In this document: piece by piece, positions 1 through 64,000 of the stretch | How positions within the stretch are numbered: position 1 is the first letter of the stretch | Layout: each line of letters begins with the position of its first letter | NCBI GenBank assembly: GCA_965242525.1 | Contig: OZ251459.1 | Coordinates: 2,336,001-2,400,000, forward strand | Reading direction: 5' to 3' | Source: an uncultured Candidatus Binatia bacterium | Lineage (GTDB): Bacteria; Desulfobacterota; Binatia; UBA9968; JAJDTQ01 | Length of the DNA: 64,000 nt | The notes under the pieces: generated by a model | Told to the model about the DNA's origin: nothing | What the model saw: the letters and a program-made list of their open reading frames with translations, nothing else | The model's database searches: none | Position numbers and translations under genes: made by a program

Positions 1-3000
1 CCTGCGGCAGGGGCTCCGCGGCAAGACCGCGCATGGGTCCCGCGGAACCCGTGGCCGCGGGGGTCACGGTCTCCTCCACCAGGAGGTCCCGGGAGATGAG
101 CAGCGTCTCGGTGGTGAATATCTGCGGGATGGTCCTCGGGTCCACGGTGGCGTAGCTCCTGCCGCTGCCGCCCTTGGCGAGCCGGGCCATGAAGCGCCGG
201 TCGGCGTCGCCGCCGATGGACACGGTGGACACGGTGACCCGTTCCCCGGCCATGCGCCGCACCTGCTCCTCCAGCGCCCCCTTCTCGGTGAGCCCGTCCG
301 ACAGCACCAGCACGTGCTTGATGGCAGCCTCCTTGGCCGAGAGCGCCCGGCCGCCCTCCACCATGGCCTTGAGCAGGTCGGTGCCCCCGTCGGAACTCAG
401 GCGCGCCACGTCCTCGGCGATGCTCGCGCCGTCTCCCGCGGCCCGGAAGGGGACCACCCACTGCCAGTTGGAATCGAAGGCCAGGATGCCCACTTCGTCG
501 GTGGGGTTGAGGAGCTCGGCCGACGCCATGGTGGCCGCCTTGGCCAGGTCCAGCTTGGTGGTCCCGGAGGGGCCGCCCCCCATGCTGCCGGACTTGTCCA
601 CCACGAAGAGCAGCGCCACGTGCGGCATCTCCATGCGCACCGGGGGGCGCATCTCCACCGGCAGCGTCCGTTCCAGCGGCGTCCGGTAGTAGCCGCCGGC
701 GCCGTAGCTCCGGGTCCCGCCCAACACGATGAGTCCGCCCCCGAGGTCGCGCACGAACCGTTCGACCCGCTCCATCTTCACTTGCGAGAGCCGGTAGGCG
801 GGCACGTTGTCCAGGACCAACAGGTCGAATCCCGTCAGCTCGGGCAGGGTCAGGTTGGCCCGATCCGGGGTCTTCTCCACCACCTCGTACCCCTGGACCT
901 GCAACGCTTCGGCCATGAAACGCCGGGGCGCGTCCGCGGCATGGAGGTAGAGGACCCGGGACGGCCCCTCGACGCTCACGATGCCCTGCAGCAGGTTGTT
1001 CTCCGCCAGCACGTCCGCGGCCGCGTCCACCACCAGCTCGTAGGTGTGGGCGCCCCGCTGCTCCACGCTGTCGGCGAAACTCAGGCGGTTGGCGCCGGGG
1101 GCCAGTTCCGTCCGCAGGGAACGGATCACGCGCCCGTCCCGCAGCAGGGTGACGCCCGCGGACGACTCCCGGGCGCTGTTCAAGGCGGCCTCGATCTCGA
1201 AGGTCTCGCCGCTGTCCACCACCGAGGGCACGGAGAACTCGGACAGATAGACCTCGTTCCTCCCCGCGGCAAGGCTCACCGGGTACGACCACACCGCCAC
1301 GCCGTGGGACCGGAGCAGGGGCAGCACCCGCTCCACCGAACCCCGGTTCTCGTTGGCGTCGGACACCAGCAGTATCCGGTTCTCGCGCTCCTCGCTCAAC
1401 TCTCCCAGCGCTCCCTGGAGGGCCGCGCCCAGGTCGGTGGCGTCGCGCTCCGGCGGCGGCGAGAGCCCGCCCGCGGGAAGCTCCCGGGTGGGCGGGAACT
1501 CCCATTGGGGACGGCGCGCGAAGGAGAAGAGGCCCAGGCGCACGTTGGGACCCGTGAGGCCCCGGGCGCGCTCCAGCACGTCCGCCGCCCGGGCCCGGGC
1601 TTCCTCTCCCACGCTGTGGGACAGGTCCACCGCCATCACCACGTCCAGCTCGGGGTCCTCGGCGAGGATGCGCGGGTTGGCCAGGGCCACCAGCAGCAGG
1701 GCCAGGGCGGGCGCCCGCAGCCACAGGGGGTAGAGCGACCCCCGGGCGCGGCACACCATCACGGCCTCGGCGAGCAGGAGGACCAGGGCCAGACCCAGCA
1801 GCGCCGGCCACAGGGGGAGGCGGGCGTCCCCCACCTCCGCCGGGGCCGGCTCCGAGTCCGCGGCCGCGGCGGCCTCCGGGCGGTAGGAGGGGCGGATGCG
1901 CGACTCTTCCTCGCTGAACAGGTTGACCGCGAACTCGCCTTCCCGGCGCTCGCCCCGGAACTGGTAGAAACCCACCTCATGGGTCTCGGCATAGACTCCC
2001 GCGCGCTCCCGGGTGCGGACCGGGCGGCTCGCGCCGGACGGGTTGACGAAGACCAGTCGCTCCTCTTCCACTCCCACGTCGGCCACGAAAGGCAGGCCCG
2101 CGGCCACCTGGCGGGCAGGGAACTCCCGGGCCGTGGGCCGGAACCAGGAGAAGGCGTTGCGCACCAGCAGCGGGAACGACACCCGGAAGGGGAGGTCCGA
2201 CCGGGTGAGGTCGAAGGCGAACACCAGCGCCTTGAGATCCCCCGACTCCACCGCATGGACCAGCGGTCCCCGCTCGGACCGGGCCAGGGTCACGCCGCTA
2301 TCGGCCACCAGCTCCAGCGCGTCCCGGACGTGGAGTCCGTCCAGCCGCACTCCCGCGGCCAGGGGATGGTCCGCGCCCCCGGACACCCGCGCCGGGCCCG
2401 GGGTGCTCCCGGCCACCCGCAGGGGCAGCCCCGGGGCCACCGTGCGCACCAAAATGAAGTTGCCGCTGGCGAGGGGCGGGGACGGCACCCGGTCCAGTAT
2501 CACCACGTCGTAGGCCGCCACCTGCTCGCTCACCCGGTCCACCGGGATGCGGTCGATGCGGGCCAGGGTCACGTGCGGGAAATACCGCAACAGGCGCTCC
2601 AAGTAGGGGTTGCCCGGGCCTGCGTACAGCACCCGGGTGGGGCGCTCGTCCGGGAAAGCCAGGAACGCGCGGTTGTCGGTGCGCAGGTGGTCGTCGATGG
2701 CCAGGAGCGCGGTGGCGCGCCCGCGCAGGGGTCCGGGGACGCCGTAGATGCGCACCTGCCGGGCGAAGGGGTCCAGGGACAGCAGCGTCCGGCTCACCAC
2801 CCGGTCGGACACCGTGACGATGAGGGGCGCGTGCACCGGCCGCTCGGTGAAGTTCTGCACCACCACCATGGCCTCGTACTCGTCGGCCCCGCCGGGCGCC
2901 CGGCGGAACTGGAAGCCCAGGATGCCCACGTTGTCGGCGCCGCCCCCGACCTGCACCAGGTCGAGGTAGGACGCCCCCCACGGAAGTTCCTCCACGCCCT

Positions 3001-3592
3001 CGAAGGCGCCGTCGGTGATGACCGCCACCCGGTTGGCCCCCCGGCGCTTGAGGAACGTGTGGGCCAGCAGCACCGCTTCCTTGACCGGCGCCTCGGCGTC
3101 GGTGGCGGCCAAGCGCTCGGCCGCGGCCCTGAGCTGCCCCCGGTCCCGGGTGAATGGCTGGACCACCCGGGGCTCCGCGGCCGCCCCGACGATCATCATC
3201 CGGTCGTTGGCGTCCAGGGCGTCGATGCGTCGGAGCAGCGCGGCCCGGGCCGCGTCCCAACGGGAGCCCGACTCCCCCGCGGCCTTCATGCTGGCGCTCT
3301 GGTCCACCACCGCCACCACGTCCCGGCCGGCGCTGCCCACTCCCAGGAGCGCGGGGCCGGCCAGGGCGGCCGCCAGGGCGAGGGCGGCCAGGAGTTGCAG
3401 GAGCAGCGGCAGGTTGCGCGGCCAGAGCCGGCCGAGCCGCCGGCCCACGGGCCGTTCCCGCAGCGCCTTCTCCAGCAGGAACAGCGCGGTGACCGGGAAC
3501 CGGGGGCCCCTGGGCCGGAGGCTGTTGAGCAGCAGGATGAGCGGGACCGCTCCCAGCAGGAAGAGGAAGGCCGCGGGAAAGAGCCACAGCAC
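1..3592 (-). CDS. Large BatA/VWA membrane protein with three VWA (MIDAS) domains and a GATase1-like region; runs off the window edge
   Basis: Read by hand: GTG at 3592, MLWLFPAAFLFLLGAVPLILLLNSLRPR (BatA-like N-terminus). The same frame carries VVDQSASMK, AVDLSHSV, YGAGGYYRTPLERTLPV and FVVDKSGSMG. Its absence from the ORF track fits having no stop before position 1. Confidence 0.85.
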   Translation of the reverse strand, partial: MLWLFPAAFLFLLGAVPLILLLNSLRPRGPRFPVTALFLLEKALRERPVGRRLGRLWPRNLPLLLQLLAALALAAALAGPALLGVGSAGRDVVAVVDQSASMKAAGESGSRWDAARAALLRRIDALDANDRMMIVGAAAEPRVVQPFTRDRGQLRAAAERLAATDAEAPVKEAVLLAHTFLKRRGANRVAVITDGAFEGVEELPWGASYLDLVQVGGGADNVGILGFQFRRAPGGADEYEAMVVVQNFTERPVHAPLIVTVSDRVVSRTLLSLDPFARQVRIYGVPGPLRGRATALLAIDDHLRTDNRAFLAFPDERPTRVLYAGPGNPYLERLLRYFPHVTLARIDRIPVDRVSEQVAAYDVVILDRVPSPPLASGNFILVRTVAPGLPLRVAGSTPGPARVSGGADHPLAAGVRLDGLHVRDALELVADSGVTLARSERGPLVHAVESGDLKALVFAFDLTRSDLPFRVSFPLLVRNAFSWFRPTAREFPARQVAAGLPFVADVGVEEERLVFVNPSGASRPVRTRERAGVYAETHEVGFYQFRGERREGEFAVNLFSEEESRIRPSYRPEAAAAADSEPAPAEVGDARLPLWPALLGLALVLLLAEAVMVCRARGSLYPLWLRAPALALLLVALANPRILAEDPELDVVMAVDLSHSVGEEARARAADVLERARGLTGPNVRLGLFSFARRPQWEFPPTRELPAGGLSPPPERDATDLGAALQGALGELSEERENRILLVSDANENRGSVERVLPLLRSHGVAVWSYPVSLAAGRNEVYLSEFSVPSVVDSGETFEIEAALNSARESSAGVTLLRDGRVIRSLRTELAPGANRLSFADSVEQRGAHTYELVVDAAADVLAENNLLQGIVSVEGPSRVLYLHAADAPRRFMAEALQVQGYEVVEKTPDRANLTLPELTGFDLLVLDNVPAYRLSQVKMERVERFVRDLGGGLIVLGGTRSYGAGGYYRTPLERTLPVEMRPPVRMEMPHVALLFVVDKSGSMGGGPSGTTKLDLAKAATMASAELLNPTDEVGILAFDSNWQWVVPFRAAGDGASIAEDVARLSSDGGTDLLKAMVEGGRALSAKEAAIKHVLVLSDGLTEKGALEEQVRRMAGERVTVSTVSIGGDADRRFMARLAKGGSGRSYATVDPRTIPQIFTTETLLISRDLLVEETVTPAATGSAGPMRGLAAEPLPQ

Positions 3593-3596
3593 GGGG

Positions 3597-4484
3597 CTAT
3601 CCTGTGCGCCGGGTCAGGTAGCGCAGCACGAACTCGTCGAACGGGACGTTGCTGGAGGCGCGCCGATATTCCACCGCCCGGCTCTCGCAGGACCGTTCCG
3701 CCGCGGCGAAGAACGCCTCCGCCTCCCGGTGGAACCGGTCCGCCAGGTCCCGGTCGAGGAACACCCGGCGTTCCCGGGCCGTCTCCACGTCCACCAGGGA
3801 GACGTCGCCGCCGGGGTCCAGCCGCGTCTCGTCCTCCCGGAGCACGTGGACCAGCACCACCTCGTGCCGCTTCCGCGTCAGCTCGTCCAGGGCCGCCCGG
3901 CAACCGGCAGGGTCCAGCAGGTCGGTGAACAGCACCACCAGCCCCGGCCTCGGGTAGCGCCGGACGAAGGTCTTCATGGAGGCTTCCAGATGGGTGCGCC
4001 CGGCGCACTGCAAGGCGGCGAGGAAGCCGAACAGGTCCAGCAGGTGGCGCCGGGTGCGCGCCGGCGGCAGGTGCGCCGCGGCGTCCTCGGCGAACCCCAC
4101 CGCGCCTACCCGGTCATGGGTCTTGAGGCCGATGTAGCCCAGGGCCGCGGCCACCCGCTTGGCGAATTCCAGCTTGGCGGGGGCGCCCTCGGCCATGGAA
4201 AGGCTCGTGTCCAGCAGGAGATATACGGTGGTCTCCTCCTCCGCGGTGAACACCTTCAGCAGCAGCCGCTCCAGGCGCCCATACACGTTCCAGTCCACGT
4301 AGCGCAGGTCGTCGCCCCGGCTGTACTTGCGGTAGTCGGAGAACTCCAGGCTGTAGCCCTTGCGGACGGTGGGGTGCTCCCCCCGGGCCATGCCCCATCC
4401 CAGGCGCTTGGCCACCAGCCGGAGCTTGTCCAGCCGGGCCAGGAAGTCGGGCTCCAGGAACCGGTGCGCCGGGGCCTCGGCCAT
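3597..4484 (-). CDS. DUF58 domain protein (MoxR-associated)
   Basis: MAEAPAHRFLEPDFLARL...GYSLEFSDYRKYSRGDDLRYVDWNVYGR...LLDTSLSM; start overlaps the moxR stop. Confidence 0.92.
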   Translation of the reverse strand: MAEAPAHRFLEPDFLARLDKLRLVAKRLGWGMARGEHPTVRKGYSLEFSDYRKYSRGDDLRYVDWNVYGRLERLLLKVFTAEEETTVYLLLDTSLSMAEGAPAKLEFAKRVAAALGYIGLKTHDRVGAVGFAEDAAAHLPPARTRRHLLDLFGFLAALQCAGRTHLEASMKTFVRRYPRPGLVVLFTDLLDPAGCRAALDELTRKRHEVVLVHVLREDETRLDPGGDVSLVDVETARERRVFLDRDLADRFHREAEAFFAAAERSCESRAVEYRRASSNVPFDEFVLRYLTRRTG

Positions 4485-5500
4485 CAGGGCAGGACCTCCG
4501 GCACCTGCTCCACCACATCGGCCACCACCCGTTCCGGGGCCACGCCGGAGGCGTCCGCGGCCAAGTTGAGCAGCAGCCGGTGCCGCAGGCTCGGCATCAG
4601 GTCCCGGCGAACGTCGTCGAACGAGACGTTGGGCCTGCCGGAGAGCAGCGCCCGGGCCTTGGCCGCCAGGATCACCGCCTGCAGGCCCCGGGGGCTGGCG
4701 CCGTACTGCACGTACTTGCGCGCGGTCTCGATGCTGTGCTCGGTCTCGGGATGGGTGGCCCTCACCAGGCGCACCGCGTAGTCCCGCACCGCGCCGGCCA
4801 ACGGCACCGCCCGGACCGCCTCGCGCATCCGCAACACCGACTCCGCGGCCAGCACCTTGGCCAGCCCCCCGGAAGGCGCGGCCGTGGTCAGCTCCGCGAT
4901 CCGCCCCATCTCGTCGTAGGAGGGGTAACGGACCACCAGCTTGAAGAAGAACCGGTCCACCTGGGCTTCCGGCAGCGGGTAGGTGCCCTCCATCTCGATG
5001 GGGTTCTGCGTGGCCAGGACCATGAACGGGCTGCCGATGGAGTGCGCCGCGCCGCCCGCGGTGACGCTCTGGTCCTGCATGGCCTCCAGCAGCGCCGACT
5101 GGGTCTTGGGGGTCGCCCGGTTGATCTCGTCGGCGAGCACGATGTTGGCGAACACCGGCCCCGCCTCGAACTCGAACACCTTCCTTCCCGCGGCGTCCTC
5201 GTTGACCACGTTGGTGCCGGTGATGTCCGCGGGCATCAGGTCGGGAGTGAACTGGATGCGCGAGAAGCTCAGGTCCAGGAGCTCCCCCAGCGAGCGCACC
5301 ATCAGGGTCTTGCCCAGACCCGGCACCCCCTCCAGCAGGCAGTGGCCGCCGCACACCAGCGCGACGAATATGCCCTCGATGAGCTCCTCGTGGCCCACCA
5401 CGGCCTTGCGCATCTCGCCCTTGACTTCCTCGAACGCGCGCCGGGCGCTCGCCATGCGGCGCCGGACCTCTTCGGTGTCGGTGGTTTCTTCCGGGGTCAC
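4484..5500 (-). CDS. moxR: MoxR family AAA+ ATPase
   Basis: Walker A GVPGLGKT, RIQFTPDLMPADITG, LADEINRA, ATQNPIEMEGTYPLPEAQVDRF. Confidence 0.96.
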   Translation of the reverse strand: MTPEETTDTEEVRRRMASARRAFEEVKGEMRKAVVGHEELIEGIFVALVCGGHCLLEGVPGLGKTLMVRSLGELLDLSFSRIQFTPDLMPADITGTNVVNEDAAGRKVFEFEAGPVFANIVLADEINRATPKTQSALLEAMQDQSVTAGGAAHSIGSPFMVLATQNPIEMEGTYPLPEAQVDRFFFKLVVRYPSYDEMGRIAELTTAAPSGGLAKVLAAESVLRMREAVRAVPLAGAVRDYAVRLVRATHPETEHSIETARKYVQYGASPRGLQAVILAAKARALLSGRPNVSFDDVRRDLMPSLRHRLLLNLAADASGVAPERVVADVVEQVPEVLP

Positions 5501-5512
5501 ACAGGCTCCCTG

Positions 5513-6907
5513 CTACGGCCGTTCCCGGGCCACGCCCAGGGAAAGGAAGTAGCTCTTGATGGTTTCCTTGAACTCCGCGGGGATCTCCGCGGTGGAGAGG
5601 TCCGCTTCCGCCTGCCGTCGGTAGCGCACCACCACCGCCTCCTCCGCGGCCTCGCTCTCGCCCGGACGCGCCTCGCCCCGGAAGCCGAAGCCCCGGCTCG
5701 GCCCCTGCCCGACGAGCCCTCGGAGGTGCGCGCGCACCCGGGCCTGGAAGGCCGGGTCGAAGGGCTCCCCTCCGCCCCGTCCGGGCTCGTTGCCGGGCCG
5801 CGGCCCCGGAGCCGTCCCGTCCTCCTCGGGTCCCGCGGGACCGCCCGGGGCGGCCGCCTCCGCGGTGGATTGGTCCGCCGGATCCCCGGGCACGAGATCG
5901 GTGAGGAACTCCCGGGTGGCCGCCAGCGACCTGCGGTCCTGCTCCTCCCTGGCCTCCCGACGGAGACGGTCGAGGAACTCCCGCACTTCCTGCTCGCTCA
6001 TGTCCGCGGAGTCACCGGGAAAGCGGTCCAGGGAGGAAAGGCCCATGGACTCCAGCAGTTCGCTCCTGCTCCGTCCCTCGAACGAGCCCTCCGGCCCGCC
6101 CTCCTCCGAGGGCCGGAGCCGCTCCCTCAGGCCGGCGAGGGCCGCGTCGGACAGGCCCGGCCACTCGACGCCCGAATCGGTGGAGCGCCACCGGGCCATC
6201 TCGTCCAGCACCTCCGCCATGGCGCCCACCGACGCCTGCAAGCTCGATTCGTCCGCGCCGGCCTCGTGCCGGTCGGCGAGCTCGCGCAACGCCCGGGCCG
6301 TGCGCAGGCTCTCGGCCAAGTCCCGGGAGCGCGCCCGCTCACCGAGGTCCCGGGCGTGCTCCCGGACCTCCTGCGCCATCCGCGCCGACGCCGACGACGC
6401 CTCGGGGGCGCCGCCCCGGGGCAGCCACGCCCCCCCGACCGCCAGCAGCGCCAGCAGCGGCGCCGCCCACGCATGCCACGTGAACCGCCGCGGGAGCAAC
6501 GGCCGGAGGTCGGCCCCGGCCAGCCTCTCCGCGGCTTCCTCCACCACCAGGTCCTCTTCCGGTCGGCCTCGTTCCCGCTCCGGGGAGCGGCGCAGGATCT
6601 CCCACGCGGTCAGCGTCCGCTCCCGGAGTTGCAGCGCGTCGTCCACCCGCTTGAGCGAACCCACGAACGCCTGCTCGCGCCAGGGGCGCAGCAGGAACAC
6701 CCCGGCCGCGGCGCCGGCGAACAGGGCCGGCGTCCACCACAACAGGCCGGCGTCCACCGGGAACCAGGGCCGCGCCAGCACCAGCGCCGCGGCCGCAAGC
6801 GCGGTGTAGCAAAGGCTTTCCAGCAGCAGGCGCTCGCGCCGCTTGCGCCGCTCCCACCGGCGCAGACGGTCGAGGTCCTCCCTCAGAACGGACCCGGGGT
6901 CGGTCAC
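5513..6907 (-). CDS. Membrane-anchored coiled-coil protein of the MoxR/VWA operon
   Basis: GTG at 6907 overlaps the upstream stop; N-terminal TM helices, LRERTLTAWE, helical middle, C-terminal IPAEFKETIKSYF. Confidence 0.75.
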   Translation of the reverse strand: MTDPGSVLREDLDRLRRWERRKRRERLLLESLCYTALAAAALVLARPWFPVDAGLLWWTPALFAGAAAGVFLLRPWREQAFVGSLKRVDDALQLRERTLTAWEILRRSPERERGRPEEDLVVEEAAERLAGADLRPLLPRRFTWHAWAAPLLALLAVGGAWLPRGGAPEASSASARMAQEVREHARDLGERARSRDLAESLRTARALRELADRHEAGADESSLQASVGAMAEVLDEMARWRSTDSGVEWPGLSDAALAGLRERLRPSEEGGPEGSFEGRSRSELLESMGLSSLDRFPGDSADMSEQEVREFLDRLRREAREEQDRRSLAATREFLTDLVPGDPADQSTAEAAAPGGPAGPEEDGTAPGPRPGNEPGRGGGEPFDPAFQARVRAHLRGLVGQGPSRGFGFRGEARPGESEAAEEAVVVRYRRQAEADLSTAEIPAEFKETIKSYFLSLGVARERP

Positions 6908-7668
6908 GAGTACCCTTTCCGGACGCGCCGCAAGCCCCTGGCCAGCAACGCCAGCCCCATGGCGAACACCAAGCCCTGGAAGGTCCAGTGGACGAAGGCC
7001 GGGGGCCAGCCCCACCCGGCGGTGGCCGTGGACAGGTCCAGGACGCCGAGATGATAGAGCAGAAACGCCACCGGGTTCAACGTCTGGGCCCACGCCCCGA
7101 AGGCCCCCGAGAGCAGGAAGAAGCAGACGAAGATCCACCGGATGAAGACCCTGCGGCTGTCCGGCTTGCGCTCCCACAGGGTCAGGGCCACGAGGCCCCA
7201 GACGCCGTAGCCCACGGCGTAGAGCAGGAGCAGCGGCAGGGTGGAGGCCATGTCGCGGAGGGGCGACCGGGCGATGGCCCCGGACCAGGCCAGCAGCGGC
7301 GCCGCCAGGGACCACAGGACCAGGGCGTGGACTGCCAGGACGGACAGCAACCCACACCCCACCGCCAGCACCCCCAGCCGCTCCTCCTCCAGCCAGCGCC
7401 GCAGCGGCGAGAAGCGCCAGGCGAGGAATTCGAGGCCGGCGAACCGCAGCGTCAGATAGACGATCAGCAGCAGCACCGCCACCGACGAGAACTTGAAGAG
7501 GAACGCGGGTCCGACCCAGAACTGGGCCTCCCCGGACGGCAGGACCAGGGCCAGGACCTGCAGCGCGCCCAGAACGACCACGTAGAACAGGTAGGAGACG
7601 TACGCATGCCCGTCCCGCCAATAGACCTCCGCGGCCTCCCGGAACACCGGGTTCGACCAGGGGGTCAC
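6904..7668 (-). CDS. ABC-2-type permease-like integral membrane protein
   Basis: GTG at 7668 (GTGA overlap); NPVFRE start followed by about 6 hydrophobic helices. Confidence 0.7.
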   Translation of the reverse strand: MTPWSNPVFREAAEVYWRDGHAYVSYLFYVVVLGALQVLALVLPSGEAQFWVGPAFLFKFSSVAVLLLIVYLTLRFAGLEFLAWRFSPLRRWLEEERLGVLAVGCGLLSVLAVHALVLWSLAAPLLAWSGAIARSPLRDMASTLPLLLLYAVGYGVWGLVALTLWERKPDSRRVFIRWIFVCFFLLSGAFGAWAQTLNPVAFLLYHLGVLDLSTATAGWGWPPAFVHWTFQGLVFAMGLALLARGLRRVRKGYS

Positions 7669-9494
7669 AGGTCCTCCTCCGCGCCGCCCAGCGGAACGGC
7701 GACCCGGAACATGCGGAAGTGGTGCGCCGCGACCCGCGGGTCGTCCACCCGGAGCGCCGGCTCCCCGTCCCGGAACCAGCCCACCACGAAGGCGGTCCCC
7801 GGGTCCGGCGCGCCGCCGTCCGGGGACAAGGCGCGCTGCAGCAGCACGCCGCGCACCGGTTCGTCGAAGCGGACCTCCCGGACCTCGGGGCCTTCCCCTT
7901 CCCCGGACCGGGCCGCGTCCGGGAACGCGGGGACCTCCCGCCGCAGCACGCCTCCGGGCGGCACGTCGCCCAGTTCGTAGCCGCGTCCTTCGACCACCAG
8001 CCAGCATTCCGCGAGGCCCTCGGCGCTCCGGTTGGCGATGCCGATGCGGTAGCGGTCCTGCGTCTGCGCCCAATCCACGCGCACCGAAGAAGGCCGAACC
8101 GAGCGCAACCGGAACAGCGCCGCGCTCCATTCCGCCAGCGGGACCTGGACCCGGTCCCGCGGCCGCCCCTGCCGCAGCACCAGCGAGGCGTCGGACTCCC
8201 TGTCTGCGGCCGGCGCCAAGTCGAGCCGGGTCCAGCCCGGTTCGAGGCCGAAGGAGAAGTCCCGGCGCCGGGTGGCGAAGAGGCCCACGTCGGAGTGCTC
8301 CGACGCGATCTCCGACCACAGGCTCTCCTCCACCACCGTGGAGGAGACCAGAACGCCATCGGGCACGTAACCGCCCCGGTCGAAGTACCAATAGCCGCCG
8401 AGGGCGGAGGCGAGCACGAGCCCCGCCGGCGCAAGCCCCAGGCCGCGCCGGGACGGCCCGCCCGCCTTCCACAGACGGAACCACAGCAGCAGCGACCCCG
8501 CGTAGAGGGCCAGCAGCAACAGCAACGGCCCCACCGGAGAGCGCAGGCTCACGAAGCCGAAGTCCTGGAGCAGCCCGGTGAACTCTTCCTTGCTCCACGC
8601 GTTCCACCGGTCCGATGGCCGGGGCGGGGGCGCGCCCAGCATCTCCTCGAACAACGCCGGCAGGCCCTGCCAGTCCGCCACCGGCGGCCGGCCCACGTCC
8701 AGGGCCAGGTAGGCCACCCTGCCCTGGCCGTGGCTCCGCTCCACCACGATGGGGGTGTCCCCCTCCGCCAGCCGCACCGTGCCGCGGGTCGCCGCGGCCT
8801 GCTGGACCAGGACGTCTTCGAGGGCGCCGCCGAACCGCGCCGACAGGTCCGGGAGCGCCTCCAGCCGCTCCAGGCCCCGGACCTCCACCGGCAGCAGCCC
8901 CGCGGTGGCAGGGTCCCGGTAGAGGGCGAAGTGGACCCCGCCCAGGGCCGCCATGACCCCTCCCGAAGAGAGCCAGCGCTCCAGCGCGCCGCGCTGCCGC
9001 CTCGACAGGCCGCGCAGGGACTGCTCGTAGAGCATCACGCTCCAGACCCCGCCGTAGGCCCGGACGTCCTCCGGGAGCTCGCCCAGGGGCAGGGAGACCA
9101 CGGGCGTCGGCGCCTCCCGGGACAGGGGGATGGCCGGGGCCACGTTGCTCCGGGTCAACAGCAGCACCAGGGGCTGGCCGGTGAACCGCCCCCGCAGGCT
9201 CACGGAGGTCTCATGGGCGCGCCCGGCGCCGGTGAAGCGGAGCCGCAGCGGCTGCGCCACCGAATCGGGATCGACGGTGAGGAAGACGACCTTGCGGGCG
9301 TGGGCCGACAGGAACACGTCCCGACGCTGGAGGAAGGAATAGGGCGGTATGCCGCGGGTGGGTCCGCCCCGGGCCTCTTCCACCTCCAGCACGCCCCGCA
9401 CCGCGGCGCCGGAGTTGACCAGCTCCACCCGCAGCGGCAGCGGCTCGCCAAGGCGGAAGACGCCGCCGAACCCCGGCTGCGCCCGTATCGACAC
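7665..9494 (-). CDS. Exported/membrane protein with GATase-like domain (MoxR operon); true start probably further upstream
   Basis: 609-aa ORF, LERWLSSGGVMAALGG and GQGRVAYLALD motifs, two central TM helices. Confidence 0.75.
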   Translation of the reverse strand: MSIRAQPGFGGVFRLGEPLPLRVELVNSGAAVRGVLEVEEARGGPTRGIPPYSFLQRRDVFLSAHARKVVFLTVDPDSVAQPLRLRFTGAGRAHETSVSLRGRFTGQPLVLLLTRSNVAPAIPLSREAPTPVVSLPLGELPEDVRAYGGVWSVMLYEQSLRGLSRRQRGALERWLSSGGVMAALGGVHFALYRDPATAGLLPVEVRGLERLEALPDLSARFGGALEDVLVQQAAATRGTVRLAEGDTPIVVERSHGQGRVAYLALDVGRPPVADWQGLPALFEEMLGAPPPRPSDRWNAWSKEEFTGLLQDFGFVSLRSPVGPLLLLLALYAGSLLLWFRLWKAGGPSRRGLGLAPAGLVLASALGGYWYFDRGGYVPDGVLVSSTVVEESLWSEIASEHSDVGLFATRRRDFSFGLEPGWTRLDLAPAADRESDASLVLRQGRPRDRVQVPLAEWSAALFRLRSVRPSSVRVDWAQTQDRYRIGIANRSAEGLAECWLVVEGRGYELGDVPPGGVLRREVPAFPDAARSGEGEGPEVREVRFDEPVRGVLLQRALSPDGGAPDPGTAFVVGWFRDGEPALRVDDPRVAAHHFRMFRVAVPLGGAEEDL

Positions 9495-9561
9495 CTCTGC
9501 CCACGAGCAGGCGGGCCACAGGAGCCCCGCGAGAACCGCGGTCCGGAGGATGGCCCTGGGA

Positions 9562-10050
9562 CTATTCCACGAAAGAGACGTCCAGAACCTCGAAGTTCCG
9601 CACGCCCGCAGGCGTGCGCACCTCCACCAGGTCGCCCACGCGCCGACCGATCAGGGACCGCGCCACCGGGGAGCCCAGGGAGATGCGGCCTTCCCGGGGC
9701 TCGGCCTCGTGCTCGCCCACGATCTTGTAAACCACGTTCTCGTCGTTGTCGTCGTCCACCAGCGAGACCGTGGCGCCGAACACCACCTTGTCGCCGGACA
9801 GCCGGGACACGTCGATGACCTGGGCCCGCGCGATCCTGTCCTCGATCTCGCGGATCTGGACGTCGAGCAGGGACTGGCGCTCCTTGGCCGCGTGGAACTC
9901 GGCGTTCTCCGACAGGTCGCCGTGGGCCCGGGCTTCCTCGATGTCGCGGACGTTCCTGGGACGCTCAACGGATTTGAGGCGCTGGAGGTCCTCCAGCAAC
10001 TGTTGGTGCCCCCGCGCCGTCATGGGCACGGGGCCGTCGTTGTCTGCCAT
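9562..10050 (-). CDS. greA: Transcription elongation factor GreA
   Basis: ARAHGDLSENAEFHAAKE, YKIVGEHEA, ISLGSPVARSLIG. Confidence 0.97.
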   Translation of the reverse strand: MADNDGPVPMTARGHQQLLEDLQRLKSVERPRNVRDIEEARAHGDLSENAEFHAAKERQSLLDVQIREIEDRIARAQVIDVSRLSGDKVVFGATVSLVDDDNDENVVYKIVGEHEAEPREGRISLGSPVARSLIGRRVGDLVEVRTPAGVRNFEVLDVSFVE

Positions 10051-10222
10051 CTGGCTGCACCTCTGGATAGTGTCCGAACGAGCCGGCAGAATGCGGCCCG
10101 CTCGCGGGTTTTCGGCCCCGGGGGAGTGTAGCACCCGCCCGCGGGAATGCAAGGAACGGTTCGGCGCAAGGGGGAGGCCGCCGGGGAGAAGGAGGACGGA
10201 GGGGGCTGGGAGGAGGGGGGCT

Positions 10223-11206
10223 TCAACTCCAGGAGCGTTTGCCGGGGCCGAACACGTGGCAGGCGGCGGCGTGGCCGCTGGGGGAGAACTCCAGCTCCGG
10301 CTCCACCTCGGAGCAGACCGGCTCCCGGAACGGACAGCGGGGGTGGAAGTTGCACCCGGAAGGGGGGTTCACCGGGCTCGGCACGTCCCCTTCCAGCACC
10401 ATGCGGTCCTTCTTGGGGTTGGGGTCGGGCATGGGCACCGCGGACAGCAGGGCGCGGGTGTAGGGATGGCGGGAGTCGCTGTAGATGGCCTCGCTGGGGG
10501 CGATCTCCACCACCTTGCCCAGGTACATGATGGCCACCCGGTGGCTCACGTGCTCCACCACCCGCAGGTCGTGGGAGATGAAGAAGTAGGTGAGGCTCAT
10601 GCTCTCCTGCAGCTCCTGCAGGAGGTTGATGATCTGGGCCTGGATGGACACGTCCAGGGACGACACGGGCTCGTCCGCCACGATGAACTTGGGCGACACC
10701 GCCAGGGCCCGGGCGATGCCGATGCGCTGGCGCTGGCCGCCGCTGAACTCGTGGGGGTAGCGGTCGTAGTGGTCCTCCCTGAGACCCACCTGCCGGAGCA
10801 GTCCCATCACCTGCTCCCTGCGCTTGCCGCCGGACGCCATGCGATGGATCTTGAGGCCCTCGCCGATGATCTCGCCGACCCTCATGCGCGGGTTCAGCGA
10901 GGCGTAGGGATCCTGGAATATGATCTGCATGCGCCGGCGCAGGTCGCGCATCTCGGCGTTGGAGATCCGCATGATGTCCTTGTCCTCGAACAGGATCTCG
11001 CCGTCGGTGGGCTCGATCAGCCGGAGTATGGTCCGGCCCAGGGTCGATTTGCCGCACCCGGACTCGCCCACCACCCCCAGGGTCTCCCCTTCCTCCACGG
11101 TGAGGCTTACGCCGTCCACCGCCTTCACGTCGCCCTTGCGGCGGGACAACAGCCCTTCCTCCACCGGGAAGTACTTCTTGAGGTTCCTGATTTCGAGCAG
11201 GCTCAC
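10223..11206 (-). CDS. oppF: Oligopeptide/dipeptide ABC transporter ATP-binding protein
   Basis: [30 protein letters not shown]-terminal GCNFHPRC. Confidence 0.9.
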   Translation of the reverse strand: MSLLEIRNLKKYFPVEEGLLSRRKGDVKAVDGVSLTVEEGETLGVVGESGCGKSTLGRTILRLIEPTDGEILFEDKDIMRISNAEMRDLRRRMQIIFQDPYASLNPRMRVGEIIGEGLKIHRMASGGKRREQVMGLLRQVGLREDHYDRYPHEFSGGQRQRIGIARALAVSPKFIVADEPVSSLDVSIQAQIINLLQELQESMSLTYFFISHDLRVVEHVSHRVAIMYLGKVVEIAPSEAIYSDSRHPYTRALLSAVPMPDPNPKKDRMVLEGDVPSPVNPPSGCNFHPRCPFREPVCSEVEPELEFSPSGHAAACHVFGPGKRSWS

Positions 11207-11210
11207 GGGT

Positions 11211-12173
11211 TCAGTTCGTCCTGTAGCAGGAGACCCATTGATGGCGCCCCTTCTGCTCCAGCGGGGGCTCGTGCCCGGCGCAGATCCCCGACGCCTTGAA
11301 GCAGCGGTCCCGGAAGCGGCACCCGCTGGGCAGTTCCAGGGGACTGGGGACCACCCCCGGTATGGCGTCGAGCCGGCGCCGGCTGGCGCCGCTGGGCAGC
11401 GAGTTCAGCAGGCCGATGGTGTAGGGGTGCAGGGGTTTGCCGAATATGGCCTCGGGCCGTGCGCGCTCCACCATCCGGCCGGCGTACATGATGGCCACCT
11501 CGTCGGCCTGCTCGGCCACCACCCCGAGGTCGTGGGTAATGAGCAGCAGGGCCATGCCGAGCTGGTCCTGGAGCTCGCCCATCAACTCCAGGATCTGGGC
11601 CTGTATGGTCACGTCCAGGGCGGTGGTGGGCTCGTCGGCGATGAGCAGGCTCGGGTTGCACGACAGCGCCATGGCGATCATGACGCGCTGGCGCATGCCG
11701 CCGCTCATCTGGTGCGGGTAGTCGTTGACCCGGAGCCCGGGATCGGCGATCTTCACCAGCCGGAGCATCTCCACCGCCTTGTCGCGGGCCTCCCGCCGGG
11801 TGACCTTCTGGTGGAGGCGGATGGCCTCCATGATCTGGTCCCCGACCGTGAACACCGGGTTCAGCGAGGTCATGGGCTCCTGGAAGACCATGGAGATCTC
11901 GTTGCCGCGGATCTGCCGCATCTCCTCGTCCCGCAGCTTGAGCAGGTCCCGCCCGCGATAGAGGATCTCCCCCGCGGACACCTTCCCCGGAGGGGACGGG
12001 ATCAGCCGCATGATGGAGAGCGCGGTCACGCTCTTGCCGCAGCCCGACTCGCCCACCAGCCCCAGGGTCTTGCCCGCTTCGATGGTGAGGTCCAGGCCGT
12101 CCACCGCCGGCAACTCGCCGTCGGTGGTCACGAAGGATGTGTGGAGGTCCTTGAGTTCGAGCAGTGTCGCCAT
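11211..12173 (-). CDS. oppD: Oligopeptide/dipeptide ABC transporter ATP-binding protein
   Basis: [36 protein letters not shown]. Confidence 0.9.
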
Positions 12174-12384
12174 GTGGCCGCCGCTCCCTGCCGGCCGGGA
12201 GGAACCCGCAAGCGCGCACTCTACCAAAAATCACCGGGGCTGCAAACGTCCATCGGATGCGCGTCCGGGGCCGGGACCGTCCTCGGCCCGGGAGCAGGAC
12301 AATCCCACGCCCGGGGATAGCACCTGAAGATCTCCATAAATCAGGGGAACCGGAAGGTGGAAGGCGCCAGAAAAACGGGAATGC

Positions 12385-12576
12385 TCAGCCCGAATCCTGC
12401 GAAAGGCGACGATCCGAGAAGAGCCCCTTGATGACCGCAAGAACCAATCCGATAACGGCCACTGCCGTACTGCCGACAACAGCGATCAGAACTTTTCTTC
12501 CTCGGTGGACACGTCAAAGCCCAGGGAATCAGAAAAGACCCTCAAATATCTCTTCAGGTGGCTTCTTGGCCGACAC
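12385..12576 (-). pseudogene. Decayed small membrane protein downstream of the Panacea gene (putative toxin partner remnant)
   Basis: Fragments in three frames: MSAKKPPEEIFEGLF*, DSLGFDVSTEEE and KVLIAVVGSTAVAVIGLVLAVIKGLFSDRRLSQDSG*. Confidence 0.45.
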
Positions 12577-13078
12577 GGTCCCTTTCCATCCTGATCATTC
12601 CTCCAAAGTACTCTTGCATCGTCCCCCGCGGGATAACAAGCCCGATGGGCAGGACTTGACGGAGAAAATCCACCGAGGTGTCCTCTTCCCCTAACGCTTT
12701 GGTAACGGTGTCGTACCAAGGGGAACCTTTTTGATGAGCCATTGCTGACAACCGTATCGTACTCAAGGGACGGTACCCCTTCCAGATCATGTCTATGAAG
12801 TCGTGAGTCTCTCCATCGGAAACGACCGGACTTCCGGCCATGACTCGAGAAATATCCTCCCCTGCATGACCTGCCAACTTATAGTAGAGGGACGGGAAAA
12901 CAGGTCCCCATGTCCATGCTTCAAGAGCTTCCTCGACCAGAGGCTTCCCGTCTTCAAATCCCAAAAACCATCCATGCGCGAAATAGACGAGTTTGTGAAG
13001 TCTCACAATACCCACTTTCTCTTCGTCACGGCTTGCCAAACCAAGGAAACTATGCGCCACCGCAATCGCTGAAGGCAT
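12554..13078 (-). CDS. Panacea/SocA (DUF4065) antitoxin-domain protein
   Basis: RLHKLVYFAHG...EAWTWGPVFPSLY...LSAMAHQKGSPW; lower GC than flanks. Confidence 0.88.
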   Translation of the reverse strand: MPSAIAVAHSFLGLASRDEEKVGIVRLHKLVYFAHGWFLGFEDGKPLVEEALEAWTWGPVFPSLYYKLAGHAGEDISRVMAGSPVVSDGETHDFIDMIWKGYRPLSTIRLSAMAHQKGSPWYDTVTKALGEEDTSVDFLRQVLPIGLVIPRGTMQEYFGGMIRMERDRVGQEAT

Positions 13079-13159
13079 AAAGCGCTCCGTTGGTCGTGAA
13101 GGATCGTTGAACATGGAGAAAACCCATGGGGCCTTTACCTACCATGGACGGAAAAGTCA

Positions 13160-13379
13160 AACCGTTGCCCTCGTCCATGGCGGAACGGAACCGCGAGTCC
13201 CGTTCCAGGTCGATCCGCACCGAGTCCCCGGCGCACCGGTCCAGGACGGTTTCCACCAGCGTCGTCTTCCCCACCTGCCGCGCCCCGTCCAGCAGGAGCA
13301 CCGGCTTGTGGGGCGCGTCGTCGTCGATGAACCGCCTGAGCTCCCGCTCCTGGCGGCGCGGCACGTACAGGTTTGCCAT
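13160..13379 (-). pseudogene. Truncated AAA_14/DUF4143-type ATPase (5' fragment)
   Basis: PVLLLDGARQVGKTTLV Walker A; recognisable sequence ends after about 70 aa at the junction with the low-GC Panacea segment. Confidence 0.75.
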
Positions 13380-13429
13380 ATTCCATACCTCGACGGGGTA
13401 TAGAAAGCCCAATTCCCTGCCGATCCCAA

Positions 13430-13798
13430 GGAAAGCCTGAACGGTCCCGGAGGAAGAGGCGTCCTTCGACTTCGCTTCGCTACGCTCAGGACGAACGGGT
13501 ACAGGAAGGTCACGGGGAGTAATCCCCCATCCGCGGCTCTATTGTTGGCGCTTCCGGAATTCGTGTGGGTTGCGACACTCTCCACGCACGCGATGATGTC
13601 GCTTCCTCCCATTCCGACCATGCCGTCCCCGGTTTGGCGTCGCAGACGCCCCACCCCGCATTCCCGCAGCTACCCACACCCGTCATTCCCGCGAAAGCGG
13701 GAATCCATCCCCGTTCGTCCTGAGCGTAGCGAAGCGAAGTCGAAGGACGCGCTCTTCCTTCGGAATTGTTCAGAGGTTCCCTGATGTTCAGGGTTTCC
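13430..13798. mobile_element. Composite MITE/REP element: two inverted REP cores, a GTCATTCCCGCGAAAGCGGGAATC palindrome and doubled right ends
   Basis: Left end GGAAAGCCTGAAC; right ends GTTCAGAGGTTCC (13780) and GTTCAGGGTTTCC (13798); flanked by CAA/CAA. Confidence 0.7.
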
Positions 13799-13854
13799 CA
13801 AGGGCTTTCCGGTCTGGGCGGAAGCGGAAGGGCCGACCGCGGCGGACGGGGGCG

Positions 13855-14973
13855 CTACAGCAGTTCGACGTTGGCCCGGGGCACGGTCACGGTGCGGCCG
13901 TCCGGCAGGCGCGCGCGCAGGACGCGGGTGCGGGCACCGGTCTCGATGGGCTCGGGCTCGGGGGGCAGCGCCACCACTTCCGCGGCGACGCCGAAGTAGG
14001 GCGCCCGGACGATGCGGACGGGCGCACCGACTCGCAGGCCCGGGGCCGGAGACGGTCCCCGGGACGCGGGCGCCTCGCTCTCGTCCCGGGCGACGATGAT
14101 CTCGGGGCGGACCGCGCCCGCGCGCACCTGGGTGGCGCCGTTGATGGAGGCGGCGCGGCCGTCGAGGCTTCGGAGCAGGGAATGGGTGCGTTCCGCCAGG
14201 GGCAGCCAGCCGAAGCCCTCGGTGACGATGAGGGTCATGGGGACGTCCTCGTGGCCGGTGAGGGCCACGCCCAGGTCGTAACCGAGGTAGCCCCGGAGGG
14301 TGTGGTCGTCCACCGACCCCACCACCATCCCCACCGCGCCGGCCGCGGCCGCCTGCTGCAACGCCGTGAGGCTCGGACAGGTGCCGCCCACCAGCACCTT
14401 GCCGGCCGCGTCCGCGGGTATCGTCTTCGCCCCCACCACGGTCCTGGGGCCGCCGTCCAGTACCCGTATGACGCCGCAGCGTTCGCCGCCGATGCCGAAG
14501 ATCCCCTGGACGAACGCCCCGCGGCTCTCCACCGTGACGGACTTGTCCCGCTCGACCTCCGCCACCGTGCCGGGCAGGTACGCCCGCAGCTCGATGGCGT
14601 GGGCCGCCAGACGAAGCCCCACGTGCCCGGTGCGCGGGGTGACGAACTCCACCACGCCGCTCGCGGGCGCGTGGAACCGCGACCGGAACAGCCCGAACAG
14701 TCCCACGTGCTCGCACAGAAGGCCGCCTTCCGCCACCGGGTCGCCTTCCGCAGCCTTGAGGCCCTTGACCGCCTCGAAGGGTTCGATGCCGAGGCTCTCC
14801 GGGATGCGCAGGATGCGCAGCTCGCCCGGCAGCTCGGCACGGGCCACCACGGTGTCCGGCACCACCGTGTCGCCGACCTCGCAGAGTATCCGCCCGGGCG
14901 CCGGAAGCTCGCGGGTCTTCCGCACCACCGTGTGGTCCTGCACCCGGAGTCCGGGCGTGAACGCCGGCGTCAT
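13855..14973 (-). CDS. Conserved hypothetical protein partnered with the GlmL-like ATPase (barrel-sandwich-like repeats, C-terminal KOW-like motif)
   Basis: MTPAFTPGLRV...VGDTVVPDTVVARAEL...INGATQVRAGAVRPEII...VRIVRAPYFG...VPRANVELL; ATGA overlap with the glmL-like gene. Confidence 0.85.
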   Translation of the reverse strand: MTPAFTPGLRVQDHTVVRKTRELPAPGRILCEVGDTVVPDTVVARAELPGELRILRIPESLGIEPFEAVKGLKAAEGDPVAEGGLLCEHVGLFGLFRSRFHAPASGVVEFVTPRTGHVGLRLAAHAIELRAYLPGTVAEVERDKSVTVESRGAFVQGIFGIGGERCGVIRVLDGGPRTVVGAKTIPADAAGKVLVGGTCPSLTALQQAAAAGAVGMVVGSVDDHTLRGYLGYDLGVALTGHEDVPMTLIVTEGFGWLPLAERTHSLLRSLDGRAASINGATQVRAGAVRPEIIVARDESEAPASRGPSPAPGLRVGAPVRIVRAPYFGVAAEVVALPPEPEPIETGARTRVLRARLPDGRTVTVPRANVELL

Positions 14974-16808
14974 GGCTCCACCAGCCCGAGCCTGGCCATC
15001 ACCGACCGGCGCTCCCCGGCCTGCTCGCGGGCGGACGCCGCGGGCCGGAGCGGGCGGTTGCGGCCGTCGAGGATCACGCCGCAAAGGCCGGCGGTGACGT
15101 CCCGCTCCAGGGGGACGCCGGCGCCGGCCCCCACGTCCACGTCCCGGGCCGCAGGCCGGACGGCGACCCGGACCGGGGCGCCGGGATCCAGCGGGATGCG
15201 GCCGACGACGCCGACGGTGACGGTCCCGGCCCGGGCCCCGTCCACCGAGACCTCGGCCAGCGCCGTCCCCGCAGCCCGTTTCCGCGAGAACACCGGGGCC
15301 GCGGCATGGGCCACGTCCACCAGGCAGTCGTGCAGGAAGACCTCCCGGGCCGCGTCGGGATGGACGGAGGCGAAGACTCCCAGGTGGGGCATCATGAAGA
15401 CCGAGTCCACCGCGATCCGGGTGAAGCCTTGCAACTCGAAACCCTCCAGTATCATGAGCGCGGCGCTCATGCGGTCCGGGGCGTGGCTCAGGACGCCGCC
15501 GGAGCCGATGACCAGGTCCAGGCGCATCATGTCCACCAAGTCCGACCGGCCGGCGGTCTGGGAGAAGATGTCGGCGATGCCGCGCTGCTGCTGCACGCCG
15601 CTCAGGCCCACGGCCAGGGATCGGTGGTGGACCAGGGCCAGGCGCAGCGCCTCGCGGCACACCGCCTGCTCCAGCCACAGGTCCTCCAGGGTCTGGGGGA
15701 TCGAGGTGGGCCGGATCATCTTGTTGCGCAGCCGGTCCCGGACCTCTGCGGGCTCCATGTCGCAGGGCAGCCAGCCGCGGATGGACTCCACCCCGGCCTC
15801 GATGAGCACGTTGGCCACCGAGTAGCTCATGCCCAGGTTGGCGCTGACCGTGCGGTTGAACACCGGCTCGCCTTCCCGGTCGTCGAACACGCTGAAGACG
15901 TCGGTGGTGGCGCCGCCGATATCGACGCACAAGACCGACCGGCCGGTGTCCCCGGCGTAGCCGCGCACCATGTCGCCCACGGCCGCGGGGGTCGGCATGA
16001 CCGGGGCCGGGGTCCATCGCAGCAGCTTGTCGTACCCCGGCGAGTGGCTCATGACGTGGGTGAGGAAGAGGTCGTGGATGGCTTCCCGGGCCGGGGCCAA
16101 GTGCTCCGCCTCCAGTGTCGGGCGCACGTTGTCCACCACCGTCACCCGGGCGGTGTTGTCGAGCAGGCGCCGCACGTCGTCCGCGACGCGGCCGTTGCCG
16201 GCGTAGATCACCGGCAGCTTGAGGGAGTCGCCGAAGCGGGGACGCGGCGCCGCCGCGGCCAGGGTCTCCGCCATCTCCACCACGTGCTCCTGGGACCCTC
16301 CGTCCACGCCGCCGGTGAGCAGCACCATGTCCGGCCTCAGGTGGCGCAGCCGCTGGATGCGTTCGTGGTCCTCGCGCCCGTCGTCCGCGGAGATGGCGTC
16401 CATGACGATGGCGCCGGCGCTCAAGGCGGCCCGTTCCGCGGACTCCGCGCTCATCCGGCGCACCACCCCGGCCACGGTCATCTGGAGCCCGCCGCCGGCC
16501 GAACTGGTGGACAGGTAGAGGTCGATGCCGCGGGCCGGGTCGCCGCCGGACTCGATGAACGGAGGCTCGCCGCCCCTCGCTCCGTCCCGCTGGAGGATGG
16601 CGCGGCCGCTCACTTCCTCCAACTCGGTGAAGGCGTTCAGGGCGCCGACGGTCACGTCGGCCACGGGCTGCTCCACGGTGGTGGGGGCCTCGCCCCGGCG
16701 GGTCTGGCGCCACCCGGCATCGGTCTTCTCGAACAGCAGCGCCTTGGTGGTGGTGGAGCCGCAATCGGTGACCAGCACGGTCCGGAGCGCTGTGGGATCG
16801 GTCTTCAT
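14970..16808 (-). CDS. glmL: Glutamate mutase L (GlmL/MutL)-family ASKHA-fold ATPase
   Basis: TDCGSTTTKA (phosphate 1), STSSAGGGL, MPTPAAV, DIGGATTDVFS (phosphate 2), IGSGGVLSHAP. Confidence 0.85.
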   Translation of the reverse strand: MKTDPTALRTVLVTDCGSTTTKALLFEKTDAGWRQTRRGEAPTTVEQPVADVTVGALNAFTELEEVSGRAILQRDGARGGEPPFIESGGDPARGIDLYLSTSSAGGGLQMTVAGVVRRMSAESAERAALSAGAIVMDAISADDGREDHERIQRLRHLRPDMVLLTGGVDGGSQEHVVEMAETLAAAAPRPRFGDSLKLPVIYAGNGRVADDVRRLLDNTARVTVVDNVRPTLEAEHLAPAREAIHDLFLTHVMSHSPGYDKLLRWTPAPVMPTPAAVGDMVRGYAGDTGRSVLCVDIGGATTDVFSVFDDREGEPVFNRTVSANLGMSYSVANVLIEAGVESIRGWLPCDMEPAEVRDRLRNKMIRPTSIPQTLEDLWLEQAVCREALRLALVHHRSLAVGLSGVQQQRGIADIFSQTAGRSDLVDMMRLDLVIGSGGVLSHAPDRMSAALMILEGFELQGFTRIAVDSVFMMPHLGVFASVHPDAAREVFLHDCLVDVAHAAAPVFSRKRAAGTALAEVSVDGARAGTVTVGVVGRIPLDPGAPVRVAVRPAARDVDVGAGAGVPLERDVTAGLCGVILDGRNRPLRPAASAREQAGERRSVMARLGLVEP

Positions 16809-16992
16809 GGAACGAGACCGGCCATAAGGCCTCTTGACATCATCGGACGATCCGGGTTAGCTTCCGGCAGACACGGGGTTCCGTACATCGAAACCCTGAT
16901 GGCGACGCGACAGAACGAGGACGATACAATGACTTGCCTTGGTCCGGGGTCAGGCCCCATCGTATAGCGCCATCGGATCGCCTCCGCTTCGG

Positions 16993-17514
16993 TCAAGGGC
17001 CCGGCACACGCCTGAAAACCCTTCCGGGAAACTGACGGTCTTTCAGGATACGCACCGTGCCGGTTGCGTTTTCGAGCGTGTCCTTCTGGGACTTCTCGAA
17101 TAGTTGCCAGAGGGCGAGTTTTCTGCCAGAGGGCCAGCCTCTCACGAACTCCAGGTCGAAACTCTCCGCAAACGCGTGAAGCTCCGCTTCATGATGGAAG
17201 TACGACAGGACGATCTCTTCTTCCCGTTCGTCCAGTAGCTCCATTACCTCGATCACTTGGTCGTAGGTGAGATCGTCAGCGGTCGAACGCACCACATGCG
17301 GCGTGTACGACTCGTCCTGCTCGATCTTTTCCCGAATCGAGTCGTTGCGGTCCTTCAACGTTTCCAGGTCGCGGACAGCCTTGCTCGCATGATGATAGAC
17401 CGCGTTGACCAGCTTCCGCCGTCGTCTGCCGCGTGATTCCAGGAAAATGTACGCGCTCAGGCACAGGGCTGCAAACGACACGAACAACGGGACGAATTCC
17501 AGGAACCGCGACAT
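16993..17514 (-). CDS. Hypothetical protein with N-terminal TM helix; lower GC, inserted in the operon
   Basis: 173-aa ORF with GGAG RBS and codon usage unlike its neighbours. Confidence 0.7.
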   Translation of the reverse strand: MSRFLEFVPLFVSFAALCLSAYIFLESRGRRRRKLVNAVYHHASKAVRDLETLKDRNDSIREKIEQDESYTPHVVRSTADDLTYDQVIEVMELLDEREEEIVLSYFHHEAELHAFAESFDLEFVRGWPSGRKLALWQLFEKSQKDTLENATGTVRILKDRQFPGRVFRRVPGP

Positions 17515-17559
17515 GCCGTTATGACTCCTTGCGCCATCCTTCCACGAGAGGACCTGCCG

Positions 17560-18270
17560 CTACAACACCAGGCGCGCCAGCGCGCCGTACCAGTCGATGA
17601 GCAGGAACTGCACCCGTTCCACCAGCAGCGCGGTGCGCGCCATCACCGTGGAGCCGAAGAAGGCGCCGAAGCACACCATCAGGAGCCAGCGCCCGGAAAG
17701 GGACAGGCCGTTGGCGGCCCGGTTCTCGTGCCGGAAGGAGAAGAAGAAGTAGTACATGACCGCCAGCAGGGTGAAGACGAAGAACGTGTTCTCCAGGCTG
17801 CCGCCCAGGGCCAGGGCGCCGTCCTCGAACACCGCCAGCGGCTTGAAGCTGCTGGCCACCTGGGGCAGGATCTGGTTGAAGAACCCCTTGAAGGCGAGCC
17901 CTCCGCTCATGCCCAGTGAGAAGCCGATGACCAGCTTGGCCAGCCACGCGTGCCTCCGGGAGTACAGGAAGTAGTAGAACAGGCCGAAGGCCATGGGCAG
18001 GGCGTAGAGCAGCAGCCGGGGGTCGTACTCGTGGGACACGCTGCCGTCGGGCCAGGTCACGATGTCCAGGCCGAGCATGGGCGACAGCACCTTGGGCCAC
18101 AGGAAGTTCTTGATGCTGAGCACGAGGCCGAAGCCGGCCGCGATGCCGATGAACAGGTGCTCGAACAGCCGGAAGAACGGGTTCTCCCTGATGAGAAAGC
18201 TGAAGATGGCCAGGGTGCCGACGCCGCCCACGAGCACCGTGGCCGCGTGCCAGTAGTCCGCGCTCGTCAT
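17560..18270 (-). CDS. Conserved integral membrane protein (GlmL-associated cluster)
   Basis: TLAIFSFLIRENPFFRLFEHLFIG...GRWLLMVCFGAFFGSTVMAR; about 6 TM. Confidence 0.85.
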   Translation of the reverse strand: MTSADYWHAATVLVGGVGTLAIFSFLIRENPFFRLFEHLFIGIAAGFGLVLSIKNFLWPKVLSPMLGLDIVTWPDGSVSHEYDPRLLLYALPMAFGLFYYFLYSRRHAWLAKLVIGFSLGMSGGLAFKGFFNQILPQVASSFKPLAVFEDGALALGGSLENTFFVFTLLAVMYYFFFSFRHENRAANGLSLSGRWLLMVCFGAFFGSTVMARTALLVERVQFLLIDWYGALARLVL

Positions 18271-19142
18271 GGCCGGGACCTCGGCTTCCGCCGGCGCAGC
18301 AAGCCCGCGGCGTTGCCCAGGACGATGAAGGCGATCACCACGAGCTGGGCCACGCCCAGGCCCGTGTTCAACGTCAGCGATTCGTCCACCGGCCGCTCGG
18401 GGTAGCGCCGGCGCATGAGCTCGGAGTACCACGCCGCCCCGGCCAGGCCGCCGAGCAACCCCTGGATCTGGCCCGAGTCGAGGTAGATGAACGCCTCGGG
18501 GATGGTGATGGAGGTGCAGCCGTGGCCGAAGGCCGGCGTATAGTCCTTGCTGGAGAAGTACTGGACGTAGTTGTCGAAGACCCCCACCAGGCCGGTGAAC
18601 TCGGCCAGGAAGGAGATCTGGCGGAGGGTGCGCAGTCCGCGGAACGCGGGGAGCTCGGAGATGCGGTTGCCGCGGGCGTCCTTCTCGAACAGTTCGGCCA
18701 GGTTCTCCGACTTGGGGATCGCCTGGATGAGGACGCCGGCGCCCGGCCGGTAACCGAGGTTGATCCAGTCGCGGCCGTACTCCCAGGTCTCGCCGGGATG
18801 CTCGCGTTCGAGCTGCCGCGCCACCTCTTCGGGGATGGACTTGAGGAAGGGCTCGGCCAGGTAATAGAGGGAGAACAGGATCACCGGGACGCGCTTGCGC
18901 ATCAGGTGCTCCACCACCACCCGGGCCTGGGGCTGGTTCTCACCCTTGGTGCCGGGGCCGAAGTCCATGGCCACGAACGCGTACCGCCCCGGCTCGGCCC
19001 GGATGCCGTCCACCAGGTCGAAGAACCTGCCGGCGTCGTCCATGCGCGTGGGCTGCACCGTGTAGCCCGCGATGATGGGCGCGCTCAGCGCGAGGAAGAC
19101 CAGCAGGTAGATCCAGCGGCGGTCCAGCCGCGCGAGGTCCAT
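18267..19142 (-). CDS. Conserved membrane-anchored protein (GlmL-associated cluster)
   Basis: LDRRWIYLLVFLAL, YGRDWINLGYRPG, YLDSGQIQGLLGGLAGAAWY; TM at both ends. Confidence 0.85.
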   Translation of the reverse strand: MDLARLDRRWIYLLVFLALSAPIIAGYTVQPTRMDDAGRFFDLVDGIRAEPGRYAFVAMDFGPGTKGENQPQARVVVEHLMRKRVPVILFSLYYLAEPFLKSIPEEVARQLEREHPGETWEYGRDWINLGYRPGAGVLIQAIPKSENLAELFEKDARGNRISELPAFRGLRTLRQISFLAEFTGLVGVFDNYVQYFSSKDYTPAFGHGCTSITIPEAFIYLDSGQIQGLLGGLAGAAWYSELMRRRYPERPVDESLTLNTGLGVAQLVVIAFIVLGNAAGLLRRRKPRSRP

Positions 19143-19143
19143 C

Positions 19144-20196
19144 CTACCGCTCCTCCCGGTCGAAGGACTCCGATTCGATGGAGAACCACATGCGGAACGC
19201 CATGACCAGCCCGGCCACGCCGGCCCCCAGGGTGATGGCCCGGAACGCCGCGGAGTTGGGCACCTCCAGGAGCCACAGCCTCACGTCCGGCAACCCGGAC
19301 CAGATCCACACGCCGAAGGGGATCTGCCCGAGCATGACCACCACCGCCGCGGCCATCATCAGCGAGGACTCCGCGGAGCGCACCCGGAAGGCGCGATAGG
19401 CCGCGGCCGCGATGTAGAACCCCAGGAGCGAGAACATGGCCGACCCCAGGGCCACGAACAGCCCGTCGAAGAGCAGGCCATAGACCCGCTTCGCGGTGGA
19501 GTGCTCGTACTCGTGGTTGCGCAGGTTGCGCCAGGAGTCGGCGAGACCCCGCAGCGCCCGCGCCGCGGCGGTGTTGGCGGCCGCGTCCACCGGCCCTCCG
19601 TCCGCGGTGGCCAGCTCCTCCACCGCGGCCCGCACCGCGGCCACCCCCTCGCCGGCTTCCGCCAGGTATCCCTGTGCGAGGCGTTGGTCGATGCTCCCGG
19701 CCCCGAAGCGGCCGAGGTCGAAACCGGCCATCTCGCCCTCGACCCGGGCCAGCAGCCGGGCCGCGGCCTGCCGGAGCGCGCGGTTGCGTTCCGCCGCGGG
19801 CAGGACCCCGTCCGCCTGCTCCTCGTGGTCCGCCCGGATGCGCTCCGCGAAGTCCCCCAGCCGGGAGACGGCCGCCACGTCCTCCGCCACCCGGCTGGTC
19901 CGGGACCAGTCGTGGAAGGTGACCGCCATCATCACCGCCAGGCCGGAGAGGAGCGCCGCGCTGTAGCCCCAGTCCCTGCGCCGGAAGACGATCTTCGAGC
20001 CGTGCAGCAAGAGCAGGTTGACGAGGCCGAGGCCCACGGCCATGGCGCCGACGGTGATGAAGCCGTTGGAGATGGGGTCGTGGTAGGCGTCGATCTTCAC
20101 CCCGAACAGGGCGTCCGGCAGCACGAACTCCAGGAAGAAGTAGATGCCGCCCAGGAAGGTGACCAGCTTGATGAGGCGCGTGCGGAAGTTCACCAT
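19144..20196 (-). CDS. Conserved integral membrane protein with helical insert (GlmL-associated cluster)
   Basis: MFSLLGFYIAAAAYRAFRVRSAES...VVMLGQIP...VPNSAAFRAITLG. Confidence 0.85.
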   Translation of the reverse strand: MVNFRTRLIKLVTFLGGIYFFLEFVLPDALFGVKIDAYHDPISNGFITVGAMAVGLGLVNLLLLHGSKIVFRRRDWGYSAALLSGLAVMMAVTFHDWSRTSRVAEDVAAVSRLGDFAERIRADHEEQADGVLPAAERNRALRQAAARLLARVEGEMAGFDLGRFGAGSIDQRLAQGYLAEAGEGVAAVRAAVEELATADGGPVDAAANTAAARALRGLADSWRNLRNHEYEHSTAKRVYGLLFDGLFVALGSAMFSLLGFYIAAAAYRAFRVRSAESSLMMAAAVVVMLGQIPFGVWIWSGLPDVRLWLLEVPNSAAFRAITLGAGVAGLVMAFRMWFSIESESFDREER

Positions 20197-20999
20197 CCGA
20201 ACCCCCAGCCGACCCCCATCAGGGCGTCGAGGTTGGGGAGGCCGAGCTCCGGCCACACCGAGTTCAGGGTCGCGACCCCGACCCCGGCCACGATCAGCAG
20301 CACCAGGAAGAGCTTGGCCCGGTCCTGTCCGTGGAGGCTGCCGAGCTGGACCGGCTCCCGGGTCAGGTAGGCCGAGGCGGCGAACAGCTCTTCGCCGATG
20401 AGCGTGTAGTCACAGGAGGCGATGAAGAACGCCACCTGCTCCGGGCTCACCGAGGCCCCCACCTGCATGGCGCCCGCCTGCTGTCCCGCCTCGGCCAGGA
20501 TCAGCGACTCCGCGGCGAAGTGGCCGAAGAGGAAGGCCCCGGCCACCCGTTCCCGCTGCACCAGGCCCGCGTACCCCGCGGCAAAGGCGAACTGCTCCTC
20601 CGAAAGGAAGATGACGTTCCGCGGGTCGAACCGGTCCGACCGGCCCTCGGCCCGGTAGGCGTCCCGGAGCACGTCCTCCGCGATGGCCATGACCTCGGGG
20701 TCGTTCTGGGGCAGCAGCAGCCGGGACTTGTAGCGCGCGGCCTTGCGGGCCACGTAGTAGAGCACCCCCAGGCACGCGTACAGCACCGGGCTCACCCGGG
20801 TGATGCCGGTGGTGAAGGAGAGGGGCCGTCCCATCTCCGCGGACCGCCCCGCGGCCTCGTCGATGGCGTCCACCCCGGCCAGGCGCCGCACGTGGAGGTC
20901 CCTCCGCCGCCGGGCCGTGCGGATGTAGTACAGCACCGGCCCGATCATCAGCGCGAGGACCACCACCACCGCGGGGGTCGCTTCGTCGAACCCGCCCAT
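20190..20999 (-). CDS. DUF6754-domain protein
   Basis: RRLAGVDAIDEAAGRSAEMGRP, FAAESLILAEAG, CDYTLIGEELFAASAYL. Confidence 0.8.
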   Translation of the reverse strand: MGGFDEATPAVVVVLALMIGPVLYYIRTARRRRDLHVRRLAGVDAIDEAAGRSAEMGRPLSFTTGITRVSPVLYACLGVLYYVARKAARYKSRLLLPQNDPEVMAIAEDVLRDAYRAEGRSDRFDPRNVIFLSEEQFAFAAGYAGLVQRERVAGAFLFGHFAAESLILAEAGQQAGAMQVGASVSPEQVAFFIASCDYTLIGEELFAASAYLTREPVQLGSLHGQDRAKLFLVLLIVAGVGVATLNSVWPELGLPNLDALMGVGWGFGW

Positions 21000-21286
21000 C
21001 AGCCCTTCCCGCCCTCCCCGGCCAACTCTTCGATGCGCCGGATGAGCCGCTCCACGTTGTCCCGGGACTGGAGGAACGCGGGCAACTCCCGCGCCCTGGC
21101 CCCGAACAGCGGCAGCATCACGGGAAGGCTCATGACCGCGGCCGCATGGAACAGCGAGGTGAGCGGCTTGTGGGTTTCGAGGAACAGGATGGCCGGTACC
21201 GCCATCCTGCGGGCGTGCACCGCGGAAGCGAGCTGCTCGATGAGGGCGTCCGGGGCGGCGCCGGCGCCGTGCCCAGGCAGTTCCAT
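20999..21286 (-). CDS. Small conserved hypothetical protein (first gene of the cluster)
   Basis: LASAVHARRMAVPAILFLETHKPL...RDNVERLIRRIEEL; AGGAGGG RBS. Confidence 0.8.
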   Translation of the reverse strand: MELPGHGAGAAPDALIEQLASAVHARRMAVPAILFLETHKPLTSLFHAAAVMSLPVMLPLFGARARELPAFLQSRDNVERLIRRIEELAGEGGKG

Positions 21287-21324
21287 GGCTTCCCTCCTTC
21301 GTGGGCCTGGCGACAACCGATCGG

Positions 21325-21458
21325 GGAAACTCGGAACGATCGGGACAGGAGGCATGAGCGCGTCCTTCGACTTCGCTTCGCTACGCTCAGGACGAACGGG
21401 GACGGGATTGTCAGGGTGAGGGAATCCATCCGGGACGTCCCGATCGTTCAGGGGTTCC
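21325..21458. mobile_element. MITE/REP family copy
   Basis: GGAAACTCGGAACGAT...REP core...ATCGTTCAGGGGTTCC. Confidence 0.75.
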
Positions 21459-21559
21459 GCAGGAAAGTATGAAAGAGATTGGATGTTTCGGCAAGTTGCA
21501 GCAAAAAGGGGTTGCTACATGTATGATGAGCCCGAGCGTTGCAACTCGAGGAGGATTCC

Positions 21560-23398
21560 ATGCGCGCCAGATGGACGGGAATCGCGGCGTTGGCCGCGTT
21601 GACGGTCGCGGTCCCCGCGGCTTTCGGCGATGAGGTCCGCACGAGCCACGGCATCGCCATGCACGGGGACCTGAAGTACGGGCCGGACTTCGAGCACTTC
21701 GATTACGTGGACCCCGAAGCGCCCAAGGGGGGCGCGGTGCGGCTGGAGGCCATCGGCGCCTTCGACAGCTTCAACCCCTTCATCGTCAAGGGCAACCCCG
21801 CGGCGGGCATCGGACGCATCTACGAGACGTTGATGACCGGGTCCGCGGACGAGCCCTTCAGCGAGTACGGCCTGCTGGCCGAGAGCGTCACCTGGCCCCG
21901 GGACCGCTCCTGGGTGGAGTTCACGCTGCGGGCGGAGGCCCGGTGGCACGACGGCGAGCCGGTCACCGCAGAAGATGTCCTCTGGACCTTCGAGACCCTG
22001 CGCACCAAGGCCGTCCCCTTCTACCGGGGCTACTACCGGGACGTGAAGAAGGCCGAGCGGCGCGGCGAGAGGACGGTGCGGTTCACCTTCGGCAAGGGCG
22101 TCAACCGGGAGCTGCCGCTGATCCTCGGACAGTTGGTGGTGCTGCCCAAGCACTACTGGACGGAACGGGACTTCACCCGGACGACCCTGGAGCCGCCCCT
22201 GGGGAGCGGTCCCTACCGGGTGGGCGCCTTCGAGCCCGGGCGCTACGTGGAGTACCGCAGGGTGGAGGACTACTGGGGCAGGGACCTGCCCGTGAACGTG
22301 GGGCGCGACAACTTCGACCGGGTGCGCCACGACTACTACCGGGACGGCACCGTGTCGGTGGAGGCGTTCAAGGCCGGGGAGTACGACTTCCGGGCGGAGA
22401 ACAGCTCCAAGAACTGGGCCGCGGCCTATGACTTCCCCGCGCTCCGGCAGGGTCTCGTGAAGAAGGAAGAGGTCTCCCACGACCGCTCCACCGGCATGCA
22501 GGGGTTCGCCTTCAACACCCGCCGGCCCCTGTTCGCGGACCCGCGGGTGCGCCGCGCCCTCGCCTATGCGTTCGACTTCGAGTGGTCCAACCGGAGCCTC
22601 TTCTACGGCCAGTACACGCGCACGCGCAGCTACTTCGACAACTCGGAGCTCGCGGCCGCCGGGCTTCCGGGCGCGGACGAACTGGCGATCCTCGAACCCT
22701 ACCGGGACCGCCTGCCCGAGGAGGTCTTCACTACCGAGTACGAGCCGCCCGCCACCGACGGCTCCGGCCGCATCCGGGCCAACCTCCGCACCGGGTCGAA
22801 GCTGCTGCGGGACGCCGGGTGGCGCATCGACAAAGCCACCCGCAAGCTGACCCACCAGGAGACCGGCCGGGTCATGGAGTTCGAGGTCCTGCTGGTGAGC
22901 CCGCTGTTCGAGCGCGTGGTCCTGCCCTTCACCCGGAACCTGGCCCGGCTGGGGGTCACCGCCACCGTGCGGACGGTGGACAGCGCCCAGTACCGGCGGC
23001 GGCTGGACGACTTCGACTTCGACGTGGTCATCGCCAGTTGGGGCCAGTCCCTGTCCCCGGGGAACGAGCAGCGCGACTTCTGGGGGTCGGACTTCGCCCA
23101 CCGGCCGGGGAGCCGGAACCTCATGGGCATCGAGGACCCGGTGGTGGACGCCCTGATCCGGGGCGTGATCGCCGCCGCGGACCGGAAGAGCCTGGTGAGC
23201 CATGTGCGCGCCCTGGACCGGGTGCTCCAGTGGGGCCACTGGGTGATCCCCCAGTGGCACATCCCCTACGACCGGCTGGTCTATTGGGACAGGTTCGGCC
23301 GCCCGGAGACCACCCCCACCCAAGGAGTCCAGTTCGACGCCTGGTGGATCGACTCCGGCAAGGCCGCGGCCCTGGACGCCCGGCGCAGCGACGGATAG
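21560..23398 (+). CDS. yejA: YejA-like peptide ABC transporter substrate-binding protein
   Basis: Signal peptide, SHGIAMHGDLKY, FDYVDPEAPKGG, FDSFNPFI, SPGNEQRDFWGS. Confidence 0.93.
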   Translation: MRARWTGIAALAALTVAVPAAFGDEVRTSHGIAMHGDLKYGPDFEHFDYVDPEAPKGGAVRLEAIGAFDSFNPFIVKGNPAAGIGRIYETLMTGSADEPFSEYGLLAESVTWPRDRSWVEFTLRAEARWHDGEPVTAEDVLWTFETLRTKAVPFYRGYYRDVKKAERRGERTVRFTFGKGVNRELPLILGQLVVLPKHYWTERDFTRTTLEPPLGSGPYRVGAFEPGRYVEYRRVEDYWGRDLPVNVGRDNFDRVRHDYYRDGTVSVEAFKAGEYDFRAENSSKNWAAAYDFPALRQGLVKKEEVSHDRSTGMQGFAFNTRRPLFADPRVRRALAYAFDFEWSNRSLFYGQYTRTRSYFDNSELAAAGLPGADELAILEPYRDRLPEEVFTTEYEPPATDGSGRIRANLRTGSKLLRDAGWRIDKATRKLTHQETGRVMEFEVLLVSPLFERVVLPFTRNLARLGVTATVRTVDSAQYRRRLDDFDFDVVIASWGQSLSPGNEQRDFWGSDFAHRPGSRNLMGIEDPVVDALIRGVIAAADRKSLVSHVRALDRVLQWGHWVIPQWHIPYDRLVYWDRFGRPETTPTQGVQFDAWWIDSGKAAALDARRSDG

Positions 23399-23444
23399 GC
23401 GCCGCCGCCGTTCCAACCGCGGCGCCCACTGACCGGGACCCGTC

Positions 23445-24557
23445 ATGCTCGCCTACATCCTGCGACGGCTGCTGCTGATCCTCCCGACCCTGTTCGGCAT
23501 CATGGTGCTGAACTTCGTCATCATCCACTCGGCCCCGGGCGGGCCGGTGGAGCAGCTCCTGGCCAAGCTCCAGCAGACCGACGTGGCGGCCACCGAACGT
23601 TTCGCCGGCGGCGGCGACTCGCGGGAGGCCGGGCCTTCGGCGCAGCCCTCCCGGGACCCAGGGGCCGGCGGCGGCAAGTACCGGGGCGCCCGGGGCATCG
23701 ACCCCGAGTTCATCCGGGAGATCGAACGGCAGTTCGGCTTCGACAAGCCGGCGCACCAGCGGTTCTTCCTGATGATGGGCAACTTCCTGCGGTTCGACTT
23801 CGGCGACAGCTTCTTCCGCGACCGCTCGGTGGTGCAACTGGTGGCGGACAAGCTGCCGGTGTCCGTCTCCCTGGGACTCTGGACCACGCTGCTGGTCTAT
23901 CTGGTGTCCATCCCCCTGGGGGTGGCCAAGGCGGTGCGGGACGGCTCGCGCTTCGACGTGTGGAGCTCGGGCGCGGTCATCGTGGGCAACGCGGTGCCGG
24001 GGTTCCTGTTCGCCATCCTGCTGATCGTGCTGTTCGCCGGGGGGCGCTACCTGGACTGGTTCCCGCTGCGCGGCCTGGTGTCGGACGACTGGAGCGAGCT
24101 CGGCGCGTGGCAGCGGGTCACCGACTACCTCTGGCACATCACCCTGCCGGTGCTGTCCATGGTCATCGGCGGCTTCGCCGGCCTCACCATGCTCACCAAG
24201 AACTCGTTCCTGGACCAGATCCGGCAGCAGTACGTCATGACCGCCCGGGCCAAGGGGCTCAGCGAGCGCCGGGTGCTGTACCGGCACGTGTTCCGCAACG
24301 CCATGCTCATCGTCATCGCGGGCTTTCCCGGCGCCTTCGTGGGCGTGCTGTTCACCGGCGCGCTGCTCACCGAGGTGATCTTCTCGCTGGACGGAGTCGG
24401 CCTGCTGGGGTTCGAGGCGGCCATCAACCGCGACTACCCGGTGATGTTCGGGACCCTGTACTTCTTCACGCTGCTGGGGCTGGTGATGAAGCTGGCGGAG
24501 GACCTGACCTACGTAGTGGTGGACCCGCGCATCGACTTCGAGAGCCGGGAGACCTGA
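23445..24557 (+). CDS. yejB: Peptide ABC transporter permease YejB
   Basis: [40 protein letters not shown]. Confidence 0.94.
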
Positions 24558-24575
24558 CCCCGTCCCGGTGGATCC

Positions 24576-27290
<2,715 letters not shown>

Positions 27291-27291
27291 C

Positions 27292-27395
27292 CTGAAAATC
27301 GGGGCAAGGAGGGCATGCGCACGTCCTTCGACTCCGCTTCGCTACGCTCAGGACGAACGGGGATAGGGACGAACCGGGGATGAGAGGGTCAGGGG
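27292..27395. repeat. REP/MITE family copy between convergent genes
   Basis: GTCCTTCGACTCCGCTTCGCTACGCTCAGGACGAACGGGG core. Confidence 0.8.
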
Positions 27396-27491
27396 CAAGC
27401 GCCTGAACTCGGCCATTCCGGGGGTAACGACGAACCGGGGATGGGAGGGTCAGGGAGTGGTTCGGAGTCCGACGAGGCGGCGTGAGGCGGT

Positions 27492-28274
27492 TCAACCCGC
27501 GGGCGACGGGAGCGGGACCCGGACCGCGCCTTGGGGAAGGTCCTGGACGAAGTGGGAGTCGGGCAGGGCCACGTTGACTTCCGGCTCGTCGTAACGGACC
27601 TCGTAGGAACGTCCGAGCGAGGGCGTCTCCAGCGTGACCGTCAACGGGAAGGGTCCGAACGGGGTGTCGGAGAAGTCCTCGAAGGCCGCGGCGTAGAGGA
27701 CCTCTCCGGACGGACCCACGCGCCACCATCGGATCGGGGCCGTCCTCTCGGTGTCGAAGGCGAGCACGTCGGCGCTCCCGTCGGGGCCCACGCGCCGCAA
27801 CCCGAGGGAGTCCGCGTCCCAGGCCGCGTCCGGGTCCACCGGCGGGACCCCCAGCAGCAGCGCGGCCATCTCGTGGGGCTCCAGCAGCATCCGGGTAGCG
27901 CGGTAGAGGTTCTCCCGGGACGCCCTGCCGCGGTAGAAACGCGCTTCGGAGGGCAGGAAACCGGTCACTTCGCCGTCGTCCACCGTGAGGATCAGCGCCG
28001 CGCCCACCACGGAGAACGCTTCGAGCCTCAGGCGACCGGGTCTCTGGACCAGGACCGCGGCGCTGAACCCGCCCTTCTCCTCGCCCACTCGGTAGCTGAT
28101 CCTGGCAAGGCTCCGGAGCGACCGGAACGCCTCGTCCCGCTGGGCCAGGACCGAAGCCAGGAGAGGGAGGGTGTCGCGCGGGGGCTCGGGGACGGGCGGG
28201 GGAGACCCCGGAACCGCACACCCCGCCAGCAGGGCGGCGACGCCGAGGCGCCCCGCGGCCGAGCCTATCCGCAT
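27492..28274 (-). CDS. LolB-like/DUF4292 outer-membrane lipoprotein
   Basis: Lipobox LLAGC, RPGRLRLEAFS, beta-rich; downstream of the TPR gene. Confidence 0.65.
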   Translation of the reverse strand: MRIGSAAGRLGVAALLAGCAVPGSPPPVPEPPRDTLPLLASVLAQRDEAFRSLRSLARISYRVGEEKGGFSAAVLVQRPGRLRLEAFSVVGAALILTVDDGEVTGFLPSEARFYRGRASRENLYRATRMLLEPHEMAALLLGVPPVDPDAAWDADSLGLRRVGPDGSADVLAFDTERTAPIRWWRVGPSGEVLYAAAFEDFSDTPFGPFPLTVTLETPSLGRSYEVRYDEPEVNVALPDSHFVQDLPQGAVRVPLPSPAG

Positions 28275-28288
28275 ATGCCACGAGTGGG

Positions 28289-30025
28289 TCAAGTCCGGTG
28301 CTCGAGATCTCCGATCTTCGATCGGATCCGTTCCGTCTGCTCGTCCTCGACCGAGGACTCCAGCGCCCTGCGATAGCTCCGCAGCGCTTCGTCCGGCCTG
28401 CCGTCTTCCAGGTAGGCGTCACCCAGGTGCTCGATGATCACGGGGTCGTCGATCACCAGACGGACCGCCTTCTCCAACTGCTCGATGGCCCTCCGGTAGT
28501 CGCCCTTGCGGTAATAGACCCAGCCGAGGCTGTCGATATAGAAACCGTCGTTGGGCTCCAGCTCCAGCGCGCGGAGGATGAGCCGCTCCGCCCGGTCGAG
28601 CTCCACGTCCATGTCCGCGTAGGTGTAGCCCAGGTAGTTCAACGCCTCGTCGTACTCCGGGTCCAGCTCGATGGCCTTCCGCATGTGCTCGATGGTCTTG
28701 TCCTTGTCCTTGCTCTCGTCGTACAGGGCCCCCAACGCGAAGCGCAGCCGGGCGTTCCCGGGGTCCAGCTCCACCACCTCGAGCATGGTCTCGATGGCCT
28801 TGGCGTAATCCTTCCCCCTGCGGTAAACCTCCGCGAGGAAGCGCAACAGGTCCTTGCGCCGGTCCGGGTCCCCCCGGTCCGGGTCCTCTTCGAGGGCGGC
28901 CCGGAGGGCCGCCGCCGCTTCGGGGAACCGCTCCCGTCCTTCATGGACCGAGGCGAGCTGCACCCGGGAGTCCACGAAATAGTCGCTGTCCGGGGGGATG
29001 CCTTCGAACTGCGCCGCGGCCCTCTCGGCGTCGCCCGACCGTTCGTGCGCAAGACCCAGGAAGAACCTCACGCGATGGTCGTCGGGCCGTTCCACCAGGG
29101 CGAGGCCCAGTTCCGTTATAGCGGCGTCGAGGTTGCCCACCTCGTAATGGGCGATGCCCACCTTCATGCGGGTCACGCCCGGCGCAGCCTCCCGGGAGCC
29201 CATGCGGGCGAACTCGGCGCGCGCCTCCGGGAGGCGCCCCAGCCCCATGCGCAGGGCCCGGAGCCGCGGCCCGGCCCAGTCGTTGCGCGGGTCCACCTCC
29301 ATGAGTTTCCGATAGGTCTCGGACGCGGCGCTTTCCCGGCCGCGGAACTCGCGGACCAACCCCATCTCGGTGAGAACCGGCGCGGAGGTGGGGAGCAACT
29401 CGAGGGCGGCCGCGTAGCTCTCTTCGGCCCGGGCGAAATCCTGCGACTCGGCCAGGGTCCGCCCCAGGTAGTAGTGTCCCAGCGGCGACGCGGGGTTGTC
29501 CTGCGTATATCTCTCCAGGTGCTTCCGCGCCTCGCGGTATTGCCCCTCGGCCAAGTGGATCGCCCCCAGGTAGAGGCGCGCCCGGGCGTCGTCGGGGTCG
29601 AGCTCCAGCACCTTGCGGTACTCCCGAAGGCTCTCGGCCGCCCTGCCGGTGGCGCTGTACAGCCCCGCCAGCAAACGGCGGCTCTCCGGGTCGCCGGCGT
29701 CGAGCCCCACCGCGGCCTCCGCCTCGGCCACCGCGGCGTCGGTCTCTCCCAGGGCCAGATGGGACCTGGCCAGACGGGTGCGCAGGAAAGCGCTGGAGGG
29801 GTCGTGCTCCCGGGCCGACCGGAATTGCTCGTGGGCTGCCCGCGAGTCGCCGGCGAGGGCGTCCATGCGCGCCCGCAGGTAGCGGTACACCGCCCGGGCT
29901 TCCCGCGGGACCTCCGCCTTCTCGCGGTCCGCGAAAGGACCCGGCGGCCCCTGGGGAACTCCGTCGAGAGGAACGCAACCCGCCAGAAACAGGACCGCAA
30001 GGATTCCCCAACCAGGATGCCGCAT
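28289..30025 (-). CDS. TPR-repeat lipoprotein
   Basis: Lipobox FLAGC; many TPRs; ALNYLGYTYAD...YIDSLGWVYY...EHLGDAY. Confidence 0.92.
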   Translation of the reverse strand: MRHPGWGILAVLFLAGCVPLDGVPQGPPGPFADREKAEVPREARAVYRYLRARMDALAGDSRAAHEQFRSAREHDPSSAFLRTRLARSHLALGETDAAVAEAEAAVGLDAGDPESRRLLAGLYSATGRAAESLREYRKVLELDPDDARARLYLGAIHLAEGQYREARKHLERYTQDNPASPLGHYYLGRTLAESQDFARAEESYAAALELLPTSAPVLTEMGLVREFRGRESAASETYRKLMEVDPRNDWAGPRLRALRMGLGRLPEARAEFARMGSREAAPGVTRMKVGIAHYEVGNLDAAITELGLALVERPDDHRVRFFLGLAHERSGDAERAAAQFEGIPPDSDYFVDSRVQLASVHEGRERFPEAAAALRAALEEDPDRGDPDRRKDLLRFLAEVYRRGKDYAKAIETMLEVVELDPGNARLRFALGALYDESKDKDKTIEHMRKAIELDPEYDEALNYLGYTYADMDVELDRAERLILRALELEPNDGFYIDSLGWVYYRKGDYRRAIEQLEKAVRLVIDDPVIIEHLGDAYLEDGRPDEALRSYRRALESSVEDEQTERIRSKIGDLEHRT

Positions 30026-30077
30026 GGTATTTTCCAGAGGGACGGATGCAGGAGACTAGCTAACACAGGCGGGTTGA

Positions 30078-32177
<2,100 letters not shown>

Positions 32178-32249
32178 CGGCCGCGGCGCGGCCTCACCTG
32201 ACGCCGGCGGCGGCCCGGCCGGCAGGGAGACGGGACTTCGGTCCGACCA

Positions 32250-33074
32250 ATGCTCTACGTGGTAGCCACGCCCATCGGCAACCTGGAGGACGTCACCTTG
32301 CGCGCCTTGCGCGTGCTGCGGGAGGCGGACGTGATCGCCGCGGAAGACACCCGGCACACCCGCAAGCTGCTGGCCCGCTACGAGATCCACACCCCCCTCA
32401 CCAGCTACCACGAGGGCAACGAGCGCGCCAAGGCTGCGGCCCTGGTGCGGCGGCTGGAGGCCGGCGAGAGCGTGGCGCTGGTGTCGGACGCGGGCACCCC
32501 GACCCTCTCGGACCCCGGTTTCCACCTGGTCCGCGCCGCGGCCGGCAAGGGGCTGCCGGTAACGCCGGTGCCCGGGGTCTCCGCGGCCGTGGCCGCGTTG
32601 AGCGTGTGCGGGCTGGCCACGGACCGGTTCGCGTTCCAGGGGTTCCTGCCGTCCAGGCGGGGCCAGCGGAGGGAGAAGCTGAGGCGGCTCCGGGACGACG
32701 ACAGGACCGCGGTGTATTACGAGGCGCCGCGCCGGATCCGGGATACGCTGTCGGACATGCGCGAGGTCCTGGGGGACCGGGCCGCGCTGGTGGGGCGGGA
32801 GCTGACCAAGGTCCACGAGGAACTGCTGCGGGGGACGCTTTCCGAACTGGCGGAAAGACTGGACCGCGACGCCCCGCGCGGGGAGTTCGTCATCGTGGTC
32901 GCGGGACGCGGCGAGACGCCAGCGGTGGATGAGGAGACGCTGCGGGCGGAGGCAGGCAGGCTCCTCCGAACCGGGCGCAAGGCCAACGACGTGGCCAAGC
33001 TCCTGGCGCAGACGTTTCCGTTGGCGAAACGCGACGCTTACGAGCTGGTGCTGGAAGTCGCCGGGAGACGGTGA
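32250..33074 (+). CDS. rsmI: 16S rRNA C1402 2'-O-methyltransferase
   Basis: LYVVATPIGNLEDVTLRA, AAEDTR, VSDAGTPTLSDPG, RELTKVHEE. Confidence 0.97.
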   Translation: MLYVVATPIGNLEDVTLRALRVLREADVIAAEDTRHTRKLLARYEIHTPLTSYHEGNERAKAAALVRRLEAGESVALVSDAGTPTLSDPGFHLVRAAAGKGLPVTPVPGVSAAVAALSVCGLATDRFAFQGFLPSRRGQRREKLRRLRDDDRTAVYYEAPRRIRDTLSDMREVLGDRAALVGRELTKVHEELLRGTLSELAERLDRDAPRGEFVIVVAGRGETPAVDEETLRAEAGRLLRTGRKANDVAKLLAQTFPLAKRDAYELVLEVAGRR

Positions 33075-33183
33075 CCGGCCCGTCCGTCCGGCGGTACGAG
33101 CAAGTCTCGAACCGCACCGAGACTCGCCGGCCGAACGCCGCCAGCGCCGTTCCGACACCGATGACCGCGACGACCTCGCCCCG

Positions 33184-33825
33184 TCATTCCGCTCCCGGCG
33201 CCGGGTGGCTTTCCGGTTCCGTGACCTGCTCCGACGAGGGTGTGTCCGGGGGCCGGATCAGGGCCGACTGGAGTATCTGCAACTGGCCTTCCACCGAGAG
33301 AAAGCGGTCGCTCGTCTCCTTGCGAAGGGCTTGGTCCGCACTGCTCAGAGCCAGACGGTCTTCACGCACTTCGGCGCGCAGACCTCGTATCTCGGCGCGC
33401 AGTTGATCGAACTGCCCGTTCATCTCACCAAACCGTCCGTCCATCTCCGTGCGCGCTTGAGCGAACTTCTCGTTCATCTCGGCGCGCAGACCGTTCATCT
33501 CTGTACGCAGTTGAGTGAACTGCCCCTTCATCTCACCGAACCGTCCGTTCGTCTCCGCGCGCTGCTGACCAAACTGCCCGTTCGTCTCCGTGCGCTGCTG
33601 ACCAAACTGCCCGTTCGTCTCCGCGCGCGCTTGAGCGAACTTCTCGTTCATCTCTGTGCGCAGTGCCTGGATCTCCGTGCGCATCTCGATGCGAAGGCTG
33701 TCGATGCGACCGGACAGGTTGAACATGCCGGCGCCGAGCATCAGCCCCATGGTGACGATGGCGATCAGCTCCGGGCTCAAGCGGAAGCCGGAAAACCTTG
33801 CCGAGTCTTTTGCTGCGTCGGCCAT
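33184..33825 (-). CDS. TM-anchored coiled-coil protein with 11/7-aa tandem repeats
   Basis: LSPELIAIVTMGLMLGAGM then RAETNGQFGQQ-type repeats (33-bp DNA units); upstream TTGATC-N17-TATTAT promoter. Confidence 0.8.
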   Translation of the reverse strand: MADAAKDSARFSGFRLSPELIAIVTMGLMLGAGMFNLSGRIDSLRIEMRTEIQALRTEMNEKFAQARAETNGQFGQQRTETNGQFGQQRAETNGRFGEMKGQFTQLRTEMNGLRAEMNEKFAQARTEMDGRFGEMNGQFDQLRAEIRGLRAEVREDRLALSSADQALRKETSDRFLSVEGQLQILQSALIRPPDTPSSEQVTEPESHPAPGAE

Positions 33826-33991
33826 GGCAGTGGTGAGTTTCCTGTCTTTACTCTGCCTGTACTCTGTCCGTACCCGTACGAGAACGCCCCGATAATAAAC
33901 CAATCGGCCCTTCCGATCAATTCTTTAGCGCCCTCCCGTCCTCTCTTCCGGCCGTGGCCGCGGATTGCCGGAGCGCGCGGTCAGGCGGGGT

Positions 33992-34807
33992 TCACCTGCC
34001 CCAGTCCCGGGAGTACCGGAAGTCCCGGTCGATGGTCCGGTGGGACACCTTGGCGATTACGGGAAGGCGGCGCTTGAACTGGGAGGTCATGATCCGCCGG
34101 GCGATGTCGTCGATGAACTCGGGCGCGAACCCGGCATCCATGAGCTCGGCCCGGCCATAGCGCTGGTCCACCATCAGGTAGAGCAACTCGTCCACTTCGC
34201 GGTAGCTGAACCCCAACTCGGCCTCGTCGGTCTGGCCGGTCCACAGGTCCGCGGAAGGTTCCTTGCGTATGACCGCTTGGGGAACGCCGACGGCCTCGCT
34301 CAGGGCCCACACCTGGGTCTTGTACAGGTCCCCCAGGGGGTTCAAGGCGGACGCCATGTCCCCGTGCAGGGTGCCGTAACCCAGGAGCAACTCGGTCTTG
34401 TTGCTCGTGCCCGCCACCAGCGCGTCCCAGCGCGCGGAGTGGTCGTAGAGGATGGTCATGCGTTCCCGGGCCATCTTGTTGCCCCGGCGTTTGGGGTCCG
34501 CGTCCGGAAACGCGTCGAAATAGGCGTCGATCTGCGGGGTGATCTCCACCGTGTCGCACCGGATGCCGATCTTCTCCGCCACCAGGCGGGCGTGCTCCAG
34601 GCTCTCCGCGCTGGAGCTCCGGTAGGGCATCATGAGGCCCAGCACCTGTCCGGGACCCAGGGCCTCGGCCGCCAGCATGGCGCTCAGGCTCGAGTCCACT
34701 CCGCCGGAAAGACCCACCACCACCCGTTCCAGGCCGACCTTGCGCACCTCGTTGCGGATGAACGCCACCAGGACCCGGCGCATCAGTGACACGTTGGTGG
34801 GGACCAT
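33992..34807 (-). CDS. nadE: NAD+ synthetase (synthetase subunit)
   Basis: [37 protein letters not shown]. Confidence 0.96.
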
Positions 34808-34815
34808 GCGTCCGT

Positions 34816-35661
34816 CTATCCCCCGCGGATGCGCTCCAGCTCCCGGATGGTGAGGTCCACGTCCTCGTCGCGCATCAACGGCGCCCGGGTGCGCTTGCGC
34901 CGGACCACCGCGTGCGACACATCCCCGGCCACGAAGTCCTCCTCGTAGTAGTCCCCCCTGCACACGGTCCGGCCGAATGGGTCGAGGATGCCGGAGCCGC
35001 CCCAGAAGCCCACCCCGTCCTCGAAGCCCGCCCGGTTGGCGTGGACCACGAAGACCCCGTAGGTCTCGGCGTAGCCCCGGGTGACGAGGTCCCAGTAACG
35101 CGCGTTGTCGTCCTGGGCGGCGCCGTCGGCGACCCCGCGCAGGGGGCTCGCGGAGGGACAGAGGATCGTCAGGGCGCCGTCCAGCGCCGCCAGGTAAACC
35201 GTGGAAGGATGCCAGAGGTCCTCGCAGATGAGCAGGGCGAAGCGGCCGTGCCGGGTGTCGAAGGCCCGCAGCCGGTCGCCCCGGGCAAAGTAGCGCTGCT
35301 CGTCGAACATGCCGTAGGTGGGGAGGTACACCTTCCGGTGGACGTGGCGGACGTCGCCGTCCTCCAGATAGACCGCGGCGTTGAAGAACCGGTGGTCCGG
35401 GCTCTCCAGCACCAGCCCGGCCACCAGCGGCACGTCCCGGCTCAACGCCCTGAGCCGTTCCATCTCCGGGCTCGACAGCGTCACCGCGACGTCCGGCACC
35501 ATGTCGCGCAGGAAGTAACCGGTGAGGCTCAGCTCGGGGAACACCACCACGTCCACGCTACGGGCCCGGGCGTCCCGCACCCCGGCCTCGTAGAGGGCGA
35601 GGTTCGCGGCCACGTCGCCCAGCTTCGGGTTGACCTGCGCCATGCCGACTCGGAACGACAT
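34816..35661 (-). CDS. Nitrilase-family amidohydrolase (likely glutaminase partner of NadE)
   Basis: [36 protein letters not shown] (E-K-C triad). Confidence 0.9.
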
Positions 35662-35756
35662 GGAATGGGGGCTAACACATTTCCGCGGGGGGAGGAAGCC
35701 GCGGACCGGAGGGAGGGGGGTTCCATTCGAGGGGGGCATCGGTTACATGGAACCCC

Positions 35757-36827
35757 ATGGAGCGGCTGCGGGAGCAAGTGGCGGAGAAGGCCGCGGAGGC
35801 GTTCGGAAGCGGCGCCCGGGTCACCGGGGTGGAGCCGCTGGCGGGAGATGCGTCTTCCCGCCGCTATTTCCGGGCGGGGGTCGAGGTCCCCGGGGGACCG
35901 GAGTCGGTCATCGTAATGGCGTGGAGCGACGTGGGGCTGCCCATCTCGTCGGACGAGCTGGCGGTGTTCGAGGAGCCGCCGGAGGAATTGCCGTTCCTGA
36001 ACGTGCACCGGTTCCTCGAGAGGGTCGGGGTGAGGGTGCCCGCGGTCCACGGCCACTGGGTGGAAGACGGGCTGATGCTGCTGGAGGACCTGGGCGACGT
36101 GAGCCTCTGGGACAAGGTGCGGGAGGCGCCGGAAGCGGAGTCGCTCCGATGGTACCGGAAGGCCATCGACGAGCTGCTGGTGCTGCAAGTGGCCGGCACC
36201 CGGGCCCGGGACCACCACTGCATGGCCTTCGGACAGACGTTCGACCGGCGGCTCTACCTCTGGGAGCTCGAGCATTTCGTCGAGTACGGCCTGGAGCAGG
36301 GACGCCCGGGGAGCCTGCCGCGGGCGGAGCGGCAGGTGCTGGACGAGGAGTTCCGGGACATGGCGGAACGTCTGGACGGGCAACCGCGGGTGCTGAGCCA
36401 CCGGGACTACCATAGCTGGAACCTCATGGTCCACGACGGCGCGGTGGCGGTCATCGACTTCCAGGACGCGCTGCTGGCCCCGCGGACCTACGACCTGGCC
36501 TCGCTCCTGAACGACAGGGAGACCGACCGGGTGGTCACCCCCGGGATGGAGGAAGCCCTGGTCCGCTACCACCTCGAACGCACGGAGGCTCTGGGCGAGC
36601 CCCGGGCGGACCGCGACGAGTTCCGGGAGGCATACCTGCTCTCGGCGTTGCAGCGGGACCTCAAGGTGGTGGGCCGGTTCCGCTATCTGGACCTGGTCAA
36701 GCACAAGCCCGGCTACCGGCGTTACGTCCCGCGGACCCTGGAGCGCATCGGGAGGAACCTCCGGCGGATGCCGGGAACGGAGCGCTTGGCCGCGGTCCTC
36801 GCGGCCCACTTCGAGGAGGTCGCGTGA
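35757..36827 (+). CDS. amgK: Anomeric MurNAc/GlcNAc kinase (APH-like phosphotransferase)
   Basis: LAGDASSRRYFR, LLEDLGD, HRDYHSWN, IDFQDA; adjacent to murU. Confidence 0.85.
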   Translation: MERLREQVAEKAAEAFGSGARVTGVEPLAGDASSRRYFRAGVEVPGGPESVIVMAWSDVGLPISSDELAVFEEPPEELPFLNVHRFLERVGVRVPAVHGHWVEDGLMLLEDLGDVSLWDKVREAPEAESLRWYRKAIDELLVLQVAGTRARDHHCMAFGQTFDRRLYLWELEHFVEYGLEQGRPGSLPRAERQVLDEEFRDMAERLDGQPRVLSHRDYHSWNLMVHDGAVAVIDFQDALLAPRTYDLASLLNDRETDRVVTPGMEEALVRYHLERTEALGEPRADRDEFREAYLLSALQRDLKVVGRFRYLDLVKHKPGYRRYVPRTLERIGRNLRRMPGTERLAAVLAAHFEEVA

Positions 36828-37564
36828 GGGCGATGCTGTTGGCGGCCGGTCTCGGCACCCGGCTCCGGCCCCTCACCGACACCATGCCCAAGTGTCTCGT
36901 GCGGCTGCACGACCGGCCCATGATCGACTACCCGCTGTTGATGCTGCGCCGCTACGGCGTGCGCGAGATCGTGGTCAACCTCCACCACTTCGCGGACCAG
37001 GTGGAGGAATACCTGGGCGACGGCGCCCGCTTCGGCGTCCATATCGTTTGCTCACGGGAAGAGACGCTGCTCGACACCGGCGGCGGCATCCTGAGGGTCC
37101 GGAGCCTCCTGGACCAGGGCGCCTTCGTGGTGGTGAACGGCGACGTGCTCATCGACCTGCGGCTGGACCGGGTGCTGCGGTTCCACCGGCAGCGAGGGGC
37201 CGCGGCCACCCTGGTGCTGCGAAAGGACCCCGCGGCGGACGCCTACGGGGCCATCTGCACCGACGCGCACGGGAACGTCTGCCGGTTCCTCCACCACGAA
37301 GCCCCCCGCGCCCCGCGGGGGAAGCTGGAGCAGTACATGTTCACGGGAGTCCAGGTGCTGGAGCCGACCGTCTTCCGTTACATGGACGAGGACGAAGCCC
37401 CCTTCGGCATCACCCGGCGCACGTACCCGCGAATGCTGAAGGCGGCCGAGAGGCTGTCGGGTTTTCGCTTCGACGGCGAATGGCAGGACCTGGGAACGCC
37501 CGAGCGGCTGGAGAGCGCGGAGCGGAGACTGCGGAGCGGCGCCTGGAAGCCGCATTTCCTGTAG
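36824..37564 (+). CDS. murU: MurNAc-1-phosphate uridylyltransferase-like nucleotidyltransferase
   Basis: AMLLAAGLGTRLRPLT, LLDTGGGI, WQDLGTPE. Confidence 0.82.
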   Translation: MRAMLLAAGLGTRLRPLTDTMPKCLVRLHDRPMIDYPLLMLRRYGVREIVVNLHHFADQVEEYLGDGARFGVHIVCSREETLLDTGGGILRVRSLLDQGAFVVVNGDVLIDLRLDRVLRFHRQRGAAATLVLRKDPAADAYGAICTDAHGNVCRFLHHEAPRAPRGKLEQYMFTGVQVLEPTVFRYMDEDEAPFGITRRTYPRMLKAAERLSGFRFDGEWQDLGTPERLESAERRLRSGAWKPHFL

Positions 37565-37671
37565 GGCCACGAAATTGCGGGCGGCCCCTATGGAAATTCC
37601 GTGCGTTGTCGATATACAATAGCAGGACAACGGGCTCCATGACGGAGGGAGGAAAGCGAAGGAGAAGCCCG

Positions 37672-38139
37672 ATGGAGTGGATGACGATCCTGCAGGCCGT
37701 GGTCACCGTCGGCTTCGCCGTCCTCGCGCTGGCGGTGACCTTGATGGGGAAGCGCTTCGACGACATGCGCGGGTCCACGGACAACCGCTTCGACGACACG
37801 CGCCATCACACAGACACTCGCTTCGAGGCCGTGGAAAGGCGCTTCGATGACGTGGACCAACGTTTCAACACCGTGGACAAGCGCATCGACGACATGCGCC
37901 ATGACATGGACGAACGCTTCCGCGGCGTGGACAGGCGTTTCGACGACATGGAGAAGCGTTTCGAGGATATGGAGAAACGCTTCGACCAGCGTTTCGAGAA
38001 CATGGACAAGCGCTTTGAAAACATGGACAAGCGTTTCGACGACATGGACAGACGTTTCGACGACATGGCGAAGCGCTTCGACGACATGCGTGGATACCTG
38101 CTGCACGAGCGCGGAGGCGACAGGCCCAGCGCCGCCTGA
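37672..38139 (+). CDS. TM-anchored coiled-coil protein with RFDDMDK heptad repeats
   Basis: MEWMTILQAVVTVGFAVLALAVTLM plus many 7-aa (21-bp) repeats; AGGAG RBS, upstream TACAAT. Confidence 0.82.
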   Translation: MEWMTILQAVVTVGFAVLALAVTLMGKRFDDMRGSTDNRFDDTRHHTDTRFEAVERRFDDVDQRFNTVDKRIDDMRHDMDERFRGVDRRFDDMEKRFEDMEKRFDQRFENMDKRFENMDKRFDDMDRRFDDMAKRFDDMRGYLLHERGGDRPSAA

Positions 38140-38167
38140 ACCGGCGCGCGGCGCGCCGAACGAGCGG

Positions 38168-38917
38168 TTACTTCCGGTCCCTCTTGTTGTCCAAGTACTC
38201 GCTCTGGTCCTTGTAGGCTTCGGCGTCGTAGAGCTCCCTGTCGATTCGATGCAGCAGGTCCTCCCCGGCCACGATGATCTTGCGCTTTTCCGAGACGCCC
38301 TTCCGCGCTAGGGAGATGTTGCGCCGCAGTGACCGTCGGACCACGCCCCTGGTGTCCCAGAACTCCGGAGTGAAGTCCCTGTAGCCGTCCTGGGTCGCCC
38401 TGGCCAACAGGGACAACCCGCCCTTGTAGCTCTCGAGGCCCGCTTCGTCGTCGCCCTGCTGCAACTGGGTCAGTCCCATGACCAGCCAGCCGATCTCGTC
38501 CTCCCGGTTCACCGCCAACGCCCGCGTGAGCACGTCGTAGGCGGCCCGGTACCTGCCCGCGTAATAATAGGCCCGCCCGAGTTGCGTCAGGCTGTCACGG
38601 TACTTGGGGTCCCTGCGGACCACGTACTGGAGGTCCGCGATGGCCTTGCGCGAGTTCCCGCCCTTCCGGCTCTTGCGCAATTCGTCCACGGCGTCGTTGT
38701 ACTTGCCGCCGACGCCGAAACCCGCCGGCCTCCAACACCCCGCCGTGCCCAGGTTCAGGGCTACCAACGCGGCCGCGACCGCCATCCACGCAGTCCTCTT
38801 CGGAAACCCTGAACGATTCCGGCTTGAACCGCATCTCCCTGCGGGAAAGCGCGTCCTTCGACTTCGCTTCGCTACGCTCAGGATGAACGGGGATAATTGT
38901 TCCGAGTTTCCCTTCAT
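38168..38917 (-). CDS. TPR lipoprotein with an in-frame MITE in its N-terminus
   Basis: GAGGA RBS, MK[38-aa insert]RTAWMAVAAALVALNLGTAGC lipobox, TPR helices. Confidence 0.82.
   Translation of the reverse strand: MKGNSEQLSPFILSVAKRSRRTRFPAGRCGSSRNRSGFPKRTAWMAVAAALVALNLGTAGCWRPAGFGVGGKYNDAVDELRKSRKGGNSRKAIADLQYVVRRDPKYRDSLTQLGRAYYYAGRYRAAYDVLTRALAVNREDEIGWLVMGLTQLQQGDDEAGLESYKGGLSLLARATQDGYRDFTPEFWDTRGVVRRSLRRNISLARKGVSEKRKIIVAGEDLLHRIDRELYDAEAYKDQSEYLDNKRDRK
38802..38911. mobile_element. 110-bp MITE with terminal inverted repeats and CTTC target duplication
   Basis: GGAAACCCTGAACGAT...ATTGTTCCGAGTTTCC; CTTC at 38798-38801 and 38912-38915. Confidence 0.85.
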
Positions 38918-39140
38918 CTTCGATTCCTCGTCTTGCGCATGTCTTCGGGATTCCGAACCCCTCGGAACCCCGCCATCGTACACGTGTAGCGCATACGGCT
39001 ACCCGTAACCGTATAATCGAGAAACCACCCGCGGTCAAACCTGCCGTCGCTGTCCCCGCCCCCTCTCCCGCCCGAAACCCGGTTCCGAGTCGTTGACATG
39101 CAGCGGGCGAAGACGATAAGCACCGTTGTCAACATCGGAA

Positions 39141-39283
39141 GGGAACCCTGAACAATCACCTCCGTTCGTCATGAGCGTAGCGAAGCGAAGTCTCCCGTTC
39201 ATCCTGAGCGTAGCGAAGCGAAGTCGAAGGACGGGCTTTCCCACAGGGAGATGCGATTCGAGCCGGAATCGTTCAGGGTTTCC
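39141..39283. mobile_element. 143-bp MITE with GGAA target duplication
   Basis: GGGAACCCTGAACAAT...ATCGTTCAGGGTTTCC; GGAA on both sides; duplicated REP core. Confidence 0.85.
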
Positions 39284-39299
39284 GGAAGGGAGCTGCGCC

Positions 39300-39401
39300 A
39301 TGACAGGGTTCGAAGCCGCGTCCGCCGCCTGCCGGAACGCCGAAGCCTTGCGGTCGCTCGTCAAGGGCATGGAGACCGCGCATGGGGTCCGGGCCGAATG
39401 A
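39300..39401 (+). pseudogene. Collapsed remnant of an MTEFEAA-family coiled-coil gene
   Basis: MTGFEAASAACRNAEALRSLVKGME matches the N- and C-terminal parts of the 44292 and 57000 paralogs, with a similar RBS leader. Confidence 0.6.
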
Positions 39402-40351
39402 ACAGATCCGAACTCGACCGCGTTGTCTTGTCTTCGGCGATGGCTTCCAACACCAAGCTGGCTTATGAAAAGGGCTGGGCCTGTTTCGCCGCGTACTGCG
39501 CCAACGAAAACATCGACGACCCCTTGGCGGCCTCTCCCGACTCCGTGGCCCTTTTCCTGGTTCACTGCGCCACACGGCCCCGTTCCACCAACGGCGTCCC
39601 CCTGTCCATGGGCACCGTCGTCCTCTACAACAGCGCCATCACCAAACGCTACGCCGACGCCGGCAAGACCTCGCCCACCCATCACCCCCTCGTCCGGGCG
39701 ACCCTCAAGGGGCTGGCCCGCGCCAGGGGCACGGCCCCCCGGCGAGTCAAGGCTTTGCGCGAGGAGCACATCCGGGCCATGATCGCCCGATGTCCCGACT
39801 CGGTCATCGGGGTCCGTGACGCCGCCCTTCTCGCCCTCGGCTTCGCCGCGGCCTTGCGCCGGTCGGAACTCTGCGGGTTGTCCGTGGACGACGTGACCGT
39901 CCTGCCGCAGGACCGGGACCATCCCCGGCGGATGCTGCTGACCATCCGCCGGTCCAAGACGGACCAGGCCGGCAACGGCCAGACGATCCCCATCCCGGAA
40001 GGCCGGCTGATTCGCCCCATTGCCCGCGTGCAGGATTGGCTGTCCGCGTCCGGCATCACGCGCGGGCCGCTGTTCCGGGCCATGAGACGGGGCGGCTCCG
40101 TGCAGGAGGGACCGCTGCACAATTCGGACGTTCCGCGCCTGGTCAAGCGCTACGCCGCCCTGATCGGCCTGGACCCCGGGGAGGTGTCGGGCCATTCGCT
40201 GCGGGCAGGCTTCGTGACCAGCGCCGCGGCGCACCGCGCCCGCCTCGACAAGATCATGGCCATCACCCGCCACACCAACCCCGCTACGGTCCTGAAGTAC
40301 ATCCGTGACGCCGAAGCCTTCGCCGACCACGCCGGCGACGGGTTCCTGTAA
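39398..40351 (+). CDS. Cre-like tyrosine site-specific recombinase
   Basis: SAM-like N-terminus; full catalytic set R (RRSEL), K (RSKTDQ), HxxR (HSLR), H (TRH), Y (KYIR). Confidence 0.93.
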   Translation: MNRSELDRVVLSSAMASNTKLAYEKGWACFAAYCANENIDDPLAASPDSVALFLVHCATRPRSTNGVPLSMGTVVLYNSAITKRYADAGKTSPTHHPLVRATLKGLARARGTAPRRVKALREEHIRAMIARCPDSVIGVRDAALLALGFAAALRRSELCGLSVDDVTVLPQDRDHPRRMLLTIRRSKTDQAGNGQTIPIPEGRLIRPIARVQDWLSASGITRGPLFRAMRRGGSVQEGPLHNSDVPRLVKRYAALIGLDPGEVSGHSLRAGFVTSAAAHRARLDKIMAITRHTNPATVLKYIRDAEAFADHAGDGFL

Positions 40352-40375
40352 ACGTTGCCAGCGCCGCCTGCCCAC

Positions 40376-40562
40376 GGAAACCCCGAACAAACATCCCCGT
40401 TCGCCCTGAGCATGGCGAAGCGAAGCATCCCGTTCGTCTGAGCGTAGCGAAGCCCCGTGTCCTGGGGGGAAAAGTGAAGTTCCCCGTGTCCTGAACATGG
40501 CAATGTGAAGTCCCCCCGTTCGTCCTGAGCGTAGCGAAGCGAAGTCGAAGGACGCGCTTTCC
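40376..40562. mobile_element. MITE/REP copy with multiple cores; right end missing
   Basis: GGAAACCCCGAACAA left end, three partial or complete REP cores. Confidence 0.75.
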
Positions 40563-40565
40563 ATA

Positions 40566-40593
40566 GTCCTCGGTTATCTACCTAACTGAGGAC
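40566..40593 (+). other. Putative tyrosine-recombinase site A (11-6-11)
   Basis: GTCCTCGGTTA-TCTACC-TAACTGAGGAC: arms inverted with 1 mismatch; marks the start of porin homology. Confidence 0.7.
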
Positions 40594-41748
40594 AACAACG
40601 AGGAGGGCTACCAGCAGGGCCAGATCCGGATTCGGCGGTTCCGCCCGTCCATCAACGTGACCTCGCAGCAGGGCTTCTACGAAGTGAGGTGGACCTTCAA
40701 CGGAAACAGCGCAGCCTTCGATGGCGACGGCTACCTCCACTTCGAGAAGATGAACCCCTACCTCCCCACGGTGGGATTCGGGTTCAATCCCAGTATCACG
40801 GGCTTGAACGAGAGCGCCTATCGGGTTGAAGACTCCATCCTCGCTGACACTCTGGCTTTCGCAGGGAGCCAGGACCGGAGCCTCGTGTTCGCATGGAACA
40901 AGCTCCCTGCCATGGGAACCGCGAAGGTCGCTTACCTGAACTTCGCCATCGGCCATGACGAGAAGCCGGTCAGCGCCAAGGATACGTATATGGGCACGAC
41001 CGCCTCGGGTGAAGCCGTCACCGTCACGGGTCCCTCGAGGGGGACGGACGAGTACGCGAGGCACCCGGCCGTCACCGACAACTCCCGTTCGATGCTCGTT
41101 ACCCTCGGACTGAAGCCCCTTGGCGCCGCCAAGGCGATGGGGGGCATCGATATGTCCAGCTTCCAGTACGATTTCGCCTACGAGAACCTGAGGAACAGTT
41201 ACAACGAAGGCGGCTTTGCAGGCGGCCTCTGGACCGTCAACGCCACCAAGAATGTCAAATTGGCCAGCCTTGGAAGCGCTGTAGGTGACCACACCTTCGT
41301 GGGGCACGGCCTCCAATGGAGCCCCCTAAAGCCAGTGTCTCTTGCCACTCATTTCATAGACTGGAAGGCCGACGCCGACGCGGGCGTGGCGGCCGACCTG
41401 CGGGCCACCGAGTGGAGGGTTGCGCTCAACATATGGCTGTGGGGTCCCAAGAGCGGCATGATGGGCGGAAGCAAGAGCGAAGGCGGCATCTCCACCTCTC
41501 CGATGTATTCCGTAGTGGACCTGAAAGACATGGGCACCGCACCCAATGGTGTTGCCAAGCCCATCGGCGAAGTGAAGAACCTGGGGTGGGCGGTCGTGTA
41601 CAATGTCCCCGGCGGCTGGATGCAGATCCACGGTATCTGGGACAGGTACGAGTGCGACCCGCAGATTTGTGACCCCGCGGTGGCGCTGGTATCCGAAAAC
41701 GGCAAGTCCTTCAGCACCTTCACCCTGGTCGCAGAGTACAGGTTCTAG
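40579..41748 (+). CDS. Silent (start-less) porin C-terminal cassette, 389 aa, paralog of 46078-47469
   Basis: Open from YLTEDNNEEG to AEYRF; in-frame TAG at 40564; no RBS, start or signal peptide. Confidence 0.85.
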   Translation, partial: YLTEDNNEEGYQQGQIRIRRFRPSINVTSQQGFYEVRWTFNGNSAAFDGDGYLHFEKMNPYLPTVGFGFNPSITGLNESAYRVEDSILADTLAFAGSQDRSLVFAWNKLPAMGTAKVAYLNFAIGHDEKPVSAKDTYMGTTASGEAVTVTGPSRGTDEYARHPAVTDNSRSMLVTLGLKPLGAAKAMGGIDMSSFQYDFAYENLRNSYNEGGFAGGLWTVNATKNVKLASLGSAVGDHTFVGHGLQWSPLKPVSLATHFIDWKADADAGVAADLRATEWRVALNIWLWGPKSGMMGGSKSEGGISTSPMYSVVDLKDMGTAPNGVAKPIGEVKNLGWAVVYNVPGGWMQIHGIWDRYECDPQICDPAVALVSENGKSFSTFTLVAEYRF

Positions 41749-41766
41749 GGTCATCGTTTCGGCTTG

Positions 41767-41823
41767 AAAAGGAGAGAAGGAAGGGCATCCTTTCGGGGAT
41801 GAGCCTCCTTCTCTCCTTTTTTT
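41767..41823 (+). terminator. Intrinsic terminator after the silent porin cassette
   Basis: AAAAGGAGAGAAGGA...TCCTTCTCTCCTTTTTT hairpin plus U-tract. Confidence 0.8.
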
Positions 41824-41909
41824 CTCTCAGGAGGGTTGCAATGAAGGGAACGATTTTGGCGTTGGCGGTAGCAGGCGTGTTGAGTGGATTTAAGGAAGGA
41901 AGGCATCTT

Positions 41910-42209
41910 ATGACACAAATCACGACAGCGACACACGATACGCTCGGTCGTAGCAAAAGGCGTTTGGTTGTACGGGGTCTTGCGTACATCCTCACCGTCG
42001 TCGCTATTGTCTCCGTTGTCTCCGTACTGTTTCGTTTCGACTCGGTGGAAGCGCAGACAACATGCACAAGGGGGGAGGCCGCCGCCGAAGCAGTGAGGCT
42101 CCAAGGCGGATATGTGATATCGGTCTCTCAAAGAAATGGGGAATTTGTCGTCCAAATGATCGACGGTAACGGCAAGCACAGGGAGATCAAAATCCTGCGG
42201 AAATGCTGA
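41910..42209 (+). CDS. Small exported protein, PepSY-like (low GC)
   Basis: Hydrophobic segment then AAAEAVRLQGGYVISVSQRNGEFVVQMIDGNGKHREIKI; start uncertain. Confidence 0.55.
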   Translation: MTQITTATHDTLGRSKRRLVVRGLAYILTVVAIVSVVSVLFRFDSVEAQTTCTRGEAAAEAVRLQGGYVISVSQRNGEFVVQMIDGNGKHREIKILRKC

Positions 42210-42970
42210 AGGCTGCAATTCTTCATGGGAGGTGCCGAATGTTTCGCAAGCCGAACGACATTTTTGCTTCCAACAAAGGCTTGGCGGCCACACGCTTGGT
42301 ACGACACTGGAAACTTGTGTTTTGGCGACTACTCTGGTTTATTGCAATTACAGTTTTGTTCGGACACACTTTAGGTTTGCCTTTCAAGCAAACGGAGCCT
42401 TATCTAACACAAGACATCCATCTTCTTGGTCAGATGTTGCGTTTTGAAATAGAAAACAAGATGAACAACGGAGACACAGAGCAACAAAGTGACAACGATG
42501 ACGGAAGGATCAAGAAGAAGAAGGCGGAGATGATTAGCAAGATTTCGCAAAACCTATTGACCGGCTTAAGTGCTACCTGGTACTTTGTTTGTGTTACTCA
42601 TAGCGGAGAATTCTTGGCAGGAGCCCCAGCGTCCGCCAAGCATTGGTGCGATGGAGATACCATAGAGAAGCATTCTTCTGGTAATCTACACAAGAAGTAC
42701 TATGTTGTGCAAGCGCGTAAGTCCGGAGGTATAGAGATACCTACAACGCTCCATTCTGTGAAGGATGGATATGGAAGCGGCTTTCACCTCTGGGTGGTTA
42801 AGAGACTTCAAGCAGAGCAAGTAGATCCGATATATTATTTGATCCAAAATAACTTTGTTCATGTCGTGCTGATACTTGGAATAATAGTGCTTTCCACGTA
42901 TGCTCTAGGGCATTTCATTCGGCAGGAAAGTCGATCCAAGAATGATTCCGGCGGAGAAAGAGTCGACTGA
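42203..42970 (+). CDS. Low-GC two-TM protein with extracytoplasmic domain
   Basis: 255-aa ORF in AT-rich DNA; TM near the N-terminus and near the C-terminus. Confidence 0.65.
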   Translation: MLKAAILHGRCRMFRKPNDIFASNKGLAATRLVRHWKLVFWRLLWFIAITVLFGHTLGLPFKQTEPYLTQDIHLLGQMLRFEIENKMNNGDTEQQSDNDDGRIKKKKAEMISKISQNLLTGLSATWYFVCVTHSGEFLAGAPASAKHWCDGDTIEKHSSGNLHKKYYVVQARKSGGIEIPTTLHSVKDGYGSGFHLWVVKRLQAEQVDPIYYLIQNNFVHVVLILGIIVLSTYALGHFIRQESRSKNDSGGERVD

Positions 42971-43203
42971 ACCCTGCGATACAGAAGGGTTATGGGCAAG
43001 AGGTGATCGAACCACTCCATTGGAGATACACATCAAGGATACCGAGATGGAAGTAGATGGCGTCACGGAAGCGCTGGCGATTGCGATAGCTGCAGACACG
43101 GTGCCCCAACCCCTGGAGGTGCTGTTTCGCAGGGCCGCGAACTCTTTCCACCGCTGACGCTTCAGGTTCTCGGGGTTCCCGAGCCACGGGTAGCGGGCGC
43201 CTT

Positions 43204-43878
43204 TCAGCCGTTGCGCCCCTTCTCCCGGCAGCTTGCGCTGTTCCTGTCGCCACGCAAGCTACTTCCCGTCGCTCTCAGAAAAGCCCCTGTCCGAGATTCG
43301 TCCTTCAGGAATCGGGTCGCCTCGCCCATGTACAGGCAATTACGCATCTGTTGCCGGGACAGGGGGACCCCGCCGTTCACTCGCTCGAAGATGTCCAGTC
43401 GAGCCTGTTCGGGAACCTTCGCGTCGATGACGTACAGGATCAGGTTGCAGTCCTCGACGCGATTTTGTAGCTTGGGCGTCAGATCTTCGAATTTCTTGCT
43501 GTTCAGTTCGGGCCGGTCCTCAAGTCAAAGCTGGAGTTCGTTGTTCACGAAACGCTGGAAGGTGGTCAGCCTTTGCAGCCCGTCCACGACCACCAGACGT
43601 TCCCGGTCGTCCTCCGCGAGATAGAAGACGGGCAGAGGGATCCGCATCACCACGGACTCGATCAGTCTGCTCTGCTTGTCCGGATCCCAGATGAAGTCAC
43701 GCTGGAAGGCCGGATCCATCACGAAGGCTCCCCGCTCTATCCTGCGCAGAACATCGTGCACAGTGCGGGTCTCGTTCCGTATCAGCAGGGTGTCGATGGG
43801 ATAGTCGCCCCAGGAGGCGGCTTTGTCGTCTCCCAGACCTTCGATCTTCTCAGGCTCGGTGTCGGTGGGTGTCGTCAT
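43204..43878 (-). pseudogene. DUF262 (ParB-like, GmrS-type) gene with internal stop and 3' truncation
   Basis: PAFQRDFIW, VVDGLQRLTT, in-frame TGA at 43525, then LDIFERVNGGVPLSRQQMRN in the same frame. Confidence 0.85.
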
Positions 43879-43980
43879 GTTACTTGCCCTGTGTTGACCA
43901 GGCGTAGCGCACATCCCGGCCCACGTACCTGGCCAGACGCGAAAGGGTGGCGGCGCCGGCCGTTACCGGCGCGGCAGATG

Positions 43981-44259
43981 CTACCACTCCCAATACCAGG
44001 CGGAGAGAATGTCGCGGCCCACGTAATCGACCAACCGCCAGAGGACGACGGTGGCGGCCAGACAGAGCGCGGCCACGGGGATGGTGAGCCACCACCACCA
44101 GAAGCCGACCAGGTAGCCCAGGACGGCCAGAATCAGCAACGCTCCGGTCGTCCCTCCCGCAAGTCCCATGACTCCCATAACGACAAGCTGAAGGTCGAGC
44201 TTCCCGGCGTCACTCATACGGGCAAGGCGGCGGTCCAGCCGTGCTTTCAGGCGTGTCAT
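43981..44259 (-). CDS. Small two-TM membrane protein
   Basis: 92 aa, GGAGGGAG RBS, hydrophobic with FWWWWL. Confidence 0.65.
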   Translation of the reverse strand: MTRLKARLDRRLARMSDAGKLDLQLVVMGVMGLAGGTTGALLILAVLGYLVGFWWWWLTIPVAALCLAATVVLWRLVDYVGRDILSAWYWEW

Positions 44260-44291
44260 GGCGGTTCTCCCTCCCGTGGCGGCGCCGGCCG

Positions 44292-44804
44292 TTACTGGCG
44301 CGGCGCGGTCCGTTCGATGACGGCCTCCATGCTCTTGACCGCGGCGCGCAAGCTCTCGCCCTGCTGCCGTAGTGCTTCCATTGCTTCGGCGTGGCGCTGG
44401 TCAGCTTCGGCGCGCTGCGCTTCGGCTTGGTGGCGCTGCGCTTCCATCTGCGCCTCGACTTGGCGGCGCTGCGCTTCCGTCTGCGCTTCGATCTGGCGGT
44501 GCTGCGCTTCGGCTTGGCTGCGTTGTGCTTCGGCTTGGCGGTGCTGCGCTTCGATCTGCGCTTCGATCTGGCGGTGCTGCGCTTCGGCTTGGCTGCGCTG
44601 CGCTTCTATCTGCGCTTCGATCTGGCGGGCGCGGTCCCGGTTGGACCTGTCCATGACCCGGATACCCCGGAGGACCACGAAGATCTGACCGAGGCCCACC
44701 AGTCCGGTGACGAGCGGGATGGCGACAGCGGCCCAAAACTGTAGCTGCTGCAAGGCAAGCGCGGCCTGCTGGTAGGCTACCGTTGCGGCTTCGAACTCCG
44801 TCAT
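44292..44804 (-). CDS. MTEFEAA-family TM-anchored coiled-coil protein with EAQ repeats
   Basis: TM followed by QAEAQRRQ/QIEAQ tandem repeats; paralog of 57000-57824. Confidence 0.8.
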   Translation of the reverse strand: MTEFEAATVAYQQAALALQQLQFWAAVAIPLVTGLVGLGQIFVVLRGIRVMDRSNRDRARQIEAQIEAQRSQAEAQHRQIEAQIEAQHRQAEAQRSQAEAQHRQIEAQTEAQRRQVEAQMEAQRHQAEAQRAEADQRHAEAMEALRQQGESLRAAVKSMEAVIERTAPRQ

Positions 44805-44880
44805 GGCGTGTCTCCCTTCCTCCCCTCCGGCAGCGGCCGCTACTGGCCCGGCGCTGCATGGCCGTAGCGCAACCTGGCAA

Positions 44881-45015
44881 GCGCGTCCTTCGACTCCGCT
44901 TCGCTACGCTCAGGACGAACGGGGATGGGACGCTTCACTACGCCCGGGACGAACGGGGACAGGAGGATCAGGATGAGGGAATCCATCCTGGACGTCTCGA
45001 TTGTCCAGAGGTTCC
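44881..45015. mobile_element. MITE/REP family copy
   Basis: REP core and right end ATTGTCCAGAGGTTCC. Confidence 0.75.
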
Positions 45016-45145
45016 TATCGTCTTCGACCGCCGCCTGTCAACGACCCGGACCGAGGTTCCGTGCGGGAAGGGTTGCCGGGAGTGCGAGGGCAAGGCGATG
45101 TTTCGTTCGGTCGGGATGGGAGCAAAGCGGGGCCACGGCAGCAGC

Positions 45146-45553
45146 TCAACGCCGTCCTTCGATCTCGTTCCGGGCCGCGCTGGACAGGAAGGCCGAGCGG
45201 GTCATGCCGCGGCGCTTCGCTTCGTCGTCGATGGCCTGGAGCAGGCCGTAGTCCAGAGAGACGTTGACACGCCGCGGAGAACCCTTGTCGAGGACGAGAG
45301 GAACGAAGGCCATGTCCGAGCCTTCCCGCCACTCGGCAAGGCTCGGGTCGGCCTTGATCTCCCCGACAGCGCGCGGTTCCGGGACCGCTTCCCCGTCCTC
45401 GATCATGCCCTCGACGTGAAAGGCCAACGCCGCGGCGCCGCGTTGGATCGTCTCCTCCACGGTGTCGCCATCCGATACACACCCGGGAAAGTCGGGGAAG
45501 CTGATGCCGAAACCGGGGCCGTCACCACCGTGGATGAACGCGACGTAGCGCAT
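45146..45553 (-). CDS. hicB: HicB antitoxin (RHH C-terminus)
   Basis: FGISFPDFPGCVSDGDT...RRVNVSLD...RGMTRSAFL. Confidence 0.93.
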   Translation of the reverse strand: MRYVAFIHGGDGPGFGISFPDFPGCVSDGDTVEETIQRGAAALAFHVEGMIEDGEAVPEPRAVGEIKADPSLAEWREGSDMAFVPLVLDKGSPRRVNVSLDYGLLQAIDDEAKRRGMTRSAFLSSAARNEIEGRR

Positions 45554-45565
45554 GGGATCCTCCTT

Positions 45566-45754
45566 TCACTTCCAGCCAGCCTGCCTGTAGATCGAGACAA
45601 CCGTACCTCGTTTGAGGTCCCTGTTCGGGTGGGGCACCGTGACGCGGCTTCTTCTGACAGGATTCTTGAACTGGTAATGACTGCCCCTGGTGGCGACAAG
45701 AAACCATCCATCCCGTTTCAAGAGCCTGATCAACTTGCGACTGTCACGTTCCAT
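45566..45754 (-). CDS. hicA: HicA mRNA interferase toxin
   Basis: LLKRDGW...GSHYQFK...VTVPHP..DLKRGTVVSIYRQAG. Confidence 0.93.
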   Translation of the reverse strand: MERDSRKLIRLLKRDGWFLVATRGSHYQFKNPVRRSRVTVPHPNRDLKRGTVVSIYRQAGWK

Positions 45755-45766
45755 GCCCTGCCATCT

Positions 45767-45786
45767 TTGTGTATTAAAATACACAA
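45767..45786. promoter_or_regulatory. Palindromic operator, probably HicB autoregulation
   Basis: TTGTGTATT-AA-AATACACAA perfect inverted repeat 12 bp upstream of hicA. Confidence 0.7.
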
Positions 45787-45894
45787 TTTCGACAGCTCGG
45801 ACAACCACCCTGAAGACCTCTCCAGGACTCTGTGTGGGTATAGACCGGTAACATGGTTTACACGGCAAGGGGTGTCGGCAAGGAGGGAGAGATA

Positions 45895-45975
45895 AGCGCG
45901 CCCTTCGACTCCGCTTCGCTACGCTCACTCAGGACGAACGGGGACAGGAGGGTCAGGATGAGGGAATCCATCTCC
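45895..45975. repeat. REP/MITE family copy
   Basis: CCCTTCGACTCCGCTTCGCTACGCTCA...GGACGAACGGGG...GGGAATCCATC. Confidence 0.75.
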
Positions 45976-46020
45976 AAGGGGTGAAGCGGTTGGACGGGGG
46001 CGAGGGGCGGGGGCGGACGT

Positions 46021-46053
46021 AAAAAGGGGCCGTCCCCGGAAGGACAGCCCCTC
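46021..46053 (-). terminator. Intrinsic terminator of the full-length porin gene
   Basis: Minus strand AGGGGCTGTCC-TTCCGG-GGACGGCCCCT followed by TTTT. Confidence 0.8.
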
Positions 46054-46077
46054 TTGTTTCAAGCCGAAACGATGACC

Positions 46078-47469
46078 CTAGAACCTGTACTCTGCGACCA
46101 GGGTGAAGGTGCTGAAGGACTTGCCGTTTTCGGATACATCCTCCACGTTGTCGGCACACACCAACGGGTCGCACTCGTACCGGTCCCAGATACCGTGGAT
46201 CTGCATCCAGCCGCCGGGGACATGGTACACGACCGCCCAACCCAGGTTCTTCACTTCGCCGATGCCCTTGTCAGCGCCCTCGTCGTCCACGCCGGTGTCC
46301 TTGAGGTCGATGACGGAATACATCGGAGAGGTGGAGATGCCGCCTTCGCTCTTGCTTCCGCCCATCATGCCGCTCTTGGGACCCCACAGCCATACGTTGA
46401 GCGCAACCCTCCACTCGGTGGCCTTCAGGTCAGCCGTCACGCCACTGTCGGCGTCGGCCTTCCAGTCGATGAAATGGGCAGCCAACGAGACCGGCTTGAG
46501 GGGACTCCACTGGAGGCCGTGTCCCACGAAGGTGTGGTCGCCCACAGCCTTTCCGAGGTTGGCCAACTCGACCTGCTTGGTGGCGTTGGTGGTCTTGAGC
46601 ACGGCGGCGCCTTCGTTGTAACCGTTGCTCAGGCCCTCGTAGGCGAAGTCGTACTGGAGGCTGCTCATGTCGATGCCGCCCATGCTCTTGGAGGCGCCAA
46701 GTGGCCTCAGGCCGAGGGTGAAGAGCATCGAACGGGAGTTGTCGCTGACGTCTGGATGCTTGCCGTACTCATCCATTTCGTCGTGGCCGATGGCGAAGTT
46801 CAGGAAGGCGACCTTCGCGGCTCCCATGTTGGGGAGCTTGTTCCATGCGAGCACGAGGCTCCGGTCCTGGCCTCCGGCGAAGCCCAGGTTGTCAGCGAGG
46901 ATGGAGTCTTCAACCCGGTAGGCTCCCTCGCTCAAGCCCTTGATGCTGGGGTTGAACCCGAATCCCACCGTGGGGAGGTAGGGGTTCATCTTCTCGAAGT
47001 GGAGGTAGCCATCGCCATCAAAGGCCGCGTCTTGGGAGCCGCCGCCGTTGAAGGTCCACTTCACTTCGTAGAAGCCCTGCTGCGAGGTCACGTTGATGGA
47101 CGGGCGGAACCGCCGAATCCGGATCTGGCCCTGCTGGTAGCCCTCCTCGTCGTTGTCCTCCGTTAGGTAGAATGTCGAGAAGAGCTGCAGCCTCTGGGTG
47201 AAGTTGATGCTCCAGTTGTTGTCCGCGGCAGCGATGGTCAGGCCCTTGCCGGCGCCGTACTTGAAGCTCGGCATCTTCATCTCGGCGGCGAGGGCGCGCT
47301 CTTCGTCAACCGTCTCCTGCCTCTGCTTCAACTCGGCGATCTGGCGCTCCAGGTCGGCGATCTTGGCATCCACCTCGCTGGCCTGTAGCGGGGATGCCGC
47401 AAACGTCATTGCTCCAACCAAAAACAGGGCACTCGCGATGCCAAGCGCCCGCCTCGAGAGTTTTTTCAT
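46078..47469 (-). CDS. Outer-membrane beta-barrel porin (OprP/OprO-like), full length
   Basis: AGGAGG RBS, signal peptide, short coiled coil, GKGLTIAAADNNWSINFTQRLQ, RIRRFRP, C-terminal AEYRF. Confidence 0.82.
   Translation of the reverse strand: MKKLSRRALGIASALFLVGAMTFAASPLQASEVDAKIADLERQIAELKQRQETVDEERALAAEMKMPSFKYGAGKGLTIAAADNNWSINFTQRLQLFSTFYLTEDNDEEGYQQGQIRIRRFRPSINVTSQQGFYEVKWTFNGGGSQDAAFDGDGYLHFEKMNPYLPTVGFGFNPSIKGLSEGAYRVEDSILADNLGFAGGQDRSLVLAWNKLPNMGAAKVAFLNFAIGHDEMDEYGKHPDVSDNSRSMLFTLGLRPLGASKSMGGIDMSSLQYDFAYEGLSNGYNEGAAVLKTTNATKQVELANLGKAVGDHTFVGHGLQWSPLKPVSLAAHFIDWKADADSGVTADLKATEWRVALNVWLWGPKSGMMGGSKSEGGISTSPMYSVIDLKDTGVDDEGADKGIGEVKNLGWAVVYHVPGGWMQIHGIWDRYECDPLVCADNVEDVSENGKSFSTFTLVAEYRF
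47155..47182 (-). other. Putative recombinase site B inside the porin gene
   Basis: Minus strand CTTCTCGACAT-TCTACC-TAACGGAGGAC: same spacer and near-identical inner arm as site A, in inverted orientation. Confidence 0.65.
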
Positions 47470-47704
47470 GACCTCCTCCTTCTAACCGAAAGTGTGCCGA
47501 CACGGGAACGTCGGCCCGGAACGAACAAAAATCTTACGGGAAGTTATCTACTAATTCTACGGCCCTCCCGCAACTGACCGAAAGTACACTTTTCCCCGAA
47601 AACACCCTGTCAACGGTTCAGAGGGATAGGCCGAAAGTTGCAAACATCGACAAAAATGGGTAGAGTGTCGCCGAACTTGTGGAAAACATCGGAGGATTCC
47701 AGCC

Positions 47705-48361
47705 ATGGAGTCGATAAGGATCGTGGTCGCCGACGACCATACACTGTTTCGCGCGGGTTTGAAACGGTTGCTGACGCGGGAGAAGGACCTGCTGGTGACC
47801 GGGGAGGCGGGGCGGGCCGAGGATACGGAGCCCGCGGTGGCCAGGGGCAAGGCCGACGTGCTGTTGCTGGACCTCAGGATGCCGGGCGGCGATGCGGTGC
47901 AGACGCTGCTGGACCTGGAGGAGCGGCGCCCCCGGACCCGGACGGTGATCCTCACCGCGTTCGACCACGAGGACGGCATACTCGACACGGCCAAGGCCGG
48001 GGCCCGGGGCTACGTGCTCAAGGGGGTTTCGCCCACGACCCTCTTCCAGGCCATACGGACCGTCCACGAGGGGGGGATCTGGATCGATCCGGGGCTGCCC
48101 CAGGCCGGCGAGTTCTCGGCCATCGCCTCGCGGCGGACCAGGACGGAGCCGTCGAGGAAGGAGCCCGACGGCATCGACACCCTGAGCCGGCGGGAGATGG
48201 AGGTGCTGCGGCTGGTGGCCGAGGGGCTCTCCAACGAAGAGATCGCCGCCAACACCTTCATCAGCGAACGCACCGTCAAGGCCCACCTGGCCAACATCTT
48301 CGGCAAGCTCCAGGTGAACAACCGGGTCAAGGCGGCGCTCGCGTTCCTGAGGAGGGGTTGA
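47705..48361 (+). CDS. NarL/LuxR-family response regulator
   Basis: VADDH, LLDLRMP, GARGYVLK, LSRREMEVL...TVKAHLANIFGKL. Confidence 0.95.
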   Translation: MESIRIVVADDHTLFRAGLKRLLTREKDLLVTGEAGRAEDTEPAVARGKADVLLLDLRMPGGDAVQTLLDLEERRPRTRTVILTAFDHEDGILDTAKAGARGYVLKGVSPTTLFQAIRTVHEGGIWIDPGLPQAGEFSAIASRRTRTEPSRKEPDGIDTLSRREMEVLRLVAEGLSNEEIAANTFISERTVKAHLANIFGKLQVNNRVKAALAFLRRG

Positions 48362-48365
48362 GGGG

Positions 48366-48407
48366 GCGTCCTTCGACTTCGCTTCGCTACGCTCAGGACG
48401 AACGGGG
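48366..48407. repeat. REP core overlapping the MFS stop codon
   Basis: GCGTCCTTCGACTTCGCTTCGCTACGCTCAGGACGAACGGGG. Confidence 0.85.
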
Positions 48408-49733
48408 AGGGGTGTTCCCGATCCTCGATTTACCGCGCTCCTCGTCCACCCGTTGGACCAGCGCCAGCCCGACGACGAAGAACACCAGCACCACGGCCAT
48501 GCCCGCGCGCTGGGAGCCGAACAGGCGCGTCAGCTCGCCCAGCAGGAAAGGGCCTACGAAGGCGGTGGCCTTGCCCGAGAAGGCGAACAGCCCGTAGAGC
48601 TCGTTCTTCTTGTCGGGCGGCGCGAAGCGGCCCAGGAGGGAGCGGCTGGCGGCCTGGTTGGGGCCGGCGCACAGGCCGATGAGGAGGCCGGCGCCCCAGA
48701 AGAGCGTCCGCTTGGCGGCGAGGAGGGCCGTCAGGGACGCCAGGATGAAGCCCACCAGGCTGATCTGGATGGTGCGCTTGCCGCCCAGCCGGTCGTCCAC
48801 GAACCCGAGGGCGAAAGCGCCTGCGCCCGCGGCCACGTTGAGGACCAGGCCGAAGACCAGCAACTCCTCGAAGGTGAAGCCGAAGACGCCGGCCGCGTAG
48901 ATGCCGCCGAAGGCGAAGACGGTGTTCAGCCCGTCGGCGTAGAAGAGACGGGCCAGCAACAGCCGGAAGATGTCGGGGTAGCGGCGGACTTGGCGGAAAG
49001 TCGCTGCCAACTGCCGGAAGGAGTCGGACAGGGGCGCCCGCAAGGCGTGTGCGGACGCGGGCCGTTCCCGCACCCAAAGGAAGAACGGCACGCTGAACAC
49101 GGCGAACCAGACGGCCACCAGCAGGTTGGTGGCGCGGATGTGCTGGTAGCCTTCCCTGGCGAGGCCGAACCAGGGGGTCTCCGCGTCCACGAAGCCCACC
49201 AGGGCGATGCCCAGAGCGCTCAGGCCGCCCACGTAGCCCAGGGCCCAGCCGTAGCCCGAGACCCGGCCGATGCGGTCCGGCGGCGCCACGTCGGGCAGGA
49301 AAGCGTTGTAGAACACCCCGCCCAGCTCGAAGGCGACGTTGGCCAAGGTGAACCAGAACAGCGCCTTGGTCACCTGGCCGGGCATGGCGGTGTAGAGAAA
49401 GGCCGCGCCGACCACGGCCATCGCGGTGAAGGAGCCGAGGAAGCGTTTGCGGTGGCCCACCCGGTCGGCCAGGGCGCCCAGGAGCGGCGACAGCAACGCC
49501 ACCGCGACCGCGGTCAAGCTGACGCTCCGGGACCACAGCCACGTGCCCGTGACCTCGTCGGGAGCGATGACCTTGGTGAAGAACGCGGCGTAGATGAAGG
49601 TGACCACGAGGGTCGTGAAGGCGGAGTTGGCGAAGTCGTAGAAGCACCAAGCGACGATGCCGCGGCGGTCGGTGGGGGGGACGGGGTAGCTGGTGGGGGG
49701 GTTGGGAGGGTTGGCGGGGCGGTCGGTGGACAT
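48393..49733 (-). CDS. MFS transporter (UMF1/Atg22-like)
   Basis: AWCFYDFANSAF, YNAFLP, GRVSGYGWALGYVGG, GPNQAASRS. Confidence 0.92.
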   Translation of the reverse strand: MSTDRPANPPNPPTSYPVPPTDRRGIVAWCFYDFANSAFTTLVVTFIYAAFFTKVIAPDEVTGTWLWSRSVSLTAVAVALLSPLLGALADRVGHRKRFLGSFTAMAVVGAAFLYTAMPGQVTKALFWFTLANVAFELGGVFYNAFLPDVAPPDRIGRVSGYGWALGYVGGLSALGIALVGFVDAETPWFGLAREGYQHIRATNLLVAVWFAVFSVPFFLWVRERPASAHALRAPLSDSFRQLAATFRQVRRYPDIFRLLLARLFYADGLNTVFAFGGIYAAGVFGFTFEELLVFGLVLNVAAGAGAFALGFVDDRLGGKRTIQISLVGFILASLTALLAAKRTLFWGAGLLIGLCAGPNQAASRSLLGRFAPPDKKNELYGLFAFSGKATAFVGPFLLGELTRLFGSQRAGMAVVLVFFVVGLALVQRVDEERGKSRIGNTPPRSS

Positions 49734-49895
49734 GGGAACTCCGTGCTCCGTGTGGCGCCGTGGGTCGAGCGGGGCGCCGTGGTCGATCTGGGCGCCGTGG
49801 GTCGAGACGACGTTCGGCCCTGCTCCAAAGCCACCGATGCTACACGCCATTGGCGTCGGATGCCAGCGATGCCCCGGTTTCCCGGTCCGCAATTC

Positions 49896-49924
49896 TTGAC
49901 AGCGCCGCGGGGTCGGAGTAACGT
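49896..49924 (+). promoter_or_regulatory. Sigma70-type promoter, probably giving a leaderless mRNA
   Basis: TTGACA-N17-TAACGT; ATG begins 7 nt after the -10 box; no SD. Confidence 0.6.
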
Positions 49925-49930
49925 GTAAGC

Positions 49931-50281
49931 ATGTCTCCCGAGTTCATCGCCGTCATCGGCGCCGCCATCGCCCTTGCCGCGGTCATCCTTTCCAGCCAAC
50001 GGGCCATGCGAAAGGAAATCAGCGACATGAGGCAGGAAATGGGCGGCATGGGGAAAGAAATGGGCGACATGAGGAAGGAAATGTACCAGGAAATCGGTAA
50101 ACTGCGTCAGGAAGTACGCCAGGAAATCGGCAAGGTGCACCAGGAAATCGGCAAGGTGCACCAGGAAATCGGCGACCTGCGGGAACGAATGGCGCGCCTC
50201 GAAGGGATGTTCGAAGGGTTCACGAGAACCATGCCGGGCCGTCAACCCGAGGCCGCGCCAAGCCCCCAATCTCCGCAGTAG
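49931..50281 (+). CDS. TM-anchored coiled-coil protein with heptad repeats
   Basis: MSPEFIAVIGAAIALAAVIL, QEIGKVH repeats, LRERMARLEG. Confidence 0.82.
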   Translation: MSPEFIAVIGAAIALAAVILSSQRAMRKEISDMRQEMGGMGKEMGDMRKEMYQEIGKLRQEVRQEIGKVHQEIGKVHQEIGDLRERMARLEGMFEGFTRTMPGRQPEAAPSPQSPQ

Positions 50282-50318
50282 GCCGTCGCCGCGGCCCCCG
50301 CCGAGGGGGGAGGAACCC

Positions 50319-50789
50319 ATGAGCTTCGTACGGACGATCCGGCGCACCGCGATGGTCGCGGCAGTGGTTGCGGCGTTGGCGGGAGCCGCGGGCACCGCGC
50401 TGGCGGTGGACCCGGTCTTTTCCACCTACCTTGGGGGCGCCATCCGGGGATACGACCCGGTGGCCTACTTCACCGAGGGACGGCCGGTGAAGGGCAAGAG
50501 GGCCCATCGCGCCGAATGGATGGGCGCCACGTGGTCCTTTGCCAGCGAGGAGAACCGCAAGCTGTTCGAGTCGGACCCGGAGAAGTACGCGCCCCGGTAC
50601 GGCGGCTACTGCGCCTGGGCGGTGAGCCGGGGCTACACGGCCTCCATCGACCCGGACGCATGGAGCATCGTGGACGGCGCGCTGTACCTGAACTACAGCC
50701 TGGGCGTCAGGGACCAGTGGTCGCAGGACGTCCCCGGCAACATCGCCAACGGAGACGCCAACTGGCCCGTGCTACTGGGACGGAAGTGA
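50319..50789 (+). CDS. YHS-domain exported protein
   Basis: AIRGYDPVAYF, FASEENRKLF, PRYGGYCAWAV. Confidence 0.92.
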   Translation: MSFVRTIRRTAMVAAVVAALAGAAGTALAVDPVFSTYLGGAIRGYDPVAYFTEGRPVKGKRAHRAEWMGATWSFASEENRKLFESDPEKYAPRYGGYCAWAVSRGYTASIDPDAWSIVDGALYLNYSLGVRDQWSQDVPGNIANGDANWPVLLGRK

Positions 50790-50816
50790 GCCGCGGCGCT
50801 GCGACGGGCAAACGCC

Positions 50817-51770
50817 ATGCGATACGCGAAGCTCGACGCCAAGGACTACGCCCGTGAGAACATGAAGGGGGTCTGGGCCGCGGCCATGAACCCCTTTCGC
50901 GAGGACTTCTCGTTCGACGAGGAGGGGCTGCGCCGGAACATCCGGCACTGGATCGACGATCTGGGCATCGCAGGGCTCTTCATCGCCGGCAAGCAGGGGG
51001 AGTTCTTCTCCATGTCGCTGGAGGAGCGCAAGCGCAACTTCGAGATCGCGATGGAGGAAACGTGCGGCAGGGCCGGCGCCATCCTGTCCTGCTCGGACCA
51101 GAACTTCGACACCGTGGTGGCGCTGGCGCGCCACGCCGAGGCCGTGGGCGCCGACTACATCGTCGTGCACGCGCCCATCCTGCATTTCCTCACCGACCGG
51201 GACGACACGGTGTACAACTACTACAAGGAGCTCTGCGACCGCGTGGGCATCGGCATCGCCATGTGGAGCCACCCGGATTCCGGCTACCTGATGAGCCCGC
51301 AACTGTGCGCGCGGGTGGCGGAGTTGCCCAACGTCGTGGCCATCAAGTACTCGGCGCCGCGGCCCATGTACGCGGAGCTGACCCGGCTCGCCGGAGACCG
51401 GCTGATCGTCAGCACCGCGTCGGAAGCGGAATGGTTCGACAACATCGTGGAGCTAGGCTGGCGTCTCTACCTCTGCTCCTCGCCCCCCTACCTGCTCCAG
51501 ACCCGCAACGACCGGCGCATGCACGAATATACGGAGCTCGCGTTCCGGGGCGAGGTCCATGAGGCCCGCCGGGTCCGGGACAGCCTGAACCCCGTCCGCG
51601 AGGCCCTGGAGACCACCCGCCCCGGGGGCAAGCCCCAGGCGCACCAGAAGTACTGGCAGGAGTTGCTGGGCCAAGTCGGCGGCCCGGCCCGACCGCCCCT
51701 GCTCCAGCTCACCCAAGAGGAACGGGAACGGACCAGGACCGCCTTCGAGACCTGCGGCCTGAAGCTCTGA
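50817..51770 (+). CDS. Dihydrodipicolinate synthase-family (class I aldolase) protein
   Basis: GKQGEFFSMSLEER, PNVVAIKYS Schiff-base Lys. Confidence 0.88.
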   Translation: MRYAKLDAKDYARENMKGVWAAAMNPFREDFSFDEEGLRRNIRHWIDDLGIAGLFIAGKQGEFFSMSLEERKRNFEIAMEETCGRAGAILSCSDQNFDTVVALARHAEAVGADYIVVHAPILHFLTDRDDTVYNYYKELCDRVGIGIAMWSHPDSGYLMSPQLCARVAELPNVVAIKYSAPRPMYAELTRLAGDRLIVSTASEAEWFDNIVELGWRLYLCSSPPYLLQTRNDRRMHEYTELAFRGEVHEARRVRDSLNPVREALETTRPGGKPQAHQKYWQELLGQVGGPARPPLLQLTQEERERTRTAFETCGLKL

Positions 51771-51821
51771 CGACCCGGGCCAAGCCATCGACACCTGCCC
51801 GATCCCGAGCAATCCATCCCC

Positions 51822-51853
51822 GGAAAACCCTGAACAACCACCCCGTTCGTCCT
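51822..51853. repeat. Partial MITE left end
   Basis: GGAAAACCCTGAACAACCACCCCGTTCGTCCT. Confidence 0.6.
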
Positions 51854-52004
51854 CGGGGATACCCTCATTGCCTTACGCGGAGGAAAGATTGCAACCTATT
51901 GGAATTACAGGAAAAATCACTACCGCGAGAACCGTGGACAGAGGGGCGTCACCGACCCTGAACCCGTTGGGGCGCGCGTTTCCGTCTGCGCGGGGGGTGG
52001 ACAG

Positions 52005-53678
52005 TTGAGCGTCGTCCGGAACATGTCCGGGGGCCAAGCGGTGGCGCGGTGCCTTCGCAACGAAGGGGTCCGCCACGCGTTCTGCGTCCCCGGCGAGAGC
52101 TACATCGCCTTGCTGGACGGGCTGCGGGACGTCCCGGAGGTCACCCTCGTCACCAACCGGCACGAGGGCAGCGCCTGCCTGATGGCCGAAGCCTACGGCA
52201 AGACCACGCGCCGGCCGGGGGTGTGCATGGTCACCCGCGGCCCCGGCGCCGCCAACGCGAGCATCGGGGTGCACTTGGCCAAGTACGACTCGACGCCGCT
52301 GGTCCTGCTCGTCGGCCAGGTGGCCCGGGCGGCCCGGGGCCGGGAGGCCGGGCAGGAGATCGACTACACGCATTTCTTCGGCAGCATCGCCAAGTGGGTC
52401 ATCGAGGTCCACGACCCCCGGGAGGCGCCGCGGATCATGGCCCGGGCGTTCCACGTGGCTCGTTCGGGCCGCCCCGGCCCTGTGGTGGTCTCCCTTCCCA
52501 GGGACGTGCTGGAGGAGGAGGCGGATGTGGCCATGGTGGACCCCTATCCCGCGGCCCGGCCCCATCCGGACCCGGAGTTGATCCGGGCCATGGTGGATCG
52601 CGTCCGCAAGGCCGAGAAGCCGGTGCTGCTGGCGGGTTCCGGCGTCCAGTACGCCGACGCCCGGAACGAGCTCGTGGCCTTCGCCGAGAAGTTCCAGACG
52701 CCGGTGCTGAGCGCGTTCAAGCGCCAGGACGTCTTCCCCAACCGGCACCCCCACTACGTGGGCAACCTGGGGAGCCGCGACAACCACGCCAGGCAGATCG
52801 TGCGCGACGAAGCCGACCTGCTCCTGGTCGTCGGGTGCCGGTTCAACCAGCAGGCGTCCGGCAACTATACGCTGCCCCATCCGGGACTCTCCACCGTCCA
52901 GATCGACGCCGACCCCGCCAACATCGGACAGAACTTCCGTCCGCAGTTGGCCGTGGTTTCGGACCCGGGGCTGGCGTTGGCCGCGGCGCTTGCGTGCGAG
53001 GGGCCGGGCGCCAACGAGGCCCGGGCCGCTTGGATCGCCGGTTACCACGCCCGGCAGCGGCGATACAGCACGCCGCCCGAACGTCCCACCCGCGGCGTTT
53101 CCATGGAGCGGGTCATGGCGGACCTCAAGGCGGAAGCGCCGCCGGACGCCATCCACACGGGAGACGCGGGCAGCTTCGGCGGCTGGGTCCAGCGCTACAT
53201 CGAGTTCGACCACCCGGATTCCTACATCGTCCCGACCCTCGGCAGCATGGGGACCGGGGTGCCGGGCGCGGTCGCCGCCAAGCTGGCGCACCCGGAAAGG
53301 ACCGTCATCGCCCACGTGGGCGACGGCGGCTTCCTCATGACCGGGCAGGAGCTCGCCACCGCGCGGCAGTATGACGTCCGCGTCATCGTGGTCGTCTATG
53401 CCAACGGCTCCTACGGCACCATCCGCATGGACCAGGAGGCCCGGTACCCGGGCCGGAACTACGGCACCGACCTGCTGAACCCCGACTTTGCCGCCCTGGC
53501 GGAGGGCTACGGCGCCCTGGGGGTCCGGGTGGGCCGGGACCACGAGTTCCTGCCCGCGCTGCGGCAGGCCCTGGCCGCCCCGGGGTCCGCCCTCATCGAG
53601 GTGACGACGGACCTGGAATACGTCTCCCCCACCACGACCCTGTCGGAGGCCGCGGCCTCGCGGCGGGTCGCCACGTGA
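52005..53678 (+). CDS. Thiamine pyrophosphate-dependent enzyme (acetolactate synthase-like)
   Basis: VPGESY, RHEG, TRGPGAAN, GDGGFLM...NGSYGTIRM. Confidence 0.93.
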   Translation: MSVVRNMSGGQAVARCLRNEGVRHAFCVPGESYIALLDGLRDVPEVTLVTNRHEGSACLMAEAYGKTTRRPGVCMVTRGPGAANASIGVHLAKYDSTPLVLLVGQVARAARGREAGQEIDYTHFFGSIAKWVIEVHDPREAPRIMARAFHVARSGRPGPVVVSLPRDVLEEEADVAMVDPYPAARPHPDPELIRAMVDRVRKAEKPVLLAGSGVQYADARNELVAFAEKFQTPVLSAFKRQDVFPNRHPHYVGNLGSRDNHARQIVRDEADLLLVVGCRFNQQASGNYTLPHPGLSTVQIDADPANIGQNFRPQLAVVSDPGLALAAALACEGPGANEARAAWIAGYHARQRRYSTPPERPTRGVSMERVMADLKAEAPPDAIHTGDAGSFGGWVQRYIEFDHPDSYIVPTLGSMGTGVPGAVAAKLAHPERTVIAHVGDGGFLMTGQELATARQYDVRVIVVVYANGSYGTIRMDQEARYPGRNYGTDLLNPDFAALAEGYGALGVRVGRDHEFLPALRQALAAPGSALIEVTTDLEYVSPTTTLSEAAASRRVAT

Positions 53679-53899
53679 CGCCGCTCCCGTCGTCAAGCCA
53701 CGACCCTGTCGGAGGCTGCGGCCTTGCGGCGGGCCGCCGCGTGAGGCCGCTCCCGTCCGTCAAGCCACGACCCTGTCGGAGGCTGCGGCCTTGCGGCGGG
53801 CCGCCGCGTGACGCTGCTCCCGTCGTCAAGCCACGACCCTGTCGGAGGCTGCGGCCTCGCGGCGGGCCGCCACGTGACGCTGCCCCCGTCCGTCAAGCC
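53632..53899. repeat. Four tandem 66-67 bp direct repeats
   Basis: CCACGACCCTGTCGGAGGC...CGTCAAG units start at 53632, 53698, 53765, 53831. Confidence 0.92.
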
Positions 53900-54813
53900 C
53901 CTCGCTCGCGGCGGAGCTCGGCGATGTAGTCCCGCACCCCCGCCTCGAGCTTGTACTCCGGCGCGTACCCCAACTCGGTGCGAGCTCGCGTGATGTCCAT
54001 TCGCGGCCGGGCGGGGGTCAGGGCGCCGCGGCGCAGGCGGATGTCCGGGAAGACCTTCTTCAGCACCGCTTCCACGTCTTCCACTGTGGTGAGGGTGCCG
54101 CTGCCCAGGTTGTACACGTCGTGGGGCAGGGGCGTGGCGCGCACCGCCCGGGCGATGCCGTCGGCGAGGTCCTTGACATAGACGAAGTCCACGCTCTCGT
54201 AGGCGTCGAGCACCACGTCTTCCCCGGCCATGGCGGCCCATATGGCCTGTTGCACCGCCACGCCCGGGCCGCCGGCCACCGCCCGGTAGCCGTACACCCC
54301 GGCGAAGCGCAGCAACGCAAGCTCGAAGGCCTGCCGGGCGGCAAAGGTCCTGAGCACGTGCTCGCAGGCGAGCTTCGACGCGTTATAGACCCGGCCCCGG
54401 CTGTCCAGGGGCGAGTCTTCCCGGAGCAGCTCCTGGGGGTCCTCGCCCCGGTACAGCGCCTGGGTGCTGGCGTGCGCCAGCCGGCGCACGCCGGCGAGCC
54501 GAGCGGCCTCCGCGACGTTGAGGGTGGCCACGAGGTTGACCTGGAAGCCGGAGTAGAGGTTGGGGATGTTGGCCTCGCCCACGGACGCGGCCAAGTGGAG
54601 GACGCAGTCGGGCCGCACCGTCAGGAAAGCGTCCACCAGGGCCGCCAAGTTGCAGACGTCGCCGCGGATCAACGGCAGTTCCCTGCCGACGACGTGGCGG
54701 ATGTAGTCCGGCTTCGCCGCCACGTCGAACAGCGTCACTTCGTCCCCTTGCGAGGTCAACTCCGCAGCCGCATGGGAGCCGATCAGTCCTGCTCCGGTGA
54801 TCAATACACGCAT
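53893..54813 (-). CDS. NAD-dependent epimerase/dehydratase (extended SDR)
   Basis: [14 protein letters not shown]. Confidence 0.92.
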
Positions 54814-54827
54814 GATGCCTTCCTTTC

Positions 54828-55063
54828 GGGAACCCCGGACAATCGAGCCGTGGATGGAGGGTGTTCCCTCACGTGACCTTCCTGTCCCCGTTCATCCTGA
54901 CTGTAGCGAAGCGAAGTCGAAGTGCCCCGTTCATCCTGAGCGTAGCAAAGCGTGGCCCTCCGCTCATCCTGACCGTAGCGCAGCGAAGTCCCCTCGTTCG
55001 TCCTGAGCGTAGCGAAGCGAAGTCGAAGGACGCGCTCTTCCTCCGGGACCGTTCAGGGCTTCC
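54828..55063. mobile_element. MITE with four tandem REP cores
   Basis: GGGAACCCCGGACAAT...ACCGTTCAGGGCTTCC; flanks TTTC/TCTC. Confidence 0.78.
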
Positions 55064-55185
55064 TCTCGTTGGTCCGGGGCGCAAGCGGCTTGGCGAGGAT
55101 CTACACCGAACCGGCCGGCAGGTCCATCGAGGGGAGGGAATCGGAGCACCCGGGCGTGCTTTTCAACGATGGCGAACTCTGTTAC

Positions 55186-55294
55186 GGAACGTCCGAGCAA
55201 ATTCCGTCTCCCTGTGGAAAAGCGCGCCCTTCGACTTCGCTACGCTACGCTCAGGACGAGTCAGGACGAACGGGGATAATCGTTCCGGGTTTCC
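55186..55294. mobile_element. MITE family copy
   Basis: Degenerate left end, REP core, ATCGTTCCGGGTTTCC; flanks TTAC/TTGC. Confidence 0.7.
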
Positions 55295-55362
55295 TTGCCC
55301 GTGACGGGGCGGCGCGTCCGGTCCTTCACGCGGCGCGCCGCGCACGGGCAAGGAGTTTCCTC

Positions 55363-56355
55363 ATGGTCATCGACGTCCATACCCACATGGTGCCGGAAGA
55401 CTTCCCTCCGGCGGGAGGCCGCGCCGCGGGCAGCCGCTGGCCTTGCATGGACCACACCGGGCCGGACACCGCCAACGTCATGATCGCGGGCCGGAACTTC
55501 CGCACGGTGCTGGACCGCTGCTGGTCCGTGCCGCGCCGCCTGCGGGAGATGGCCGCGGCGGATTACGCGGTGGACCGTCAGGTGCTGTCGCCCATGCCGG
55601 AGCTCCTGGCCTACGGGCTGGAGCCGCAGGACGGGCTCGACCTCACGCGTTACCTGAACGAGGTCCTGATGCGCATGGTGGACCAGGCGCCGGACCGTTT
55701 CTACGCCCTCGGCTCGGCGCCGCTCCAGGACGTGGACTTGGCCGCGGCGGAGCTCCGACGGGTCAAGTCGCTGGGTCTCCACGGCGTGGAGTTGCTCAGC
55801 AACGTCAACGGCAAGAGCCTGGGGGAGCCCGAGTTCCTGAGCTTCTTCCAGGCGGCCGAGGAGCTGGACGTGCCCCTGTTCGTGCACGCCCAGCACGCCA
55901 CCTTCATGGACCGCGTGGTGGGGCCGGGGTTCATCGAGAACATCGTGGCGTTCCCCCTCGAAGGCGCGTTGGGCATCGCCGGCATGATCACCGGCGGACT
56001 CATGGAAGCCTGCCCCCGGCTGAAGCTCTGCTTCAGCCACGGCGGCGGCACCTTCACGCAGCTCCTGCCGCGCATGGAGAACGCCTGGCTCAAGAACCCC
56101 CGGTTCCGTGAGTTGATGCCCCGGAAGCCTTCCGAGTACGCCCGCATGTTTTTCTACGACGACGTCTTCTTCGACAACCGCACCGTGCGCTACCTCATCG
56201 ACACCGTGGGCGCCGGGCAGGTGGTCATCGGCTCCGACTATCCCTTCAACTTCCGGGACCAGTCGCCGGAGGACGAGTTCGACGACCTGGGGCTCACCGC
56301 CGAAGAACGGGAGTGGGTGGGGTCGCGGAACTGCCTGCGTTTCCTGGGCCTGTAA
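55363..56355 (+). CDS. Amidohydrolase 2 family (ACMSD-like decarboxylase)
   Basis: IDVHTH, PLFVHA, FSHGGG, IGSDYPF. Confidence 0.9.
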   Translation: MVIDVHTHMVPEDFPPAGGRAAGSRWPCMDHTGPDTANVMIAGRNFRTVLDRCWSVPRRLREMAAADYAVDRQVLSPMPELLAYGLEPQDGLDLTRYLNEVLMRMVDQAPDRFYALGSAPLQDVDLAAAELRRVKSLGLHGVELLSNVNGKSLGEPEFLSFFQAAEELDVPLFVHAQHATFMDRVVGPGFIENIVAFPLEGALGIAGMITGGLMEACPRLKLCFSHGGGTFTQLLPRMENAWLKNPRFRELMPRKPSEYARMFFYDDVFFDNRTVRYLIDTVGAGQVVIGSDYPFNFRDQSPEDEFDDLGLTAEEREWVGSRNCLRFLGL

Positions 56356-56359
56356 CACA

Positions 56360-56595
56360 GGTCGGAAGCTGGCCTGCGAGGGCAGCGGACCGCGGTTCGC
56401 GGAACTCCTGCGGTTCCTGGGTTGGTACTCCAGGCCCTGACCCATCCACAAAGTCCCGAACCTCCCACATGGCCCGCAAACGCTCCGTCTGTAGTGACAC
56501 GATCATTCCCCCAGTCTGCACCATCCCGGGCCTGCTCGTGCTCACTTACCGTTGGATTCATCCCTCCCCTCCATGCTCACTTACCGTTGGACAAT
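56360..56595 (-). mobile_element. Insertion-sequence remnant (end repeats plus 5' fragment of a transposase)
   Basis: 18-bp direct repeat TGCTCACTTACCGTTGGA at 56539 and 56574; minus strand MIVSLQTERLRAMWEVRDFVDGS then degenerates. Confidence 0.5.
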
Positions 56596-56629
56596 TCTCC
56601 GTCTTGACGAAGGCGGCCCCAGCGGTTAA

Positions 56630-56755
56630 GGAAAAATCGGGAGAGGAAGGCATGAGCGCGTCCTTCGACTCCGCTTCGCTACGCTCAGGATGAACGGGGA
56701 TAGGGGGTCAAGGTGGGGGAATCCATCCTGGATGTCTCGATTGTTCAGAGGTTCC
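56630..56755. mobile_element. MITE with TTAA target duplication
   Basis: TTAA|GGAAAAATCG...ATTGTTCAGAGGTTCC|TTAA. Confidence 0.8.
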
Positions 56756-56759
56756 TTAA

Positions 56760-56896
56760 GGAAAATCGGGGCCAACCGAACCATGGATAGGGGTGTCCCC
56801 TCACGTGACCCTACTATCCCCGTTCATCCTGAGCGTAGCGAAGCGAAGTCTCCCCATTCATCCTGAGCGTAGCGAAGCGGAGTCGAAGGACGCGCT
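56760..56896. repeat. Adjacent inverted MITE/REP copy (two cores)
   Basis: CCCGTTCATCCTGAGCGTAGCGAAGCG twice; shares the CCCTCACGTGACC module with the 54828 copy. Confidence 0.75.
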
Positions 56897-56999
56897 CGAA
56901 GACGCCACTGTGTTCGACTTTTCGGGGTCGCAGGCCGCCCGCGGGGTGAAGGGCGCCCCCGCCGAAGCCTTGCGCTACCCGTAGGAAGGGAGCCGCGCC

Positions 57000-57824
57000 A
57001 TGACGGAGTTCGAAGCCGCCACCCTCGCACTACAACAGCAGCAGCTTTGGGCCGCTATCGCCATTCCGCTTGTCGCCGCATTGGTGGGCCTCGGTCAGAT
57101 CCTCGTGGTGCTCCACGGAATCCGGGTCATGGACAGGTTCAACCAGGATCGCGCCCGCCAGATCGAAGCGCAGATAGAAGCACAGCGCGGCCAAGCCGAA
57201 GCGCATCGCCGCCAGGTCGAAGCGCAGATGGAAGCACAGCGCCGCCAAGCCGAAGCGCGGATGGAAGCACAGCGCGACCAGGCCGAAGCGCAGCGCGAGC
57301 AGGCCGAAGCGCAACGCCGCCAAGTCGAAGCGCAGACGGAGGCGCAGCGTGAGCAGGCCGAAGCGCAACGCCGCCAGATCGAAGCACAGACGGAGGCGCA
57401 GCGCGAGCAGGCCGAAGCGCAACGCCGCCAAGCCGAAGCGCAGACGGAGGCGCAGCGTGAGCAGGCCGAAGCGCAACGCCGCCAAGTCGAAGCGCAGACG
57501 GAGGCGCAGCGTGAGCAGGCCGAAGCGCAACGCCGCCAAGTCGAAGCGCAGATGGAGGCGCAACGCGAGCAGGCCGAAGCGCAGCGCCGCCAAGCCGAAG
57601 CGCAGATGGAAGCGCAGGAACGCCAAGCCGAAGCGCAACGCCGCCAAGCCGAAGCGCAGCGCGCCGAATCTGACCAGCGCCACGCCGAAGCAATGGCCGC
57701 CCTCCAAGTGCTCATCAAGGGCCAGGACAGGCAGGCCGAAGCCTTGCTTGCCGCGGTCAAGAGCATGGAGCGGCAAGCCGACGCGCTCAAGGTGGTCATC
57801 GAACGGACGGCGCCCAGGGTTTGA
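57000..57824 (+). CDS. MTEFEAA-family TM-anchored coiled-coil protein with expanded 18-aa repeats
   Basis: QAEAQRRQVEAQTEAQRE units (54 bp); N- and C-termini nearly identical to 44292-44804. Confidence 0.82.
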   Translation: MTEFEAATLALQQQQLWAAIAIPLVAALVGLGQILVVLHGIRVMDRFNQDRARQIEAQIEAQRGQAEAHRRQVEAQMEAQRRQAEARMEAQRDQAEAQREQAEAQRRQVEAQTEAQREQAEAQRRQIEAQTEAQREQAEAQRRQAEAQTEAQREQAEAQRRQVEAQTEAQREQAEAQRRQVEAQMEAQREQAEAQRRQAEAQMEAQERQAEAQRRQAEAQRAESDQRHAEAMAALQVLIKGQDRQAEALLAAVKSMERQADALKVVIERTAPRV

Positions 57825-57885
57825 CCAGGGTCCCTATCCGGCGCGCGGACTGTTCACGGTGGACTGCTCTTCGGCTGCCTGCAAG

Positions 57886-58266
57886 TCAGGCCAGGGCCAC
57901 GACTTCGACTTCCACCAGCGCCCCTTTGGGCAGGGCCGCCACCGCCACCGTGGTGCGGGCGGGCCTGGTCAACCCCAGGTACCCCTCGTAGATGGCGTTG
58001 ACCGCGGCGAAGTGGCCCATGTCCGTCAGGTAGATGGTGGTCTTGACCGCCTTGCCCCAGGAAGAGCCGGCCGCCTCCAGGACCGCGGTGACGTTGTCGA
58101 GGACCCGGCGCGCCTGCGGCTCGACCCCGCCGGAGACGAGTTCCCCGGACGCGGGCTCCAACCCGATCTGTCCCGCGGTGTACACGAAGCCGTTGGCCTT
58201 GATGGCCTGCTCATAGGGGCCGATGGCCTCCGGCGCCCTGTTGGTATGGACTACTTCCGTCTGCAT
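57886..58266 (-). CDS. ridA: RidA/YjgF family enamine deaminase
   Basis: APEAIGPYEQA, AGQIG, PARTTVAVAALPKGALVEVE. Confidence 0.93.
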   Translation of the reverse strand: MQTEVVHTNRAPEAIGPYEQAIKANGFVYTAGQIGLEPASGELVSGGVEPQARRVLDNVTAVLEAAGSSWGKAVKTTIYLTDMGHFAAVNAIYEGYLGLTRPARTTVAVAALPKGALVEVEVVALA

Positions 58267-58370
58267 GGCGTCTCCTTGTCGTTTGTCGGGATATGCGGGA
58301 TCTACTACGAAACGGGCCAAGAGGTCCATTGCGCGGCGCCGCAAAGCGCGTCGGCCGGGATGCACGAACC

Positions 58371-58562
58371 ATGAGACTGATGACCGCCCACAAGATCCTC
58401 ATCGCCACGTCCGTGGTCTTCTTCGTGTTCTTCAGCGGGTGGGAGTTGACCAACTACCTGGGAGCCGGCGGGGTCGGAGCGCTGGCCCGCAGCGCGCTCT
58501 ACCTCTGCGTGGCCGCGGGTTTCGCGGTCTATTTCCGGTCTCTGAAGAACAAGGTGCTGTAA
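58371..58562 (+). CDS. Small two-TM membrane protein
   Basis: MRLMTAHKILIATSVVFF...YFRSL. Confidence 0.65.
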   Translation: MRLMTAHKILIATSVVFFVFFSGWELTNYLGAGGVGALARSALYLCVAAGFAVYFRSLKNKVL

Positions 58563-58563
58563 C

Positions 58564-58830
58564 GTGGCCCCGGACCCCTTCATGGTTCCCGTCACCGAGG
58601 AGGAGATCCGCCGGGAGCGCTCGAAGGCGCGGGAACTGCGCAACAGCCAGTGGTGGAAGAACCGCAAGAGCCGGGGACTGTGCGCCCATTGCGGCGGCCG
58701 TTTCCCTCCCCGGGACCTGACCATGGACCACCTGGTTCCCATCATCCGCGGCGGCAAGAGCACCAGGGGCAACGTCGTCCCCAGTTGCCGGGAGTGCAAC
58801 AGCGCCAAGCGGCACAGCCTGCCCTTCTAA
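58564..58830 (+). CDS. Stand-alone HNH endonuclease
   Basis: CAHC...TMDHLVPIIRGGKSTRGNVVPSCRECNSAK. Confidence 0.92.
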   Translation: MAPDPFMVPVTEEEIRRERSKARELRNSQWWKNRKSRGLCAHCGGRFPPRDLTMDHLVPIIRGGKSTRGNVVPSCRECNSAKRHSLPF

Positions 58831-58833
58831 CCC

Positions 58834-59145
58834 CTATCGACCCGCAAGTTCCCTCGAGTCGTGTCTCCTCCAGTCGGGCACGTAGGCCGCCATCAACGCC
58901 TTGTAGAGCTTGCCGTGGTTGGGCACGCGCAGGTGCAGCAGTTCATGGACGATGACGAAGTCCTGGAAGCCCCGGTCCTGGTCCTCCAGGGCCGCGGCCA
59001 GGGTCACGGTTCCCGACGTCGAACAGGATCCCCACTTCCGCGTCATCGGTTGCACGCGGACCCGCCGGGGGCGGACGCGCAACCGCCGCTTCCAGTACTC
59101 GACGCGGTGGCGAAGGGCCTCGCGCCGGTGGTCACCCATCCGCAT
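58834..59145 (-). CDS. Short M48/YgjP (DUF45)-like metallopeptidase associated with type I RM
   Basis: [17 protein letters not shown] (HExxH), PNHGKLY. Confidence 0.88.
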
Positions 59146-62083
59146 CCGCGTCCGTTCCCAGGAGGATCGCCAGGATGCGCTCCACGACCCGGCTCCGTTC
59201 GTCCCCGTCCAGTTGCAGCAGCGGTTGGTAGAGGGCGGCGCGCAGCCTCCTCTGCTCGTCGGCGTTGGAGCCTGCGTTGGGGAAACGGGCCAGGAGCGCT
59301 TCCGCCTGTCCCGCCAAGTCCAGGGAGCCGATGCCCGCGGCCTTCAGTTCCGCATGGTCCTTCAGCGCCCAAAGGACCCCGAACGCGCGCGGCGAAAGCC
59401 CGCTGTCCCTTGCGGCTTCCATGGCCGCGTCCTTCTCGCCGGCCAGGGCGGCCAGTTGATCCATTGCCGAAAGCCCGGTGGTCCTGCGCTCTTCCAGGTC
59501 CTTCAGGATGCGCTCCGCGCGCTCCTTCAGGGGCAGCAGCACGGCCTCCAGGTTCGGCCGGTTACCGGTCTCCTGCCGGAGGCCGCGCACGAGGTTGAAC
59601 ACCTTGGCCTCCGTCGAACCCGACTTGCGGCGGAGCGTTTCCAGGGTGTTCAGGTCGAAGGTCACCGTCTTCGCCGCGTACCCGAGGCCTTCCTGTACCG
59701 CCCGGTCCTGCACCAGGAAGCGCGTCTTGTTGGCTAGGTCCACCGCATAGTCCACGCGGTTCGCATAGGCGTTGCGCACCGCGGCGTAGAGGCCGGTGAG
59801 CCGCTGGAAGGTCTCCATATGGTCGCGCAGCTCGGGCGACGGAGACAGGATCTCCCAGAGCGCTTCGATTTCCTTGTAGTCGTCGAAGAACGCCTTGCGC
59901 GGCTCCGGGTGGAGGAAACGGCCATAGACCATCCCTTCAAGGCGTTCGTCCGCGCTGCCGCTCCCGGCGGCGTCGAGGTAATCCGCGTTCGCCCGTTGGA
60001 TCCTCGCCAGGAAGTCTTCCATCAGGACGTCGAGTTCCTCGACCACGCCGCCCACGTCCGAGGAGTCGAAGCGCAGCGCCTTGCGCAGTTCGCGCAGCAC
60101 GCCCACGAAGTCCACCACGAGGCCGATGCGCTTGCGCCGTCCTTCCGCGTCCACGTGCGGGCGGTTCACGCGCGCGATGGCCTGCAGGAGCACGTGGTCG
60201 CGCATGGGCTTGTCGAGGTACAGGCAATAGAGGAGCGGCGCGTCGTAGCCCGTCAGCAGCTTGTCCGTCACGATGAGGATCTTCGGGTTCTCGTCCGCTT
60301 TCTTGAACAGGAGGCGCGCGTCCGCCTCGCGTTCGAGCGAGAGTTGGAGCTCTGCGACCAGCGGGCGGTCCGCCGGGTCCGCGGCGTTTTCGGTATAGAC
60401 CGCCGCGGACCATTCGGGCGGCAGATGCCGGTCGAGGGCGCGTTTGTACTTGGCGCAGGCCTCGCGGTTCACGCCCACGAGGAACGCCTTGTAGCCCAGC
60501 GGCGCCACGTTCTGCCGGAAATGGCCGGCGACGAACCGGGCCGCCTTTTCGATGCGGTGGTCCGCGGCCAGGAAGGTCCGCAGGCCCACCGCACGGTCGA
60601 GCACCCTGTTGAGCTCGTCCGCGTCGGTGACCCCCTCGGCCTCCGCCAGGGCGAAGAACTCCCGGTCCAGCCGCTCCGCCGGCACCGTCATCTCGCCGGG
60701 CGCCATGACGTAGCGGATGGGCAGGGTGGTCTCGTCCTCGATGGACTCGGCGATGGTGTATTTGTCGAGGTAGCCCCGGTGGTCGTCGGCGCCGAATATC
60801 CTGAAGGTGCCTTCCCCGTGCGCGGTCCGGTCGATGGGCGTGCCGGTGAAGCCGATGACGGTGGCGTTGGGCAGGGCCGCCGTCAGATAGACGCCCAGCT
60901 CCCTTGCTACCGAGCGGTGCGCCTCGTCGATGAACACATGGACGTTGCTGCGGGTGTTGGCGTCCTTCTCGATGCCTTCGAACTTGTGGATCATGGAGAG
61001 GATCAGGCCGCGCCTGTCGGTCGCGAGCAGGTCCCGAAGCTCGGCCCGGGAGTCCGCGCGCCACACCGGGATGTCCTGTTGCTGCATCTCGCCCAGCAGC
61101 CGTTCGACCCAGCCCTTGAGTTGTCCTTCCAGTTCCGTCCGGTCCACGACCACCACCACCGTGGGTCTGCGGTCCTGTTCCCCGCGTTCCAGGACTCGAC
61201 GCGCCGCGGTGAGCAGGGTGAAGGTCTTGCCGGAGCCCTGGGTGTGCCAGATGAGGCCGCGCCGCCTCGAAGGCTCGGAGCAGCGCTCGACGATGCGCTC
61301 CACCGCACGGCGTTGGTGCTGCCGCAGCACGGTCTTCCGCGTCTCCCCGTCCTCGACGTAGAACAGGATCCAGTCCCGCAGCGTGCGCAGGAAACCGGCG
61401 GGCTCGAAGAAGGACTGGACGGCGAAGCGGTAGCTCTCCTCCGGACGCTCCTTCCAGCGCGCCATGAAGCGGCGCGAGGCGTTCCATGTGACGCCGTACC
61501 AGTAGTCCAGCAGGTGCGTGACGTTGAAGAGTTGCGCCGACCCCATCAACTCGGGGGTCTCCTTCTCGTAGCGCCGCAACTGCGCGACGCCCTTTTCGAT
61601 GGCGTCCCGGTCCGCGGGGTTCTTGTGTTCGACGATGGCTACCGGCACGCCGTTGACCACGAACATCACGTCCGCGCGGTTGCCCTTTCGGGCAGGGGGC
61701 TTGACCCTCCACTCCCAGGTGACGTGCAGGACGTTGGCGTCCGGCCTCTCGAAGTCCAGGAGCCGGACGGGCCGGTGACGCTCCTCTGCCTCGTCGCGCC
61801 ATTGGCGCTCGCCGCGCAGCCACGCGAGGGTCTCGCGGTTGCCCTCCACGGTGGGCGGCAGCGCCTCGATCCGTTCGAGCGCGGCCCGCGCCGCATCGCC
61901 GCCCAGCCACGGGTTGAACCGATGCAGCGCCGCTTCCACCTCGTCGCGGAACAGCATCCCGGCCTCGCCCCCGCGCTTGCGCAGCGCGGCCCCCGGCGGA
62001 AGCGGCGTCCATCCCACTTCCGCAGCGTGGCGGACCATCGGGAACTGGACGGATACGGCTTCGCTGATTTCGAGTTCGGTCAT
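59132..62083 (-). CDS. hsdR: Type I restriction endonuclease subunit R
   Basis: [17 protein letters not shown] nuclease motif, [39 protein letters not shown]. Confidence 0.96.
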
Positions 62084-62151
62084 GGCCGGATCAGGGCGTT
62101 GCAGGCTCTCGAACAGGGGCGTTTCGGCGCGAACGAGTCGGCGCGCCTGCT

Positions 62152-62304
62152 AATAGCGCCCCCTGATAGAGCGCCCCCTGATAGCGCCCCATAAGCGCCC
62201 CCCGAGCGCCTTTATGCGTCTCTATAACTAGTTGAAATATCAACTGTTTTCTTCTTCGCACCTCTCTAAGCGCCCCCCATAAGCGCCCCTATGGCGCCCC
62301 ACTG
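62152..62304. repeat. Array of about 8 AGCGCCCC repeats around an AT-rich palindrome
   Basis: 5 repeats, then AGTTGA-AATA-TCAACT (62230-62245), then 3 repeats. Confidence 0.8.
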
Positions 62305-62353
62305 ACCGTTCGAGTGGCGTTCGGGAACGGCCTCGGTCCTGTCGCCTGGAAGG

Positions 62354-64000
62354 TCAAAGCGAAGATCCCTCGCCGTCCTCCAGGAGAACGTCGATCAGAT
62401 CCGCTCGGCGGAAGGTTGCCGAAAGGCGTTGCAAGGTCCGCTCTCGTGTGCGGAACATCGGTCGAAGTGCGTCTTCGATCCGTTGCTCGGCGCGAGACAC
62501 GTAGCTGTCCGACCTTTGCTCTACGAGGCCGCGCGCCTGGGTGAAATTGCGGTGGTCGAGACGATCGAGGGGAATGCCCATCTCTTCCAGGAGGTAGCGG
62601 CCCATGAGCATGGCGATGAAACGGGAACCGTAGGCCAGGAAGTCGGGCGCGTCTTGCGGAGGCCGCTTGCGGCGATTTTCCGCATGTCTGAGCAACAGCG
62701 ACGCGACGACGGCCTGTGCTCCGTTCAGGTCCTTACAGAAGATCGTGTCGTACAGCGCGCCGAAATGTTCCCGGCCGCTGAATCGCGCCTGGTGGGGCCG
62801 CTGACGCCAGACCGCCAAGACGGCTTCGGCAACGACGGCGCTCGTAAACTCATCGGGCGACGCCGTCCGCTCGTCACGTTTGGCGCGGTACGTATATCCC
62901 AATCCGGCGATGGAGGTGGCAAGGGCCTTTTGGCGGGGTTCGTTTGCCTTCAAGTCCCTCAAATCGACAGGGTTCTGGCTGTTGGTGGCGAAGGTGATGG
63001 CATCGACGACCTCGGTGTCTTCCTGCTGAAGCTCGTATATGCGGACCAGCACCTCCGCCCCTTCGATTTCCGCTCCGACCTCTTCATGTATCCGTTGCAC
63101 GGTGCGGGCCGTCTGTCCGCCGTTCACGATTTGCAGGTCGTTTACCTGGACGGTCCAGTTGTCCCGTTGCAGCGCGTTGTGGCGAAACTGGGAGCAGGTA
63201 ATGGTAATCCCGTTGTTGTAGAAATAGAAATTGGACCGTTGCGCCGGATCGCGCAGGGTCGCTGCTACCGCCTCGTTTACACGGTTGCCGGCTAAGCCCA
63301 GGTAACGGCGGATGTTCCTCTCGAAGAGGTGGTTGTCGTAGTCGTTGGCCAGCCGCGCAAGTTCGCCCACCGACATGCGTCCGATCAATACACGTCGAAA
63401 GTCGAAGGTCTCGACGGCGGCTTGTCCGATGAGCCTCAGTTCGGTGTTGATGGGTTGTCGCGCCTGCAACAGGGCCAGAAGCTCCTCCGGTCCGACGTAC
63501 CGCCATCCGACCTGTCCGTTGAAATCCCTGGCGGCATTGTCGATGCGCTGCTGTGCCTCCGCGGTCCATCGCGTCCCGTTGTTCGCCGCGACCGCGGTAA
63601 CCCGTGGAATTGCGCCTTCCTTGACGAACGAACGGATGTCCTCGACGCGCTGCTCCAGCCGCGGGTTCAACCGCACGGGCAACGTCGGATCGAAAAGGGC
63701 GCCGATGGCGGCGACCATATTGACGATGGCGTTCTCCGGGAACGCGGAATCCCCGCTGAGGGCGGTTCTATATTTCCCCTGGATCAGGATGACGTGAAGC
63801 TCGCCGTCGTCAGGCGGTTCGAAGTAAAGCGCATCGACCCCGAAATCGTTGCCCCCATCGACAATCCCGTCGAACGCTTCCTCGTCAGTGAGGTCGAAAG
63901 CCGTTCTGGCGACAAGGAGCAAAAAGGCCGCCGTGCGTTTCTTCCGTTCGTCGTTCCCCAACCGAAGCTCCCCGGCCAGGACACCCGAATGTTTCTCCAC
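62354..64000 (-). CDS. AIPR (abortive infection phage resistance) family protein, 5' partial
   Basis: DGGNDFGVDA, LFERNIRRYLG, FYFYNNGITI, QIVNGGQT, ATNSQNPV. Confidence 0.92.
   Translation of the reverse strand: MEKHSGVLAGELRLGNDERKKRTAAFLLLVARTAFDLTDEEAFDGIVDGGNDFGVDALYFEPPDDGELHVILIQGKYRTALSGDSAFPENAIVNMVAAIGALFDPTLPVRLNPRLEQRVEDIRSFVKEGAIPRVTAVAANNGTRWTAEAQQRIDNAARDFNGQVGWRYVGPEELLALLQARQPINTELRLIGQAAVETFDFRRVLIGRMSVGELARLANDYDNHLFERNIRRYLGLAGNRVNEAVAATLRDPAQRSNFYFYNNGITITCSQFRHNALQRDNWTVQVNDLQIVNGGQTARTVQRIHEEVGAEIEGAEVLVRIYELQQEDTEVVDAITFATNSQNPVDLRDLKANEPRQKALATSIAGLGYTYRAKRDERTASPDEFTSAVVAEAVLAVWRQRPHQARFSGREHFGALYDTIFCKDLNGAQAVVASLLLRHAENRRKRPPQDAPDFLAYGSRFIAMLMGRYLLEEMGIPLDRLDHRNFTQARGLVEQRSDSYVSRAEQRIEDALRPMFRTRERTLQRLSATFRRADLIDVLLEDGEGSSL

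What the first reader, a model, noticed from the sequence alone, without database searches (positions are those of the whole stretch)
39398..47469. Candidate porin shufflon: recombinase plus an invertible 6.6-kb segment that swaps the porin barrel
Seen: an intact Cre-like tyrosine recombinase lies directly upstream of a 389-codon porin cassette (40579-41748, +). The cassette has no start, RBS or signal peptide, yet it is fully open and has its own terminator. A full-length paralog (46078-47469, -) points toward it from 6.6 kb away. Homology starts abruptly at TCTACCTAAC. Inverting 40577-47171 would fuse the constant first 100 aa (signal peptide, coiled coil, first strands) in frame to the other cassette. 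Established: the R64 pilV shufflon (Rci) swaps C-termini by tyrosine-recombinase inversion, and Dichelobacter omp1 varies by inversion. Inference: this is a two-state switch of an OprP-like porin for phage-receptor or host evasion, or for permeability change. I know of no description of it for this porin/recombinase pair.
Basis: partly seen in the sequence, partly recalled or inferred. Interest (0 to 1): 0.92.

Follow-up and report, generated by a model that had tools for sequence, protein, structure and literature searches.

The report
Invertible porin-barrel cassette switch
An uncultured bacterium keeps a silent spare copy of most of its main outer-membrane pore next to a DNA-flipping enzyme, laid out so that one inversion would swap the pore's surface loops, but the flip itself has not been seen.

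Summary
A 317-aa Cre/Xer-like tyrosine recombinase (39398-40351) lies beside a start-less, open 389-codon porin cassette (40579-41748). The cassette is an inverted copy of codons 101-463 of a full porin gene (46078-47469, minus strand). Inverting 40577-47171 in silico gives an in-frame 489-aa porin.

New evidence favours a programmed switch:
- The cassette boundary is GGTTA-N6-TAAC, found once in the 4.23-Mb genome.
- The same arm-spacer-arm layout bounds silent specificity-domain cassettes beside recombinase homologues at two restriction-modification loci, one in another phylum.
- Nine species of the genus have this recombinase beside a head-to-head porin pair. Their spacer lies in one orientation in 3 species and the other in 6.
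- The cassette is truncated at the same base in a sister species, with dN/dS 0.25.
- Related porins with identical first 103 residues differ by 10-16% from residue 104 on.

Against: no flipped state was found in assembled contigs, the sister genome or public proteins.

Verdict: probably (about 0.6) an active two-cassette inversion switch of an OprP-fold porin. This is a new variant of a known kind. RecA-driven exchange alone is the main rival.

The parts
39398..40351 (+). Tyrosine recombinase (317 aa), Cre/Xer-like. It is the only member of its family in this genome.
   Evidence: Pfam PF00589 E 7.7e-14. PDB: XerD 5.6e-7, Cre 3e-5 over residues 30-306, catalytic residues aligned. Single copy in G000.
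40376..40563 (.). Copies of a genome-wide short repeat (MITE-like) between recombinase and cassette. More copies lie upstream at 38794-39291.
   Evidence: At least 58 matches in the genome. Absent from the same junction in G023.
40566..40593 (+). Site A, a full dyad: GTCCTCGGTTA - TCTACC - TAACTGAGGAC. 11-nt inverted arms (10 of 11 match) around a 6-nt spacer. Homology with the expressed gene starts at the spacer.
   Evidence: GGTTA-N6-TAAC occurs once in the window (expected 0.02) and once in the whole genome. The left arm is identical in G023.
40579..41748 (+). Silent cassette A: 389 codons plus stop, equal to porin residues 101-463, with a 27-aa loop insertion.
   Evidence: dN/dS 0.254 against the G023 cassette.
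41766..41826 (+). Terminator hairpin of cassette A
   Evidence: -35.2 kcal/mol, z -4.6.
41770..46056 (.). Passenger DNA that would invert with the cassettes. It holds a low-GC insert with two ORFs (41799-42970), a GmrSD_N fragment (43525-43914, minus), a membrane ORF and a coiled-coil ORF, and HicB/HicA (45146-45928, minus).
   Evidence: The content differs in G023. The low-GC part has low depth in the variant strain of run X10.
46018..46062 (-). Terminator hairpin of the expressed porin
   Evidence: -26.4 kcal/mol, z -5.6.
46078..47169 (-). Cassette B: codons 101-463 plus stop of the expressed porin.
47155..47182 (-). Site B inside the expressed gene: CTTCTCGACAT - TCTACC - TAACGGAGGAC. It has the same spacer and right arm as site A, but its left arm is unlike A's and codes for LFSTF.
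   Evidence: TCTACCTAACNGAGG occurs without mismatch only at sites A and B in the genome.
47170..47469 (-). Constant 5' part of the porin gene (codons 1-100): signal peptide, coiled coil, first four short strands.
   Evidence: AlphaFold2 model: helices 2-25 and 30-51, strands 68-101.
47470..47704 (-). Upstream region of the porin gene. By eye it keeps a remnant (GTAGAATTAGTAGATAACT, 47560-47542) of the promoter-side spacer of the relatives.
   Evidence: One search compared by eye. blastn found no significant match, so this is weak.

Best explanation
The locus is a programmed-inversion switch that exchanges about four fifths of an OprP-fold porin.

The expressed gene (minus strand) consists of a constant part and cassette B. 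The constant part holds the promoter, signal peptide, coiled coil and first strands (codons 1-100).

A silent cassette A lies 4.3 kb away in the opposite orientation, directly downstream of a Cre/Xer-like tyrosine recombinase.

The recombinase is proposed to pair site A (GGTTA-TCTACC-TAACT, beside its own gene) with site B (GACAT-TCTACC-TAACG, inside codons 97-106). It would exchange strands within the shared 6-nt spacer and invert 40577-47171.

Cassette A, with its own terminator, would then be read behind the constant part as a 489-aa porin, and cassette B would become silent.

The two cassettes differ mainly in alternate loops of the barrel model, the ones I assign by topology to the cell surface. 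The likely benefit is escape from phages or other agents that recognise the porin surface.

Homologous recombination between the 1.2-kb inverted cassettes probably adds mosaic variants.

Shown: the anatomy, the in-frame product, the fold, the site architecture and its recurrence, the genus-wide recombinase-porin link, and selection on the silent copy.
Inferred: that the recombinase acts on these two sites, that the segment still flips, and the benefit.
For: 1. Site.
- GGTTA-N6-TAAC sits exactly at the homology boundary. It is the only such sequence in the window (expected 0.02) and in the genome (1 hit; reversed control 3 hits).
- In G023 the cassette is cut at the same base, with GTCCTCGGTTA-TCTACA-TAACCAAGGAC. 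DNA further upstream is unrelated.

2. The same architecture at homologues' loci.
- A Poribacteria contig (L040) has a 55%-identical recombinase beside a silent TaqI_C specificity cassette of an Eco57I-type methylase gene. Cassette side: CGGTTA-ATCCAT-TAACT. Gene side: GATAT-ATCCAT-TAACT. The repeat is 173 nt at 100%.
- G010 has a 67%-identical paralogue beside the same kind of gene and cassette. Cassette side: GGGTA-AGCGAT-TAACT. Gene side: GATAT-AGCGAT-TTACC.
- In all three cases the full site is next to the recombinase, the spacer is shared, and the gene-side left arm is GAYAT.

3. Genus context.
- 9 of 9 genomes with a head-to-head porin pair have the recombinase orthologue beside it, in conserved synteny.
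- The conserved asymmetric spacer element points to the recombinase-proximal porin in 3 of 9 and to the distal one in 6 of 9.
- On the recombinase tree this needs at least 2 changes forced by well-supported branches, 3 by parsimony.

4. Selection.
- Cassette A against the G023 cassette: 384 codons, dN 0.096, dS 0.377, ratio 0.254. The expressed parts give 0.323.
- 15 of 16 silent cassettes of the clade keep the C-terminal ...Y(R/K/W)F end.

5. Decoupled histories at the site.
- Of 55 pairs of full-length porins, 12 have identical residues 1-103.
- 11 of those 12 are only 84-90% identical afterwards, with first differences at residues 104-109 in most.
- The expressed/silent label needs 9 changes on the cassette tree, against a shuffled mean of 8.7.

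6. No other substrate.
- The recombinase has no paralogue in G000.
- G000 has one TaqI_C domain and no spare one.

7. Product.
- The inverted form is in frame.
- The model (pLDDT 75.8) matches OprP 2o4v (E 7e-14) and OprO.
Against: No flipped state was observed.
- G000 and G023 are in the same state: short-loop cassette expressed, long-loop cassette silent.
- The 27-aa loop occurs in 5 of 16 silent cassettes and in 0 of 11 expressed genes.
- No expressed/silent pair from different records exceeds 92% identity.
- Public runs were available only as assembled contigs, which break in the repeats. In X7 and X8 one contig (47121-48392, no differences) shows the reference junction. No opposite-strand joint at the sites is among those listed, but 24 joints were not shown.

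Site B has only one good arm.

In G023 the recombinase is about 1.9 Mb from the porin locus, with no repeat nearby.

The porins of the nine pair-bearing relatives lack this codon-100 site. Their switch uses a different site in the 5' untranslated region.

The sharp boundary at residue 104 and the mosaic cassettes would also arise from RecA-dependent exchange with a cassette that simply starts there.
Confidence: 0.6

Rival explanations
1. Silent-donor system without site-specific inversion. Cassette A is kept as a reservoir. Variation of the expressed porin arises by RecA-dependent gene conversion or by homologous crossovers between the 1.2-kb inverted repeats. The GGTTA-N6-TAAC site is a scar of the one-off event that created the truncated copy, and the recombinase no longer acts here.
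For: - Within-genome dS between cassettes A and B (0.28 in G000, 0.27 in G023) is lower than between species (0.30-0.38).
- The first 20 codons after the site are 97% identical within G000, but 83-90% identical to their orthologues.
- Cassettes are mosaic, and same-contig pairs cluster together (P0004/P0026, P0003/P0022).
- No clean flipped state was found.
- The recombinase of G023 is not at the locus.
- DNA left of site A resembles, by eye, an inverted porin 5' leader plus ATG, as a recombination scar would.
Against: - The same full-site and half-site architecture occurs at two restriction-modification cassette loci. One of them has a 100% identical 173-nt repeat.
- The left arm is identical in G000 and G023 despite unrelated DNA beyond it.
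- Silent cassettes are as variable as expressed ones and are under purifying selection. This fits reciprocal exchange better than one-way donation.
- The recombinase is intact and has no other evident substrate in G000.
Confidence: 0.22
2. The recombinase belongs to a mobile unit and its position next to the cassette is incidental. It is flanked by MITE-like repeats and has moved between G000 and G023. The cassette is a leftover of a duplicated porin.
For: - MITE copies lie on both sides of the gene and are abundant in the genome.
- The orthologue lies elsewhere in G023.
- G011's orthologue sits at a restriction-modification locus.
Against: - 9 of 9 head-to-head porin pairs in the genus have the orthologue beside them, in conserved synteny.
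- The only full site in the genome abuts the cassette.
- The family's other members sit beside invertible cassettes, not at element ends.
Confidence: 0.08
3. Decaying pseudogene: a 5'-deleted porin copy with no function.
For: - There is no start codon, ribosome-binding site or signal peptide.
- High G+C content keeps frames open by chance.
- 1 of 16 silent cassettes (P0023) has an aberrant C-terminal tail.
Against: - dN/dS is 0.254 over 384 codons at dS 0.377.
- The same truncation point and an open frame are kept in two species and in about 15 further cassette ORFs from public assemblies.
- The cassette keeps its own terminator.
Confidence: 0.05

Closest known systems
R64 shufflon (Rci recombinase, pilV C-terminal segments)
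   Same: A tyrosine recombinase inverts DNA within a coding region, so alternative C-terminal segments join a constant N-terminal part. The sites are asymmetric, with conserved spacer and right arm and a variable left arm. I saw this in passages of the Introduction of 10.1101/2024.10.25.620183. Here site B also has a good right arm and an unlike left arm.
   Different: - R64 has seven sfx sites and four segments; here there are two sites and one segment.
- sfx has 12-nt arms and a 7-nt spacer; here the core arms are about 5-11 nt and the spacer 6 nt.
- The target there is a pilus adhesin, not a porin.
- This enzyme aligns with Cre/XerD over its whole length. I did not compare it with Rci.
Dichelobacter nodosus Omp1 inversion model (Moses et al. 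1995)
   Same: Antigenic variation of a major outer-membrane protein is attributed to site-specific inversions among linked gene copies. I saw this in a passage of PMC4196234 and in the reference lists of PMC4196234 and PMC5903667. I did not read the 1995 paper.
   Different: That system has four linked omp1 genes and a multiple-inversion model. I did not check its recombinase or sites. The organism, phylum and porin family are different and were not compared by sequence.
Gene-altering programmed inversions of restriction-modification specificity domains (Eco57I-type, PglX, HsdS)
   Same: The recombinase's homologues at L040 and L049 sit in this arrangement: a full Eco57I/TaqI_C gene, an inverted silent TaqI_C cassette and an adjacent recombinase. 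A survey lists Eco57I-domain, PglX, HsdS, PilV, tail-fibre and SusC genes as enriched targets (passages of PMC9881135).
   Different: The target here is a 16-strand-type porin barrel. The word 'porin' does not occur in the main text of that survey. Its supplements were not available to me.
Promoter-inversion switches such as the E. coli fim switch (recalled)
   Same: Nine relatives have a 290-450-nt spacer with a conserved asymmetric element. It is bounded by inverted repeats, lies beside a tyrosine recombinase, and is found in both orientations.
   Different: There the element sits between two alternative porin genes, so a flip would swap alleles rather than turn one gene on or off. In the window itself the promoter side is fixed and the coding cassettes would move.
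Cre/loxP and XerCD/dif
   Same: The protein aligns to Cre over both domains and to XerD over the catalytic domain. The 6-nt spacer with roughly 11-nt arms resembles dif as I recall it.
   Different: Identity is low (E 1e-5 to 1e-7). No NCBIfam Xer model reaches its cut-off. The role proposed here is inversion between unlike sites, not dimer resolution or plasmid maintenance.

Membership tests
Tyrosine recombinase (Phage_integrase fold, Cre/Xer-like) | Catalytic domain match | tested here: met
   PF00589 E 7.7e-14, 52.3 bits against a cut-off of 27.1.
Tyrosine recombinase (Phage_integrase fold, Cre/Xer-like) | Catalytic Arg, His-x-x-Arg, His and Tyr nucleophile | tested here: met
   The alignment to XerD 1a0p shows aalRRsel, gHslRag, trHtn and lkYi opposite the XerD residues. 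The Lys of the hairpin was not checked.
Tyrosine recombinase (Phage_integrase fold, Cre/Xer-like) | N-terminal core-binding domain as in Cre | tested here: met
   The Cre alignment spans query residues 30-306 and Cre residues 33-310.
Shufflon / gene-altering programmed inversion | Inverted crossover sites with a shared spacer, one in the expressed gene and one at a silent cassette | tested here: met
   Sites A and B share TCTACC and TAAC. The same layout occurs at L040 and L049.
Shufflon / gene-altering programmed inversion | Inversion yields an in-frame alternative protein | tested here: met
   489-aa frame, computed in silico.
Shufflon / gene-altering programmed inversion | Both orientations present in a population or among close strains | tested here: inconclusive
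   Not seen in contigs of 4 runs, in G023 or in public proteins. Raw reads were not available.
Shufflon / gene-altering programmed inversion | Several invertible segments (shufflon in the strict sense) | tested here: not met
   There are only two porin copies and two sites in the genome.
Shufflon / gene-altering programmed inversion | The recombinase catalyses the inversion | not testable with these tools
   Needs an experiment.
OprP/OprO-type porin | Beta-barrel porin fold like OprP | tested here: met
   AlphaFold2 model with pLDDT 75.8 and pTM 0.71. Foldseek top hits are 2o4v OprP (E 7e-14, TM 0.61/0.68) and 4rjw OprO.
OprP/OprO-type porin | Sequence-family match (a Pfam or NCBIfam porin model) | tested here: not met
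   No porin family in Pfam up to E 10, none in NCBIfam up to E 1, and no PDB sequence hit up to E 1. It is OprP-like by fold only.
OprP/OprO-type porin | Arginine ladder / phosphate selectivity | not tested
   Not examined.
Promoter-inversion switch (in the nine relatives) | Repeat-bounded segment found in both orientations, with an adjacent recombinase | tested here: met
   Orientation split is 3 of 9 against 6 of 9. The recombinase is adjacent in 9 of 9.
Promoter-inversion switch (in the nine relatives) | A promoter inside the segment | tested here: inconclusive
   A conserved TTGCAT-17 nt-TAGAAA element was read by eye. There is no transcript data.

The most novel reading that the evidence does not exclude
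One family of Cre-like invertases, shared between uncultured Binatia and Poribacteria, serves as a general cassette-swapping tool. Its basal members switch restriction-enzyme specificity domains. Within a single Binatia genus it has been recruited to the major porin locus in two architectures, possibly independently.
- One architecture flips a promoter between two complete porin alleles.
- The other, in this window, swaps twelve or so strands of the barrel behind a constant signal peptide, coiled coil and first strands.

The recombinase of the window branches outside the clade of promoter-flipping enzymes, and its site resembles the restriction-modification type.
Probability: 0.3. Interest if true: 0.8.

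Novelty: new variant of a known kind. Interest (0 to 1): 0.62.

Why it matters
Programmed inversions that rewrite genes are known for pilus adhesins, tail fibres, restriction specificity subunits and SusC-type transporters. A classical trimeric-type porin barrel has not, as far as my searches show, been described as a target. Searches turned up no such case, and 'porin' is absent from the main text of the survey PMC9881135.

If the switch is active, three things follow:
- A beta-barrel can be rebuilt from a constant first part and interchangeable remainders.
- There is a defined core site (GGTTA-N6-TAAC) and at least three natural enzyme-site pairs for testing.
- There is a case, in an uncultured lineage, of one invertase family used for both phage-defence specificity and a likely phage receptor.

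The genus also offers a natural series for studying how such switches arise: single porin, tandem pair, head-to-head pair with flipping spacer, and full gene plus silent cassette.

Tried and rejected
- Reads. The look-up of sequencing runs listed 11 runs. Four were laid (X7, X8, X10, X11). All are assembled contigs that break at the MITEs and inside the repeat. They show the reference junction and no flipped one among the rows listed. This neither supports nor excludes inversion.
- The metagenome-contig scan with cassette A gave only one distant hit at 22% identity.
- The genus holds only 28 species genomes. The cassette arrangement occurs only in G000 and G023, both in the same state.
- Search for the same cassette silent in one record and expressed in another: the best pair is 92% identical.
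- blastn of the relatives' promoter-side spacer against the regions upstream of the G000 and G023 porin and cassette found no significant hit. The similarities I describe there are by eye.
- Codon-100 site in the relatives' porins: absent.
- More distant recombinase homologues (L041-L044, 30-37% identity) showed nothing clear.
- The G011 locus (L051) has the recombinase beside a pair of TaqI_C-like cassettes, but the gene is interrupted and I could not define its site.
- The G023 recombinase locus (L039) has no repeat or porin nearby.
- The consensus promoter/terminator scan missed both terminators and gave no usable promoter.
- The first structure request found no free place and was repeated later.
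- I did not reconstruct how the cassette arrangement arose from the head-to-head one. Several paths are possible and none is shown.


Full report
**1. The observation**

The window holds a 1.2-kb inverted repeat. It runs in four blocks of 98%, 90%, 84% and 86% identity, between 40577-41769 and 46057-47171.

The minus-strand copy is part of a 463-codon gene (46078-47469) with a ribosome-binding site and a signal-peptide-like start.

The plus-strand copy (40579-41748) is open for 389 codons. It is preceded by an in-frame TAG at 40564-40566, and its first in-frame start codon is the GTG at 40657. It aligns to residues 101-463 of the full protein, with 303 of 392 columns identical and a 27-residue insertion.

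Each copy has its own strong terminator hairpin. These are the only copies in the 4.23-Mb assembly.

Directly upstream lies a 317-aa tyrosine recombinase. It matches PF00589 (E 7.7e-14). It aligns to Cre over both domains and to XerD with the catalytic residues in place.

**2. What the porin is**

No Pfam, NCBIfam or PDB sequence match exists.

An AlphaFold2 model from 49 relatives (pLDDT 75.8, pTM 0.71) shows an N-terminal helix, a coiled coil (residues 30-51) and a beta-barrel from residue 68. Foldseek ranks OprP (2o4v, E 7e-14) and OprO first. It is OprP-like by fold, not by sequence family.

The differences between the two cassettes cluster at residues 141-149, 229-245 (the insertion), 286-300, 393-403 and 434-450. 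In the model these are alternate inter-strand loops, on the side opposite the C-terminal strand's end. I infer from topology that this is the cell-surface side.

**3. The junction is a recombination site**

At the cassette the sequence reads GTCCTCGGTTA-TCTACC-TAACTGAGGAC. That is 11-nt inverted arms (10 of 11 match) around a 6-nt spacer, and homology to the expressed gene starts at the spacer.

The expressed gene has CTTCTCGACAT-TCTACC-TAACGGAGGAC: the same spacer and right arm, but an unlike left arm.

GGTTA-N6-TAAC occurs once in the window (0.02 expected) and once in the whole genome. TCTACCTAACNGAGG occurs without mismatch only at these two places.

The sister species G023 (porin 84% identical) has the same layout. 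Its cassette is cut at the same base, with GTCCTCGGTTA-TCTACA-TAACCAAGGAC. DNA further upstream is unrelated, and the MITE of the window is absent. So the MITE did not make the truncation, and the left arm has been kept.

**4. The same architecture beside homologous recombinases**

A genome-contig scan with the recombinase found a 55%-identical homologue on a contig titled Candidatus Poribacteria (L040). It lies next to a 1176-aa Eco57I/N6_Mtase/TaqI_C gene and an inverted, silent TaqI_C cassette that is 46% identical to the expressed domain. The repeat is 173 nt at 100%. The cassette side reads CGGTTA-ATCCAT-TAACT and the gene side GATAT-ATCCAT-TAACT.

In G010, a 67%-identical paralogue lies next to the same kind of gene and cassette. 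Its sites are GGGTA-AGCGAT-TAACT and GATAT-AGCGAT-TTACC.

Three loci, two target gene families and two phyla thus share one plan:
- a full site next to the recombinase at the silent cassette;
- a gene-side site with a GAYAT left arm;
- an identical 6-nt spacer;
- homology that starts at the spacer.

This is the strongest argument that sites A and B are substrates of the adjacent enzyme. The asymmetry recalls Rci's sfx sites, with conserved spacer and right arm and a variable left arm (passages in the Introduction of 10.1101/2024.10.25.620183).

**5. The genus**

The genus has 28 species genomes, one of them titled Candidatus Binatia.

Between the same flanking genes (MFS transporter, response regulator ... 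TPR protein, nucleotidyltransferase) four layouts occur:
- a single porin (for example G011, G014);
- a tandem porin-TPR duplication (G024);
- a head-to-head pair of complete porins, 93-99% identical within a genome (nine genomes);
- the full gene plus silent cassette (G000, G023).

All nine head-to-head pairs have the recombinase orthologue (71-77% identical) beside them.

Of the 24 other genus genomes searched for the recombinase, 12 have a match:
- eight at the porin pair;
- G023 elsewhere in the genome;
- G011 at a restriction-modification locus;
- G018 on a short contig;
- G003, a weak fragment.

G042 was added by locus search. G041 and G043 were not searched for the recombinase.

The pairs' repeats end at TAACTCTGATTACC in the 5' leader. 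The 290-450-nt spacer carries a conserved asymmetric element (..CAATTGCATG..AAAAAGTAGAAAG..). It points to the recombinase-proximal porin in G005, G006 and G010, and to the distal one in the other six. On the recombinase tree this needs at least two changes.

Inversion of that spacer has therefore happened repeatedly. That it carries the promoter is my reading by eye. These relatives lack the codon-100 site. Their site (GGTAA-TCAGAG-TTAC) differs from that of the window.

On a wider recombinase tree, the enzymes at restriction-modification loci are basal. The G000/G023 enzyme branches outside the clade of the nine promoter-flipping ones.

**6. Is the silent cassette maintained and exchanged?**

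Cassette A against its G023 orthologue gives dN/dS 0.254 (384 codons, dS 0.377), no worse than the expressed parts at 0.323.

A protein search found nine further full-length porins (77-90% identical) and about fifteen start-less cassette ORFs of the same clade. Three exp/silent pairs share a contig length. Of the 14 further cassettes examined, 10 read SSVIY and one SSIIY before the cassette. 15 of 16 silent cassettes keep the normal C-terminus.

Among 55 pairs of full-length proteins, 12 are identical over residues 1-103. Yet 11 of those 12 are only 84-90% identical afterwards, and first differences fall at residues 104-109 in most.

On a tree of 27 cassettes, the expressed/silent label needs 9 changes, like shuffled labels at 8.7.

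Cassettes thus have a history decoupled from both flanks, with the break at the site. This fits reciprocal swapping. But exchange by homologous recombination with a cassette that starts there would give the same boundary. Within-genome dS (0.27-0.28) below the between-species values, together with mosaic loops, shows that homologous exchange also occurs.

**7. What is missing**

No flipped state was seen.
- G000 and G023 are in the same state.
- The long loop occurs in 5 of 16 silent cassettes and 0 of 11 expressed genes.
- No expressed/silent pair exceeds 92% identity.
- The only public data were assembled contigs, which cannot span the repeat.

In G023 the recombinase is remote. In G000 it is the only one of its family and there is no spare TaqI_C cassette, so the porin pair is its only evident substrate.

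**8. Verdict**

The most likely reading (about 0.6) is an active, recombinase-driven two-cassette switch of a porin barrel, supplemented by homologous exchange.

The main rival (about 0.2) is a silent-donor system in which the site is a relic. A mobile-element coincidence and a dead pseudogene are unlikely.

Compared with what is in print, this is a new variant of gene-altering programmed inversion. The literature I compared with:
- a survey of gene-altering inversions, PMC9881135, seen as passages; 'porin' is absent from its main text and its supplements were not seen;
- intragenic inversions, PMC10028968, seen as a search listing only;
- the D. nodosus Omp1 model, cited in PMC4196234, seen as a passage.

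It differs in its target (an OprP-fold porin), in its lineage, and in the coexistence of two switch architectures in one genus.

Noticed in passing
L040 (Candidatus Poribacteria contig) 2506-8011: An Eco57I/TaqI_C restriction-modification gene with an inverted silent specificity cassette and a 173-nt perfect repeat, next to a recombinase 55% identical to the window's. A reverse-transcriptase gene (9181-10872, minus strand) lies beside it. It looks like an active specificity switch in a defence island.
   Followed up: partly
L049 = G010:C1:3122000-3138000, 7772-13470: A second recombinase paralogue in a genome that also has the porin-pair switch. It sits beside a 1295-aa Eco57I/TaqI_C gene and a silent TaqI_C cassette. 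G010 also holds a truncated third copy (L050 7693-8298).
   Followed up: partly
L051 = G011:C1:2214000-2230000, about 200-8425: The recombinase orthologue (76% identical) lies beside two inverted TaqI_C-like cassettes with a 112-nt perfect repeat. The upstream part of the gene is separated from them by about 3.5 kb of inserted DNA. The site could not be defined.
   Followed up: partly
window 38794-39291, 40376-40563, 44875-44960, 45891-45941, 48359-48417: A short repeat with the core CCCGTTCGTCCTGAGCGTAGCGAAGCGAAGTCGAAGGAC, often in inverted pairs. It has at least 58 matches in the genome, and its word depth reaches the thousands in public contigs. It flanks the recombinase on both sides.
   Followed up: partly
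window 41799-42970: A low-GC stretch (44-52% against 60-70% around it) with two ORFs that have no Pfam match. In the variant strain of run X10 its depth is about 0-8, against about 10-270 in most other bins. It is probably a strain-specific insertion inside the would-be invertible segment.
   Followed up: no
window 45146-45928 (minus strand): A HicB antitoxin and HicA toxin pair (Pfam E 2.6e-28 and 9.8e-21), with a GmrSD_N fragment at 43525-43914. These are defence or addiction genes riding between the two cassettes.
   Followed up: no
window 44400-44650 and 38000-38083: In-frame tandem repeats of 21-54 nt inside coiled-coil ORFs (AEAQ..QIEAQ repeats; DKRFENM/DKRFDDM repeats). Related coiled-coil ORFs recur near the porin locus in G023 and other relatives.
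   Followed up: no
L046 = G024:C1:3474000-3486000; L012 1981-1996: G024 has a tandem duplication of the porin-TPR unit and no recombinase match. One of its porins contains a palindromic GGTTA-N6-TAACC about 160 codons in. This may be chance.
   Followed up: no
L032 (G020) 5879-7500: The MFS transporter match next to the response regulator lies on the opposite strand compared with the other eight loci. This suggests a further local rearrangement, or a match to the antisense open frame.
   Followed up: no

Follow-up and report, generated by a model that had tools for sequence, protein, structure and literature searches.

A 28-bp element at the edge of a silent porin cassette

In the genome of an uncultured Candidatus Binatia bacterium (G000), a 28-bp palindromic element marks the edge of a silent, inverted copy of a porin gene, close to a gene for a tyrosine recombinase. 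From sequence comparison we hold, with modest confidence, that this element is probably the core site, on the cassette side, of an inversion switch run by a tyrosine recombinase.

The element occupies positions 40566-40593 of the window, by which we mean the whole 64,000-nt stretch that was analysed. It reads GTCCTCGGTTA-TCTACC-TAACTGAGGAC, an 11-6-11 layout whose arms pair at 10 of 11 positions, exactly as in the original prediction. The outer arm (GTCCTCGGTTA, 40566-40576, plus strand) comes directly after an in-frame TAG (40564-40566) that closes the cassette frame, and is thus non-coding. Nucleotide homology between the cassette and the full-length porin gene begins at 40577, the first base of the asymmetric 6-bp spacer (TCTACC, 40577-40582, plus strand), so the outer arm lies outside the duplication and is absent from the full gene. 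Two earlier claims, that the palindrome sits at the porin homology boundary and that its outer arm is non-coding and missing from the porin gene, are thereby confirmed to the base. The spacer, our proposed crossover region, supplies the first six bases of gene/cassette homology and is followed by the inner arm (TAACTGAGGAC, 40583-40593, plus strand), which is coding in the cassette frame (..L-T-E-D). A cluster of REP-like extragenic repeats (40375-40562, plus strand; families D4 and D10) fills the space between the recombinase gene and the palindrome and ends 3 nt before the latter.

The window contains two copies of the 17-mer TCTACCTAACNGAGGAC, where 0.02 would be expected, and the 16-mer made of the outer arm and five spacer bases is unique both in G000 and in the sister genome described below (G023). 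The window has 6 palindromes of the 11-6-11 type with at most one mismatch and the whole genome has 209 (~3 per 64 kb), so the palindrome by itself is not beyond chance. The probability that one of them would coincide with the homology boundary is, by our own arithmetic, about 209 x 5 / 4.2 Mb = 2.5e-4. The weight of the argument rests on this coincidence and on conservation in the sister genome, not on the palindrome alone.

The cassette itself (40567-41748, plus strand) is a 393-codon open frame, an inverted copy of about codons 98-463 of the full gene, with no start codon, ribosome-binding site or signal peptide. It shares 77% amino acid identity with the full gene, has a GC3 of 0.81 and carries a 29-residue loop insertion. 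Identity between gene and cassette is 88.5% in the modelled strands and 77.9% elsewhere. The first 127 nt of homology (I5, 40577-40703, plus strand) are 98% identical to the inverted stretch 47045-47171 and represent a recent conversion tract.

The full porin gene and its partner site

The full, expressed-type gene (P0001, 46078-47469, minus strand) encodes 463 aa, with a signal peptide, a coiled-coil helix (30-64) and a β-barrel. An AlphaFold2 model built from 40 homologues (pLDDT 74.8, pTM 0.71) had its best Foldseek matches in OprO (4rjw, E 2.2e-15, TM 0.61/0.66) and OprP (2o4v, E 4.4e-15), the phosphate and pyrophosphate porins of Pseudomonas, followed by other trimeric porins. No porin family in Pfam or NCBIfam matched P0001 at E 0.01. 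On the model, P0001 is OprP/OprO-like, with a predicted 16-stranded porin fold, and is porin-like by fold only; at that level the structural matches bear out the porin label that it had been given.

The partner site lies inside this gene (47155-47182, minus strand), where the original prediction had placed it, and does keep the spacer and the inner arm. It reads CTTCTCGACAT-TCTACC-TAACGGAGGAC (outer arm 47182-47172, spacer 47171-47166, inner arm 47165-47155) and encodes L-F-S-T-F-Y-L-T-E-D, its outer arm being coding as well. Two codons of the site, ACA (codon 99) and CTA (codon 102), had been called unusual for so GC-rich a gene, and they are: across 926 long ORFs of this 67% GC genome, ACA makes up 3.0% of Thr codons and CTA 0.9% of Leu codons. 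The outer arm on the gene side agrees with its cassette counterpart at only 5 of 11 positions, which leaves one of the four half-sites poor. Both spacers are asymmetric and inverted relative to each other, and they stand in the same codon phase, so that a crossover between them would yield an in-frame fusion. The predicted crossover would take place where the fourth strand of the modelled barrel ends.

Codons 1-97 and the upstream block are present in a single copy, and there is one inverted truncated copy of the gene. The fixed promoter/5'UTR block (47470-47660, minus strand), aligned with eight relatives and G023, is homologous to the promoter-bearing end of the relatives' putatively invertible centre described below. 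A sigma-70 consensus scan gave no promoter ahead of either the cassette or the gene, and the conserved upstream block is called promoter-like by position and conservation only.

The original prediction also raised the prospect of further cassettes in the genome, and here the search came up empty. A scan with the site pattern allowing up to two mismatches returned 8 matches (2 for the reversed control), exact matching returned only the two known sites, and tblastn of the genome found only the two porin loci.

The recombinase and the predicted inversion

The recombinase gene (P0002, 39398-40351, plus strand) lies in an ORF open from 39251; its probable start is Met50 at 39398, because homology to all orthologues begins there. 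The protein matches PF00589 (Phage_integrase) at 52.3 bits (cut-off 27.1, E 7.7e-14). Aligned to XerD (1a0p), its segments LRRSEL, HSLRAGF, RHTN and LKY stand opposite LRVSEL, HVLRHAF, GHSD and QIY, which we take to hold the catalytic residues of XerD. With the Arg, His-x-x-Arg, His and Tyr motif residues all in place, P0002 is predicted to be catalytically intact. It is the only copy in the genome, and its gene lies outside the predicted invertible segment, ending 215 nt upstream of the palindrome.

In the switch that we propose, the adjacent recombinase would bind both sites and pair the cassette-side site with the porin-gene site through their common asymmetric 6-bp spacer and 11-bp inner arm, in inverted orientation. 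Cleavage and strand exchange in the spacer would then invert about 6.6 kb (40577-47171). The promoter, the ribosome-binding site and codons 1-100, which specify the protein from its signal peptide through the coiled coil to the fourth strand, would stay in place as the constant part and be joined in frame to 389 cassette codons. By our own count the product would be 489 aa long, against 463 aa now, with altered loops and the 29-residue insertion, and the displaced 3' body would become the new silent copy.

Between the two porin bodies, the remainder of the predicted segment (41749-46077) holds a GmrSD_N fragment (43525-43914, minus strand, by Pfam), REP copies and a coiled-coil repeat, and is only partly common to G000 and G023. 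Positions 40001-46000 of the window form a low-GC island (0.58-0.59, against 0.67-0.73 around it). As a separate observation, coiled-coil genes made of 54-nt (and 21/33-nt) units occur at 44371-44765, 57018-57703, 33371-33652 and 37745-38112. The copy at 44371-44765, inside the predicted segment, is an 87% inverted repeat of 57018-57703, 12 kb away, and this pair is another possible recombination substrate.

Conservation of the site in a sister genome

Allowing up to three mismatches, the 28-mer is found in two of the 28 genomes of the genus, G000 and G023. The layout in G023 is that of G000: a full gene, whose porin is 84% identical, and, some 5 kb off, a truncated copy in inverted orientation. 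The sequence at the G023 cassette boundary is GTCCTCGGTTA-TCTACA-TAACCAAGGAC; that of the gene site is CTTCTCGACTT-TCTACA-TAACCGAAGAC. Loss of the palindrome from related loci of the same arrangement had been named in advance as evidence against a recombinase site; the only such genome found, G023, keeps it. The non-coding arm is identical at 11 of 11 positions next to an unrelated upstream flank; the coding inner arms show two differences per orthologous pair. We estimate the chance of an 11/11 arm under neutral drift at about 0.02, taking a neutral identity of about 0.70 from the cassette dS of 0.374. Homology between the two genomes begins at 40562, only 4 nt upstream of the arm, because of a REP insertion in G000.

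The spacer is identical within each gene/cassette pair and differs between the two genomes: the two G000 sites end it in C, the two G023 sites in A. The inner arm takes its first two bases from a CTA codon (Leu) in G000 and from an ATA codon (Ile) in G023, so that the amino acid has changed and the TA has been retained. Such a rare xTA codon stands at all four sites, compared with 2 of 33 homologous positions in the genes of other genus members. Given common descent and possible gene conversion, the arm, the spacer and the xTA codons are not three independent tests, and G023 is the sole independent comparison for the site. Gene conversion alone could explain the shared spacer without constraint.

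The G000 and G023 assemblies show the same orientation state, with no inverted form between them. The G023 recombinase orthologue is encoded 1.9 Mb away from the site, so a switch there would need action in trans, which is an added assumption. Homology around this orthologue is limited to the coding sequence, and its surroundings contain no similar site and no notable inverted repeats; near the recombinase orthologues that lie away from porins we likewise found no arm-like match of fitting geometry. Beside the G023 cassette (L029, 13200-15933), the place of the recombinase is taken by an N6_N4 methylase-HNH fusion and an AAA_21 ATPase gene, which look defence-related. For the proposal that the palindromes are the recombinase's targets, conservation of the site, the xTA codons and the genus-wide family link described below speak in favour, and the distant G023 enzyme and the poor gene-side arm speak against.

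Metagenomes provided 15 clusters of cassette-type ORFs, all intact, of which 10 reach the boundary. The outer arm translates as SSVIY in eight of these (one being G023's own) and as SSIIY in one; the tenth, P0022, has a different boundary, and every boundary-reaching ORF except P0022 has the G023-type flank. A boundary-neutral pattern had no match in JGI metagenomes and gave only the two G023 sites in the species genomes, and a protein-based metagenome scan found one locus, 28% identical. Eleven public runs contain the locus as assembled contigs. In four of them, the contigs listed over 39000-48500 break at the repeats, at 40534-40758 and at 46981-47121, and none of those listed spans either site. 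There are 76 contig joints, and most of the 15 listed touch REP copies. The REP-like repeat core CCTGAGCGTAGCGAAGCG has 21 copies in the window, between 13473 and 56879, against 0.01 expected, for example at 39203-39220, 40524-40541, 44897-44914 and 48380-48397, and contig depth at REP copies in the sponge metagenome runs reaches the thousands.

The recombinase family and porin pairs across the genus

Of the 27 other genus genomes, 12 have an orthologue of the recombinase (67-87% identity); none of 95 genomes of the order's other two families does. Relatives at 60-65% identity number in the hundreds, in MAGs labelled Gammaproteobacteria and Poribacteria. Such numerous relatives outside the order, with none in its other two families, suggest that the recombinase family has spread horizontally. 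One relative, P0195, has an added Eco57I-type methylase domain.

Inverted porin duplicates and the recombinase occur together. All 11 genomes with such duplicates have a recombinase orthologue, compared with 2 of the other 17; the genomes of the genus are related, so no statistical test is attached to these counts. The two exceptions are G011, whose enzyme is far from its one porin gene, and G018, a 76%-complete genome that lacks a porin match. In nine genomes (loci L045-L052 and L056, in G006, G002, G020, G010, G019, G007, G009, G005 and G042, respectively) the orthologue sits immediately downstream of one gene of a head-to-head pair of full-length porin paralogues. By this pattern of co-occurrence, the recombinase family is tied to inverted porin duplicates, and to porin choice, across the genus. 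In G020, the recombinase orthologue (G020:C1:3314262-3315269; L037/L047) has one in-frame TGA in the matched range.

The paralogues at the eight loci compared (L045-L052) are 77-99% identical in DNA, and in all eight the identity ends at a conserved point, 23-28 nt before the start codon (TAACTCTGATTACCAAGGAGG...). Between the paralogues lies a unique centre of 223-403 bp. One end of it holds a conserved promoter-like block, which can also be recognised ahead of the full genes of G000 and G023. Over all nine genomes this block faces the recombinase-proximal gene in three and the distal gene in six, and the centre as a whole looks like an invertible promoter segment. When the 28-mer was aligned without gaps to the relatives' boundaries, the best match fell in one register at the repeat edge in 16 of 16 boundary regions (CTCCTTGGTAA-TCAGAG-TTA, 14-17 of 28 positions). 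This match is weak, being reached by 0-127 of 300 shuffles, and it overlaps the ribosome-binding site.

These loci raise the tentative idea, which we put forward as a rather doubtful extension of the proposed switch, that one horizontally acquired recombinase family runs two porin-switch designs in a single sponge-associated Candidatus Binatia genus. One would be the flip of a promoter segment (223-403 bp, eight loci). The other would be an exchange of the porin body in G000 and G023, replacing 363 of 463 codons, with a transition between the two designs and a site pair made of a dyad and a half-site. Under the body-exchange design, again tentatively, the promoter would be fixed, the site in the coding sequence would have one good half-site, and its partner would be a full dyad in non-coding DNA.

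Selection on the cassette and alternative explanations

Between G000 and G023 the cassette has a dN/dS of 0.245 over 387 codons, with no stops in either genome; the expressed full genes have a dN/dS of 0.337. These ratios indicate that the silent copy is under purifying selection. Within genomes, dS between gene and cassette is 0.29 and 0.28, at or below the between-species values of 0.29 and 0.37. In 100-nt windows, the repeat ends are closer within a genome than between orthologues (0.98 vs. 0.93 and 0.97 vs. 0.92); the middle keeps orthology (for example, 0.79 within the genome vs. 0.87 for the orthologue). Judged from these alignments, gene conversion trims the repeat ends, and two distinct bodies have been maintained from a time before the two species separated. 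Two kept bodies fit the prediction of a whole-body switch and are also compatible with a cassette that serves as a conversion donor.

The four nearest relatives of the cassette body are all cassette-type ORFs. We found no full-length protein with the long-loop allele, which is silent in every assembly showing it, so that the switch, if it works, must be biased or rare. In the body tree, no full-length protein is near-identical to the cassette of another assembly, and identity between full and cassette bodies does not exceed 90% for any pair, a weak result given that the database was clustered at 90%.

The strongest alternative, which we regard as unlikely but of real weight, is that only homologous recombination is at work: RecA-type conversion or inversion could occur anywhere in the 1.1-kb inverted repeats, with the palindrome having no catalytic role. 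Such a locus would resemble the pilS/pilE cassettes or the sap locus of Campylobacter fetus. In sap, a RecA-dependent promoter inversion takes place between opposed surface-protein genes; the locus described here has a dedicated tyrosine recombinase instead. The mosaic identity just described, with repeat ends more alike within a genome and within-genome dS at or below the between-species values, is what this explanation would lead one to expect. So is a tree in which full and cassette bodies are mixed and a gene and cassette from the same contig can be sisters. It also accommodates the recombinase's absence from the neighbourhood of the G023 site and the constant silence of the long-loop allele, and a donor cassette would likewise be under purifying selection. 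It leaves unexplained, however, why the spacer edge of a dyad falls on the homology boundary, why the non-coding arm is identical at 11 of 11 positions and the rare xTA codons are retained, and why a dedicated recombinase accompanies inverted porin duplicates in 11 of 11 genomes. Unrestricted conversion would moreover erode both allele bodies, which have persisted since before the species split.

We consider it quite improbable that the cassette is a relic of a former second full-length porin gene, with no switching today and with the palindrome left over from an old site or formed as a rearrangement scar. The relatives do have two complete genes, with a truncated one only in G000 and G023, and a CGGTTA-like word survives in the full gene's 5'UTR where the relatives have their repeat end. 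That both assemblies are in the same state and that the recombinase is gone from the G023 locus would also agree with a relic. A decaying remnant is nevertheless hard to reconcile with open frames of 393 codons in G000 and 388 in G023, with a dN/dS as low as that of the expressed genes, or with intact cassette-type ORFs in 15 metagenome clusters, and a fold-back scar would give long arms, not arms of 11 nt.

Another role for the hairpin, either as a barrier to transcription or read-through between the recombinase gene and the cassette or as a chromosome site of the Xer/dif type, is highly improbable, half of the element being porin coding sequence. The strand does fold as an 11-bp stem (-8 kcal/mol, z -4.0, with 0 of 200 shuffles equally stable), but there is no T-run after the stem, no terminator-like site is predicted at the palindrome, and no Rfam family matches it; nor does any Rfam family or tRNA gene lie nearby. 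The terminator and known-RNA readings were rejected on these grounds. The dif site has the same 11-6-11 arm-spacer-arm geometry, P0002 is distantly related in sequence to XerD, and the cumulative GC skew reaches its minimum within the window, near 2.38 Mb. Unlike dif, the 28-mer is missing from 26 of 28 genus genomes, and it is away from the predicted terminus: the skew maximum, which usually marks the terminus, falls at 1.16 Mb, and dnaA lies at 3.47 Mb. A dif site was rejected for these reasons and because half of the element is coding. The skew profile of the 4.15-Mb contig C1 of G000 is itself odd and asymmetric, being flat from 2.6 to 4.0 Mb.

Comparison with known systems

The principle, in which an unchanging 5' expression site is combined with silent 3' cassettes and a tyrosine recombinase, is already known from mycoplasmas, plasmid shufflons, Bacteroides and hsdS. 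The inversion switch that we propose most resembles the Mycoplasma pulmonis vsa locus. According to one report (PMC2268961), the recombination site there lies inside the coding region and the recombinase HvsR is of the lambda-integrase type and encoded near the locus; the same report describes HvsR acting also on hsd, a second locus far away, which sets a precedent for action in trans. In both systems there is a single promoter and 5' coding copy, a 5'-truncated inverted silent copy, and a frame-preserving site common to the copies inside the coding region, here a 17-bp stretch of spacer plus arm. The systems differ in that there is one silent copy here and several in vsa, and in that the target is a β-barrel porin of a Gram-negative-type envelope rather than a vsa lipoprotein. 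The proposed 28-bp site, with its full dyad only on the silent side, is moreover known here from sequence comparison.

The sfx sites of the R64 shufflon, as set out in a second report (PMC11852207), consist of a 7-bp core between left and right arms of 12 bp each, with only core and right arm conserved, and their asymmetry limits the Rci reaction to inversion. The gene-side site here similarly conserves the spacer and one arm only, and the swap would likewise alter the C-terminal part of a surface protein. In contrast to the shufflon, the layout is 11-6-11, the cassette-side site is a near-perfect dyad, and the genome has two sites rather than seven, fewer than the at least four used to define a shufflon. 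P0002 also has no Rci-like C-terminal domain or extension, because it stops some 15 residues beyond its catalytic Tyr.

For Bacteroides, invertible promoters and inversions of outer-membrane proteins have been described (PMC4747536). The nine relatives with head-to-head porin paralogues around a short promoter-like segment in either orientation are akin to these promoter inversions; in G000 and G023, by contrast, the promoter is fixed and the proposed exchange point has shifted to codon 100-102. Intragenic invertons, which one report describes in gut bacteria by read mapping (PMC10028968), share with the locus described here that inversion end points within coding sequence change the protein that is made. 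They differ in that the second end here lies in a separate silent copy and the evidence here is comparative only. Among the 12 best matches of a full-text literature search that paired Binatia or Binatota with a recombinase, a porin or phase variation, no paper carried either organism name.

Implications

If the switch is real, the gain is one of breadth, a switch of a known kind in Candidatus Binatia. It would add a compact recombinase whose 28-bp site can bear coding constraints in one of its arms. The comparison within the genus is a testable series of related switches, promoter flip versus body swap, with orthologous enzymes. Should the two-design idea also hold, the genus would present a transition from promoter inversion to intragenic body swapping caught in the act, and a natural case of a recombinase that acts on a dyad paired with a half-site. 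For the organism, it would mean that an uncultured sponge symbiont varies most of the exposed surface of a major pore by one reversible DNA flip. The purpose may be variation of the surface-exposed pore, for example against phages or in host recognition, and the switch would then bear on how such a symbiont copes with both.
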